40,532 bases of DNA from Methanomicrobiales archaeon. Its GTDB lineage: Archaea; Halobacteriota; Methanomicrobia; Methanomicrobiales; Methanospirillaceae. Every line of letters starts with the position of its first letter. Positions within the stretch are counted from its first letter, which is position 1. This document shows positions 1 to 40,532 of this stretch, piece by piece. The notes under the pieces were generated by a model. That model was given only the letters and a program-made list of their open reading frames with translations, did no database searches and was not told the DNA's origin. The translations under genes and the position numbers were made by a program. The stretch lies in contig JBAXJR010000020.1 in NCBI GenBank assembly GCA_037137755.1, forward strand, positions 1-40,532, read 5' to 3'.

Positions 1-3000
1 GAAGCAAGGTTGAGGTTGGCACTCCGTTCTGCAAAGTCAGGGACATGGGACTGGGACTTCCCTACCGGGAAACTCGTATGGTCCCCGGAGTTCTTTGAAC
101 TGTTAGGTCTGTCCCCGGATGTCCCACCTTCTTTTGAAACATGGCTTGCAACGCTGCACCCGGACGATCGTAAACCGTCCATGGAGAAGATCGATCAGTC
201 GGTACAAGATCACAAGGAACTCTGGAACGAGTACCGGGTTCTCCTCCCGGATGGGGGCCTGCGCTGGATTGGAGCCGCAGGCAGCACATCCTACAATGAT
301 AAAGGTGAACCGCTGCGAATGAGTGGGATATGTATTGATATCTCCGAACGCAAGCAGGCGGAAGAAGCGCTGCGGGAGAGCGAACAGCGTTTCCATTCAA
401 TGTTTGAGTCACACGATTCGGTCATGCTTCTCATCAATCCAGAAACAGGCGAAATTATCGACGCAAACCAGGCTGCAGAACGATTTTATGGGAGTTCTCA
501 CGAGGCATTCTGCCAACAAACTATCCAGGAGATTAATATCCTCACCCCTGAAGAGGTCTCCCGGGAGATGCAGAAAGCTATCCACGAAAAGAACAACTTT
601 TTCATATTCCCCCACCGGCTGGCGAATGGTGAGATACGAACGGTAGAAGTGCACTCCTCTCCGATTGAAATGGGCGGCAAGACAATTCTGTTTTCTATTA
701 TCAACGATATTACCGACCGCAAACTGGCCGAGGATGCACTGCGGGAGAGCGAGGAACTATTACGAGATATCATTGAAAAAAATCCCATGTCAATCCAGAT
801 TGTGGACAGGGAGGGGTTCACGCTCAGGGTAAACCCGGCATTCATTCGGCTTTTCGGTTCTGTTCCTCCGCCGGATTTCTCGATTATTACGGATCTTGTG
901 AAGAGTTACCCTGAACTTGAGAACCACATCTCACGGGTAAAAAGCGGGGAACCTGTTAATTTACCCGATATGAGCTTCAATCCGCACGATATCTATCCTG
1001 AATTGCCGGATGTTCCAACCAGGGTGCGGGCAATCATTTTTCCATTGAATGACAGGCACGGAAATCCACAACGTTTTGTTTTCATGCACGAGGACATCAC
1101 CGAACGCAAGCGGGCAGAGGAGACACTGCAGCAGAGTGAGGAGTGGTACCGTTCAATCCTCCAGACAACCATGGACGGTTTCTGGGTCATCGATATATCT
1201 GACGGGAGGGTGATGGAAGTCAATGAGACCTACTGCCGGATGCTGGGCTATCCCCGGGATGAGCTTCTTACCCTGCATATCCCGGAAATCGACGCTCTCC
1301 TGACCCCTGCCCGGCAGGCAGAGATCATCAGGGATGTCATTGCCAGCGGATCGGCGGTCTTCGAGACACGGCACCTCCGGAAGGATGGCAGTGTCTTCGA
1401 TGTCGAGATCTCCGTGACCTACCTCAACCGTGATGGCGGCAGGTTGATCTGTTTCTGCCGGGACATCACCGAGCGCAAACTGAGGGAGGAGACCCATGCA
1501 TTCCTTGTTCAGAGCGGTTACCCTGGTTCCGGGGAAGATTTCTTTAATTCACTGGCCCGGTACCTTGCAGAACATTTGAATATGGACTACGTCTGCATCG
1601 ATACCCTGGAAGGAGACGGCCTGACCGCTCAGACGGTTGCCGTGTACAACGATGGGAAGTTCGACATAAACGTACGGTATGCGTTAAAAGATACTCCGTG
1701 CGGAGTTGTTGTTGGAAAAACCATCTGTTGTTTTTCTGACGAAGTCTGCCGGTTGTTTCCCAACGATCCGGCACTTCAGGACCTCGGGGCCAGGAGTTAT
1801 ATCGGGACCACGCTCTGGAGTTCTGAAGGCAAACCCATAGGACTGATTGCGTTGATCAGGCGCAAGCCTCTGCAGAACCCCGAAATGGCGAAGGTAGTGC
1901 TCGATATGGTAACTATGCGGGCGGCCGGAGAGCTGGAGCGGAGGCTTGGGGAGAGGGCGCTGCAGGAAAGTGAAGAGAAATACCGGATGTACATCGACCA
2001 TTCCCCAGAAGGGATCTTTATCGTGGATGAGGATGGCAACTACACGGATGTAAATCCGTCTGCATGTTTCATGCTCGGCTACAGCTGCGAGGAAGTTCTT
2101 GTTCGCTCCATCCGTGATATGGTACCTCCCGATCACCTGGCCAGTAGTCTCTCAAGATTCTCGAAGTTAAAGGAAACCGGAATGCTGATGGCAGAATCAT
2201 TGCTGATTAAAAAGAACGGAGACCTGTTGCCGGTTATCTTAAACGCTGTCAACATGCCGGATGGAAAATACCTGGGTTTTTGCACAGACATAACCGAGCA
2301 GAAGCGGGCAGAGGGTATGCTCAGGACCTTAACAACCCACCTCATCCATGCCCAGAAGATTGGCCACGTCGGGAGTTTCGATTTCAACATCCCGGAGAAT
2401 AAAGTTATATGGTCGGAAGAGATGTTCCGTATTTTCGGCCAGGAACCGCAGGCATCCCCCCTCTCCATCGAACAAGTCCGGAAGATGATCCATCCCGATG
2501 ACCGCGAACTTCAGAGGGAACAGACCGAGAAGATCATGGAGACCGGGAGCTATGAATTTGAACACCGGCTCATCAGGCCTGACGGGGATATCCGGTGGAT
2601 TGCCGGCAGGGCCGAGATGGTGGAGTATGATGCGGCGAATGCCCCGGTCCGCATGCTCGGAACGATGCAGGACATCACCGATCGGAAGCGTTTCGAAGAG
2701 GCTATCCGTGAATCGCGCCAGATCCTGGATACGATCATCAAAACTATACCTGCAAGGGTCTTCTGGAAAGATAAGGATCTAACCTTTCTCGGCTGCAACA
2801 CCCAGTTCGCCCGTGATGCCGGCTTTGAAAAACCTGAGGATGTTATCGGAAAGGATGATTATACGATGGGCTGGTGCGAACAGGCGGAACTGTACCGGGC
2901 CGATGATCGTCTTGTTATTGAGAGTGGAAGACCCCGGCTCCTAATCGAGGAGCCGCAGACCACCCCCTCCGGAGAAAAGATCTCCCTCCTGACCAGTAAA

Positions 3001-3738
3001 GTCCCCTTGAAGAATGCAACCGGTGAGATTATTGGTGTCTTGGGAACCTATCTGGACATCACTGAACGAAAGCGGGCGGAGGAAGAGCTCCAGCGGACGA
3101 ATAAAAAGCTTAACCTCCTTTCCAGCATTACCCGGCACGACATCACCAACCAACTCACAGTACTGATGGGGTATCTCACGGTCCTGGAAAAGAAACAGCC
3201 CGACCCCACACTCAGCGAGTATTTCAGCAAGGTCAAAACCACCGCAGAACGGATCTCCTCCATGATCCGGTTTACTCAAGAATACGAAGCGATCGGTGTG
3301 AATGCCCCTGCATGGCAGGAGTGCCGTACACTCGTAGACACTGCGGTAAAACAGGCCCTGCTCGGAAAGGTCATGGTGAAGAACGACATCCCTGCCGGTA
3401 CGGAAATTTTCGCCGATCCGCTGGTCATGAAAGTCTTTTACAACCTGATGGACAATGCAGTGCAATACGGGGGAAAGATCACGAAGATCAGGTTCTGTGT
3501 TGAGGAATCCGGTGATGACCACATCGTTGCCTGTGAAGATGATGGCGAGGGTATCCGTGCAGATGAGAAGGAGATGATATTCGAGCGGGGATACGGGAAG
3601 AACACGGGCCTTGGTCTGGCCTTATCAAGAGAGATCCTGTCCATTACCGGCATAACGATCAAAGAGACCGGCGAGCCGGGCAAGGGAGCACGGTTCGAGA
3701 TAGTGGTGCCGAAAGAGGCATGGCGGAGGAACCATTGA
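1..3738 (+). CDS. Multi-PAS + GAF sensor histidine kinase (5' end outside the window)
   Basis: Frame is open from base 1 (EARLRLALRS...), so the TTG at 10 is probably not the true start. About 7 PAS/PAC repeats ending DI(T/S)(E/D)RK-like, a GAF-like segment (SYIGTTLWSSEGKPIGLIAL), H-box SSITRHDITNQL, N-box NLMDNAVQYG, G1 EDDGEGI, G2 NTGLGL. Confidence 0.93.
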   Translation, partial: EARLRLALRSAKSGTWDWDFPTGKLVWSPEFFELLGLSPDVPPSFETWLATLHPDDRKPSMEKIDQSVQDHKELWNEYRVLLPDGGLRWIGAAGSTSYNDKGEPLRMSGICIDISERKQAEEALRESEQRFHSMFESHDSVMLLINPETGEIIDANQAAERFYGSSHEAFCQQTIQEINILTPEEVSREMQKAIHEKNNFFIFPHRLANGEIRTVEVHSSPIEMGGKTILFSIINDITDRKLAEDALRESEELLRDIIEKNPMSIQIVDREGFTLRVNPAFIRLFGSVPPPDFSIITDLVKSYPELENHISRVKSGEPVNLPDMSFNPHDIYPELPDVPTRVRAIIFPLNDRHGNPQRFVFMHEDITERKRAEETLQQSEEWYRSILQTTMDGFWVIDISDGRVMEVNETYCRMLGYPRDELLTLHIPEIDALLTPARQAEIIRDVIASGSAVFETRHLRKDGSVFDVEISVTYLNRDGGRLICFCRDITERKLREETHAFLVQSGYPGSGEDFFNSLARYLAEHLNMDYVCIDTLEGDGLTAQTVAVYNDGKFDINVRYALKDTPCGVVVGKTICCFSDEVCRLFPNDPALQDLGARSYIGTTLWSSEGKPIGLIALIRRKPLQNPEMAKVVLDMVTMRAAGELERRLGERALQESEEKYRMYIDHSPEGIFIVDEDGNYTDVNPSACFMLGYSCEEVLVRSIRDMVPPDHLASSLSRFSKLKETGMLMAESLLIKKNGDLLPVILNAVNMPDGKYLGFCTDITEQKRAEGMLRTLTTHLIHAQKIGHVGSFDFNIPENKVIWSEEMFRIFGQEPQASPLSIEQVRKMIHPDDRELQREQTEKIMETGSYEFEHRLIRPDGDIRWIAGRAEMVEYDAANAPVRMLGTMQDITDRKRFEEAIRESRQILDTIIKTIPARVFWKDKDLTFLGCNTQFARDAGFEKPEDVIGKDDYTMGWCEQAELYRADDRLVIESGRPRLLIEEPQTTPSGEKISLLTSKVPLKNATGEIIGVLGTYLDITERKRAEEELQRTNKKLNLLSSITRHDITNQLTVLMGYLTVLEKKQPDPTLSEYFSKVKTTAERISSMIRFTQEYEAIGVNAPAWQECRTLVDTAVKQALLGKVMVKNDIPAGTEIFADPLVMKVFYNLMDNAVQYGGKITKIRFCVEESGDDHIVACEDDGEGIRADEKEMIFERGYGKNTGLGLALSREILSITGITIKETGEPGKGARFEIVVPKEAWRRNH
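3664..3713 (+). repeat. 50-nt block repeated at 7199-7248 (49/50 identical), weaker copy at 10381-10430
   Basis: GAGACCGG(C/T)GAGCCGGGCAAGGGAGCACGGTTCGAGATAGTGGTGCCGAA at the 3' ends of the kinases. Confidence 0.9.
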
Positions 3739-3766
3739 TACAAATGATATTTCAGAGGGGTAAACC

Positions 3767-4474
3767 ATGACGATACTACCTACATCAAATTCTGATACAT
3801 TGGATGCAGGACAAGGCAACAGAAAGAACAGCGTCCCATCCCCATCGCTTGCAGACATGGAAAATGCCCTGATCTCGGTCGACCGGGTCAGGGCCATCAG
3901 GATCGTCCGGGATTCCTGCACAACCGGTTCCCCGTTCATGTGTCTTGAAACCCTCATCGTCCCGGCGCTTGAAGATGTGGGCCGGCGCTGGGAAACCGGC
4001 GAAGTCGCACTCTCTCAGGTGTACATGAGCGGACGGATCTGTGAAGAGATTGTAGACACCATGCTCCCTGCCGGGGACCCGCGTCGCGTGGACCAGCCAA
4101 AGATGGCAATTGCAGTACTCGAAGATCACCACACGCTTGGGAAACGAATAGTTCTCTCCGTGCTCCGGGCTGGTGGGTACGAGGTGACAGATTACGGTCA
4201 CGGGGTCTCGGTTGACCAGCTCGTTGACCAGGTAACCCACGACAACGTCATCATCCTCCTGATTTCCACCCTGATGCTCCCTGCTGCCCTCAGGTCAAAG
4301 GAGGCAATTACCCGTATCAGGAAAATACAACCGGGTATAAAAATCATTGTCGGGGGAGCACCGTTCATATTCGATCCCCTGCTCTGGAAAGAGGTCGGGG
4401 CGGATGCGATGGGGCATGCGGCTTCTGAGACACTTGAGATCGTCAGGCGAATGGCTGCGGAGGTGCAGGGATGA
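3767..4474 (+). CDS. Corrinoid (cobalamin)-binding protein, MtaC/MetH-cap type
   Basis: Cap domain (IVPALEDVGRRWETGEVALSQVYMS), base-off/His-on motif DxHxxG (EDHHTLGKRIV), SxL (ISTLM) and GG (IIVGGAP). Confidence 0.9.
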   Translation: MTILPTSNSDTLDAGQGNRKNSVPSPSLADMENALISVDRVRAIRIVRDSCTTGSPFMCLETLIVPALEDVGRRWETGEVALSQVYMSGRICEEIVDTMLPAGDPRRVDQPKMAIAVLEDHHTLGKRIVLSVLRAGGYEVTDYGHGVSVDQLVDQVTHDNVIILLISTLMLPAALRSKEAITRIRKIQPGIKIIVGGAPFIFDPLLWKEVGADAMGHAASETLEIVRRMAAEVQG

Positions 4475-5526
4475 CAGGTTCCATGACGTCAATGCAGCGC
4501 ACGCTTGATACGATGGAATTTAAAGAACCGGACCGGGTCCCGCTCTTTTTACTGTTCACGATGCAGGGGGCCAGGGAGCTGGGACTCTCGATCCGTGACT
4601 ATTTTTCAAAGCCGGAGTATATCGCTGAAGGCCAGATGCGCCTGTTAAAAAAATTCCAGGGGGATTGTGTCAACCCTTTCACGTACGCAGCGTCTGAGAT
4701 CGTTGCATGGGGTGGGGATGTCATATTCAGGGATGATGGCCCCCCAAACGCGGGGAAACCGATCATCATGACGAATGCAGATATCGATACGATTGAAGTC
4801 CCTTCAGTTGAAGATAGTCCCAGCCTTCTGTCCGGCCTGCGCACCATCGAACTGTTAAAGAAAAGGGTCGCTACTGATGTGCCCATCATGGGATCTGTCA
4901 TCTCCCCCTTCTCACTCCCTGTCCTGCAGATGGGGTTTGAAGCCTACATCGAGCTGATGTACGGAGAACCTGACCTGTTCTGGAAGCTCATGAAGAAAAA
5001 TGAGCAGTTCTGCGTAGCATGGGCAAACGCCCAGCTCGAGGCCGGAGCTACGGCAATCGGGTGTGCCGATCCTCTTGCATCACCGGATATGACTCCCACT
5101 GACCTCTACCGTAAGACCGGATTTATTGTTGCACAGCGTACAATTGCACAGATCAGGGGCGGTGTTGCAACCCACCTGGCTTCGGCACGGACTCTTTCGC
5201 GTATTGACGATCTGGCAAAAACCGGTACGATTGGGGTGGGGGTTTCCGCGTTTGATGATATTGGGGAAGTAAAACGGGCAATCAATGGCAGGATGGTCCT
5301 TATCGGTAACCTCAATGGCATTGAGATGCGGCGCTGGACCCCGGAAATGGCGGAAGCGAACGTGAAGGAAACCATTGCAAAGGCAGGCCGGGGCGGGGGA
5401 TTCATTCTCTCGGACAACCACGGGGAGATTCCCTGGCAGGTTCCCGATTCTGTTCTCTTTGCGATCAGTGCTGCAGTAAAACAATGGGGTCGCTATCCAC
5501 TCGACTGGGTGCCGGATGAAGGATAA
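4471..5526 (+). CDS. UroD/MtaA(MT2)-superfamily methyltransferase-like protein
   Basis: EPDRVP N-terminal motif, GSVISPFSL, AQLEAGA...DPLAS, LIGNL, GGGFILS. ATGA overlap with the corrinoid gene; start could also be ATG 4483. Confidence 0.88.
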   Translation: MTGSMTSMQRTLDTMEFKEPDRVPLFLLFTMQGARELGLSIRDYFSKPEYIAEGQMRLLKKFQGDCVNPFTYAASEIVAWGGDVIFRDDGPPNAGKPIIMTNADIDTIEVPSVEDSPSLLSGLRTIELLKKRVATDVPIMGSVISPFSLPVLQMGFEAYIELMYGEPDLFWKLMKKNEQFCVAWANAQLEAGATAIGCADPLASPDMTPTDLYRKTGFIVAQRTIAQIRGGVATHLASARTLSRIDDLAKTGTIGVGVSAFDDIGEVKRAINGRMVLIGNLNGIEMRRWTPEMAEANVKETIAKAGRGGGFILSDNHGEIPWQVPDSVLFAISAAVKQWGRYPLDWVPDEG

Positions 5527-7282
5527 TTTCTGTATCCTTTGCTGCGAGAATATCAGGCCGGAGGTGGATGCCATACTTGCCACGGGTTCGTTATCCCGGG
5601 CCACCGTCAGATCATTTCCCTTCCATTGTGGCCATATCCCATCACTTTGGAAAACGGTCAGCGATCAGTATCGCGAACTTGAAGAGGCCGGAGCACGGGT
5701 CTACCTGTGCGGGTGCGGATGCGCCAATACACTTGACATTCCTCAGGAGGTCCGTTTGGGTTCATCCCTCATCTTCCATACATCAGGTGCATCCTTGTTC
5801 CTGCCGGAGGACCTTGTCAACAGTTACCTAAAAAACGGTGCACTGGTCGTCCTGCCCGGCTGGCTTTCCCGCTGGAAGCAAAACGCTCACTGTGACAAGC
5901 TGGACCAGGCAACCGCCCGGCAAATGTATGCAGAATCGATACGGGAAATCATTCTCCTTGATACGGGAACACATCCCGGCACTGCCGGGATTCTTACAGA
6001 GTTTTCTGAATTTATCGGGGTCCCGCCCAGGGTCATGCCTGTTGGAACTGATTATTTCCGCCTCCGGCTTATAGAACTCTACCTTACATGGCAGTGCGAA
6101 CAGAAGGTCATAGGGTGCAGGACAGAGGTCCACGCTTTGGAAAAGAAAGTGGCGGATTATTCGATGGTATCAGACCTGACTTCAAAGATTATCGGAGCAC
6201 ATGATGAAAAGACTGTCGTCCTCCAGATGCTCGATCTCTTCTTCCTTCTCTTCTCACCTAAGAAAGCGAAATTCCTCCCGTTCCGCGATGGTGTTTACGA
6301 GGATGTTATCAGCATTCCACAGAGTGCAGATAATCAGGAACATGGGCTGGCACCGTTTCCAGAGTCCTCCGTCCAGTACCGGATCGCAAATACAGGTGAC
6401 GGGTTCCAGTTCCGGGTGATGCATGATCAACAACAGCTCGGGATTCTTTCCATTGAAGGATTATCGCTGCCCGGATATCTGGATGAATACCTTAATCTCA
6501 CTCACTTCATCAGCCAGGTCGCTGGCCTCTCGATTACGATTGCCCGGACGTACGAGGATCTGGAGCATGCTGTTACAGAACGTGAGGCCGAGATCGTTGA
6601 GCGGAGGAGGGCAGAAATGGCGGTGCAGATGGCGAATAAAAAGCTCAACCTCCTCTCTTCCATCACCCGGCACGACATCAACAACCAGCTGACAGTGCAG
6701 ATGGGATACCTTTCGATGTTGAAAAAGAAGGAGATGGATCCCACTTCCAGTGGGTATTTCCAGAAAGTTTCCACCGCTGCTGAACGGATATCTGCGATGA
6801 TCAAGTTCACCAAGGAATACGAGAGCATCGGGGTCACAGCACCTTCCTGGCAGGACTGCCGCATCCTCGTGGAAACCGCTGCAAAGGAAATCCAGCTCGG
6901 AGAGATCACCGTGATGAACGATCTCCATTCAGATTCAGAAGTTTTTGCTGACCCGATGATAGTAAAAGTCTTCTATAACCTGATGGATAACGCCGTGCGA
7001 TACGGGGAGAAGATTACTATTATAGGGTTCTCTGCTGAGAAACGTAATGGGAATTTTGTGATCAAATGTGAGGACGATGGTGTCGGCATCGCTGCAGATG
7101 AGAAGGAGAAAATCTTCGATCGTGGATTCGGGAAGAATACAGGTATGGGGTTGTTCCTTTCCCGTGAGATCCTTGCAATTACGGGTATCATGATTACTGA
7201 GACCGGTGAGCCGGGCAAGGGAGCACGGTTCGAGATAGTGGTGCCGAAGGGTATGTGGCGGATGACTGGGAAAGATGCCTGA
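5516..7282 (+). CDS. DUF1638-like N-terminal domain + GAF-like domain + histidine kinase
   Basis: N-terminal pattern (LVVLPGWLSRW...IILLDTG...EFSEFIGVP..V.PVGTDYF) recognised as DUF1638-like. C-terminal H-box SSITRHDINNQL, NLMDNAVRYG, EDDGVGI, NTGMGL all intact. Confidence 0.82.
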   Translation: MKDNFCILCCENIRPEVDAILATGSLSRATVRSFPFHCGHIPSLWKTVSDQYRELEEAGARVYLCGCGCANTLDIPQEVRLGSSLIFHTSGASLFLPEDLVNSYLKNGALVVLPGWLSRWKQNAHCDKLDQATARQMYAESIREIILLDTGTHPGTAGILTEFSEFIGVPPRVMPVGTDYFRLRLIELYLTWQCEQKVIGCRTEVHALEKKVADYSMVSDLTSKIIGAHDEKTVVLQMLDLFFLLFSPKKAKFLPFRDGVYEDVISIPQSADNQEHGLAPFPESSVQYRIANTGDGFQFRVMHDQQQLGILSIEGLSLPGYLDEYLNLTHFISQVAGLSITIARTYEDLEHAVTEREAEIVERRRAEMAVQMANKKLNLLSSITRHDINNQLTVQMGYLSMLKKKEMDPTSSGYFQKVSTAAERISAMIKFTKEYESIGVTAPSWQDCRILVETAAKEIQLGEITVMNDLHSDSEVFADPMIVKVFYNLMDNAVRYGEKITIIGFSAEKRNGNFVIKCEDDGVGIAADEKEKIFDRGFGKNTGMGLFLSREILAITGIMITETGEPGKGARFEIVVPKGMWRMTGKDA

Positions 7283-10200
7283 TGACTGCAGGGAAGAAGA
7301 CGCTTGGAGAGAAGAAATCAGACACACCGGCCTGCGAATATTCTTTGTGGGACAGCGAGGAGAAATACCGCCGCATAGTTGAAACTTCCCACGAAGGCAT
7401 CTGGGCGATGAACGGGCAGTTTGTTACTACCTATGTCAATGAGCGCATGGCAGAGATGCTCGGGTACACTGTAAACGAGATACTCGGAAAAACGATCCAG
7501 TCCTTCATGTCGGGTGAAGACCTTGCCGACCAGCAGCAAAAAATCGAGGAGCGGATGCATGGACAACCCGGCTCCTATGAACGACGGTTCAGGGCGAAAG
7601 ACGGGACTATTCTGACATTCAATGTATCAGCAACACCGATTATGGGTGATCAAGGCTCGTTTGAAGGCTCTTTTGCGATGCTGACCGACATCACGGCCCG
7701 GAAACGTTCTGAAGAGGAACTCTTAAAGAATGCCGAAGAACTCCACGCATCCTATGAGGAGATTACTGCAATCGAAGAGGAACTCCGGGCCAATCTGGAT
7801 GAATTGACCAGAAAGGAACAGGAATTACAGGAGAGCGAAACAAAATACCGCACGGTCATTGAGCAGAGCCATGATGGCATCTTCATTGCCCAGGATGGCA
7901 TCATCGTCTTTTTCAATACTTCCTTTTCCTCAATGACCGGTTACCCCGATTCAGAACTTGCAGGGCGATCCATAGCTGACATGATTGCCCCTGAAGACCG
8001 GGAACTGGTCATGGCCCGGCATCATGATCGGCTCAAAGGGATACTCCACTCCGAGGTGTACGAATTCTCGGTTCTTCATCATGACAGGATGAGCCGGATC
8101 CCGGTCAAAATGAAAGTCAAATCGGCAAACATCAGAGGAAAGCCGGCAACCATTGGTACGCTCCATAACATGACCGATGAGAGAAACCGGGAGAGAGCAC
8201 TGCAGGAAAGCAGGCGCCAGCTTGACTCAATGGCCACCAACATACCCGGGGTTGTCTTTCGGTATTATGTTAACCCCGATGGGACATCCGGATTTGATTA
8301 TATCAGCGGGCGCAGCCGGGAGATTCTCGGACTTGAGAATGACAAGGCCACGTTTGATAACCGATTTACCGAAGGAATAGTTCCTGAAAACCGTGAACGG
8401 TTTCTCAGTTCGATTCAGCACGCCGTAACAACACAAACCCTGTGGGAGTTTGACAGCCCGTATGTCAAACCCTCCGGTGAGAAGATCTGGGTTAGTGCAG
8501 TATCCAGCCCGATAATGGAACATGACCGGCTCATTTTCGATGGTGCTTTTTTTGACATTACTCAGCGTAAGCGTGCCGAAGTGGAACTTGTAAAGAAAAA
8601 CGAAGAACTCAATGCCTCTTATGAGCAGATCGCAGCAGCCGAAGAAGAACTTCGTGGCAATCTTGATGAACTCACACGGCAGGAACGGGCACTGCGGGAG
8701 AGCGAAACGCAACTCCGGGCCACCCTTGAATCCACAGCAGATGGCATTCTCGCCGTGGACAATACGGGAAAGATGGTACTTGCCAGCCGGCGATTCGCCG
8801 AGATCTGGAAAATCCCACCATCTCTCATGGAGCGCGGCAATGACCAGGCAATGCTTGACTTTGTGCTGAACCAGTTGACCGATCCCGATGCATTTCTCAA
8901 GAAAGTGCAGGAGCTATACAATTCGGATGCAGTGGACATGGACACCCTCACCTTCAAGGACCGCCGGGTCTTTGAACGTTATTCATTCCCGATGATCCAA
9001 GATGGCGTCCGCATTGGCCGGGTATGGTCGTTCCGGGACATCACCGAACGCAAGAAGGCAGAAGATGAGATCGTTAAGAAAAACGAAGAACTCAATGCCT
9101 CATATGAGCAGATTGCAGCAGCTGAAGAAGAACTCAAAGGGCAGTTCGATGCACTCGCGGAAAGTGAACAGATGATCCGTGAGAGCGAAGGACGTGTCAG
9201 GAATAAACTTGAAAGTCTCCTGTCCCCGGGGGGAGATATCGGTAACTTGGATCTTGCCGACATCATCAATGTTCAGGAAATCCAGTCAATGATGGATGAT
9301 TTCAATGCCCTGACGCATATCGGCATTGCGATTCTTGATATCAACGGGAAAATCCTGGTTGCCACCGGCTGGCAGGACATCTGCACAAAATTCCACCGGG
9401 TGAACCCAGAAACCTGTGCGAACTGTGCGGAAAGCGATACTCTCCTCTCAAGCGGGGTTGAACCGGGAACGGTCAAGCGCTACCGGTGTAAAAATAATAT
9501 GTGGGACCTCGTGACACCCATTGTTATCGGGGGAAGCCATGTAGGTAACCTATTCCTGGGCCAGTTCCTGTTTGAGGATGAGTCCGTGAACGATGAACTC
9601 TTCCGCGCCCAAGCGGTGCGTTACGGATTTGATGAGCAGTCATATCTTGATGCACTTGACCGGGTCCCCCGGTGGAACCAGGAAACGATCGATACAGTAA
9701 TGGCATTTTATACAAAGTTTGCCCGGATGGTTTCTACGTTAAGTCATAGCAATATCACGCTGGCCCGGACGGTTACTGAACGGGACACAACGCTTAACTC
9801 TCTCCTTAAGGTAAATCAAAAACTCAATGTCCTCTCCCAACTGACACGACAGGACTTAACCACCCAGATTTTTATCGTGAACAGCTTCCTTGAGATGGCA
9901 AAAAAACAGGCAAAAGGACAGGACGGGATTATTAAGAATATTGAGAGCGGTGAACGAGCAGTCCGGTCTATAAAAGAGATAACGGAATTTACCAAGGATT
10001 ACCAGAACATGGGAGAAAAACCGTCGAGATGGCAGAATGTAAAACTGGCGTTTTTGTTAGGGCTCTCCCATATATCGATTGGCGAGATCCGGCACAGCCT
10101 TGAGACAGAAACCCTCGAAATCTTTGCCGATCCGCTGCTTGAAAAGGCGTTTCAGGGTCTGTTAGAAAACACCGTTGCACACGGGGGTCATGTCAGCGAA

Positions 10201-10446
10201 ATACGGGTCTCGCACACGATCACACCGGACTGGGTCACGGTTATTTTTGATGACAATGGTATTGGTATATCTGCTGATAAGAAGGAGCGGATCTTTTTCC
10301 GCGGTGAAGGAGCACGTGCTTCCGTGCGTGGTCTCTTTTTTGTACAGGAGATCCTCTCAATCACCGGCATTATCATCCGTGAGACCGGCGAGCCGGGTAA
10401 GGGTGCAAGGTTCGAAATGACGGTGCCGAAAGGAATGTATCGATAA
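7282..10446 (+). CDS. Multi-PAS + PocR-domain histidine-kinase-like protein with degenerate H-box
   Basis: 4 PAS domains joined by coiled-coil linkers, PocR domain (IQSMMDDFNALTHIGIAILD..G..LVATGWQDICTKFHR..PETCANC...YRCKNNMWD...PI.IGG.HVGNLFLGQF), HATPase-like end. H-box reads TRQDL. Start set at ATG 7282, which overlaps the upstream TGA (TGATG); the ORF track starts at 7255. Confidence 0.88.
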   Translation: MTAGKKTLGEKKSDTPACEYSLWDSEEKYRRIVETSHEGIWAMNGQFVTTYVNERMAEMLGYTVNEILGKTIQSFMSGEDLADQQQKIEERMHGQPGSYERRFRAKDGTILTFNVSATPIMGDQGSFEGSFAMLTDITARKRSEEELLKNAEELHASYEEITAIEEELRANLDELTRKEQELQESETKYRTVIEQSHDGIFIAQDGIIVFFNTSFSSMTGYPDSELAGRSIADMIAPEDRELVMARHHDRLKGILHSEVYEFSVLHHDRMSRIPVKMKVKSANIRGKPATIGTLHNMTDERNRERALQESRRQLDSMATNIPGVVFRYYVNPDGTSGFDYISGRSREILGLENDKATFDNRFTEGIVPENRERFLSSIQHAVTTQTLWEFDSPYVKPSGEKIWVSAVSSPIMEHDRLIFDGAFFDITQRKRAEVELVKKNEELNASYEQIAAAEEELRGNLDELTRQERALRESETQLRATLESTADGILAVDNTGKMVLASRRFAEIWKIPPSLMERGNDQAMLDFVLNQLTDPDAFLKKVQELYNSDAVDMDTLTFKDRRVFERYSFPMIQDGVRIGRVWSFRDITERKKAEDEIVKKNEELNASYEQIAAAEEELKGQFDALAESEQMIRESEGRVRNKLESLLSPGGDIGNLDLADIINVQEIQSMMDDFNALTHIGIAILDINGKILVATGWQDICTKFHRVNPETCANCAESDTLLSSGVEPGTVKRYRCKNNMWDLVTPIVIGGSHVGNLFLGQFLFEDESVNDELFRAQAVRYGFDEQSYLDALDRVPRWNQETIDTVMAFYTKFARMVSTLSHSNITLARTVTERDTTLNSLLKVNQKLNVLSQLTRQDLTTQIFIVNSFLEMAKKQAKGQDGIIKNIESGERAVRSIKEITEFTKDYQNMGEKPSRWQNVKLAFLLGLSHISIGEIRHSLETETLEIFADPLLEKAFQGLLENTVAHGGHVSEIRVSHTITPDWVTVIFDDNGIGISADKKERIFFRGEGARASVRGLFFVQEILSITGIIIRETGEPGKGARFEMTVPKGMYR
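8593..9134 (+). repeat. 59-nt intragenic direct repeat (8593-8651 and 9076-9134) encoding KKNEELNASYEQIAAAEEEL
   Basis: The two copies differ at 3 synonymous positions; a diverged third copy (KNAEELHASYEEITAIEEEL) lies near 7726. Confidence 0.9.
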
Positions 10447-10492
10447 TCTTTTTCCCTAGGCTACATTTCCATAGTTTCTTTTTTTATTTCAC
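10447..10492 (+). terminator. T-rich archaeal terminator candidate after the kinase operon
   Basis: TCTTTTTCCC...GTTTCTTTTTTTATTTC directly after the TAA at 10446. Confidence 0.5.
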
Positions 10493-10536
10493 TTCTTACC
10501 CTCTTTACGTCCCATAAGGGGCAGGAGAGAAAAGAA

Positions 10537-11034
10537 ATGTCTGATTTCGTACAGAAGGCAAATGTCAAGCGGTCGGTCCGTACTCTTACGACCAAGATTG
10601 CTGATGTTGCAGCCTTAAACACCCTTGTACAGGGTGTCATCGATACCAACGCATTCCAGTGCGTGGACCACCTTGTAGCCGGTGAGACTCATCCCGGTAC
10701 CAGCCGTGGAACACAGTCATTCGGTATCCGTGTGGTCTATGAGAACCCGACAACCCTGAAGAACATGGGTAATGCCACCGCAAAGGCATCAACTGTTGCA
10801 GGTTATACCGCAGCATCGACCGCACTTGTGGGAAACACTGCTCTTGCGACCGCAATCGGCGGGACTGCAATCCAGGACACTGAAAATGAAGGGTATTCCA
10901 TCTCGCTGAACTGCCATGATGCAAACGGCGAAGATTATACCGTCACGTTCACCAGGAAGGCCGTCACCATTTCGTCCTACGAGGACAATGCGATTGTCGC
11001 CCGCGAAAAGATCGTGCTGCATTTTCTACATTAG
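10537..11034 (+). CDS. Conserved hypothetical protein (Methanomicrobiales 'MxDFVQ...CHDxNGE' type), C-terminus possibly replaced
   Basis: GGAG RBS upstream and coherent Ala/Thr/Gly-rich composition. The last ~10 residues (REKIVLHFLH) look foreign and coincide with a switch to AT-rich DNA. Confidence 0.7.
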   Translation: MSDFVQKANVKRSVRTLTTKIADVAALNTLVQGVIDTNAFQCVDHLVAGETHPGTSRGTQSFGIRVVYENPTTLKNMGNATAKASTVAGYTAASTALVGNTALATAIGGTAIQDTENEGYSISLNCHDANGEDYTVTFTRKAVTISSYEDNAIVAREKIVLHFLH

Positions 11035-11055
11035 GCACTTTCTACAGTTAAGGAA

Positions 11056-11102
11056 AAAACACGAAGATTATACGTAATTCGAATTACGTAAGCACGTGTT
11101 TT
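11056..11102. repeat. Perfect 20-bp palindrome TACGTAATTCGAATTACGTA (11071-11090) inside an outer inverted repeat AAAACACG/CGTGTTTT
   Basis: Read directly from the sequence. Confidence 0.95.
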
Positions 11103-11379
11103 ATTTAAGGTCTCTGGACTTTATCCGAATAAAAGTCAACCCGTATTTTTGAGGTTTCTCGGGGAAATCCCGTTATTTTCAAAATCCGCACGTATCTTCA
11201 CAAGCCATTTTCAAAATTTCACGTAAAATATTGGTTCTTTTTTTTAATGGATTTTCCAGATTTTACAAGTCTAATGTACTATCGAAATACCCATCAGTGA
11301 GACAGGTATACCTGCTATGTATTCAACTGCATTTTCGGGTAAAAACTGGATACAGGTTCCGATCCCATAACAATTGTGG

Positions 11380-11853
11380 TTATGTGAAAAGTGACGGACA
11401 ATTTTCTTTGGAAAGGTGAAAAACCTCCGGTTTAGTATCCTTATGAAAATCGGTGTCACGCATCCCCAACATCCCACGGAGCTTATCTGACATCATAATT
11501 GTTGTTCGGCCTTTTTGTATGTCTACATAAGCGGTCATATTCTCCCCAAACATCCTAGCAATATCTTCTTTTAAACGATATCTTTTATTCACCTTTACAA
11601 TCAGGCCGGCTGTTTTCAGGAGATAAAAATCAGATCTTGTATAGCCATGAATTGTTTTCAACACACTGAACGGCACATGTGACGAATTAAACACAGTTAC
11701 AACCAGAATCCATAATAGAAATCTGTATCTAAACGCTCCCATCCCCTTGATTGGGGACGTAGTTCCACTGGGGCCACGTGTTTTCCTTACCGGTGGTCCC
11801 TGGTTCCATCCTCTGTTATTCCGGTATTGCGGATCGCATAACGGCGTTTTCAT
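11380..11853 (-). CDS. Hypothetical basic protein (157 aa), possible winged-helix DNA-binding protein
   Basis: GGAGG upstream of ATG 11853, which overlaps the upstream stop (ATGA). DFYLLKTAGLIVKVNKRYRLKEDI resembles a wHTH recognition helix plus wing. Confidence 0.6.
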   Translation of the reverse strand: MKTPLCDPQYRNNRGWNQGPPVRKTRGPSGTTSPIKGMGAFRYRFLLWILVVTVFNSSHVPFSVLKTIHGYTRSDFYLLKTAGLIVKVNKRYRLKEDIARMFGENMTAYVDIQKGRTTIMMSDKLRGMLGMRDTDFHKDTKPEVFHLSKENCPSLFT

Positions 11854-11999
11854 GCTGATTTCTCCTCCTTCCCTGTCCTGGTGAGATAGTACTCCTCTAT
11901 TACCCACTCACCACTCTTAACGAACACTTCAATCGCAATCTGGCGGTGGAGATCACTTGGCAGATGGTCAAGCAGTTCTCTTGTGATTTTTCGTATCAT
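11850..11999 (-). CDS. Small hypothetical protein (49 aa) absent from the ORF track: MIRKITRELLDHLPSDLHRQIAIEVFVKSGEWVIEEYYLTRTGKEEKSA
   Basis: AGGAG upstream of the ATG, stop TGA overlaps the next ATG, TATA-like TTTTATATA on the minus strand near 12101-12109. Confidence 0.65.
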   Translation of the reverse strand: MIRKITRELLDHLPSDLHRQIAIEVFVKSGEWVIEEYYLTRTGKEEKSA

Positions 12000-12140
12000 G
12001 ATGTTGTCTCCTATAACCTGAATTAAGCAATATTTCCGCGTATTATCTACTTTAGAGCCTTCAATAGGCCCCGTATAAAAACAATGTTAACAAGTACTGC
12101 TATATAAAATGTTCGATTAAAGACCTCTAAATGGATAATG

Positions 12141-12228
12141 CAATTACATATGGAGTCGGATTAAATTTTCGGGGTGTAAGGATCGGCCGTTGTAAAAACC
12201 GGCGATTATCCAGAGCCAATTACATATG
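12141..12228. repeat. 12-bp direct repeat CAATTACATATG (12141-12152, 12217-12228)
   Basis: Exact match, 76 bp apart, between the integrase 3' end and the small-gene promoter. Confidence 0.85.
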
Positions 12229-12399
12229 AAAACCGATCATGCATAGGGACTTCGACACGCGCAGAAAGCTGATTTGATCTCATGTAAAAAAGGTGAAATT
12301 TAAGGAGATTTTTCCAATAATTGGTGACTCGCCACACGGTCATCTTGCATAATCACGTTCAAAATTCCAGGGTCTAAAAAAATTATCGAATATTAGAAG

Positions 12400-13644
12400 T
12401 TAAGAGGTTGAGTTTTTGGCAAGAGCTGGTAATTCCATCTTTATCTTCTCCATAATTGCCTTGTATACAGGGTGATCTTCGATCGCTGTCACTGCGGTTG
12501 AGAGGTCGGTAGTTGCCTCGCCGGTGAGCGGCCTGCCACACGTATTACAGAATTCCTGCGTGGGTGCATTGATGGTATTGCAGTAGAGGCATTGTCGTGC
12601 AGCCATGCTGCTTGCCTCGGTATCCTTTGTCCTCTTGATTCCATGGATGGTAAATATTTCATCGTCGATGGTCTTGTTCGTGAGGTGAGCATAGGTAGCA
12701 AGCATCTTTGTCCCTTGGTGCCCCCAGCAGATCTGTTTTATTGTGCTATCATGGTACCCCTCCTCATGCATGTGAGTCACACGGGTATGCTTGAAGAGGT
12801 GCGGATGTATTGCCTTCTGAATCCCTGCCCGTTTCGCGATCTTTTTGATCTGTGCAGATAACCCCGCATACGTTGTCGGAGTATTCCGATTGGACACGAA
12901 CACGAGCCCCTCAGGCTCGATGGGGAAGGGATAATCATTTTTCCATGCAGAAAGATACGGCACAGCAATAAGGAGCCTTACATAGCGAGGGATACCCGTC
13001 TTGAAATCGACATTAACCTGGGCACCATACTCATCGAACTTCACCATGTTCCAGGTGAGTCCGCCAATATCACCGATCCGGAACCCTCCCTCGTAGAGAA
13101 CTGCAATCATGGCGCGATCGCGGCTGTTCAGGCAATGCTGGATCATAGCCTTGATCTCATCACGGGTAATAAGTTCATCGGCAGTAACGGTCATATTATC
13201 AATAGCCGGAACTTTGATCTTCCGGAGTTTCTCGAGGGATACTGATGAATACGAGTTCTCTATTAGCCACGTATAAAACCGCTTAAGTAACCCGATATGG
13301 TCCCTCAGGGAGTTCTGGGTGTAGGGTGTGCCGTACCGGGTCTTCGCTTCCTTAATGCGTTCAATCCCCGCGTAGAGATCAAGAATGGTGTTCTGGGTAT
13401 ACGGTCCGATCCGGGTACGCCATATGGTAAGGATGTAGATCAGCTTTCTTTCGCGAATATCACAGATCCCCTCTGTCGCCTTCAGTTCCGTTGTGTAGAG
13501 TCGGATCAGCTGGTGATCTTCCCTTAATATTTGCCCCTCTTCTAGGGCGCGATTGAGGGTATGATCGGCATACTCGGGTTTGTCCTTATAAAAGGGCTTG
13601 TCTTCCCGCCGGGGAGCTCTCCGGGGGATATCAGATTCTGGCAC
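12400..13644 (-). CDS. int: Tyrosine recombinase/integrase with C-terminal zinc ribbon
   Basis: RDRAMIAVLYEGGFRIGD (Arg I), FKTG (Lys), HPHLFKHTR (HxxR position is Lys), WGH, ATYAHL (Tyr), CLYC...CNTC. Likely GTG start at 13644, 25 nt below a TTTTAAG TATA box; the ORF track extends it into the tRNA. Confidence 0.9.
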   Translation of the reverse strand: MPESDIPRRAPRREDKPFYKDKPEYADHTLNRALEEGQILREDHQLIRLYTTELKATEGICDIRERKLIYILTIWRTRIGPYTQNTILDLYAGIERIKEAKTRYGTPYTQNSLRDHIGLLKRFYTWLIENSYSSVSLEKLRKIKVPAIDNMTVTADELITRDEIKAMIQHCLNSRDRAMIAVLYEGGFRIGDIGGLTWNMVKFDEYGAQVNVDFKTGIPRYVRLLIAVPYLSAWKNDYPFPIEPEGLVFVSNRNTPTTYAGLSAQIKKIAKRAGIQKAIHPHLFKHTRVTHMHEEGYHDSTIKQICWGHQGTKMLATYAHLTNKTIDDEIFTIHGIKRTKDTEASSMAARQCLYCNTINAPTQEFCNTCGRPLTGEATTDLSTAVTAIEDHPVYKAIMEKIKMELPALAKNSTS

Positions 13645-13740
13645 GTTATGTTGATACGGGAGCCTATTCTTAAAACTTGCGTTGAAAAGATCCCACCGCG
13701 GAACGGGGGATGCAGAAGGGATTTTAACTTTAAATAGGAA

Positions 13741-13812
13741 CGCCCCGGCCGGGATTTGAACCCGGGTCAAAAGCTCCGCAGGCTTCTAGGATGTCCACTA
13801 CCCTACCGGGAC
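13741..13812 (-). tRNA. tRNA-Arg(GCG)
   Basis: Reverse complement GTCCCGG...GAAGC-CTGCGGA-GCTTT...GGTTCAAATCC...CCGGGGC-G folds as a cloverleaf with anticodon GCG; CCA not encoded. Confidence 0.96.
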
Positions 13813-14009
13813 ACTGGCGTTATCAGACTATGATCTGACTCAATAACTTCGTTTTCATGGCTTAAAAACATGTGCATCAATAGAAATTCAGAAATTTACG
13901 CGTTTAAAATTTTACATTCAAGAACATTCATCACGCAAAACGTTGACATATAAATAAGCCCGGTTTAAACGGAGCAATTTCCAGTCCGGCCTTGTAGAGG
14001 TGAATTCAG

Positions 14010-14336
14010 ATGTCTGATGCAGAAGAAACCATGCCCCGTCTCTTTACGTATGAGCATACGGCCAGAAGATGGGAACTCCTTGTCCGTATATTTTACAGTA
14101 TTGCAATAGCAATTGTCCTCATTGTGTATGGATTCATTGCAGGAATTCTAATGTTTATCCAGTGGTTCGTGATCCTCATTCTAGGCAGACGCAGTGAAGG
14201 CCTCTCTGATTTCATCCGTGGGTATCTTGAATATCATGTCCATGTGCTGTCGTATACTTCGTGGATGACCGATAAGCGACCAGGGATAATGCCAAAGTCG
14301 GTAAAGATTTTTGAAGAAACACCCCCGGAACAATAA
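14010..14336 (+). CDS. DUF4389-like small membrane protein
   Basis: GAGGTGA RBS; ELLVRIFY...IQWFVILILGRR...L.DFIRGYLEY...Y...MTDKRP pattern. Confidence 0.75.
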   Translation: MSDAEETMPRLFTYEHTARRWELLVRIFYSIAIAIVLIVYGFIAGILMFIQWFVILILGRRSEGLSDFIRGYLEYHVHVLSYTSWMTDKRPGIMPKSVKIFEETPPEQ

Positions 14337-14522
14337 CGTTTACATAACAGGTTACCAGCGCGGGGATCCGGCATCACTTGTTAAGGAAATACACCTTTTT
14401 TCCCCTGATCCCGGAAGCCCCCCATGTCATGGGGCACTTTTCTGATTGACAAGAAGAAACAAATTTACCTGTTCATCATTGCTATACGTACAACGAAAGC
14501 ATTCAGGAGCATTGACAAGGTT

Positions 14523-16214
14523 ATGGAGGTCTCAAACAGGGAGATTGCGTCAAAGTTATTATTGATCAGTGAACTTCTGGAAATTACCGGAGACAATGTC
14601 TTTAAAATCCGTGCATTCAACAGGGCTGCGGACGTCATTGAACGTATCAATAACCCTGCAGCAGTAATGAGTGAAGAGGAACTCAATTTGGTCCCGGGGA
14701 TAGGCCCGGCGATTGCAAAGAAGGTGCGGGAGATCGTTGCTACAGGTACCTGCAATGAACTCGAAGAACTCCGTGCAAAGGTACCACCATCACTGGTAGA
14801 ACTTCTTAACCTGGAGGGGGTCGGCCCAAAAACTATTTCAGTTCTCTGGAAAAAAATGAATATCCAGAGCATCGGGGACCTTGAGAAGGCGGCCAGTGGT
14901 CGTCGCATACGGTCTCTGAAGGGATTTGGTGAGAGAAAAGAACAGGGATTTCTTAAGTCAATTGCTCTTTATCGTGCGGCTGGCGGACGGATGAACAGGG
15001 CTGATGCAGAAGCAGTTATCAATAGGCTTGCAGGATCCTTCCTACCGGGAACATGGGTGGTTGCCGGGAGTTATCGCAGGGGAAAGAGCACGATAGGAGA
15101 TATTGATATCGTTACTACAGAATCCCCGTCCTTCATCAATCCAAAACTCAAAAATAGTGCGGACGAAATGATCGATGAAGGTGAACGCCGGACATCTGTG
15201 CGTGTCCTGGGGCAGCGGGTCGATATCAGGTTCACCCATGAACGGCAGCTGGGTTCCATGCTTATCTACCTGACAGGGTCAAAAGAATTCAATATCCGCC
15301 TCCGGGAGATTGGAATCGAAAAAGGCCTGAAGGTGAACGAATATGGTGTAGAAGAAAGGGTAGATGGAAGGCTCCATGAATTCTCCGCTGAAAAAGATAT
15401 GTTCGCATTCCTGGGAATCCAGGATATTGTACCTGAACTACGTGAAAACCTCGGGGAAATCGAACTTGCAAAAAATTACCAGTTGCCACAGTTAGTCGGA
15501 CCGGCTGATATACGGGGAGATCTCCATATCCATTCGGATTGGAGTGACGGGACGCTTACATTGGAACAGCTGGCGACCAACGGTGAGGCACTTGGATATG
15601 AATATATCCTCTGTTCTGATCATTCTGCAACCCTCGGTATCACCCACGGTCTTGATGAAGAACGATTGCAACAACAATCCCATGAAATTGAACGGGTGAA
15701 CAGGATGGGGGGGGCCTGCACGCTGCTGCATGGCAGCGAAGTTGACATCCTCTCGAATGGCTCACTGGGACTCCCGGACCATGCTCTTTCTGACCTGGAC
15801 ATTGTTATTGCCTCTGTTCATTCCGGTCTGAAAGAGGAACGTGACTCAATGACCCGTCGCGTGATCAGGGCTGTTGAGAATGAAAACGTGGACATTATCG
15901 GGCATCCCACGGGCAGAATCCTGGGCAAACGGGCTGCATTTGAAATAGATATGGCAAGGGTAATCGATCGTGCCAGCGAAACAGGTACGTCACTCGAATG
16001 TAATGCATCTCCCTGGAGGCTTGATCTCGATGATATGGATATCAGGCATTCGATAGACAAGGGGGTTCGCATTTCACTTGGCACTGACACGCACCATGAG
16101 ACGGAATTTTCAAACATGCGTTATGGTATTACCATCGCCCAACGGGGCTGGTGCAGTGCCAGGGACATTTTAAACAGCCTTACATTGCAGGATCTCCTGG
16201 ACTGGGCATCCTAA
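14523..16214 (+). CDS. polX: DNA polymerase X with PHP domain
   Basis: NREIA...FKIRAF, HhH motifs (VPGIGP, LEGVGPK), GSYRR...GDIDIV, RVDIR, TGSKEFN. PHP motifs HIHS..SDG, SDHS, GSEVDI, HPTGR, GTDTH. Start placed at ATG 14523. Confidence 0.93.
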   Translation: MEVSNREIASKLLLISELLEITGDNVFKIRAFNRAADVIERINNPAAVMSEEELNLVPGIGPAIAKKVREIVATGTCNELEELRAKVPPSLVELLNLEGVGPKTISVLWKKMNIQSIGDLEKAASGRRIRSLKGFGERKEQGFLKSIALYRAAGGRMNRADAEAVINRLAGSFLPGTWVVAGSYRRGKSTIGDIDIVTTESPSFINPKLKNSADEMIDEGERRTSVRVLGQRVDIRFTHERQLGSMLIYLTGSKEFNIRLREIGIEKGLKVNEYGVEERVDGRLHEFSAEKDMFAFLGIQDIVPELRENLGEIELAKNYQLPQLVGPADIRGDLHIHSDWSDGTLTLEQLATNGEALGYEYILCSDHSATLGITHGLDEERLQQQSHEIERVNRMGGACTLLHGSEVDILSNGSLGLPDHALSDLDIVIASVHSGLKEERDSMTRRVIRAVENENVDIIGHPTGRILGKRAAFEIDMARVIDRASETGTSLECNASPWRLDLDDMDIRHSIDKGVRISLGTDTHHETEFSNMRYGITIAQRGWCSARDILNSLTLQDLLDWAS

Positions 16215-16352
16215 AAAAATGGTAACAGACCAATAATAACAATCAATTAAGGAGTGAGTGAATAATCAATAAGGTTCCGGAACACGGTATGAACTTTATT
16301 GCCTCGATATCAAATGGAGGAGAGAAAATAAGTACTACCGGAGGTCACGGTT

Positions 16353-17027
16353 TTGATTTACTGGATATATGAAGGACTTATCGAACGTCAGCTCTCGCTC
16401 CTTCCGGCCAATATCTGCGTAATGATCACCGAACAGGATATGCAGGACGCCCCTGATAAGATCCTTGCCTGTACCAGGTGGTGTATTGATATTTCTGAAG
16501 GGGTTGCCGCAAGGGCACCCGAATGCGAGGTCGAGGATAGTGCCAGGGGAACTGATAGCTGTGGCCGGGACGACCATGCCATCAAGGGCCTGACATTCCA
16601 TATCAGTACAAAGGAAAATTCGTCGATTGAAAAATATTTGCCGGTAATCAGGAGAATCGGAGATATTGCTCACCTGGTCATCCATTACAGGGAACATACT
16701 GAAGAAAGTGGTGCGGGTCTTTTTGTTACTGTTGCTGTCGGGAAAAGCGGGCGGGAAGAAATAACAGAATGTATCAAATCAATGGCCCGGAGCCATGTCC
16801 CGCCTGAGCAGGTGGACGAAAAGCTTCTCGAATCATGCCTGACATTCAAATATACTCCGGATTTTGTGATAAAAACCGGTGGCGACCACCTGACCGATTT
16901 CCTGATATGGCAATCGGTGTATTCTGAACTTTTTTTCTCAGATATTAACTGGAAATATTTCCGGAAAGTAGATGTCCTCCGGGCACTCCGTGATTACCAA
17001 TCCCGGGTCAGGCGTTTTGGGAGGTAA
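16353..17027 (+). CDS. cis-prenyltransferase-like non-catalytic (Nus1/NgBR-type) subunit
   Basis: PDFVIKTGG.HLTDFLIWQSVYSELFF...W..F and C-terminal RRFGR (RxG), but no N-terminal DGNRR. TTG start after GGAGG. Confidence 0.8.
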   Translation: MIYWIYEGLIERQLSLLPANICVMITEQDMQDAPDKILACTRWCIDISEGVAARAPECEVEDSARGTDSCGRDDHAIKGLTFHISTKENSSIEKYLPVIRRIGDIAHLVIHYREHTEESGAGLFVTVAVGKSGREEITECIKSMARSHVPPEQVDEKLLESCLTFKYTPDFVIKTGGDHLTDFLIWQSVYSELFFSDINWKYFRKVDVLRALRDYQSRVRRFGR

Positions 17028-17788
17028 TTTCCGGTTTCTATCCGTTGTGAATAGACACGTATCGCACGGAGCAGATCAATTTTCCGAAACATCGGCCAAT
17101 AGGGAGCTGAAAAATATACAGCACTTTCATGCCCGTTCGCAAGCCACGGCAGAAAATTGGAGGTCCTGCATTCATTTCCAGTCCGGATAATAAGATCCAC
17201 AGGGGGTAAATCACTCCCATCGTGGAGATGTGATTCAACCATTGAACGTGTAATATCTTCTGGATTACAGGTGCCGTCCCTTATTTTTGTTAGGATTCGC
17301 CGTGCTGCATGAAGGATCTCATTCCTGCCCCCGTATGCCAGGGCAATCGTTAAGAAAAAATCATTATTCTCTTTTGTGGCCTCTTCAACAATCTCGATCA
17401 CCGCTTTTAAATCATCTGGCAGGAGGGTCCTGTCCCCGACCATCCTGACTCGGATCCGGTATTTTGACACCCGGTCATCGGTCAGGACACTTAAAAATTT
17501 CTCTTTAAAAAGTTTAAAGAGGGATTCAATTTCTATCGGGTCCCGGTTAAAATTTTCCGTTGAGAAGGAATAGAGGGTGATATGGGTGATCCCCAGTTCA
17601 TGCACCCAGTCAAGGACTTTTTCTGTGACGTCTGCTCCGGCCCGGTGCCCATCCGCTGTATCAAGACCTGAATTCCGGGCATATCTCCGGTTCCCGTCCT
17701 GGATAATAGCAATATGACGGGGTCTGTAAACACACTGGCGTGTGAGCTGGGCTTCGTACAGGGGTTCTAATGCAGATCTCAGGCTCAA
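16994..17788 (-). CDS. uppS: cis-prenyltransferase (polyprenyl diphosphate synthase), catalytic subunit
   Basis: HIAIIQDGNRRYA, YSFSTENFNR, AYGGRNEI, DLIIRTG..RTSNFLPW. Confidence 0.95.
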   Translation of the reverse strand: MSLRSALEPLYEAQLTRQCVYRPRHIAIIQDGNRRYARNSGLDTADGHRAGADVTEKVLDWVHELGITHITLYSFSTENFNRDPIEIESLFKLFKEKFLSVLTDDRVSKYRIRVRMVGDRTLLPDDLKAVIEIVEEATKENNDFFLTIALAYGGRNEILHAARRILTKIRDGTCNPEDITRSMVESHLHDGSDLPPVDLIIRTGNECRTSNFLPWLANGHESAVYFSAPYWPMFRKIDLLRAIRVYSQRIETGNYLPKRLTRDW

Positions 17789-18789
17789 ATTGGTGTCACC
17801 TCGACGATAATACCCCTGTCAGGGTACCGTTCAATAATAGAACAGTCCCCGGAGAGCGTTTCCGCATATGACCGGAGAATCCTCCATGACAGTTCAACAT
17901 GGTCACCCAGATCTTCGTAGGTTCCCGCCTTCAGGCGCTTAAGCCATTCGCGGTCTTTTTCATGGGGGGCGAGGTTGCCATAAATAATCGTCCCGTCACG
18001 GGTAACATGGTCAAAAGTTCGGGCAGTATTCCTTGCAACCCGGATTAACCTTTTTCTGAGCTGGACTGAATCCTTGAACGAGGAAGAACAAAAATGGACC
18101 TTGTCCTCCTTGCTGATTTGCGATGCCCATTCTCTTGCGCCCTCGATTGCGTTATGAAGACCATCTTCAAGCATATAGCTGCGTTCACGCATCCCATCAG
18201 CATTGTGATCCCCCCACTCCAGCTCGTTAATATTGAGGAAGTCAAGGAAGGGAAGTGCCGGGTTCAGGAGACCGACTTCGGGAAGTGCGGGTACTTCAAA
18301 CCCAATATCGAACCCCATCTCCTTGGCTTTTATGGCTGATACTACATACTCACTTGAAAGGACCTGGTCCCAAATCTCCACGGGTGGGTGAAGCCGGATT
18401 TCATCGACAATACCTGCCAGGCTTGTGAGCATGTCCTGGTCTGGTGCAATCCCGGTATAAAGGTGTATCTGGTGTTCCGGGCCGAATTCTTCTTTCAATC
18501 GTGAACAATAGGTAATTACCCTCTCCGGACGAGCGAGCGGTTCTCCACCAGTCACCCCGGTCCCGAGGGCACTCATGCGGTGTGCTACTTCAATTGCCTG
18601 CTCGGGGCAGTCCACCACACGCTCGTTGGCATAGGTCAGGTCTTTTCCTTTTCGTTCACCCGACAGCGGGCAATACCAACAGGTACGATGACAGATACCG
18701 GTAACAAAAAGAACCATTTTGGCTCCTTTTTCACAGATACGACAACCTCTGCTGAGATTACTTTTTATCTTATCCCGCCGTGGAGGAAT
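17785..18789 (-). CDS. Radical SAM protein (archaeal COG2108-like), probably ATT-initiated
   Basis: CxxxCxxC (CHRTCWYC), TGGEP, DEIRLHP, LNINELE. Coding-like sequence LSRGCRICEKGAK continues upstream of ATG 18717 to an ATT 5 nt after GGTGA. Confidence 0.85.
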   Translation of the reverse strand: MPPRRDKIKSNLSRGCRICEKGAKMVLFVTGICHRTCWYCPLSGERKGKDLTYANERVVDCPEQAIEVAHRMSALGTGVTGGEPLARPERVITYCSRLKEEFGPEHQIHLYTGIAPDQDMLTSLAGIVDEIRLHPPVEIWDQVLSSEYVVSAIKAKEMGFDIGFEVPALPEVGLLNPALPFLDFLNINELEWGDHNADGMRERSYMLEDGLHNAIEGAREWASQISKEDKVHFCSSSFKDSVQLRKRLIRVARNTARTFDHVTRDGTIIYGNLAPHEKDREWLKRLKAGTYEDLGDHVELSWRILRSYAETLSGDCSIIERYPDRGIIVEVTPI

Positions 18790-19053
18790 TTAGTTCACCA
18801 GCCTGTTATACAAATTACCCTGGGACAACCGTGTGCACCCCGAGAAACACTTACCTTATGGGTACTGAAATCAGGATCCATGACATATTCCGGTTTTAGT
18901 AGGAGGAATATCGCTAAGGACTTTACCTACACTATTATGAAAAGAGGATGATAATCGTTCGCCATCTGCTAATCATCAGGATTCTTTCCCGGGTTTTTAG
19001 TGGAATGAGGCAATCCTGAAAGATTAGTATATGCTAAGTTAATTGCCCCATTC

Positions 19054-20883
19054 TCAACCGGCAGCATGGTACATTGCAGGAATCTTCTCTGCGAAACTGG
19101 CTGTTGTGGATACATTCCCTAAATTGATCCGGTAGTTAGAAACATAAGATACTGGTGCCGGGACAAATGATTGTGTTGCGTTCCGGGTGGACGCCTGTGC
19201 AATGAGAGTCCGGGTGGCCAGATTCGTCTGATTAACAGAGCCTGTATTCGGGTAAATCCGGGCAACGCTACTTTTCACCGAAATTGGGGGCCGGGTAAGA
19301 TTCTTAAGGTATTGCCAACCTGTGGAAGTGGGTTTCGTTGCAGTGACTGAGGTTGAACCGGAATTTGTGAAGGCCTTTAAGCAAACATTCGTGTTCGGTT
19401 GGGACAGGGTAAGATCGCTCCACCCTGCACCATTGCTGCTTATAAAACTCTGACCTGAGGAAGCTGTTGCTTCCGAGGAATACCCGTCTATTGGCAATTC
19501 TATCGCAACAGGTGTAGTCCATCCGGCGGATACTACCTTGACAGCGACTGAGAACCGATCACCCTTTTTAAGACTGACCTGATTATCGAGACGGATAGTA
19601 TGGTACCCGGGAAGACTGATAGTCCCGTTCTGTTCTGATACATAACCACTGGAACTAACCGGTCCGGTATCCGGGTTCAGGAACACTTTTACCTCATATT
19701 CGGTATTCGTTGCCGATGTATAGAATCCAACTGCCTTCAACTGTTCATTTCCAACCGAGGTGAAAACATTTGCATAGTATGCGGTATCACTACCGAACCC
19801 GAAATTTGCGACCCAGCCTAGTGGATCGTACTGGTATACCCGCGAATAGTTATTTGGTGACTCGGCAGTAAACATCGCATTGTCCCTGCCAATACGGGTA
19901 TCGTAATATGAGATATAGAAATACCCTGCATCCCCCCACGTCGAGCCCCAGCTGTTTCTTGCGATAAATGCGCCGTTACCAGGGGGAGGGTTATCAAAAT
20001 TACCGGATGAATAACCGTCGTCCCACCCTACGATATCAATTGCATGATTAAATCCGCCAGACCCTGAATAGTAATATGACGCGGTACGTTGTGAATAGGA
20101 GGAGGCTTCATACCGTAATGTAGAATATACCGCACCATATTGTCTGACCGCGGATTTAATCAGGTCGTTGTCCAGTGGTTCTCTCCGGGTAGGAATGAAA
20201 AATACTTCCTGGACATGTTTTTCAACAGGGGCACCGGATGGTGAAATTGAATTGCCATAAGAATACGGGTCGGCGGTCTCGGACACCGGACCTGACCATC
20301 TGGTAAGATATGCAGTTGCCATAAAATCATTGCCACCCAGGTTAATGGGGACACCGAACCCGTGCAGGTTTTTTTCATTATTCTCAGAAAAATCATACCG
20401 TTCCCCTGGCAACAGTGATGATTCAAGCGATCCAATCGATGCAAATGCCCAACAATTCCCATCCTGCCCCTGGTTTCTAATTGGGCTAAGTTTCCCTAGT
20501 GTACGGAGATCATAGCGGTCAGAACTCGCGGCGGCGACTACTAAAGTACCAGTAGGTTGCACACTCCCCGCACTTCTCTGCAAAACATAACCGACAACTT
20601 CAGGACCATTAATGCTGTTGCCCCAGTTAGCAGAATCGGATGCCCCGGACAGGTCAACCGGTGCAGGGATCAGCCCAAGCCCGTGCCCTCCCTGGTTTTC
20701 ATACGGTTCAGCTGACCGGGTATGTAACCAGTTATTATAGGCAGAACTAAAAGGCGCAATACAGGTATAATCCGCCTTTACCATCACAGGAAGTGCCGGT
20801 GCAGCACTGGCTGTAAATGCACACGAAAATCCTGCAAGGAGGATGGTGATTAGAAATAATGATAGTGTTGCACGAATTTTCAT
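19054..20883 (-). CDS. Secreted papain-family (C1A) cysteine protease with lectin-like C-terminal domain and Ser/Thr-rich tail
   Basis: Signal peptide, YDLR...PIRNQGQDGNCWAF (Gln, Cys), NHAIDIVGWDD (His), RNSWG..WGDAGYFYISY (Asn). Confidence 0.93.
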   Translation of the reverse strand: MKIRATLSLFLITILLAGFSCAFTASAAPALPVMVKADYTCIAPFSSAYNNWLHTRSAEPYENQGGHGLGLIPAPVDLSGASDSANWGNSINGPEVVGYVLQRSAGSVQPTGTLVVAAASSDRYDLRTLGKLSPIRNQGQDGNCWAFASIGSLESSLLPGERYDFSENNEKNLHGFGVPINLGGNDFMATAYLTRWSGPVSETADPYSYGNSISPSGAPVEKHVQEVFFIPTRREPLDNDLIKSAVRQYGAVYSTLRYEASSYSQRTASYYYSGSGGFNHAIDIVGWDDGYSSGNFDNPPPGNGAFIARNSWGSTWGDAGYFYISYYDTRIGRDNAMFTAESPNNYSRVYQYDPLGWVANFGFGSDTAYYANVFTSVGNEQLKAVGFYTSATNTEYEVKVFLNPDTGPVSSSGYVSEQNGTISLPGYHTIRLDNQVSLKKGDRFSVAVKVVSAGWTTPVAIELPIDGYSSEATASSGQSFISSNGAGWSDLTLSQPNTNVCLKAFTNSGSTSVTATKPTSTGWQYLKNLTRPPISVKSSVARIYPNTGSVNQTNLATRTLIAQASTRNATQSFVPAPVSYVSNYRINLGNVSTTASFAEKIPAMYHAAG

Positions 20884-21090
20884 AGATACCTCTTTTCCCT
20901 TTTTTTTGTTACCATATAACCACGATTTGTATTGATAAATCTGGAATTTCCCGTTTCTGTGTAATAAAGATTGAATATATAATGATATTATACCCGAAGG
21001 AATTGACAGAACCAGGAGGTTATAGTATCGACCGATAAGGTACGAACATCCAGTTAAATCTCAATCCGGACTCTTTCACACCGGAAAAAA

Positions 21091-22113
21091 TTAGTTGATG
21101 GTATTCTTCCGAATCTTTGATGCGGCCAGTTTTTCGATTGCACCCTGATCAACCTCCCGGGATATAACCAAGTCACCGGCCTGGACTGCATTCTCAAGGA
21201 ATGACTTTCCAACAAGGTTTCTTACAATCAGGGTGGTGTACCCTTCAGGGCTCCCGACAGAGCCTGCGGAAATATCAGAGAAGAGCGCGGTTGTATCAGT
21301 GCAATGATGGCATCCTGTCCGGACAGCGTCATCAAGTTCTTTCATAGGGAATGAAAAAGTGCTCCCGTCTTTCATAGTCACTTCGAGTTTTCCCCGGATA
21401 TCGAGTTTCTTAATTTCCCACGTGGCAATATTGTGCTCTGATTTGAGCTTGTTCCCCATTAGTGCCTCATAGTCAAAACTTTCAGTACAAAATAACCCGA
21501 TGACCAGCCTGATGGAGCGGGCGTACGGTTTTAGCAGGTCATTTTCAGAGGACCTTATCCTCGATATAGCCTGCACAGCGCACGGTACTCCGACAATTGC
21601 AATTTTACTGTATTTCCGGTTGACAACCGCAGTTTTTAGTGCCGCAAGAAAAGGAACCCACCAGCTGTACCGGCTCCCGGCCTCGTGTAACAATTGTTCA
21701 CGGGAAGTAATAACGACTGATACGGGCCGCATTGTAAACCGGTCTTCACCAATGGTGACAATGGCATCAATCATCCCGGTATCAAGTGCATGCGCAAGAA
21801 TTCCAGTCACCGCTCCACCGCTTTGTCTTCTGGGTATATCCCTGGTTGTTTTCGCTGCGATAAGGTCAATATAATTCCCAAGCGTTTCTGTAGCCTGGGG
21901 AACGGTCCTGGGACATACTGCGTAACACGCACCGCAGGCTACACCGTCGGTTGCCTGTTTACAATATCCGGACTGTACAGGGGTTGAAGTATCGCCATTT
22001 TCACAGAAGGTAATTGAATCGGCCGGGCATACTGCGACACAGCCACCACATCCCGAACAGCTCCCGGTTTCCCATACTTCTTTTTTTAAGTCCTGGTATG
22101 TTTTCTGTTCCAT
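21091..22113 (-). CDS. FrhB-family (F420-binding) subunit with ferredoxin domain, putative F420-dependent glutamate synthase subunit
   Basis: CSGCGGCVAVCP, CGACYAVCP, QSGGAVT, GSRY, VGVPC, IGLFCTESF, GCHHCTD...DISAGSVG. Last gene of the glt operon; start set at ATG 22113. Confidence 0.88.
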   Translation of the reverse strand: MEQKTYQDLKKEVWETGSCSGCGGCVAVCPADSITFCENGDTSTPVQSGYCKQATDGVACGACYAVCPRTVPQATETLGNYIDLIAAKTTRDIPRRQSGGAVTGILAHALDTGMIDAIVTIGEDRFTMRPVSVVITSREQLLHEAGSRYSWWVPFLAALKTAVVNRKYSKIAIVGVPCAVQAISRIRSSENDLLKPYARSIRLVIGLFCTESFDYEALMGNKLKSEHNIATWEIKKLDIRGKLEVTMKDGSTFSFPMKELDDAVRTGCHHCTDTTALFSDISAGSVGSPEGYTTLIVRNLVGKSFLENAVQAGDLVISREVDQGAIEKLAASKIRKNTIN

Positions 22114-22121
22114 TACCACCA

Positions 22122-22871
22122 CTACTCCCATGTATACTTATTCGCGAATGGCCGGGCACTAGCCGGGGATATACGCGTGTAATCAGAGTTTAGAAAAGGA
22201 GCGGTATCAATTCCGAATTTTTTTGCGAACTCATGGATCAACGGGGTTATCCGGGTAATTTCCTCTCTGGTACACGGATCTTTCTTTGTTCCAACCCCGA
22301 GACAATCATCGCCGATCTCGCCCCTGATAATGATCTCTCCCCCATGGATGCCGCTCCCGATACCTCGTTCATCGTTCATCGAATCCGGGAACCGGCGGAG
22401 CACAAGGATGAGGCCCCCTGCCATGTATTCACCGAGGAACGACCGAGCCGAACCACCGAGTACCAGTACCGGGCACTTGTCAAGGTATTGCTTCATGTGG
22501 ATGCCGCCCCGGTAACCGATAGTATCACGGACAAATACTTTTCCACCCCGCATACTATGGGCAACTGCATCACCTGCACTTCCGTGGATGGCAATAGAAC
22601 CTGCATCCATCGTATTACCTGGTGCATGGTCAGCATTCCCATGCAACGTAATATCAGGCCCGCTCATGAACATCCCGAGGTCACCCCCGGCCACACCATG
22701 GAGTATCAGTGATACTTGGCCTTTTAAGCCATCAGCGATGAATCGCTGCCCCATAATGTTTCTGATGGTGATCTCCTTTGCCCCATCAAGTACGGCTTTC
22801 CTGATCTGCTGGTTTAACGGGGTATAATGGAGCTCTTTTGCATCGATCTCGACAGTTTTCATTCGGTTCAC
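22122..22871 (-). CDS. gltB3: Glutamate synthase GXGXG (domain 3) subunit
   Basis: GQRFIADG, GDLGMFMSG, PGNTMDAG, AHSMRGG, GYRGGIHMK, FLGEYMAGG beta-helix repeats. Confidence 0.88.
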   Translation of the reverse strand: MNRMKTVEIDAKELHYTPLNQQIRKAVLDGAKEITIRNIMGQRFIADGLKGQVSLILHGVAGGDLGMFMSGPDITLHGNADHAPGNTMDAGSIAIHGSAGDAVAHSMRGGKVFVRDTIGYRGGIHMKQYLDKCPVLVLGGSARSFLGEYMAGGLILVLRRFPDSMNDERGIGSGIHGGEIIIRGEIGDDCLGVGTKKDPCTREEITRITPLIHEFAKKFGIDTAPFLNSDYTRISPASARPFANKYTWE

Positions 22872-24379
22872 GCACCCACGGATTTCACATCAAGCACGGT
22901 CATAAGCGCTTCATCAAGCATGTAACTTCTCAAACGGTCCCTGTTACCCCGGAGACTCTCGATACTGTTGATTCCTGCGGCCCCCATCAACTCAGCCAGT
23001 TCATCAGTCCAGCCATGGATGAGATTGACTACCTGTTTTGAACCGATCTCAGGGTCGAGCCGGCTCACTAAATCAGGCCGCTGTGTCGCAATCCCCCATG
23101 CACAGACACCACGGTTGCAGGTCCCACATACCCGGCATCCAAGGGCAATAAGCGCAGCAGTGCCGATATAAACCGCATCTGCCCCGAGTGCAATGATTTT
23201 CGCGACATCTGCACTCTCACGGATCCCCCCACTCGCGATAATTGATACCTCATTCCGGATACCCTGCTGGCGAAGTTTTGCATCGACACTAGCAATAGCT
23301 GCTTCCACCGGTATCCCCACATGGTCCCGGAACACCCGTGGTGCAGCACCAGTACCACCACGGAAACCATCGATAACAATTGCATCTGCTGATGACCTGG
23401 CGATACCTGCTGCTATGGCGGCTGAATTATGGACCGCGGCGATTTTGACAAAGACCGGTTTTTTCCACTCGGTTGCTTCCTTTAAACCCCGGACAAGTTG
23501 CTTGAGGTCTTCGATACTGTAAATATCATGATGGGGGGCCGGGCTGATTGCGTCGCTTCCTTCCGGGATCATACGGGTAACGGAGACCTCCTTATTGACT
23601 TTTTCTCCTGGGAGGTGGCCACCTATCCCTGGTTTTGCTCCCTGGCCGATTTTTATTTCTATTGCAGCGCCACGTTCAAGGTAATTGATATCCACACCAA
23701 ACCGGCCCGAAGCAACCTGCACAATCATGTTGCTCTGGTAGGGGTAGAGGCTCTCATGGAGCCCACCTTCACCGGTTCCCATGAAGGTCCCGATTTCGCT
23801 CACCGCTTTTGCAAGGCTGGTCTGGGCATTGAGGCTGATTGCACCATAACTCATATGCCCGATCATAATCGGGGTCTCTAATTTGAGATTCGGAACGAGG
23901 GTCGACATAAGCTCGACATCCCTGTTTTCTCTGGTTAGTAGATCGAGATGTGACGGTTTCTTACCCAGGTATGTCCGTAACTCCATAGGTTCGCGGAGGG
24001 GGTCGATACTTGGGTTCGTCACCTGGCATGCATCCAGTACGAGTCGATCGAAGATCACCGGGTACGGGAGGGCATTGCCCATCCCGGCAACAATAATTTT
24101 TCCTGTACGTGCCTGGTTGAAAATCGCTTCTTTCACCTCGGTCGTCCAGAGTGGGTGGCTCCTGTAGTCAACAGGTCTCTCCTCGATAGATATCGCGTCC
24201 CGCGGGCACATTGCAAGACACCGGTGACACGCAACACAATGCCTGGGATTTACCCGGACAACGCCGTTCTCCATCCGGAATACACCGTAGGAACAGTTCT
24301 CCACACAACGTGCACAGGCCATACACTGCTCCTGGTCAATACTCACCCGGAATTTCATCGGTACAGTGCCGATGCTCAT
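22868..24379 (-). CDS. gltB2: Glutamate synthase FMN-binding subunit with N-terminal 2[4Fe-4S]
   Basis: Two CxxCxxCxxxC motifs, MSYGAIS, TGEGG, QVASGRFGV, EIKIGQGAKPGIGGHLPGEKV, ISPAPHHDIYSIEDL, CRVCGTCNRGVCAWGIATQ. Confidence 0.95.
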   Translation of the reverse strand: MSIGTVPMKFRVSIDQEQCMACARCVENCSYGVFRMENGVVRVNPRHCVACHRCLAMCPRDAISIEERPVDYRSHPLWTTEVKEAIFNQARTGKIIVAGMGNALPYPVIFDRLVLDACQVTNPSIDPLREPMELRTYLGKKPSHLDLLTRENRDVELMSTLVPNLKLETPIMIGHMSYGAISLNAQTSLAKAVSEIGTFMGTGEGGLHESLYPYQSNMIVQVASGRFGVDINYLERGAAIEIKIGQGAKPGIGGHLPGEKVNKEVSVTRMIPEGSDAISPAPHHDIYSIEDLKQLVRGLKEATEWKKPVFVKIAAVHNSAAIAAGIARSSADAIVIDGFRGGTGAAPRVFRDHVGIPVEAAIASVDAKLRQQGIRNEVSIIASGGIRESADVAKIIALGADAVYIGTAALIALGCRVCGTCNRGVCAWGIATQRPDLVSRLDPEIGSKQVVNLIHGWTDELAELMGAAGINSIESLRGNRDRLRSYMLDEALMTVLDVKSVGA

Positions 24380-25428
24380 GCGATCAGCCTCCCGATTACG
24401 GGCGATCCTGCCCTTGGCATTATAATACGTTCAACATCAGGTTCCATTGTCCTGATTGCCGCTTCTTCACTGGATATATATAACCTGTTGCCATATTCCC
24501 CGGAAACAAGCGGGCGTAGTTTTATCCTGTCCGTGAACCCGACTATTGAGTTTTCATTTGCCACAACAATTGCAAACGGGCCGTTCATAAGCGCCGGACC
24601 ATAGGTCAGTCGTATCGCGGTATGAAGCAGGCGTTCCTTTTCAGGCATGCGATCAATTTCATCCCAGAACGGGGGTGCCAGAGCCTTTACCGCCATTTCA
24701 GCAGATAAACCGTGTCTGCGGACGAGAAGGTCAACAAGGTATGCGACCACTTCGGTATCGGTGAACATCGTGCATTGGTACCCATAGCTTTCAATATAGC
24801 GCCGGTTGGTACCGTACGAGGTAATTTCACCATTATGGACGACACTCCAGTTCAGGAGATTGAACGGGTGAGCACCTCCCCACCATCCGGGTGTATTCGT
24901 CGGGTACCGGTTATGGCCAAGCCAGATGTAGCCTTTATACTCATGAATTTTATAAAAATCGGCTACATCCTCCGGCCATCCGGAAGCCTTGAATACACCG
25001 ATATTTTTGCCGGAAGAAAAAATCAGGACGCCAGGCATCGTCGTATTCACTTTCATGACAATATGGGTCACGATATCTTCTTCGGGTGCGGTACTGCGGG
25101 GCATCAGTGTTGCATCAGGTTTGAAGAAATACCTCCAGGGTGTGTGGACTTTCCTGATCTTTGCGTGGTCACTAGTGGGAATCTCTTCATCGTGGACAAC
25201 CGTCCCCCATTCAGATAGCAGGCTGTCAACAGAACCTTTGGATTCATGAATATTGTCAAAAAAAACATGAATCGCATAGTAATTCTTAAACTCGGGGAAC
25301 ACGCCGTATGCTACATAACCTGCCCCCTCACCGCTGCCCCGTTCGTCCATTCTGGAGAGGGCCTGCCTGATTGAGGTCCCATCCATCAATTCGCGTTTCC
25401 TGTCAATTACACCAATTATGCCACACAT
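24376..25428 (-). CDS. gltB1: Glutamate synthase glutamine amidotransferase (class II) subunit
   Basis: MCGIIG (Ntn Cys), ERGSGEGAG, HNRYPTNT...GAHPF, HNGEI, TDTEV, DRIKLRP. The start must be ATG 25428 to expose Cys1. Confidence 0.93.
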   Translation of the reverse strand: MCGIIGVIDRKRELMDGTSIRQALSRMDERGSGEGAGYVAYGVFPEFKNYYAIHVFFDNIHESKGSVDSLLSEWGTVVHDEEIPTSDHAKIRKVHTPWRYFFKPDATLMPRSTAPEEDIVTHIVMKVNTTMPGVLIFSSGKNIGVFKASGWPEDVADFYKIHEYKGYIWLGHNRYPTNTPGWWGGAHPFNLLNWSVVHNGEITSYGTNRRYIESYGYQCTMFTDTEVVAYLVDLLVRRHGLSAEMAVKALAPPFWDEIDRMPEKERLLHTAIRLTYGPALMNGPFAIVVANENSIVGFTDRIKLRPLVSGEYGNRLYISSEEAAIRTMEPDVERIIMPRAGSPVIGRLIA

Positions 25429-25617
25429 TGTTACCACGTTACGCCCTGCTGGCTGATTATTATAGGGTTGACTATAATTTGATTTGCTCGTTGATAAATC
25501 TCATAGATAGGGTGCAGTTTACTTCCATCGAGTTACTACTCATATGTATCGGATTTTTAGGTGCAGGGATTGGATTTGTGCATCAGATAGGCTTCATTTA
25601 CTATAACTGCCAGAGAT

Positions 25618-25631
25618 GGAAATATCCTTCC
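25618..25631. promoter_or_regulatory. NrpR-type nitrogen operator GGAA-N6-TTCC
   Basis: GGAAATATCCTTCC, a perfect match between the divergent glt operon and glnA, next to a minus-strand TTTTAAA (25641-25635). Confidence 0.8.
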
Positions 25632-25764
25632 ACCTTTAAAATCTACCAATTTGAAAAAATACGATTGTATTATAGCCTGTTTCTAAAAATAGTCAATATT
25701 ATTTGTTAATGGTTGGAAAGCAAGGTAAGTAAATATAAATAATGTCAGTGTTTAGTTATTCATA

Positions 25765-27096
25765 ATGACAAGCAAGAAAGATGTTGACCAGATGCTCGAG
25801 CGTATCGATGCAGACCTTGTAAAGTTTGTACGCCTCCAGTTTACCGATGTGCAGGGGCAACCAAAGAATGCCGCAATACCTGTTGAACAGGTAGAGAAAG
25901 CTCTCACTGAGGGGATCTGGTTTGACGGTTCTTCCATAGAGGGCTTCACCCGCATTGAAGAATCAGATATGCTTTTAAAACCTGATACAGCGTCGTACAC
26001 CGTTCTCCCCTGGAGATCTAATGATACCCGTGTTGCACGGTTCGTCTGCGATGTATATACGTACGGGAACAAGCCATTCGAAGGAGACCCCCGGTATATC
26101 CTGAAAAAGACAATGGATGAAGCCGCAAAGATGGGTTTCTCCTTCAACACAGGTCCTGAACTTGAATTTTTCCTGTTCAACATGGTGGATGGAAAACCAT
26201 CAACACAGTTCTCTGACCAGGGCTGTTATTTCGATCTTGCCCCGAATGACAAGGGGGAGAACGTCCGCAGGGAGATCGTGATGGCACTCACCGAGATGGG
26301 ATTTGAGATTGAGATGTCCCACCATGAAGTAGCTGCAAGTCAGCACGAGATCAATTTCAAGTACCGGGACGCGGTCACCACCGCCGATCAGATCATGACC
26401 CAGAAATTTGCAACAAAGGCTATTGCGCTGAAACATGGCCTCCATGCGTCATTTATGGCAAAGCCAATAGGTGGAATCAATGGCAGCGGTATGCATACTC
26501 ACGGGTCGCTTTCAAAAGACGGAAAGAATTCATTCTTCGATCCAAAAGCCCCGAAACAACTGAGTGATATCGCCCTCTATTATATCGGTGGGCTTCTCAA
26601 ACACGCGAAGGCCATTACCAGGGTTGCAAATCCGACGATTAATTCGTATAAACGGCTTGTCCCCGGATACGAAGCACCATGTTACATCACTTGGAGCGAC
26701 GCGAACCGGTCGGCACTCGTGAGGGTTCCTGCCGCCCGTGGCAATGGTACACGTGCAGAATTCCGCAGCCCCGACCCGATGTGCAACCCCTACCTCATGT
26801 TTGCCTGCATGCTGGCCGCAGGCCTCGATGGCGTCAGGAATAAAACCATGCCCCCTGAAGCCACAGACAAGAACATTTACCACCTTACTGCAGCGGAACG
26901 GGACAAAATGGGTATTGAAATGCTCCCGGGAAGCCTCACGGAGTCACACGACTACCTGATGAAGGATAAAGTGCTCACAAAAACTCTCGGTGGGCATATA
27001 ATGGACAGTCTGACCTGCACCGCACAGATGGAATCTGATGCATTCCGTCTCGCAGTCCACCCATGGGAACTCGAGCGCTACCTGGCGAACTATTAA
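25765..27096 (+). CDS. glnA: Glutamine synthetase type I-alpha
   Basis: FDGSSIEGF..IEESDM, GPELEFFLF, HHEVAASQHEINF, FMAKP..GINGSGMHTH, NSYKRLVPGYEAP, NRSALVRVP, EFRSPDP. TATAAATA at 25734-25741 suggests a leaderless transcript. Confidence 0.97.
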   Translation: MTSKKDVDQMLERIDADLVKFVRLQFTDVQGQPKNAAIPVEQVEKALTEGIWFDGSSIEGFTRIEESDMLLKPDTASYTVLPWRSNDTRVARFVCDVYTYGNKPFEGDPRYILKKTMDEAAKMGFSFNTGPELEFFLFNMVDGKPSTQFSDQGCYFDLAPNDKGENVRREIVMALTEMGFEIEMSHHEVAASQHEINFKYRDAVTTADQIMTQKFATKAIALKHGLHASFMAKPIGGINGSGMHTHGSLSKDGKNSFFDPKAPKQLSDIALYYIGGLLKHAKAITRVANPTINSYKRLVPGYEAPCYITWSDANRSALVRVPAARGNGTRAEFRSPDPMCNPYLMFACMLAAGLDGVRNKTMPPEATDKNIYHLTAAERDKMGIEMLPGSLTESHDYLMKDKVLTKTLGGHIMDSLTCTAQMESDAFRLAVHPWELERYLANY

Positions 27097-27192
27097 TTTT
27101 TTTTAATTCGTCGGAATAGAAAAATATACATAGTCTGGTAAATAGGATCCTTCCATAGGTAAAAACTAGTCAATCAAAAACCGGAACGACCC

Positions 27193-27516
27193 ATGAAACA
27201 ACATGGCCATAGTGCTGAAGAATATCATGTCCCTGAAACAGGAGGGGGAAATGTACCTCTTCTGGATCAATTATCGATTGATAATGGAACCTGGCTTGAA
27301 ATGGAACATACTAAGGGCGCATATATCATCCCCCATGAGCCCTGTAAAAGATGCCTTGTTTCGCTACATGTTACCCTGGATGATTTTGAACATGGATGCG
27401 ACCTCTCCCAGGTATTGCAAAAATCGTCCGAACCAATGCCTGAGGCACCGGGACCAGAAGAAATGACTGTGAATATTGTTCCCAGCAGAGACAAATTTCG
27501 CAGAATATTCAGGTGA
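27193..27516 (+). CDS. Hypothetical acidic protein (107 aa) ahead of amt
   Basis: Fills the glnA-amt gap, and its TGA lies inside the amt Shine-Dalgarno (AGGTGA). No recognisable family. Confidence 0.45.
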
Positions 27517-27524
27517 TGATATAC

Positions 27525-28727
27525 ATGGCAATTGACAGCGGAGATACCGCCTGGCTCCTCGCATCAACCGCCTTAGTGATGTTGATGACACCAGGTGTCG
27601 GGCTCTTTTATGGAGGTCTTGTTCGTAAGAAGAATTTCATCTCCATGGTCGCGATGTCTTTCGTGGCGTTTGCGCTGGTGAGTATCCAGTGGATTATTAT
27701 TGGGTATTCAATCGCGTTTGGCGGAGATGTATCAGGGGCCATGGGAAATCTTACCCTGGTAGGACTTGAAGGAGTGGGGATGGACCCTGGCCCCTATAGC
27801 GTTGCAATTCCCGGGCTCCTCTTCATGGCATACCAGTTGATGTTTGCCGCTGTTACCATGGCAATCGTAACATCTGGTATGGCGGAGCGGGTCAAATTGA
27901 GCTCGTTCATCCTGTTTGCACTTCTCTGGACTACACTGGTATATGACCCTGTTGCACACTGGGTCTGGGGAGGGGGATGGCTGAGCTCACTTGGATTCCT
28001 CGATTTTGCAGGTGGTTCAGTTGTCCATATTACTGCAGGATTTTCAGCTCTCGCCATTGCAATAGTAATCGGCAAACGAGCGGGGTTCGGGACCTACGCA
28101 ATGGAAGCTCACAATATTCCCATGACCCTCCTTGGTGCCGGACTGTTATGGTTCGGCTGGTTTGGTTTTAACGGGGGGAGCACGCTAGCAGCGAACGGGC
28201 TCGCAGTTAATGCACTGGTGGTCACTAATACTTCAGCCGCTGCCGGGGCACTCGCATGGCTGTTTGCATCGTGGATCACTGGTCATCCCAGTTCTCTTGG
28301 AATGGTGAGCGGGGCAATTGCAGGCCTAGGTGCAATTACACCCTGCGCAGGATATGTAGGACCTTTGGTCTCGATCCTGATTGGAGCAGTTGCAGGGATC
28401 CTATGTTACCGGACAATGCTCTGGCGTATCGACAAGGGTATGGATGAAAGCCTTGATGCCTGGTCAGTCCATGGGATAGGAGGACTCTGGGGAACAATTG
28501 CAGTCGGTATTTTTGCATCCGCTGCGATCAACAGTTATACGGGCCTGATCTATGGAAATGTCTACCAGTTTCTCATCCAGGTAGGTGGCGCCCTGTTCAT
28601 TATGGTCTACTCATTTAGCCTGACTTGGGTATTGGCAAAGGTTATTGATAAGTACCTGGGTCTGCGGGTGACTGAGGAAGAAGAGTATGTAGGACTGGAT
28701 CTATCCCAGCACGGGGAACGTGCATAA
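27525..28727 (+). CDS. amtB: Ammonium transporter, copy 1
   Basis: [52 protein letters not shown]. Start set at ATG 27525 by comparison with copy 2. Confidence 0.96.
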
Positions 28728-28747
28728 TCTGTGATGGAGGTGATGAT

Positions 28748-29077
28748 ATGAAGATGATAAAAGCAATTATCCGCCCTGAACGCATTGATTTCGTTAAAAA
28801 AGCCCTAGAAAATCATGGATATTATGGTATGACAATTACCGAAGTAATGGGACGTGGAGACCAGAAGGGTATCACGCTGCAGTTCCGGGGGGGTACAATG
28901 GCCATCGATCTCCTCCCCAAAACATCGATTGAAGTGGTTATCAAGGATGAACATGCTGAAACGGTTATCAGCCTGATACAGCAGGCAGCAAAAACAGGAA
29001 AAATGGGTGATGGTAAAATATTCCAGTTACCCGTGGAAAAAATGGTCCGCGTGCGGACAGATGAAGTGGAGGTTTGA
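28748..29077 (+). CDS. glnK: PII nitrogen regulator, copy 1
   Basis: MKMIKAIIRP, GMTITEVMGRGDQKG, DLLPK, TGKMGDGKIF, RVRT; GGAGGTGA RBS. Confidence 0.95.
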   Translation: MKMIKAIIRPERIDFVKKALENHGYYGMTITEVMGRGDQKGITLQFRGGTMAIDLLPKTSIEVVIKDEHAETVISLIQQAAKTGKMGDGKIFQLPVEKMVRVRTDEVEV

Positions 29078-29109
29078 TATGTAACCCATATCATCCTCCC
29101 AAACTCTCT

Positions 29110-29167
29110 CGTGTAGCGCTCTCTACACGCATAAATCCTGGGATTAGACTCCAACTATCCCAGGATT
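29110..29167 (+). terminator. Two tandem hairpins after glnK (terminator or stability element)
   Basis: CGTGTAG/CTACACG (29110-29129) and AATCCTGGGAT/ATCCCAGGATT (29134-29167), followed by T-rich sequence. Confidence 0.55.
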
Positions 29168-29362
29168 AATTCTGTTTTACTTTATCTGTTAAAAATGTGG
29201 CGAAATACTAAAAATGAGTTCCAGCGAGTCGCAAGAAAATAGCGATGATTTTTAATTGGTATCCTCGCAGGAAAGTAGTGGATATATCTTATTGGGGGTA
29301 GGGAGGTAGGAGAACGCCATCCTGTCGACGTATTCCCTTTTTTTAAAAAAAAACCTCAAGAA

Positions 29363-29722
29363 CCAAGAGGGCTTCGCACCAAAGCGATGAAAATTTGAAA
29401 GGCCAACTGCTCACATTCTTCGCGTTGTGGGATTCAAAATTTCCAATGAAAGTGTCACTGAAATTTTCATCCTGTATGCTTGTGGCCCTTTGGCATCATA
29501 TCCGTTTTCATGATAACCGCCGATGACCGCCCTGCGGTCGAGCATAAAACATGAAAATAATATGCAGCCAAAGATATTTTCGAGGATGGGTAAGTCAAGG
29601 CGGGTCATTTTTTGAGACTGAGATCTCCAATGATAACATAGCCAATTCATTCTCGAGAGCATAAATGCAGATGTAACTGCGAATTGGAAATTGTCCTACG
29701 AGAAATCACTACTTACCCATCC
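29363..29722 (+). ncRNA. Candidate IS110 bridge-RNA-like structured RNA
   Basis: Three consecutive stem domains: 29386-96/29461-71; 29488-94/29567-73 enclosing 29505-12/29550-57 and 29525-30/29534-39; 29584-95/29711-22. TATA-like TTTAAAAA at about 29342. Confidence 0.6.
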
Positions 29723-29732
29723 CGGAGGTCAT

Positions 29733-30959
29733 ATGCAACCCCAAAAGAGTACTGCTTGTGGCATAGATATACATAAGGACTTCTTTGTTGCAGCCATAAT
29801 GAGCCGCGATGGTTCCACCAAGATCGAAAAGTTCGATCATACCCAGGAAGGATTATTATTGCTTAAATCATGGGTTTTGGCAGAAGATTGTTCAACAGTA
29901 GCGATGGAATCCACCGGGAGCTATTGGCGTCCCCTTTACCTCACACTTGAAGGATATGTAGAACTCATTCTCTCAAACGCCTATGTAATCAAGCGAATTC
30001 CCGGACGTAAAACTGATATTATTGATGCTCAATGGATTGCAGAATTGGCATTGAATGGACTACTCACTCCATCCCGTGTGTTCCCGAAAGATGTTCGAGA
30101 GATCCGGGAGCTGACACGGGCTAGGGAAAGACTGGTCGACCAACGCACGGGATGCAAAGCTATTGTTCACGACGTCTTTGATGCAGCCTGCATCAAACTC
30201 TCCTCGGTTATTACGGATATCTTCGGAAAATCAGGGCGATATCTTATCCATGGTCTTCTCCAGGGTAAAACCATTGATGAACTTATTGAAGGAATACCCT
30301 CAAAAAGGGTTCAATACAAAGAAAAATTGCTTAAAAATGCGATTAAATCGGCTTTAAGTACAAGCCAGGTCATTGTCATCGAACAGAACCTCCGGTTGAT
30401 CGATCAGATAACTGAGCCGGTAACCCAGATTGACGATGAAATCATCGGTCGTATGAAGAACAGGGAAGATGATGTCCAGATAGCGATGTCACTTCCAGGA
30501 ATTGGCATCACCGCCGCGGTTACAATTCTTGCTGAATTGGGCGATTATCATGATTTTAAATCCACTGATTCTCTCGCATCATGGGCAGGAATGGTCCCTT
30601 CGGTTTTCCAGTCCGCCAATAAACTCAGGACAGGATCTATCACAAAGCATGGATCAAAACATCTCAGGAGAATCCTTACTGAGGCGGCTCAGGCAGCCGC
30701 TAGAACAAAAGATACTCGCTTTAGTGCATTCTTGCAAGGAAGATCCTTTGCATTCTCTGGCATCTCCTGATTAACCGGGAATTCTATATTGACACACAGA
30801 AGACCAGACCTAGAAACCAAAGTGTAAGACCAAAAACAGTTAATCCAAAATCCATTGAACGTTCAATTGAAATCCTTGTGAAAAGCTGGATATTGTGTCC
30901 AAAAATCAGATATCCTCATGAACAGGCGACGATTTCAGGGGGCTGCAGATCCTCCCTGA
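29733..30959 (+). pseudogene. IS110 recombinase/transposase, disrupted near the C-terminus
   Basis: GGAGG then ATG 29733; CGIDIHK, MESTGSYW, GRKTDIIDAQWIA (DEDD), PGIG, QSA...GSITKHG..HLR. The frame stops at 30770, but the conserved tail LARKILCILWHLLINREFY resumes in another frame at 30731. Confidence 0.85.
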
Positions 30960-31115
30960 AGTATATTTTCATTTGAAAATAACCTTGTATCAGAGAATTA
31001 CGGATAGTATGTTTAATATAAGTAAACCTAATCGCGCGATTTTCTTACTATCCGGATAAAAATTTCTCATTTATCAGGTTTAAATTTCTGAATAATAGAT
31101 ATATTTTTAATAGAT

Positions 31116-31129
31116 AGAAACTAACTTCC
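31116..31129. promoter_or_regulatory. NrpR-type operator (one mismatch) at the amt copy 2 promoter
   Basis: AGAAACTAACTTCC a few nt downstream of TATA-like TTTTTAAT (31104-31111). Confidence 0.65.
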
Positions 31130-31321
31130 TTCTATCAGAGGAGAGTACAAGTCAAACCATGATACCCCAGATAAGGGTAAGTATCAGGACATTCACATCT
31201 CCAGCCCATCCTCTGATAAACCCTCATTCAAGAATTTGAAGCAGATCAATTTAATTCCTGGCAGAAAAGTAAAATTAAATTATGGACGTTACATTTCGTT
31301 CAACAGGATGGTGAAAATTAC

Positions 31322-32530
31322 ATGGCAATCGATACGGGAACAACGGCCTGGCTCCTTGCAGCCACGGCACTGGTAATGCTCATGACACCCGGGGTAGGAT
31401 TCTTCTACGGCGGGCTGGTACGTAAGAAAAATTTTATCTCGATGATTGCATTGGCATTCATCGCGTTTGCACTCGTCAGTATCCAGTGGGTACTAATTGG
31501 ATATACCCTGGTATTCGGCGGGGACACAGGGGGTTTCATTGGTAATCTTTCAAATATGGGTCTCGAAGGAGTGGGGATGGAAGCCGGTCCATATAGTCCT
31601 GCAATTCCTGGATTACTCTACATGATCTTCCAGCTAACCTTTGCAACAGTAACGATGGCCATTATAACCTCAGGACTTGCTGAGCGGGTAAAACTCTCGT
31701 CATTCATTGTGTTCGCGCTACTGTGGACCACGCTCGTGTACGATCCTCTCGCACACTGGGTTTGGGGCGGTGGATGGGCACAACAGATGGGTGCACTTGA
31801 TTTCGCCGGAGGTACTGTGGTGCATATCAGTTCAGGTTTCGGGGCACTGGCAATTGCCCTTGTAATCGGCGCCCGTTCAGGTTACGGCAAGTACATGATG
31901 GAACCGCATAACATACCGATGACCCTGCTCGGAGCTGCGTTACTCTGGTTCGGCTGGTTCGGGTTCAATGCCGGAAGTGCAATTGCCGCCAATGGTCTTG
32001 CAGCGAATGCATTTGTCGTCACGAACACGGCAGCCGCTGCAGGTGCCCTGGCCTGGATGTTTGCAAGTTGGTACCATGGGAAACCAAGTTCTCTTGGGAT
32101 GGTATCTGGCGCAATCGCGGGTCTTGTCGCAATTACTCCGGCATCAGGGTATGTAACACCAATGGCGTCCATCGCAATTGGTGCCTTTGCAGGCCTCTTA
32201 TGTTACGGCGCGATGCTCTTCCGTATGCGGAAAGGACTCGACGAAAGTTGTGATGCATGGGCAGTCCACGGTATGGGTGGCCTCTGGGGAGCGCTCGCAA
32301 CGGGCATCTTTGCAGCAGCCGCGGTGAACGGGTGCTCCGGTCTCCTGGAAGGAAACACACACCAGTTTGTAGTAAATGCGATTGCTGCCTTTGCTGCACT
32401 GATATATGCGTTCGGAGTTACGTATATCCTTGCGTGGGCCGTAGACAAATTCATGGGACTGCGTGTATCTGAAAATGAAGAATATGTGGGACTGGATATA
32501 TCCCAGCACGGTGAACGTATCAATATATGA
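31322..32530 (+). CDS. amtB: Ammonium transporter, copy 2
   Basis: [48 protein letters not shown]; GGTGA RBS. Confidence 0.96.
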
Positions 32531-32540
32531 GGTGAACCAG

Positions 32541-32870
32541 ATGCAAAAAATCGAAGCAATAATAAAACCAGAGCGGTTTGAATTCGTGAAAAGAGCACTT
32601 GAGGAGAATAAAATATACGGACTTACCGTTTCAGAGGTGGAAGGGCGTGGAGACCAAAAAGGGATCGTACTCCAGTACCGCGGGGGGGAGATAACCGTAG
32701 ACCTCATTCCAAAATGTAAGGTGGAAGTAGTGGTCAAAGACAAAGACCTCCAAATGATCCTGGACCTCATAATTAGTGCTGCACGGACAGGAAAAATCGG
32801 TGACGGGAGAATATTCGTATCCCCTGTCACAAAATCTATCCGTGTACGGACAGGGGAAATTGAAGAATGA
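32541..32870 (+). CDS. glnK: PII nitrogen regulator, copy 2
   Basis: GAGGTGA then ATG 32541: MQKIEAIIKP, EVEGRGDQKG, YRG...DLIPK, TGKIGDGRIFV, RVRTGE. Confidence 0.95.
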   Translation: MQKIEAIIKPERFEFVKRALEENKIYGLTVSEVEGRGDQKGIVLQYRGGEITVDLIPKCKVEVVVKDKDLQMILDLIISAARTGKIGDGRIFVSPVTKSIRVRTGEIEE

Positions 32871-33075
32871 GTTCAATTCTCTTTTTTAAAATACTTGTAA
32901 ATTAGCGTTTATTTTAATTTCCATCATATATGAAGCAATAAAACGGTCTTCCGCTCACTTCTTGCATTGAGAGTCCTTTTTTCACATGATCCTCTTTTGG
33001 GTTGACGTCTGACTTTCGCATTTTCCGGATAATTTCAATACATTAATCTCCGAATACCAGACTAAATTCTGTACT

Positions 33076-33591
33076 TTGCAATTAAGCAGGATAAATAATG
33101 CCAACGAAGGGACTTCGCACTCGATTGCAGTAGTTCTAATGGTTGCAATCACGATTCTCCTCGCATTGCTGGTCTATCTTATGTTTCAGATGCCAAATAT
33201 GGAAATGTACAAAACACCATCATTCCTCGAGATTAAAACGGTATATAGCACAAATGAAGCGGGCATTATGAATTATGACAGCAGGGTACTCCTCTACCAC
33301 CATGGCACGGAACGACTGGAAAATGATCACCTCAAGGCATCATTTTATAGAAATGAACAGAAGCTGGATTGCCGTATCAGCACCATGAACGGCCATAACT
33401 TCATTCCGACAGTCCACATCGGAATTCAGACAATGGGGGGCTCAGGATGTACCGGGACATGGTGGGAGCCTGGTGAGCAAATTATGATAGATTTTAACGA
33501 TGGCACCTTTCACCCGGGAGACACCATCAGGTTTGAAGTATATCAAAAGCAATCGGGCACGCTTATTTCAAGTTATATCCATATCGCATAA
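33076..33591 (+). CDS. Archaeal type IV pilin-like protein (DUF1628/Pilin_N)
   Basis: Class III signal-like NEG/TSHSIAVVLMVAITILLA, then HHGTERL, WEPGE, GDTIRFEV. Confidence 0.8.
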   Translation: MQLSRINNANEGTSHSIAVVLMVAITILLALLVYLMFQMPNMEMYKTPSFLEIKTVYSTNEAGIMNYDSRVLLYHHGTERLENDHLKASFYRNEQKLDCRISTMNGHNFIPTVHIGIQTMGGSGCTGTWWEPGEQIMIDFNDGTFHPGDTIRFEVYQKQSGTLISSYIHIA

Positions 33592-34132
33592 ATGCCCGGG
33601 CATTCAATCTTGCCACCCTTACGGGCTCCGGGACTTTTCCATCGAGTGTGAAATCGTCACAAATCTTCGCAGCATCCGCATCTGTTATCCCCCATGAGCG
33701 GAGAAAAATTGTCCTGCCAGTTTTTAGTGCTACAGGAAATCGTTCACCAAGACTCATATACGTTGCAATACGGCCTGAATCTCCAGGAAAATGCTTTGTA
33801 ATATCATCCAGCAGACCTTCTGATGCCTCATAGGTAACACATATAACGGGCATGTTCAGTTCTCTATACAATTGTGATGGATCAATAATGTTATACCAGG
33901 AGATAACGCACCCACCAAGAAGCAGGACGTTTATATCACTTCGTTTAAGCTTTTTTACGAGGGATAGGATTGAATCTGTTGCGTCCGTGCCTCCGACCGT
34001 GACAGTACCATATCCGACACCATCTATCCGGAGGTCTTTTCTCATTGCGACACCGCAGATAACCGATTGCTCTCTCCCGGAATAGCTCTCGGCAATACCC
34101 AGTGCCCTGATCCCTTTTTTGGAGATCTGCAT
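33563..34132 (-). CDS. DUF99 (endonuclease V-like) protein
   Basis: RALGIAES, GVAMRKD..IDG, TVGGTDAT, GCVISWYNIID, KVPEPVRVARL. Confidence 0.85.
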   Translation of the reverse strand: MQISKKGIRALGIAESYSGREQSVICGVAMRKDLRIDGVGYGTVTVGGTDATDSILSLVKKLKRSDINVLLLGGCVISWYNIIDPSQLYRELNMPVICVTYEASEGLLDDITKHFPGDSGRIATYMSLGERFPVALKTGRTIFLRSWGITDADAAKICDDFTLDGKVPEPVRVARLNARAFMRYGYNLK

Positions 34133-34170
34133 GAAAGCACTTATGTCGATGAATCTAATATAGTAATTGA

Positions 34171-35091
34171 ATGAATATTGAAAAAGATAAGGTCTGCATC
34201 CTTATCCCGACGTTAAATGAGGCCACGACCATCAGGGACCTTATTATCGAATTCAAAGAGATGGGCTATTCCAATATCGTGGTCATGGACGGAAACAGCC
34301 GCGATGCAACACGGGAGATCGCCACGGAATCCGGCGCCCGGGTGATGGTCCAGTCTGAAAAGGGTAAGGGAAATGCGCTGATTGAAGCCTTCCGAAATAT
34401 TGATTCACCTTATATCCTGATGCTTGACGGAGATGGGACATATGCCCCGCAGGATGCAGAAATCATGCTTTCCCCGCTTCTCGAGGGGTACGATCAGGTG
34501 ATAGGAAACAGGCTGATACCTGATAACCAGCCTGCATTTTCACGGCTGAATTTATTTGGTAACCAGTTTATCAATCGTCTTTTCAAACTGGCACAGGGAA
34601 AATATTTATTCGATATCCTGTCAGGATACCGGGCTTTCACCAGTGAATCAATTAAACAGCTCCATCTCAAGGAAACGGGCTTTGAGATTGAGACCGAGAT
34701 ATCTGCAGAGGCAGTAAGAAATGACCAGAACATTAAAATTGTGCCAATCCGGTATTTTAAAAGGCCCGGAACCAACACCAAATTAAACCCATTCCACGAC
34801 GGCCTGAAAATTACGACTACAATATACCGGCTTGCAAAAAGTAACAACCCGATGTTTTATTTCGGTTTAATCGGGGTAATAATCATGATCGCCGGGATTA
34901 TTACCGGGACTTATGTCCTTTCCGAATGGTTCCGGGGGATTGATCACCTGCCACTTACAGTCCTTACCGTTTTGTTGGTAATAGTGGGATTCCAGATTTT
35001 CATGTTTGGCGTGATCAGTGATATGCTCCTTGGATATCATCGCGAGGTAATGTATGAATTACAGCAGATTAACTCACCAAAACGCCGTTAA
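34171..35091 (+). CDS. aglJ: GT2 glycosyltransferase, AglJ-type (S-layer N-glycosylation)
   Basis: ILIPTLNEA, VMDGNSRD, GKGNA, MLDGDGTY, DILSGYRAF, GFEIETE, TKLNPFHDG, two C-terminal TM helices. Confidence 0.85.
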   Translation: MNIEKDKVCILIPTLNEATTIRDLIIEFKEMGYSNIVVMDGNSRDATREIATESGARVMVQSEKGKGNALIEAFRNIDSPYILMLDGDGTYAPQDAEIMLSPLLEGYDQVIGNRLIPDNQPAFSRLNLFGNQFINRLFKLAQGKYLFDILSGYRAFTSESIKQLHLKETGFEIETEISAEAVRNDQNIKIVPIRYFKRPGTNTKLNPFHDGLKITTTIYRLAKSNNPMFYFGLIGVIIMIAGIITGTYVLSEWFRGIDHLPLTVLTVLLVIVGFQIFMFGVISDMLLGYHREVMYELQQINSPKRR

Positions 35092-35237
35092 ATATGTGAA
35101 ATGAACAATTTTATTTAATAGAGAACCGGCATTTTATTTTTTTGTATCCCTGACCTTAACTATCGGTACCAGGTACCGTGTAACCCGATAAAATAACCTT
35201 TATCAGTCCAAAAGACCAATACGGTAGTGAGATTATC

Positions 35238-35308
35238 GCGATAATAGTCTAGCGGTAGGACAGGAGCTTCCCAAGCTTCTAACCCGGGTTCGATCCCCGG
35301 TTATCGCA
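35238..35308 (+). tRNA. tRNA-Gly(CCC)
   Basis: GCGATAA...GGAGC-TTCCCAA-GCTTC...GGTTCGATCCC...TTATCGC-A cloverleaf; CCA not encoded. Confidence 0.95.
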
Positions 35309-35315
35309 TCTGTTT

Positions 35316-35996
35316 ATGCCTGAACCTGAACTCGAACTTTTTGCTATCAGGATTATTGCAGAGAACACCAAAGGTGTACTTCGCGATATTACCACTGTTG
35401 TCGCCCGTCATGATGCAAATATCATGATGATACACCAGGAAGTATTTGAATCGGGGCCGATGAACCATCTCGCAGAGATATATGTCGAGTACCAGGGTGG
35501 ATCTGATTTTGAAGAACTGATTAGTGAACTCGAAAGGATTCCATCGGTGAAAGGAGTTAAGCCCTATAAGCCATTTTCCAACATTTTTGGCACCCGGGTC
35601 ATTATCATCGGAGGCGGGGCCCAGGTGGCCCAGGTCGCACTTGGCGCCGTTAATGAGGCGGACCGTCATAATATCAGGGGGGAACGAATCTCTGTTGATA
35701 CCATCCCGCTTGTAGGAGAACGGACAGTCGCACAGGCAGTGGATGCAGTGGCAAGGCTCCCGCGAGCAGCTATCCTCGTTCTGGCAGGATCATTAATGGG
35801 TGGAGAGATTTCAATCGCGGTAGATCGCGTCCGTGAAGCGGGGATACCGGTTATTGCCCTTAAAATGGCTGGCAGTGTTCCGGAACATGCAGATCTCGTG
35901 GTCACCGACCCGATTCAGGCAGGCGTTTTTGCAGTCATGCACGTCAGCAGTAAGGCAGTATTTGATATCAACAGGGTCCGCGGCAGGGAGTTCTAA
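35316..35996 (+). CDS. ACT-domain protein, DUF5612/COG2150 type
   Basis: N-terminal ACT (ENTKGVLRDI...ANI), then RVIIIGGGAQVAQVA.GAV.EADRHNIRGERISVDTIPLVGE...LAGSLMGG...TDPIQAG. Confidence 0.85.
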   Translation: MPEPELELFAIRIIAENTKGVLRDITTVVARHDANIMMIHQEVFESGPMNHLAEIYVEYQGGSDFEELISELERIPSVKGVKPYKPFSNIFGTRVIIIGGGAQVAQVALGAVNEADRHNIRGERISVDTIPLVGERTVAQAVDAVARLPRAAILVLAGSLMGGEISIAVDRVREAGIPVIALKMAGSVPEHADLVVTDPIQAGVFAVMHVSSKAVFDINRVRGREF

Positions 35997-36572
35997 TTGG
36001 ACATAATTGAAAAGGCCGTAAAAGCCCTCATGACAGACGGATTAGTTGTTTACCCAACCGAAACGATTTACGGTCTTGGTGGTGACGCATTTTCCGAAGA
36101 TGCAATCCTAAAAGTCTATGAGGCAAAAAACCGTCCACTTTCAATGCCATTATCGATTGCCGTTTCAGATTTTGATATGATGGCAGCAGTCACTAAAATC
36201 GGCCAGCGGGAGGAGGAATTCATCAATCGATTTTTACCTGGACCCGTCACCGTCATTGTTAAAGCACGTTCATATGTCCCTGCCATGTTGACGGTAGGGA
36301 CAGGGCTGATCGGGGTGAGATATCCGGCACATCCTGCTGCAATAGACCTTATATCTCGCTTCGATTCTCCTATAACCGCGACAAGTGCAAACCAGTCCGG
36401 TGCAAAAGACCCATTAACCCCGGGTGAATGCCATGTCCCTTATGACATACTAATTGACGGGGGACATCTTCTTGGAACACCGAGCACGGTGGTAGACTTA
36501 GTCAACCGGTGTATCATCCGGGAAGGTGCACTTATCGGAGAGGTCAGGGATTACCTCTCACAAATGGAGTGA
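35997..36572 (+). CDS. tsaC: Threonylcarbamoyl-AMP synthase, single-domain YrdC/TsaC form
   Basis: VVYPTETIYGLG, KNRP (KxR), PGPVT, TSANQSG, PSTVVD. 191 aa with no SUA5 domain; TTG start abuts the upstream TAA. Confidence 0.92.
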   Translation: MDIIEKAVKALMTDGLVVYPTETIYGLGGDAFSEDAILKVYEAKNRPLSMPLSIAVSDFDMMAAVTKIGQREEEFINRFLPGPVTVIVKARSYVPAMLTVGTGLIGVRYPAHPAAIDLISRFDSPITATSANQSGAKDPLTPGECHVPYDILIDGGHLLGTPSTVVDLVNRCIIREGALIGEVRDYLSQME

Positions 36573-37502
36573 GTGAGGATGCTGCCACTCCGACTCCGCG
36601 ACTTCATCGAAGACCATGATGGATGGATATATGCCGTTGCGACCTATGACAATGCAGACCGAATAGGCTGTATTTTACGATATATACCAGATCCACGCGG
36701 CGAAAGGGTTTCGAGGTCGGGTACCCGTTATCGGAAACTTGATTTTGATCCAGCCTTCGAATTGATCAAAGAGAAAAAGCCGCACTATTTCGATATCATT
36801 CACAGGGTTCCCCCAACTGACGTGAAACGGATTTTAAAACCGGAAATTGAATTACCCTCCATTGCATGCAGGGATCACCGTGTGAGAAAACTGATGGATA
36901 TTTTTGGGGTTCCTGCTTCGGTAATGGGCTGTACCGGGTCACTTCTCTGTGGGCTGGAGATAGAATCATCAGATATAGACTTTATTGTATACGGCAGGGA
37001 CTGGTTTTTCGCCCGAGAACGACTAATATCCGCCATACAAACGGGGAAACTTGAACCGATGAGCGAAAGGCTCTGGGAAACAGTTTACAGGAAACGGAGG
37101 CCTGAGATCACCCTTGATGATTTTATTCTTCACGAAAAGCGAAAATGGAACAGGGGTCAGATTGAAGGGACCTATTTTGATCTTCTTTATTCAAGGGGAT
37201 ATGAAGAAATCAAGAAAGTTTCTTCGGTAAAAGGGGAAGTCCTCGGGCCAATGACTATTGAAGCCCTTGTAACCGATGCCACATATGCATATGATAATCC
37301 TGCTGTGTATTCGGTTTCCCATGAGAGAATTTCACAGGTACTATCATTTACCCATACCTACAGCGGACAGGCAATCAGGGGGGAGACTATTAGTGCCCGG
37401 GGGATATGTGAGCGTCACGGGGACGAGTACTGGTTAATCGTCGGTACTACCCGGGAGGCCAGGGGAGAATATATCAAGTCCCTAACCCTGTTAGAGCAAT
37501 AA
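36573..37502 (+). CDS. Pol-beta-superfamily nucleotidyltransferase (COG1665-like)
   Basis: RLRDFI, LRYIPD..GER, GCTGSLLCGL....SDIDFIVYG, HEKRKWNRG, SFTHTYSGQA..GE, VGTTREA.GE. Confidence 0.8.
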   Translation: MRMLPLRLRDFIEDHDGWIYAVATYDNADRIGCILRYIPDPRGERVSRSGTRYRKLDFDPAFELIKEKKPHYFDIIHRVPPTDVKRILKPEIELPSIACRDHRVRKLMDIFGVPASVMGCTGSLLCGLEIESSDIDFIVYGRDWFFARERLISAIQTGKLEPMSERLWETVYRKRRPEITLDDFILHEKRKWNRGQIEGTYFDLLYSRGYEEIKKVSSVKGEVLGPMTIEALVTDATYAYDNPAVYSVSHERISQVLSFTHTYSGQAIRGETISARGICERHGDEYWLIVGTTREARGEYIKSLTLLEQ

Positions 37503-37588
37503 ATATAAGAACTGGCATAACAGGTATCATGCCTCCGTCTGAATGGTACCACTTGAAAATTCAATATTTTTTTACAGGGGTTACCGGG

Positions 37589-38257
37589 TCAGAATAGATC
37601 TGACAGCCGGGTAGGTCCCGGGTCGCATCGCACCTTATACGAGCATCCGTCACACGGGGCATGGAGTGGCTTTTTTGGGACACCACCCGCGTTTAAATTC
37701 ATTAAGACCTTCCTTATTGAATAGAACCTCCTCATATCACGGGGTTGGATTTCACAATAGCGGCTTATTCCACCGGGAATATACTCGATTGAAGCTCCAC
37801 GCAACTCTTTTCCCAACAGTTCCGACAGGCAGAGGGCATAACCCAGCACCCGGATCCGGTCTCCTGAATAAACACCGGAAACAGGAGCTTTTATGGACCT
37901 GATAATTGAAAAATAGGGGGCATCGATAAAAATACGGTCAACTGTCCCGCAGATACCAAAGCGATCAGACTTTACAAAAAGATCATGTTCTGCTGCAACA
38001 CTCCATTCCTGGTTGTTGCATTGATCGATACATGATTCACAGTAACATTTGTAGGCGGGATCTATCCCTGGCGCTACCTTGCAAATTTCATCCCAGACAG
38101 TTTTTTTTTCAATCGGAAATCCAAGGTGATAGGATATTTGCTTACAAATGGTGTATTCCGCTGGTTCTACATATGAGGTTGACCTGTCATAAAAAGCACG
38201 AACCGGGCATCGTGCAGCCGATGAAAGCTCTGATACAGGTAACAACCGGTTATTCAT
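37589..38257 (-). CDS. Solo Cas4/Dna2-like Fe-S protein (PD-(D/E)xK fold), catalytic motif degenerate
   Basis: VSEL...ARCP plus C-terminal CDGCSYKVRC (1+3 Cys), GICGTVDRI. No CRISPR array or other cas genes in the window. Confidence 0.75.
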   Translation of the reverse strand: MNNRLLPVSELSSAARCPVRAFYDRSTSYVEPAEYTICKQISYHLGFPIEKKTVWDEICKVAPGIDPAYKCYCESCIDQCNNQEWSVAAEHDLFVKSDRFGICGTVDRIFIDAPYFSIIRSIKAPVSGVYSGDRIRVLGYALCLSELLGKELRGASIEYIPGGISRYCEIQPRDMRRFYSIRKVLMNLNAGGVPKKPLHAPCDGCSYKVRCDPGPTRLSDLF

Positions 38258-38434
38258 CAGAACCGATCCTGTAGTGGATAAAAACAGGGTGGATCTGATT
38301 CATGCCGTTTCCTCCACCGGATAAAAAAAGCCTTAACCTATCAGAGGTTATCATCATGATAATTTCCCTGGGACTATGCAACGAATTACGGTTGAAAAGG
38401 TAATTAGGGAACCATTTATTTTGCTCGCACCAAC

Positions 38435-39088
38435 TCACCGTTGCACCTCTTCAAGGGATATTCCGAGGTCCGAGAACTGGCGCCTTATTTCTTCAAGTCG
38501 CTCGTTTTTCACGGTCAGTGTATCCCTCATCTCCCTGACTGCTGATGCTATCTCTTCATATTTCCCGGGGTCTAGATTTTCGTTTATTGCGACATGTTCA
38601 AGAATTCGGAGAAGCCGCTTTTGGACATCCGTGGCCCTGCATAGTGTCCTGTACTCCATGAGTGTTTCCGGGGTAGCACCACTCTCTCCAGCAATCTGCA
38701 TATGTGTCTCCATGCGGTCACGGCGCTGGAAAAAACGGTCGATAGCGTCATATAAGGCGCGGCGGGTAATAGGTTTATTAATATAGTCCTCAATGGAAAG
38801 CCCGAATTTTTGAGCTTCGTCGGGACTCAGGGGTTTTGCTGTCAGCATCATGACAGGGATCGATGCAATCTGGGGAGGGCCAGTTTTTATCTGTTCCAGG
38901 GTCTGCCATCCGTCCATGGGTTCCATCATGATATCGAGAAGGATCATGTCAGGCCTTGAATTTTTCAGGATTTCAAGCGCTTCTTCACCTCCTGTGGCTG
39001 AAAGAACACGAAATCCCCCTTGTTCAAGCATATTAGCGAAAATATCAACAATCGACGGGTTATCATCGACAACAAGGACCGTATACAT
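38435..39088 (-). CDS. Response regulator: receiver domain plus helical C-terminal extension
   Basis: VLVVDDN, LLDIMMEPMDG (phospho-Asp), MLTAK, YINKP. Confidence 0.92.
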   Translation of the reverse strand: MYTVLVVDDNPSIVDIFANMLEQGGFRVLSATGGEEALEILKNSRPDMILLDIMMEPMDGWQTLEQIKTGPPQIASIPVMMLTAKPLSPDEAQKFGLSIEDYINKPITRRALYDAIDRFFQRRDRMETHMQIAGESGATPETLMEYRTLCRATDVQKRLLRILEHVAINENLDPGKYEEIASAVREMRDTLTVKNERLEEIRRQFSDLGISLEEVQR

Positions 39089-40059
39089 CAGAATTCCTCT
39101 CCTATTTCTTCAGGCGTTTCAATCCCGGGGAGTTCCCGGATAATTTTTCTTATCTGCCCAAGATTAATCCCGGGACTGGTAAGGATACAGACGTATTCAT
39201 CGTAGTAGGGCGCGATGATAATATTGCCGGAAGGGATCTGGAGGGTCACCTGGATAAACGGCCCGGTCCTCATTACGGAGGATAGTCCTTTTGCGCTGTT
39301 AATCAGGTCCTCAGCAACATCGACGAGGTTATCGGGATCGATGTCTCCAATTGATAAGACATTTATTCCACGCCTGAATATTGTCACAGCCAGGACCCCG
39401 GGAAGGTCAAGTATCTGCCCGAGAATCAGATCCCCTACATCTGTCTTCTTGGTGTCCAGGAGTTTTCCAATGGTATGGAGTGGTACGTGCGGGAAAAGAG
39501 CAGGAGCATTTTCATATTCCTGCGATGATGTCACACTATGGGATAATCCAAGGTACGGGATGGTGTCTTTAACAAATGCAGAATATTCAGTGGACACCAT
39601 TTCATACACGGAAAGACCATCCTCTCCTGCGGAAGGACTGCCCTTGTGGACGCTGGGTTCAGCACTTGTTTCCCCTGATGGAAAATGGTCAGGAGATACA
39701 GGCAGATCCTTCATCAAATCGGTTATCGGTTTTTCCGGAGTTGCGTGGCCTGAAGTCTCTTGCACATCAGAAGCAAGCCCAAGCGCAAGGGTCATTTCTA
39801 ATGCCGTATATTTCCTGAGTTCAAACTGGATTAAAGGCTGGCTCCGGAAATACTCGTAAGCAGTGTGGCCTTTGAGGACATTCTGGCCATGCCTGAAATA
39901 ATACACCAGCGGTTTACCCATATTGATCAGGATAAAACCACGGCTCCCCTGGATCGTCACAAGTACAAGACCGGCAAACCTTGCTGTGTGCGAGAGAATC
40001 CACTGCATTGAGGCCCTCATCTCTCCAATAGATTTCCCTTCCGGCAGATTTTTTATCAT
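39088..40059 (-). CDS. Protein with DUF2226-like N-terminus, low-complexity linker and C-terminal roadblock/LC7 domain
   Basis: GFILINMGKPLVYYF N-terminal module; C-terminal LPGVLAVTIF...AEDL...QVTLQ..SGNIIIAP....CILT....NLGQIR. Confidence 0.65.
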   Translation of the reverse strand: MIKNLPEGKSIGEMRASMQWILSHTARFAGLVLVTIQGSRGFILINMGKPLVYYFRHGQNVLKGHTAYEYFRSQPLIQFELRKYTALEMTLALGLASDVQETSGHATPEKPITDLMKDLPVSPDHFPSGETSAEPSVHKGSPSAGEDGLSVYEMVSTEYSAFVKDTIPYLGLSHSVTSSQEYENAPALFPHVPLHTIGKLLDTKKTDVGDLILGQILDLPGVLAVTIFRRGINVLSIGDIDPDNLVDVAEDLINSAKGLSSVMRTGPFIQVTLQIPSGNIIIAPYYDEYVCILTSPGINLGQIRKIIRELPGIETPEEIGEEF

Positions 40060-40403
40060 AATACCAGGGATAACCTATCTCTGTTCTTTTTCAGTTCCAT
40101 GTTAACCTGGGCAATGTTCGCACTTGGTTTCGCGATTAAAACGATAAATATATGGTCCTTTAATGGTGCTGAAAGGAGGATATGGTCACGAAACTCTATA
40201 AATACCATCGAGAGTGGTTCTTTTCCAAGTTTTGAAGCCATGGATTTCGACTCTTCAAGAACAAAAGATATCACTGCAGCCAGCTGGGCATCATCGAAAT
40301 CTCCGGTTTTCTGGCTTTCCACAACCTCGCCGCTATCACGGATAATTGTCACCGATGAAACGCCTTCAATAATAATAAATTTATTAAGGATATCTTCGAA
40401 CAT
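40056..40403 (-). CDS. Roadblock/LC7 (MglB-like) protein
   Basis: EGVSSVTII..SGEVVES...LAAVIS...MASKLG...LSMVFIEF....LLSAPL....VLIA...ANIAQV. Confidence 0.85.
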   Translation of the reverse strand: MFEDILNKFIIIEGVSSVTIIRDSGEVVESQKTGDFDDAQLAAVISFVLEESKSMASKLGKEPLSMVFIEFRDHILLSAPLKDHIFIVLIAKPSANIAQVNMELKKNRDRLSLVL

Positions 40404-40532
40404 AACCGCTTTTTTAATTATTGTGGTCTCTTCTTTTTATACATATCACCATTGGTATGAAGACCTTGAAATATTGCAGAGGATAGCTCACAACCAGCAA
40501 CAAATTAGATTTTGAATGCCTAACCTGTCCTG

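What the first reader, a model, noticed from the sequence alone, without database searches (positions are those of the whole stretch)
3767..7282. Corrinoid protein + methyltransferase-fold protein + DUF1638 histidine kinase: candidate B12/methyl-transfer-based sensory system
Seen: a DxHxxG corrinoid protein, an MtaA/UroD-fold protein and a DUF1638-GAF-kinase are translationally coupled (overlaps at 4471-4474 and 5516-5526) and sit between two other soluble sensor kinases in one operon. No substrate-specific MT1 (MtaB/MttB/MtmB) or RamA/RACo activator is nearby. Established: corrinoid protein plus MT2 pairs normally serve methylotrophic metabolism, which Methanomicrobiales are not known to perform. 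Inference: the pair has been repurposed as a signal input. A ligand (methyl donor, methyl halide, redox state or light acting on the Co-C bond) would change the corrinoid state, and the DUF1638 domain would read it out to control kinase activity. I know of no characterised system of this design.
Basis: partly seen in the sequence, partly recalled or inferred. Interest (0 to 1): 0.85.

Follow-up and report, generated by a model that had tools for sequence, protein, structure and literature searches.

The report
Corrinoid–methyltransferase–DUF1638 sensor kinase cassette
A three-gene cassette kept together in methanogens and some bacteria joins a vitamin-B12-binding protein and a methyltransferase-like enzyme to a signalling kinase, which suggests that these cells use B12 chemistry as a sensor rather than for growth on methyl compounds.

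Summary
Window 3767-7282 encodes a B12-binding corrinoid protein with an intact DxHxxG motif, an MtaA-like URO-D-fold protein, and a soluble kinase built DUF1638-helix-GAF-DHp/CA. The genes overlap by 4 and 11 nt and lie between two other soluble PAS kinases.

Comparative genomics supports a signalling role:
- The gene order corrinoid, URO-D, DUF1638-kinase recurs in 28 of 32 Methanomicrobiales loci examined, with unrelated flanks.
- It also occurs in Desulfobacterota, including Candidatus Electrothrix.
- In 401 sampled genomes, all 46 with the window-type URO-D gene also carry the kinase.
- The DUF1638 part can be a separate gene ahead of a PAS kinase, or be fused to HD-GYP.
- Of the 131 long proteins among the 150 best library matches to the domain, 90 carry HATPase_c, 12 GGDEF and 2 HD-GYP.

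DUF1638 carries a covarying four-cysteine motif, probably a metal or Fe-S site. The URO-D protein lacks MtaA's two cysteine ligands. Docking of DUF1638 on the corrinoid protein got only weak support (0.44; best control 0.00).

Best reading (about 0.6): a corrinoid-state sensor. The ligand and read-out are inferred. I found no paper describing such a system.

The parts
1..3738 (+). Upstream soluble sensor kinase (5' end cut by the window): several PAS domains, a GAF, HisKA and HATPase_c. It is co-oriented and ends 28 nt before the corrinoid gene. It is a neighbour only in close relatives.
   Evidence: A like kinase lies upstream in L033 and L034 but not in other genera.
3767..4474 (+). Corrinoid (cobalamin-binding) protein, 235 aa: B12-binding_2 cap plus B12-binding Rossmann domain.
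   Evidence: PF02310 66.9 bits and PF02607 42.7 bits. Best solved relative is MtmC 3ezx, E 2.8e-16. TIGR02370 scores 75.9 bits, below its cut-off of 215.3.
4124..4141 (+). DxHxxG cobalt-ligand motif (D120 H121 H122 T123 L124 G125).
   Evidence: D120, H122, L124 and G125 are invariant, as are S167, L169, G196 and G197, in 27 orthologues.
4471..5526 (+). MtaA-like URO-D-fold protein, 351 aa, presumed corrinoid methyltransferase. It lacks the two cysteines that align with MtaA's HxC...C.
   Evidence: PF01208 167 bits. TIGR01463 scores 104.8 bits against a cut-off of 235.4. In the alignment to MtaA 4ay7, H-I-C-G aligns with H-L-A-S and G-C-G with N-H-G. No conserved Cys in 20 trio-linked homologues. 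Mean column identity is 66% in 27 orthologues.
5516..6049 (+). DUF1638-type domain of the kinase (residues 1-178): two-lobed alpha/beta fold with Cys10, Cys38 and Cys65/67/69 just after strands 1 to 3.
   Evidence: Pfam 22.6 bits, below the cut-off of 27. Aligns with canonical DUF1638. AF2 pLDDT 92.2. Cysteine statistics.
6050..6181 (+). Long connecting helix (residues 179-222).
   Evidence: AF2 models.
6206..6562 (+). GAF-fold domain (residues 231-349), not recognised by Pfam.
   Evidence: Foldseek: KdpD GAF 4y2f, probability 1.00. VIA-align: PDE5A GAF Z 15.5 and Lcd1 GAF Z 14.8. No Pfam family for residues 211-395.
6563..7282 (+). Histidine kinase core: DHp with H-box His386 (codon 6671-6673) and HATPase_c.
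   Evidence: HATPase_c 57.4 bits; HisKA 22.7 bits, below its cut-off. 'SITRHDINNQL'. H386 is nearly invariant in 13 homologues.
7255..10446 (+). Downstream soluble kinase: three PAS domains, a PocR sensory domain and HATPase_c. The likely start is the ATG at 7282, overlapping the stop of the previous gene by 1 nt.
   Evidence: PocR 172.8 bits; junction sequence. This neighbour is not conserved in other genera.

Best explanation
The three genes form one signalling input module, a corrinoid-state sensor.

Proposed mechanism (all of it inferred):
1. The small corrinoid protein holds a cobamide, base-off/His-on.
2. The MtaA-like URO-D protein moves a methyl group between an unidentified small molecule and the cobalt. 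It lacks the thiol-activating cysteines of coenzyme M methylases, so it more likely acts as a substrate:corrinoid (MT I-like) enzyme. This sets the share of Co(I), Co(II) and CH3-Co(III).
3. The N-terminal DUF1638 domain of the kinase has a four-cysteine site, probably a metal or Fe-S centre. It docks on the corrinoid protein and registers its state by binding, electron exchange or methyl acceptance.
4. The change passes through the long helix and the GAF domain to the DHp/CA core and alters autophosphorylation at His386.

In other organisms the same DUF1638 front end drives GGDEF or HD-GYP outputs. For those two, the corrinoid and URO-D genes were seen alongside only at the one HD-GYP locus examined.

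Shown here: the domain content, the conserved gene order, the phyletic co-occurrence, the split and fused forms, the variety of outputs, and the cysteine motif with its covariation.

Not shown: methyl transfer, the identity of the signal, contact between DUF1638 and the corrinoid protein, and any effect on kinase activity.
For: **Conserved cassette.** The sensor region (residues 1-350) matched 50 of 401 sampled Methanomicrobiales genomes, in 8 of 44 genera.
- I fetched 32 of the 49 other genomes with a match. 28 have corrinoid, URO-D and DUF1638 protein in that order on one strand; 26 of those carry the kinase, 1 is cut by a contig end and 1 is a 288-aa ORF without a kinase. One more locus is cut by a contig end and 3 lack the pair.
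- Flanking genes differ between genera: MCP/CheW, RR-MetOD2, integrases and unrelated enzymes.

**Phyletic coupling in the same 401 genomes.** 49 genomes have a P0002 match at E<=1e-20. The 46 with the window type (44-92% identity) all have the kinase. The other 3 are 25-27% identical paralogues.

**Presence outside methanogens.**
- Candidatus Electrothrix sp. YB6 has B12-binding, URO-D and a DUF1638 kinase (PF07796 32.6 bits), followed by an RR-PAS kinase.
- G627 has the same trio.

**Split and re-fused forms (Rosetta-stone logic).**
- G296 and G522 have B12-binding, URO-D, a stand-alone canonical DUF1638 (86.7 and 87.3 bits), then a PAS kinase; G368 has the same order ending in a 426-aa PAS protein with no kinase-domain match.
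- G641 has B12-binding, URO-D, then DUF1638 (103.4 bits)-GAF-PAS-PAS-HD-GYP.

**DUF1638 as a common N-terminal signalling domain.**
- A profile of 37 domains found 1723 library representatives at E<=0.001.
- Of the best 150, 131 are longer than 300 aa.
- Among those 131, 123 match PF07796, 90 HATPase_c, 12 GGDEF, 2 HD_5 and 20 Response_reg.
- Atlas leads agree: DUF1638-GGDEF and DUF1638-kinase clusters.

**Independent link of DUF1638 to corrinoid proteins.** In Phaeobacter inhibens it is needed, with a RamA-like protein, for a split B12 methionine synthase, and it lies next to the B12-binding gene (passages of PMC5764234).

**The URO-D protein is not a standard CoM methylase.**
- The two cysteines aligned with MtaA's HxC...C are Ala and His.
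- No cysteine is conserved in 20 trio-linked homologues.
- That these are MtaA's zinc ligands is recalled knowledge.
- The trio also occurs in bacteria, which I recall do not use coenzyme M for methanogenesis.

**No MT I of known families or activator in the cassette.** None is in the window, and MtaB and MTTB were not found in the genome.

**Complex prediction of corrinoid protein (28-235) with DUF1638 (1-200): weak support.**
- Score 0.44; best of 3 controls 0.00.
- The mark was reached by 116 of 157 solved complexes and 2 of 215 mismatched pairs.
- At 0.60 or under, only 18 of those 157 solved complexes passed, and so did both mismatches that passed.
- The runs agree in at least 73% of contacts, and the partner's pLDDT is at least 81.

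**Presence in RNA libraries.** Contigs with 0 differences cover 4225-4533 (across the corrinoid/URO-D junction), 4668-4873, 5134-5298 and 5215-5499. DNA carry-over in those libraries cannot be excluded.
Against: - No biochemical or genetic datum bears on this cassette.
- The complex score is in the weak band.
- Four genomes of genus g33 have a distant homologue of the kinase (22-26% identity over the sensor region) but no P0002 homologue anywhere, including a complete 2.8-Mb genome. So a related sensor can exist without the pair.
- Stand-alone DUF1638 occurs in a metabolic mtaC-mtaB-RACo-DUF1638 cluster.
- In Methanosarcinaceae-like genomes (52 of 52 sampled, several copies each) DUF1638 lies in contexts without corrinoid or signalling genes. 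The domain is therefore not intrinsically sensory.
- In the Desulfobacterota sample, 4 of 10 loci examined had other contexts: FMN reductase, Crp, or a B12 radical-SAM enzyme.
- The very high conservation of the URO-D protein fits a working enzyme and does not by itself tell a sensor from a metabolic role: 66% mean column identity, against 47% for the sensor region.
- No response regulator is encoded in the window.
Confidence: 0.6

Rival explanations
1. It is a metabolic or detoxifying two-protein methyltransferase system with a built-in regulator. The corrinoid and URO-D proteins turn over a methyl compound for the cell's own use, as MtsA/MtsB do with methyl sulfides (recalled). DUF1638 is a maintenance or reactivation factor for corrinoid proteins. 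Its fusion to a kinase only couples expression to the enzyme's state.
For: - DUF1638 is needed for a B12 methionine synthase and co-occurs with RamA-like proteins (passages of PMC5764234).
- It is listed with RamA as presumed cobalamin-recharging proteins (passage of PMC12478193).
- An mtaC-mtaB-RACo-DUF1638 cluster occurs in a genome of the same family.
- The URO-D protein is strongly conserved.
- The genome has two RACo activators that could serve in trans.
- URO-D-superfamily proteins count as MT I candidates.
Against: - No second methyltransferase, transporter or activator is conserved beside the trio in 10 loci scanned.
- The two cysteines aligned with MtaA's HxC...C are absent.
- The same trio occurs in Desulfobacterota.
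- The output domain varies (kinase, HD-GYP) while the front end is kept.
- The window-type URO-D gene was never seen without the kinase, in 46 of 46 genomes.
Confidence: 0.2
2. It is a cysteine/metal-based redox sensor kinase. The four-cysteine centre of DUF1638 is itself the sensor of redox potential, oxygen or a metal. The corrinoid and URO-D genes are co-regulated cargo or a secondary partner, not the input.
For: Cysteine pattern in the 150 best relatives:
- Cys10 in 149, Cys38 in 134, Cys69 in 124 and Cys91 in 132.
- All four are present in 98, and exactly three in 43.
- Of the 18 that lack Cys91, 14 have Cys67, against 8 of the 132 that keep it. That is a ligand swap typical of metal sites. 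The window protein is of this swapped type.

Other support:
- The g33 kinases keep Cys10 and Cys38 without any corrinoid/URO-D pair.
- MsmS and RdmS of Methanosarcina are redox sensors beside methyltransferase genes (passages of PMC6944256).
Against: - It does not explain the strict co-occurrence and fixed order with the corrinoid and URO-D genes across two domains of life.
- It does not explain the genetic link of DUF1638 to a corrinoid enzyme in a non-signalling setting.
- The metal site is inferred from sequence only.
Confidence: 0.12
3. It senses cobamide availability or light, like CarH and the photoglobin-B12 proteins. The corrinoid protein reports B12 loading or photolysis of its upper ligand.
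For: - B12-binding_2 plus B12-binding is the same domain pair as in CarH-type receptors. The solved relatives include a cobalamin-binding GGDEF protein, 8j2y, at E 5.5e-09.
- The same genome has a photoglobin-like B12 protein between kinase genes (PMC8717448).
Against: - The CarH model scores 31.9 bits against a cut-off of 400.
- A light or B12 sensor has no evident need for a highly conserved MtaA-like enzyme.
- The best solved relatives are methyltransferase corrinoid proteins MtmC and MttC.
- The DNA holders are lake water, freshwater and sediment metagenomes by their labels, and the hosts are strict anaerobes (recalled).
Confidence: 0.05

Closest known systems
MtaC/MtaA- and MtsB/MtsA-type corrinoid methyl-transfer pairs of methylotrophic methanogens
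   Same: A small B12-binding_2 plus B12-binding protein with DxHxxG, next to an MtaA-like URO-D-fold protein. MtmC and MtaA are the best solved relatives.
   Different: - Both proteins score far below the NCBIfam cut-offs: 75.9 against 215.3 and 104.8 against 235.4.
- The cysteines aligned with MtaA's HxC...C are missing.
- No MtaB or MttB partner is present.
- The obligatory third gene is a signalling protein.
- The cassette also occurs in bacteria.
DUF1638 protein of the split B12 methionine synthase of Phaeobacter inhibens (with a RamA-like activator)
   Same: It is the same domain family and is genetically tied to a B12-binding protein encoded next to it (passages of PMC5764234).
   Different: There it is a stand-alone protein required for an enzyme, with no signalling domain. 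The authors offered no specific function for it. Here it is the N-terminal domain of a kinase, and no RamA gene is adjacent.
CarH and photoglobin-B12 signalling proteins
   Same: A B12-binding domain pair is used as the input to signal transduction, including kinases and GGDEF proteins (PMC8717448, passages; PDB 8j2y).
   Different: Those bind the output domain directly or through photoglobin and are proposed light sensors. They include no methyltransferase and no DUF1638.
MsmS and RdmS, methyltransferase-associated sensor kinases of Methanosarcina acetivorans
   Same: They are soluble multi-domain GAF/PAS kinases encoded beside corrinoid methyltransferase genes, which they regulate (passages of PMC6944256).
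   Different: They sense redox through haem or thiols and lack an H-box (passages of PMC11784639). They have no DUF1638. The window kinase has an H-box histidine.
mec (dichloromethane) cassette: MecA PocR kinase, MecB corrinoid protein, MecC URO-D-superfamily protein
   Same: A kinase, a small corrinoid protein and a URO-D-superfamily protein of unclear role lie side by side (passages and Table 2 of PMC9768040). A PocR kinase also follows the window trio.
   Different: The mec cassette continues with further methyltransferases, including a pterin-binding MT II, and a transporter, and it is catabolic. MecA is reported with PocR, not DUF1638. I did not compare the sequences.

Membership tests
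Methyltransferase-cognate corrinoid proteins (TIGR02370; MtaC/MtmC/MttC type) | B12-binding_2 cap followed by a B12-binding Rossmann domain | tested here: met
   PF02607 42.7 bits and PF02310 66.9 bits.
Methyltransferase-cognate corrinoid proteins (TIGR02370; MtaC/MtmC/MttC type) | DxHxxG, SxL and GG cobalamin-binding motifs (motif definition recalled) | tested here: met
   D120, H122, G125, S167, L169, G196 and G197 are invariant in 27 orthologues.
Methyltransferase-cognate corrinoid proteins (TIGR02370; MtaC/MtmC/MttC type) | Score above the curated family cut-off | tested here: not met
   75.9 bits against 215.3. All equivalog models are far below their cut-offs.
Methyltransferase-cognate corrinoid proteins (TIGR02370; MtaC/MtmC/MttC type) | Encoded with a substrate-specific MT I (MtaB, MttB, MtmB or MtbB) | tested here: not met
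   None in the window. MtaB and MTTB were not found in the genome, which is 90.6% complete. MtmB and MtbB were not searched.
MtaA/CmuA methylcobamide methyltransferases (TIGR01463) | URO-D fold with closest solved relative MtaA | tested here: met
   PF01208 167 bits. The profile's best PDB hit is 4ay7 at 70 bits.
MtaA/CmuA methylcobamide methyltransferases (TIGR01463) | Score above the curated cut-off | tested here: not met
   104.8 bits against 235.4.
MtaA/CmuA methylcobamide methyltransferases (TIGR01463) | Zinc site His-x-Cys...Cys for thiol activation (identity of the ligands recalled) | tested here: not met
   The aligned residues are H-L-A and H. No conserved Cys in 20 trio-linked homologues.
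MtaA/CmuA methylcobamide methyltransferases (TIGR01463) | Methyl transfer to or from a corrinoid protein | not testable with these tools
   Needs an anaerobic enzyme assay.
DUF1638 (PF07796) | Score above Pfam's gathering cut-off | tested here: not met
   The window protein scores 22.6 bits against 27, over model positions 77-158 only. Own-genome scan: no match at E<=0.01.
DUF1638 (PF07796) | Homology shown through intermediates and a shared core (Cys10, E16, PGW...W, LDTG) | tested here: met
   - 10 of 36 homologues have precomputed PF07796.
- Aligns with canonical members, with Cys10 invariant.
- 123 of 131 long relatives match PF07796.
- Atlas structure rows give TM 0.80-0.87 over 193-198 residues (a lead only).
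DUF1638 (PF07796) | Known three-dimensional fold or solved relative | tested here: inconclusive
   - No PDB sequence match at E<=1.
- Foldseek's best hit is the PrpR N-domain 2pju: E 8e-4, TM 0.37.
- VIA-align's best is Z 8.5, rmsd 3.5, 107 residues aligned.
GAF domain | GAF fold | tested here: met
   Z 15.5 (3mf0, rmsd 3.2, 145 aligned) and Z 14.8 (5w10). Foldseek probability 1.00 to several GAF entries. Pfam finds no GAF family.
Two-component histidine kinases | HATPase_c catalytic domain and a DHp H-box histidine | tested here: met
   HATPase_c 57.4 bits; HisKA 22.7 bits, below the cut-off of 26.9. His386 in 'TRHD' is nearly invariant.
Two-component histidine kinases | Cognate response regulator | tested here: not met
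   No Response_reg family in the window ORFs scanned. Elsewhere an RR-MetOD2 gene precedes the trio in L043, and an RR-PAS kinase follows it in Electrothrix.
CarH-type B12 photoreceptors | Score above the NCBIfam CarH cut-off, and a fused DNA-binding domain | tested here: not met
   NF052513 scores 31.9 bits against 400. The 235-aa protein has no further domain.

The most novel reading that the evidence does not exclude
This would be a previously unrecognised mode of signal perception shared by Archaea and Bacteria.

A dedicated MT I-like enzyme loads a methyl group from an environmental compound onto a private corrinoid protein. Candidate donors are methyl halides, methoxylated aromatics, methylated sulfur or nitrogen compounds. 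The four-cysteine DUF1638 domain then reads the cobalt state, either by electron exchange through an Fe-S centre or by taking the methyl group on a cysteine. It thereby switches histidine kinases, diguanylate cyclases or HD-GYP phosphodiesterases.

On this reading DUF1638 is the receiver of methyl-transfer chemoreception, and its role in methionine synthase and methanol systems is the ancestral, non-signalling use of the same contact.
Probability: 0.3. Interest if true: 0.92.

Novelty: new variant of a known kind. Interest (0 to 1): 0.8.

Why it matters
- **A function for DUF1638.** The domain has at least 1723 representative clusters in the library searched. Most of its best matches turn out to be signalling proteins. 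Only four held papers mention it, and none in a signalling context.
- **A new use of B12 in sensing.** It would add a second, light-independent use of B12 proteins in signal transduction.
- **What archaeal kinases sense.** It could explain what some of the many orphan soluble kinases of methanogens respond to. A review names this as largely unknown (PMC6944256, passages).
- **Ecology.** If the signal is a methyl donor, hydrogen-using methanogens and cable bacteria would be monitoring compounds they are not known to grow on.
- **Link to B12 enzymes.** It gives a handle on the unexplained need for DUF1638 in B12-dependent methionine synthesis.

Tried and rejected
- **The search for related loci with alignment A2** failed because no stretch was conserved enough. 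I used the single Electrothrix protein instead. Besides its own locus it returned only two HATPase-only matches, which I did not use.
- **Looking for fusions** with a stand-alone DUF1638 as query and lengths 'longer' found nothing. The exhaustive profile search later found many, so the empty answer was a limit of the word index.
- **A known fold for DUF1638.**
  - The domain modelled alone gave only generic two-lobed alpha/beta matches: PrpR N-domain, Asp/Glu/hydantoin racemases, LacI/periplasmic binding proteins, receiver-like domains. The best Z was 8.5 and the best TM about 0.4.
  - No family can be named or excluded from this.
- **HemE reading of gene 2.** I considered that it is a real uroporphyrinogen decarboxylase. 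I set this aside because the orthologue profile's best solved match is MtaA, HemE's model scores 42.4 bits against 302.95, and the gene is always paired with a corrinoid protein.
- **RACo genes as partners.** Both of the genome's RACo genes lie in CdhD (acetyl-CoA decarbonylase/synthase) clusters on other contigs. That neither supports nor excludes action in trans.
- **RNA evidence for the kinase gene.** Only short pieces over the conserved H-box region (6643-6711) and one 151-nt piece with 3 differences were laid. They may come from paralogues or relatives. Parts without cover say nothing.
- **Immediate neighbours of 30 top-scoring canonical DUF1638 loci** (within about 1.5 kb) in Methanosarcinaceae-like genomes showed no corrinoid or URO-D gene with my own profiles. 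My profile also missed 12 of those 30 DUF1638 genes, so it is insensitive. I rescanned 11 wider loci with Pfam.

Full report
**1. What is in the window**

Five co-oriented genes are packed with little or no spacing.
- 1-3738 is a PAS/GAF histidine kinase cut by the window edge.
- 3767-4474 is a 235-aa protein with B12-binding_2 (42.7 bits) and B12-binding (66.9 bits).
- 4471-5526 is a 351-aa URO-D-family protein (167 bits).
- 5516-7282 is a 588-aa kinase.
- 7255-10446 is a PAS/PocR kinase (domains).

The last kinase can start at an ATG that overlaps the preceding stop codon by one base. None of the five proteins has a hydrophobic 19-residue window above 1.6, so all look soluble. The rest of the window holds an integrase, nitrogen-assimilation genes, an IS110 transposase and housekeeping genes. 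It holds no response regulator, MT I or RACo family.

**2. The three proteins**

*Corrinoid protein.*
- It has D120-H-H122-T-L-G125.
- In 27 orthologues D120, H122, G125, S167, L169, G196 and G197 are invariant. By recalled knowledge this is the classical base-off/His-on cobalamin signature.
- Its best solved relatives are methyltransferase corrinoid proteins: MtmC 3ezx at E 2.8e-16 and MttC 7xcn.
- It scores far below every NCBIfam equivalog cut-off, for example TIGR02370 at 75.9 against 215.3 bits.

*URO-D protein.*
- With a profile of 27 orthologues its best solved match is MtaA (4ay7, 70 bits), ahead of the uroporphyrinogen decarboxylases.
- It is not a standard member of that family: TIGR01463 scores 104.8 against 235.4 bits.
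- In the alignment to MtaA, the residues H-I-C-G and G-C-G are H-L-A-S and N-H-G here. I recall these as MtaA's zinc ligands.
- No cysteine is conserved among 20 homologues linked to DUF1638.

*Kinase.*
- It has HATPase_c (57.4 bits), a weak HisKA match and His386 in 'SITRHD'.
- An AlphaFold2 model of residues 1-350 (29-row alignment, mean pLDDT 87.0) shows an alpha/beta domain (1-178), a long helix (179-222) and a second domain (231-349).
- The second domain is a GAF by fold: PDE5A GAF Z 15.5, rmsd 3.2, 145 aligned; Lcd1 GAF Z 14.8. Foldseek gives probability 1.00 to KdpD GAF. Pfam sees nothing there.

**3. Is the first domain DUF1638?**

For the window protein alone Pfam gives 22.6 bits, under the cut-off of 27, and only for model positions 77-158. 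A family scan of the whole genome finds no match. The assignment rests on relatives.
- 10 of 36 homologues found by sequence carry a precomputed PF07796 hit.
- The domain aligns along its length with canonical stand-alone DUF1638 proteins scoring 63-103 bits. They share an invariant Cys10 and the E16, PGW..W and LDTG motifs.
- 123 of 131 long library relatives match PF07796 at E<=1e-4.
- The Atlas lists DUF1638 clusters as nearest by features (0.86, a lead only) and by structure (TM 0.80-0.87).

The domain modelled alone is confident (pLDDT 92.2, pTM 0.88) but has no clear solved relative.
- No PDB sequence hit at E<=1.
- Foldseek's best is the PrpR N-domain: E 8e-4, TM 0.37. Racemase and LacI/periplasmic-binding folds follow.
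- The best VIA-align score is Z 8.5, rmsd 3.5, 107 residues aligned.

**4. The cassette is conserved**

The sensor region matched 50 of 401 sampled Methanomicrobiales genomes, in 8 of 44 genera and 4 families. I fetched 32 of the 49 other genomes with a match and scored their ORFs against the window proteins.
- 28 have corrinoid, URO-D and DUF1638 protein in this order on one strand, mostly with a 4-nt overlap of the first two genes.
- In 26 of these 28 the third gene is a full kinase. L059 is cut by its contig end, and L058 has only a 288-aa ORF.
- One further locus (L039) is cut by its contig end after the URO-D gene.
- Three, all of genus g33, lack the pair.

Flanking genes scanned in 10 loci have nothing in common: MCP and CheW, an RR-MetOD2 regulator, integrases and assorted enzymes.

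In the same 401 genomes the URO-D protein matched 49 at E<=1e-20.
- The 46 with 44-92% identity are exactly the genomes that also have the kinase.
- Three further genomes have only 25-27% identical paralogues.
- Four g33 genomes have a distant kinase homologue but no URO-D homologue.

The distribution is patchy within genera, for example 10 of 103 in g4 and 9 of 48 in g22. The cassette therefore behaves as an accessory unit that is gained and lost whole.

**5. Beyond methanogens, and with other outputs**

- One homologue came from Candidatus Electrothrix sp. YB6. Its locus reads B12-binding (249 aa), URO-D (367 aa), a DUF1638 kinase (PF07796 32.6 bits), then an RR-PAS kinase.
- A sample of 401 genomes of that phylum gave 11 with a match. 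I examined 10 loci, counting Electrothrix.
  - G627 has the same trio.
  - G641 has B12-binding, URO-D, then DUF1638 (103.4 bits)-GAF-PAS-PAS-HD-GYP.
  - G522 has B12-binding, URO-D, a separate DUF1638 gene (87.3 bits), then a PAS kinase with a receiver.
  - G451 and G428 have URO-D followed by DUF1638 at a contig end.
  - Four others have unrelated contexts.
- Two Methanomicrobiales genomes (G296, G368) carry, besides the fused trio, a split paralogous set. In G296 it is B12-binding, URO-D, stand-alone DUF1638 (86.7 bits) and a 1303-aa PAS kinase that overlaps it by 4 nt. In G368 the fourth gene is a 426-aa PAS protein with no kinase-domain match.
- The URO-D proteins fall into two clades that track the DUF1638 type. 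Clade A ('DNHGEIP') goes with the divergent window type. Clade B ('HHGG') goes with canonical DUF1638, whether split or fused.

**6. DUF1638 is a widespread signalling front end**

A profile of 37 domains scored against 1.84 billion representatives found 1723 proteins at E<=0.001 and 741 at E<=1e-30.
- Of the best 150, 19 are 300 aa or shorter and 131 are longer. The domain sits at the N-terminus.
- Among the 131: HATPase_c in 90, HisKA in 73, HisKA_2 in 6, HWE_HK in 4, HisKA_3 in 1, GGDEF in 12, HD_5 in 2, Response_reg in 20, Hpt in 3, PilZ in 2 and STAS in 1.
- This list is ranked by a profile weighted towards the window type, so it does not give the share of fusions in the whole family.

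**7. A probable metal site**

In the 150 best relatives, the columns of Cys10, Cys38, Cys69 and position 91 hold cysteine in 149, 134, 124 and 132 proteins. All four are present in 98 and exactly three in 43.
- Of the 18 that lack Cys91, 14 have a cysteine at position 67. Only 8 of the 132 that keep Cys91 do.
- The window protein is of this swapped type: G91 with C65, C67 and C69.
- In the model these positions lie at or within four residues after the C-terminal ends of strands 1 to 4 (5-10, 29-34, 61-66, 85-90). In parallel alpha/beta folds that is where cofactor sites form. This last step is inference, because I could not read the coordinates.

I read this as a four-cysteine metal or Fe-S site. 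It is not shown.

**8. What DUF1638 does elsewhere**

*Literature.* Full-text searches found four papers for 'DUF1638' and two for 'PF07796'.
- In passages of PMC5764234 the protein is needed, with a RamA-like protein, for a three-part B12 methionine synthase. It lies beside the B12-binding gene. The authors had no specific proposal for its function.
- A passage of PMC12478193 lists it with RamA as presumed cobalamin-recharging proteins.

*Contexts found here.*
- G053, in the window's own family, has mtaC, mtaB (666 bits), a RACo-like gene, DUF1638 (120.8 bits), then a PAS/GAF/PocR protein.
- Methanosarcinaceae-like genomes all have it (52 of 52), in several copies. It lies beside hydantoinase-A-like ATPases, a NifH/nitrogenase-like fusion, transporters and others.

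So the domain's common denominator is work with corrinoid proteins and ATP-dependent activators. Signalling is one use of it.

**9. Mechanism**

The best-supported reading is that corrinoid protein, MtaA-like enzyme and DUF1638 form an input unit whose state controls the attached output.
- *Shown:* conserved order, strict co-occurrence, split and fused forms, changing outputs, intact cobalamin motifs, absence of MtaA's cysteines, and absence of other methyl-transfer partners.
- *Inferred:* that the enzyme methylates or demethylates the cobamide, that DUF1638 contacts the corrinoid protein, and that this changes kinase activity.

The one direct test available gave weak support for corrinoid protein (28-235) with DUF1638 (1-200).
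- The score was 0.44 and the best of 3 controls 0.00.
- The mark was reached by 116 of 157 solved complexes and 2 of 215 mismatches.
- At 0.60 or under, only 18 of those 157 passed, and so did both mismatches that passed.
- The runs agree in at least 73% of contacts, and the partner's pLDDT is at least 81.

RNA-library contigs identical to the window cover parts of the corrinoid and URO-D genes and bridge their junction at 4225-4533. This shows presence in those libraries, not proven transcription.

**10. Rivals**

- *Metabolic methyltransferase with a fused regulator (0.2).* It explains the strong conservation of the enzyme and the metabolic contexts of DUF1638. It does not explain the lack of any acceptor-side partner, the variety of outputs, or the presence of the cassette in Desulfobacterota.
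- *Cysteine/metal redox kinase with the pair as cargo (0.12).* It explains the cysteine motif and the g33 orphans. It does not explain the fixed gene order across two domains of life.
- *B12 or light sensor (0.05).* It leaves the enzyme unexplained.

**11. Comparison with what is known, and novelty**

The parts belong to known families, and B12-domain sensors are known: CarH, and the photoglobin-B12 proteins of PMC8717448 (passages). Kinases beside methyltransferase genes are also known: MsmS and RdmS.

I found no description of a corrinoid protein plus MtaA-like enzyme plus DUF1638 signalling protein.
- Searches with combinations of corrinoid, cobalamin, histidine kinase, uroporphyrinogen decarboxylase, two-component and Methanomicrobiales terms returned nothing on it. 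Of those I read listings, plus passages of five papers.
- Subscription-only papers and supplements were not seen.
- The closest parallel in print is the start of the mec cassette: PocR kinase, corrinoid protein, and a URO-D-superfamily protein of unclear role (PMC9768040). I did not compare those sequences.

I rate it a new variant of a known kind. The bolder reading, methyl-transfer chemoreception, I put at about 0.3.

Noticed in passing
Own genome, contig C50 (L069:4803-5876, minus strand) with kinase genes at L069:3499-4761 and 5873-6370; also L040:8610-9689: A 357-aa protein has a phycobilisome-like (photoglobin-type) N-terminus plus B12-binding_2 and B12-binding, and lies between kinase genes. 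The same kind of protein follows the trio directly in genome G202. It fits the photoglobin-B12 'light-sensing bundle' proposed in PMC8717448. So this methanogen has a second, different B12-linked signalling locus.
   Followed up: partly
L125 (G053:C89), 1118-9341: A genome of the window's own family encodes mtaC, mtaB (666 bits), a RACo-like activator, a canonical DUF1638 and then a PAS/GAF/PocR protein. This is a methanol methyltransferase cluster in a group usually described as hydrogen- or formate-using.
   Followed up: partly
window 7255-10446; L125:5937-9341; MecA in PMC9768040: PocR sensory domains recur next to corrinoid systems. Examples are the kinase after the window trio, the protein after the mtaCB-RACo-DUF1638 cluster, and the kinase heading the dichloromethane (mec) cassette.
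   Followed up: no
L131-L135 (G993, G1097, G965, G802): In Methanosarcinaceae-like genomes canonical DUF1638 genes come in several copies, up to 8 matches per genome and often in tandem. They lie beside hydantoinase-A/oxoprolinase-like ATPases and a NifH plus nitrogenase-component-1-like fusion protein. This hints at a wider partnership of DUF1638 with ATP-driven activating enzymes.
   Followed up: partly
L052, L056, L064 (genus g33): Distant homologues of the kinase (22-26% identity in the sensor region, with Cys10 and Cys38 kept and the PGW motif lost) stand alone. No URO-D homologue was found in 4 genomes of the genus.
   Followed up: partly
L058:5761-6627 (G058:C43): In one g22 genome the gene after corrinoid and URO-D is only a 288-aa DUF1638-like ORF with no GAF or kinase part, although the contig continues. 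It may be a truncated or broken copy.
   Followed up: no
L043:3476-4162: In a complete 3.2-Mb genome of genus g21, a receiver protein with a 'methanogen output domain 2' lies directly upstream of the trio. By the lengths this is likely Methanoplanus limicola. The protein is a candidate partner regulator.
   Followed up: no
L068 (own genome C26) and L070 (own genome C6): Both RACo/RamA-like genes of the genome sit in CdhD-type clusters. One of them lies with a 221-aa B12-binding protein and a DUF166 protein.
   Followed up: no
window 12400-13770 (minus strand) and 29691-30770 (plus strand): A phage-type integrase lies 2 kb downstream of the kinase block. An IS110-family transposase sits between two ammonium transporter genes (27513-28727 and 31322-32530), within a nitrogen-assimilation region that also holds glutamine synthetase (25765-27096) and glutamate-synthase-like genes (21091-25437).
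   Followed up: no

Follow-up and report, generated by a model that had tools for sequence, protein, structure and literature searches.

To our knowledge, no guides other than bridge and seek RNAs programme both DNA partners of a recombinase, and further natural examples are sought for genome engineering. Bridge RNAs are stated to be 150-250 nt long, and in the guide order given for IS621 the bottom-strand guides lie on the 5' side of the loops (Durrant et al. 2024, PMC11208160; Hiraizumi et al. 2024, PMC11208158). The seekRNAs of IS1111-type elements are described with the top-strand complement 5' of the bottom-strand complement and with the RNA encoded downstream of the gene, apart from a few exceptions with an upstream non-coding region, of which ISMtsp17 is named (Siddiquee et al. 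2024, PMC11187229). The subterminal inverted repeats of that group are given as 11-13 bp or 7-17 bp, and their extensions as 6-7 bp at the left end and 3 bp at the right (PMC11187229, PMC11208160). An archaeal member was to be expected, since 662 archaeal IS110 recombinases were counted by Vaysset et al. and bridge RNAs were predicted for most ISfinder entries by Durrant et al. (PMC11208160). In the literature searched no archaeal bridge RNA was described, and relatives of the family reported here may already be listed in the ISfinder-wide tables that accompany Durrant et al. and Siddiquee et al.

The DNA analysed here, called the window, is a stretch of 40,532 nucleotides from a Methanomicrobiales archaeon (GCA_037137755.1, contig JBAXJR010000020.1). 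Its first-pass annotation had proposed that an archaeal IS110 gene is preceded by a structured leader of about 360 nt with three domains. By direct reading of the sequence, all stems and features listed there were found within 1-2 nt of the positions given to them. Comparison with related copies leads us to a different delimitation: with high probability, 29515-30977 is a non-autonomous methanogen IS110 copy whose left end would encode a guide RNA of the bridge/seek type with its core at 29584-29722, and the DNA upstream of 29515 is flanking repeat. The features to which we refer below are as follows.

29340-29353: T/A run, taken in the first-pass annotation for a TATA-like promoter; flank, outside the element
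29340..29450, no strand assigned: repeat 'B', outside the element, with the 5' arm of domain 1; copies elsewhere in the genome
29386-29396 with 29461-29471: domain 1 stem, GATGAAAATTT with AAATTTTCATC
29461..29514, + strand: arm of repeat 'C', outside the element; it ends in ...TTTTCATGAT, which forms the left target flank
29488-94 with 29567-73 and 29497-501 with 29560-64: domain 2 stems CTTTGGC/GCCAAAG and CATAT/ATATG
29505-12 with 29550-57: domain 2 stem TTTTCATG/CATGAAAA
29515..30977, + strand: IS110-family element, AA core at both junctions (29515-16 and 30976-77)
29525..29539, + strand: left-end hairpin GACCGC-CCT-GCGGTC, formerly the 'cap' of domain 2; a hairpin stands in the same place in the other subfamilies inspected
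29551..29560, + strand: left copy of the covarying subterminal inverted repeat, ATGAAAATAA; partner at 30963-30972
29584..29722, + strand: conserved core of the candidate RNA, formerly domain 3; closing helix P1 formed by 29584-95 (GGATGGGTAAGT) with 29711-22 (ACTTACCCATCC)
29599..29643, + strand: stem-loop A; basal stem 29599-603 with 29639-43, hairpin 29614-27
29642-48 with 29681-87 and 29667-70 with 29677-80: inner stems of domain 3, CCAATTC/GAATTGG and GCAG/CTGC
29650..29704, + strand: stem-loop B; hairpin 29666-70 with 29677-81
29724-28: GGAGG, 1 nt after the close of P1
29733..30770, + strand: recombinase gene, broken; ATG at 29733, GGAGG upstream
30963..30977, + strand: right terminus; inverted-repeat copy ATATTTTCAT, then the variable triplet TTG and the core AA

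The ends of the element were set by comparison with nine related copies in other flanks and with one contig in which a right end meets a left end. Across nine left junctions with different flanks, likeness begins at AACC(G/A)CC, which is 29515 in the window, and at six right junctions it ceases past TTTTCAT-TNG-AA, which is 30977. In contig L047 the right end is fused to the left end via AA, while at the L017 locus the left flank, AA and the right flank together make an uninterrupted repeat arm that is present in the genome of the window; relatives' contigs part from the window at 30978 and enter it at 29505. These comparisons establish the boundaries at 29515 and 30977, giving an element of about 1461 bp with one core counted and a left non-coding end of 218 nt. 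No second copy of it was found in its own genome, which holds two paralogs with about 48% protein identity on contigs C17 and C29; the close copies in other flanks came from sister genomes and public collections.

Collecting related copies to define the ends, as the first-pass annotation had recommended, thus fixed both junctions but yielded no clean empty site. In three sister genomes (L067-L069) the orthologous glnK-amt spacer holds, between the PII gene and the second transporter gene, another, conserved segment of about 720 nt with a small reading frame, corresponding to window 29255-30987. Since that segment is different, the window locus was rearranged and not merely hit by an insertion, and the left and right flanks of the element may derive from different sites. 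On either side of the element, at 27513-29077 and 31322-32870, an ammonium transporter gene stands in tandem with a PII (GlnK-like) gene, and the two transporter genes are about 70% identical in nucleotides.

Joints between right and left ends were seen at three loci. The L047 contig is 1590 nt long with its joint at 231-595; at L093 the right end is joined to the left end of a divergent downstream copy; the L096 contig ends 7 nt into the next left end. Such joints could be an excised circle, a tandem pair or assembly wrap-around. The copies of L047 and L052 (83% and 51% protein identity) lie on short contigs in bins labelled as the bacteria Smithella and Patescibacteria, and it seems likelier that a repeat was mis-binned than that it was transferred. 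For the C17 and C29 paralogs, insertion within the loop of a palindrome was considered and dropped, as the family-wide terminus TTTTCAT-NNN-AA and the guide matches place TTTTCAT within the right terminus.

With the left end at 29515, the segment 29340-29514 falls beyond the element's border, and neighbouring repeat DNA makes up over half of the supposed leader. The intervals 29284-29350, 29340-29450 and 29461-29514 belong to three repeat families, each present in several copies elsewhere in the same genome, and the latter two also occur in relatives. Repeat 'B' has seven further copies in its own genome (contigs C18, C51, C40, C2, C53, C22 and C26; 68-79% identity), none of them among the transposase-gene matches, and more in sister genomes. 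No copy of 29284-29350 or 29340-29450 adjoins a recombinase gene. Repeat 'C', which contributes the 3' arm to domain 1 and the 5' arm to domain 2, was found on C53, C19 and C3 (in both orientations, as a palindrome) and in two copies beside the paralogous elements on C17 and C29. Judged from these repeats, domain 1 is flank DNA and domain 2 is an inverted repeat across the element boundary, in which flank 29488-29514 faces left end 29515-29573. The short 'palindromic' repeats at G000:C3:115634-115759 and in the C17 and C29 flanks hold both the TTTTCAT motif of the right terminus and the internal motifs of the left end, and may be family debris or mini derivatives and also favoured targets.

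The identification of the gene as an archaeal IS110-family recombinase holds. The window protein matches DEDD_Tnp_IS110 (PF01548, 98.5 bits, 4.2e-28) and Transposase_20 (PF02371, 88.9 bits, 2.8e-25) in Pfam, and the intact 424-aa relative L017 scores 283.4 bits, at a cutoff of 140, with the NCBIfam model NF033542 'IS110 family RNA-guided transposase'. Likeness to IS621 is distant (phmmer, E 8.8e-13). In one pairwise alignment with IS621 chain 8wt6_A, read by eye and with the catalytic residue numbers taken from PMC11208160 and PMC11208158, the D, E, D and D residues and the serine of S-x-PGIG are retained, the aligned motifs being GID, E(S/A)TG, KTDxxDA and S(L/I)PGIG. The gene is broken by a 49-nt deletion between 30729 and 30730, which shifts the frame and leaves 345 aa as compared with 424 aa in seven relatives; the 49 letters are present at this place in related contigs of two runs, and alignment with L017 and L046 gives the same 49-nt gap. 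From this lesion the window copy is read as non-autonomous, with its gene disabled. Intact relatives have their stop codon at a distance of about 20 nt from the right terminus. The C17 paralog (29480 down to about 28200) is intact with 426 aa, and the C29 paralog (G000:C29:20513-21790) has a stop after codon 230.

Across some 70 loci, the 170 nt before the start codon follow one architecture, in which P1 leads to stem-loop A, whose internal loop has two hypervariable strands, and then to stem-loop B, which holds the other internal loop. When 36 different leaders were aligned (A3), 23 consensus pairs emerged with 96.8% of cells paired, and 11 of the 23 pairs show double changes; no shuffle out of 500 equalled the observed values, and slid controls were paired at 29-43%. 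Double-sided changes occur in 6 of 10 pairs of P1 and in 2 of 4 pairs of the stem-loop B hairpin, although many of the double changes in A3 reflect one split, between eight rows of the window family and the other 28, and hence few independent events. The alignment thus establishes a conserved structure, and what had been called domain 3 stands as its core, with GCAG/CTGC kept (helix 4); its inner stem CCAATTC/GAATTGG, paired in 119 of 247 cells, is not conserved, and the 3' arm of that stem is the putative donor guide.

A covariance model built from A3 (R1) gives the window 116.8 bits at 29581-29723 and recovers more members of the family, one of them at 40% protein identity. Matches to R1 were found in 20 of 61 genomes of the order, and those in the window's own genome fall at precisely three places, each with a recombinase paralog. 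An Rfam scan of 28900-31400 by E-value returned four chance-level matches, with none in the leader. Folded alone, domain 3 is more stable than most shuffles (z -3.10, 2 of 200 as good), and its reverse complement is equal (z -3.25), so that energy alone does not fix the strand; G-U pairs and the geometry of the guides argue for the + strand. The comparison points to a candidate guide RNA of about 140 nt within the left end, upstream of the recombinase gene. Its conserved core of 139 nt, and even the whole left end of 218 nt, do not bear out the earlier view of an RNA longer than that of IS621 in the manner of a ~360-nt leader, the IS621 RNA having 177 nt and the core being shorter than this.

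P1 itself excludes GGAGG. In the close family, UUUUCG at 29577-29582, before P1, can pair with CGGAGG at 29723-29728 (three of six pairs G-U), and this predicted extension would mask the ribosome-binding site where transcription begins upstream of P1; it shows no compensatory change and its pairing is limited to the close family. The sequence AATAATAT at 29556-63 was considered as a TATA box that would place the RNA start at P1, and was rejected, being at the same site an inverted-repeat copy that is not TATA-like in other subfamilies.

Both internal loops carry strands that follow DNA next to the core. In the window, the 3' strand of loop A at 29630-37 (ATGATAAC) is identical to 29510-17, that is, to left flank, core and first element base, and its 5' strand at 29603-11 (GGTCATTTT) is the reverse complement of core and right flank (30976-84) at 8 of 9 positions. 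Over the family, the last 9 nt of the 3' strand agree with the left junction of the same locus at 7.12 positions on average and at 8/9 or more in 15 of 48 loci; the non-self comparison has a mean of 5.60, a level already raised by the common AA(A)C, with at least 8/9 in 4 of 1726, and the reverse-complement control has a mean of 5.69. The matching flank is located 83-98 nt upstream of loop A. Among five copies of the close family, guide equals flank in 12 of 15 cases at three variable positions. In a separate comparison the guide base that follows the core agreed with the first element base in 16 of 21, a count from which no rule is drawn, as the alignment register varies between subfamilies. 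Complementarity of the 5' strand to core and right flank reaches 6-9 nt in four copies of the L050 type and 8/9 in the window and C17; family-wide this rule is weak (3 of 29 self comparisons and 13 of 808 non-self comparisons gave an anchored run of 6 or more; means 3.41 and 2.94), and a whole-guide search with the 5' strand was noisy. Loop A is accordingly put forward as a candidate target-binding loop.

Loop B follows the other end of the element. Its 3' strand at 29683-90 (ATTGGAAA) agrees with right terminus and core at 30971-78 (ATTTGAAA) at 7 of 8 positions, and across the family the loop B triplet equals the variable triplet of the right terminus in 20 of 26 loci with 11 distinct triplets, a level reached by none of 10000 permutations; two of the six misses arose where the wrong motif was picked. 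Inspection of the loop B 5' strand and of the linker before P1 gave no consistent match to the start of the left end, and hence no right-donor guide. We regard loop B as a candidate donor-binding loop. The covariation of the loops with target and donor, anticipated in the first-pass annotation, was thus found for the left flank and the right terminus, whereas it is weak family-wide for the right flank and did not extend to the left end. Together with the conserved helices, the covariation of the internal loops with target flank and element end upholds its proposal of a structured RNA candidate at the left end.

The termini are further linked by an inverted repeat of 8-10 bp, with its left copy set some 35 nt into the element and its right copy 3 nt from the core. 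The reverse complement of the right-terminus 10-mer matches its own left end at 8.83 of 10 positions on average in 29 loci, as against 6.96 for non-self, and at 9 of 10 in the window. A mini element of about 72 nt was observed in sister genome L019 (G004:C9, about 1480-1560, minus strand). It combines the initial ~45 nt of the left end with the right terminus, lacks the RNA core and the gene, and occupies the same repeat end (…TTTTCATGAC-AA) as the full element of the window. The left-end hairpin at 29525-29539 is probably a cis-acting end feature, because it is retained in this mini element, where the RNA core is missing.

Since loop A follows left flank and core and loop B follows the right terminus, the left end has the signature of a bridge/seek RNA, and the following course can be envisaged. 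Loop A would read the target, its 3' strand, in the sense of left flank and AA core, pairing with the bottom strand, and its 5' strand being complementary, in the window copy, to core and right flank. Loop B would read the donor by its 3' strand, which has the sense of right terminus and core. By analogy with IS621, we infer that the RNA is made and bound, as well as its 5' and 3' ends and the chemistry: the RNA-bound recombinase would pair the junction of right and left ends in an excised circle with the target, and strands would be exchanged at AA. Favoured targets would be TTTTCAT-NNN-AA sequences within short repeats similar to the termini of related elements. The guides of the window copy are imperfect, with 7/8 for the donor and 8/9 for the right target.

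The earlier reading, of one ~360-nt RNA that starts near 29342, has its three domains all in the element and also gates translation as an archaeal elaboration, drew on a fold that does exist. The minimum-energy structure of 29340-29732 shows three domains at -112.7 kcal/mol (z -3.77, unmatched by any of 100 shuffles), domain 2 has high stability when folded alone (z -6.55, 0 of 200), and a transcript entering from the flank could form the whole; moreover, TTTTCAT precedes the left end in all junctions compared, and its pairing with ATGAAAA is possible in every copy. Yet domain 1 alone is within chance by energy (z -1.00, 32 of 200 shuffles as good), domain 2 is reduced in copies with other flanks to the TTTTCAT/ATGAAAA part of 7-9 bp, the covariance model of the conserved part starts at 29581, and, above all, 29340-29514 is absent from other copies of the element and repeated without it. 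We give this reading a very small chance. Equally slight is the probability that the agreement of loops and flanks is a by-product of nesting, in which elements inserted into end remnants of relatives and the motifs TTTTCAT, AA and ATGAAAA recur by descent. Targets, right termini and internal motifs of the left end do have TTTTCAT/ATGAAAA in common, many left flanks are repeat arms, and the AA(A)C in common lifts the non-self scores; however, self and non-self separate clearly within the family at variable positions, with 11 different triplets in the comparison of loop B with the right terminus and with guide triplets that follow flank triplets at loop A in the close family, and targets of the L093 and L050 types, whose left side does not resemble TTTTCAT, agree with their guides over 8-10 nt.

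More weight, although still little, is due to an explanation without a guide, by which the left-end structure is a 5' UTR or a feature of the DNA end that serves recombinase binding or translational control, and the matches are subterminal DNA repeats, inverted or direct. That the right terminus and an internal left-end site form a covarying inverted repeat of 8-10 bp, that short CAT/ATG repeats adjoin the core and that P1 ends 1 nt before GGAGG would all suit such an explanation. It is nevertheless improbable in our judgement: the matching strands sit in internal loops between helices with double changes, which is the arrangement of known guide RNAs; the loop A strand tracks a flank that differs among copies of one element type, as a fixed repeat could not; and the mini element retains the ends without the RNA core, which fits a product acting in trans. 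A guide RNA of the bridge/seek type at the left end is thus the reading that we retain.

Set against IS621 as described in the papers cited above, the candidate RNA of the methanogen family likewise lies in the non-coding left end upstream of a recombinase with DEDD and Transposase_20 domains, and has two internal loops, target first and donor second, with guides that take in the 2-nt core found at both junctions. In size it is inside or slightly below the range of 150-250 nt given for IS110-group bridge RNAs, and insertion into short genomic repeats and short inverted repeats flanking the donor sequence are shared with that group as well. It differs in that in both loops the putative bottom-strand guides occupy the 3' side, in reversed order, that a 12-bp closing helix surrounds both loops and that the core is AA and not CT; the protein is only distantly similar, the left inverted-repeat copy lies ~35 nt inside, and no right-donor guide was identified. 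With IS1111-type elements, as far as they are characterised in the cited accounts, the family shares the order with the complement of the top strand ahead of that of the bottom strand, the bottom-strand position being firm and the top-strand position firm in part of the family, and in part also the subterminal inverted repeats, the ~3 nt between the right repeat and the core being in agreement. In contrast to nearly all IS1111 members the RNA would lie upstream of the gene and not downstream, and the left inverted-repeat copy is ~35 nt from the end instead of 6-7. Judged by such features alone, the family is a combination of IS110-group and IS1111-group characters.

The closest annotated proteins are bacterial IS110 proteins of the ISArsp3 kind and relatives in Alicyclobacillus, Caballeronia and Bacillus thuringiensis plasmids, with 33-39% identity over 86-96% of the protein; ISArsp3 likewise has a longer gap to the neighbouring gene on the upstream side (318 nt) than downstream (128 nt). 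Searched with R1 with filters off, the loci of four bacterial relatives gave nothing significant, the best E-value being 0.087 in B. thuringiensis. This match (L163, 706-861, 11.1 bits) is located just upstream of an IS110 gene whose protein is 34% identical, and a P1-like helix in it ends 25 nt before the gene start, which hints that a similar enclosed architecture could exist in bacterial relatives.

For annotation, the locus teaches that half of a long, highly stable fold ahead of an IS110 gene can be flank, and that the ends of an element need setting from several copies before an RNA is proposed. The notion of a candidate archaeal IS110 guide RNA is right in kind and wrong in its 360-nt extent, and an architectural variant of such RNAs is a plausible description of what the left end encodes. 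The candidate is compact (~140 nt), offers guides for target and left donor, an AA core and ends mapped from natural copies, and intact natural relatives exist, L017 and L081 with genes of 424 aa among them. Tentatively, and with more doubt than confidence, we suggest that the family, so far known from methanogens, represents a distinct bridge RNA variant, placed at the left end as in the IS110 group, with the strand order and covarying subterminal inverted repeats of IS1111 and one closing helix around both loops; that it may be a living intermediate in the shift of the guide RNA from one end to the other that has been proposed, and the first archaeal bridge RNA with defined guides; and that these elements may prefer TTTTCAT-NNN-AA at right-end junctions or remnants of their relatives, in which case the short palindromic repeats of these genomes may largely be family debris and minis. 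The reversed guide position, if true, would bear on the relationship between IS110 and IS1111 and on the freedom of the recombinase in presenting its guides.
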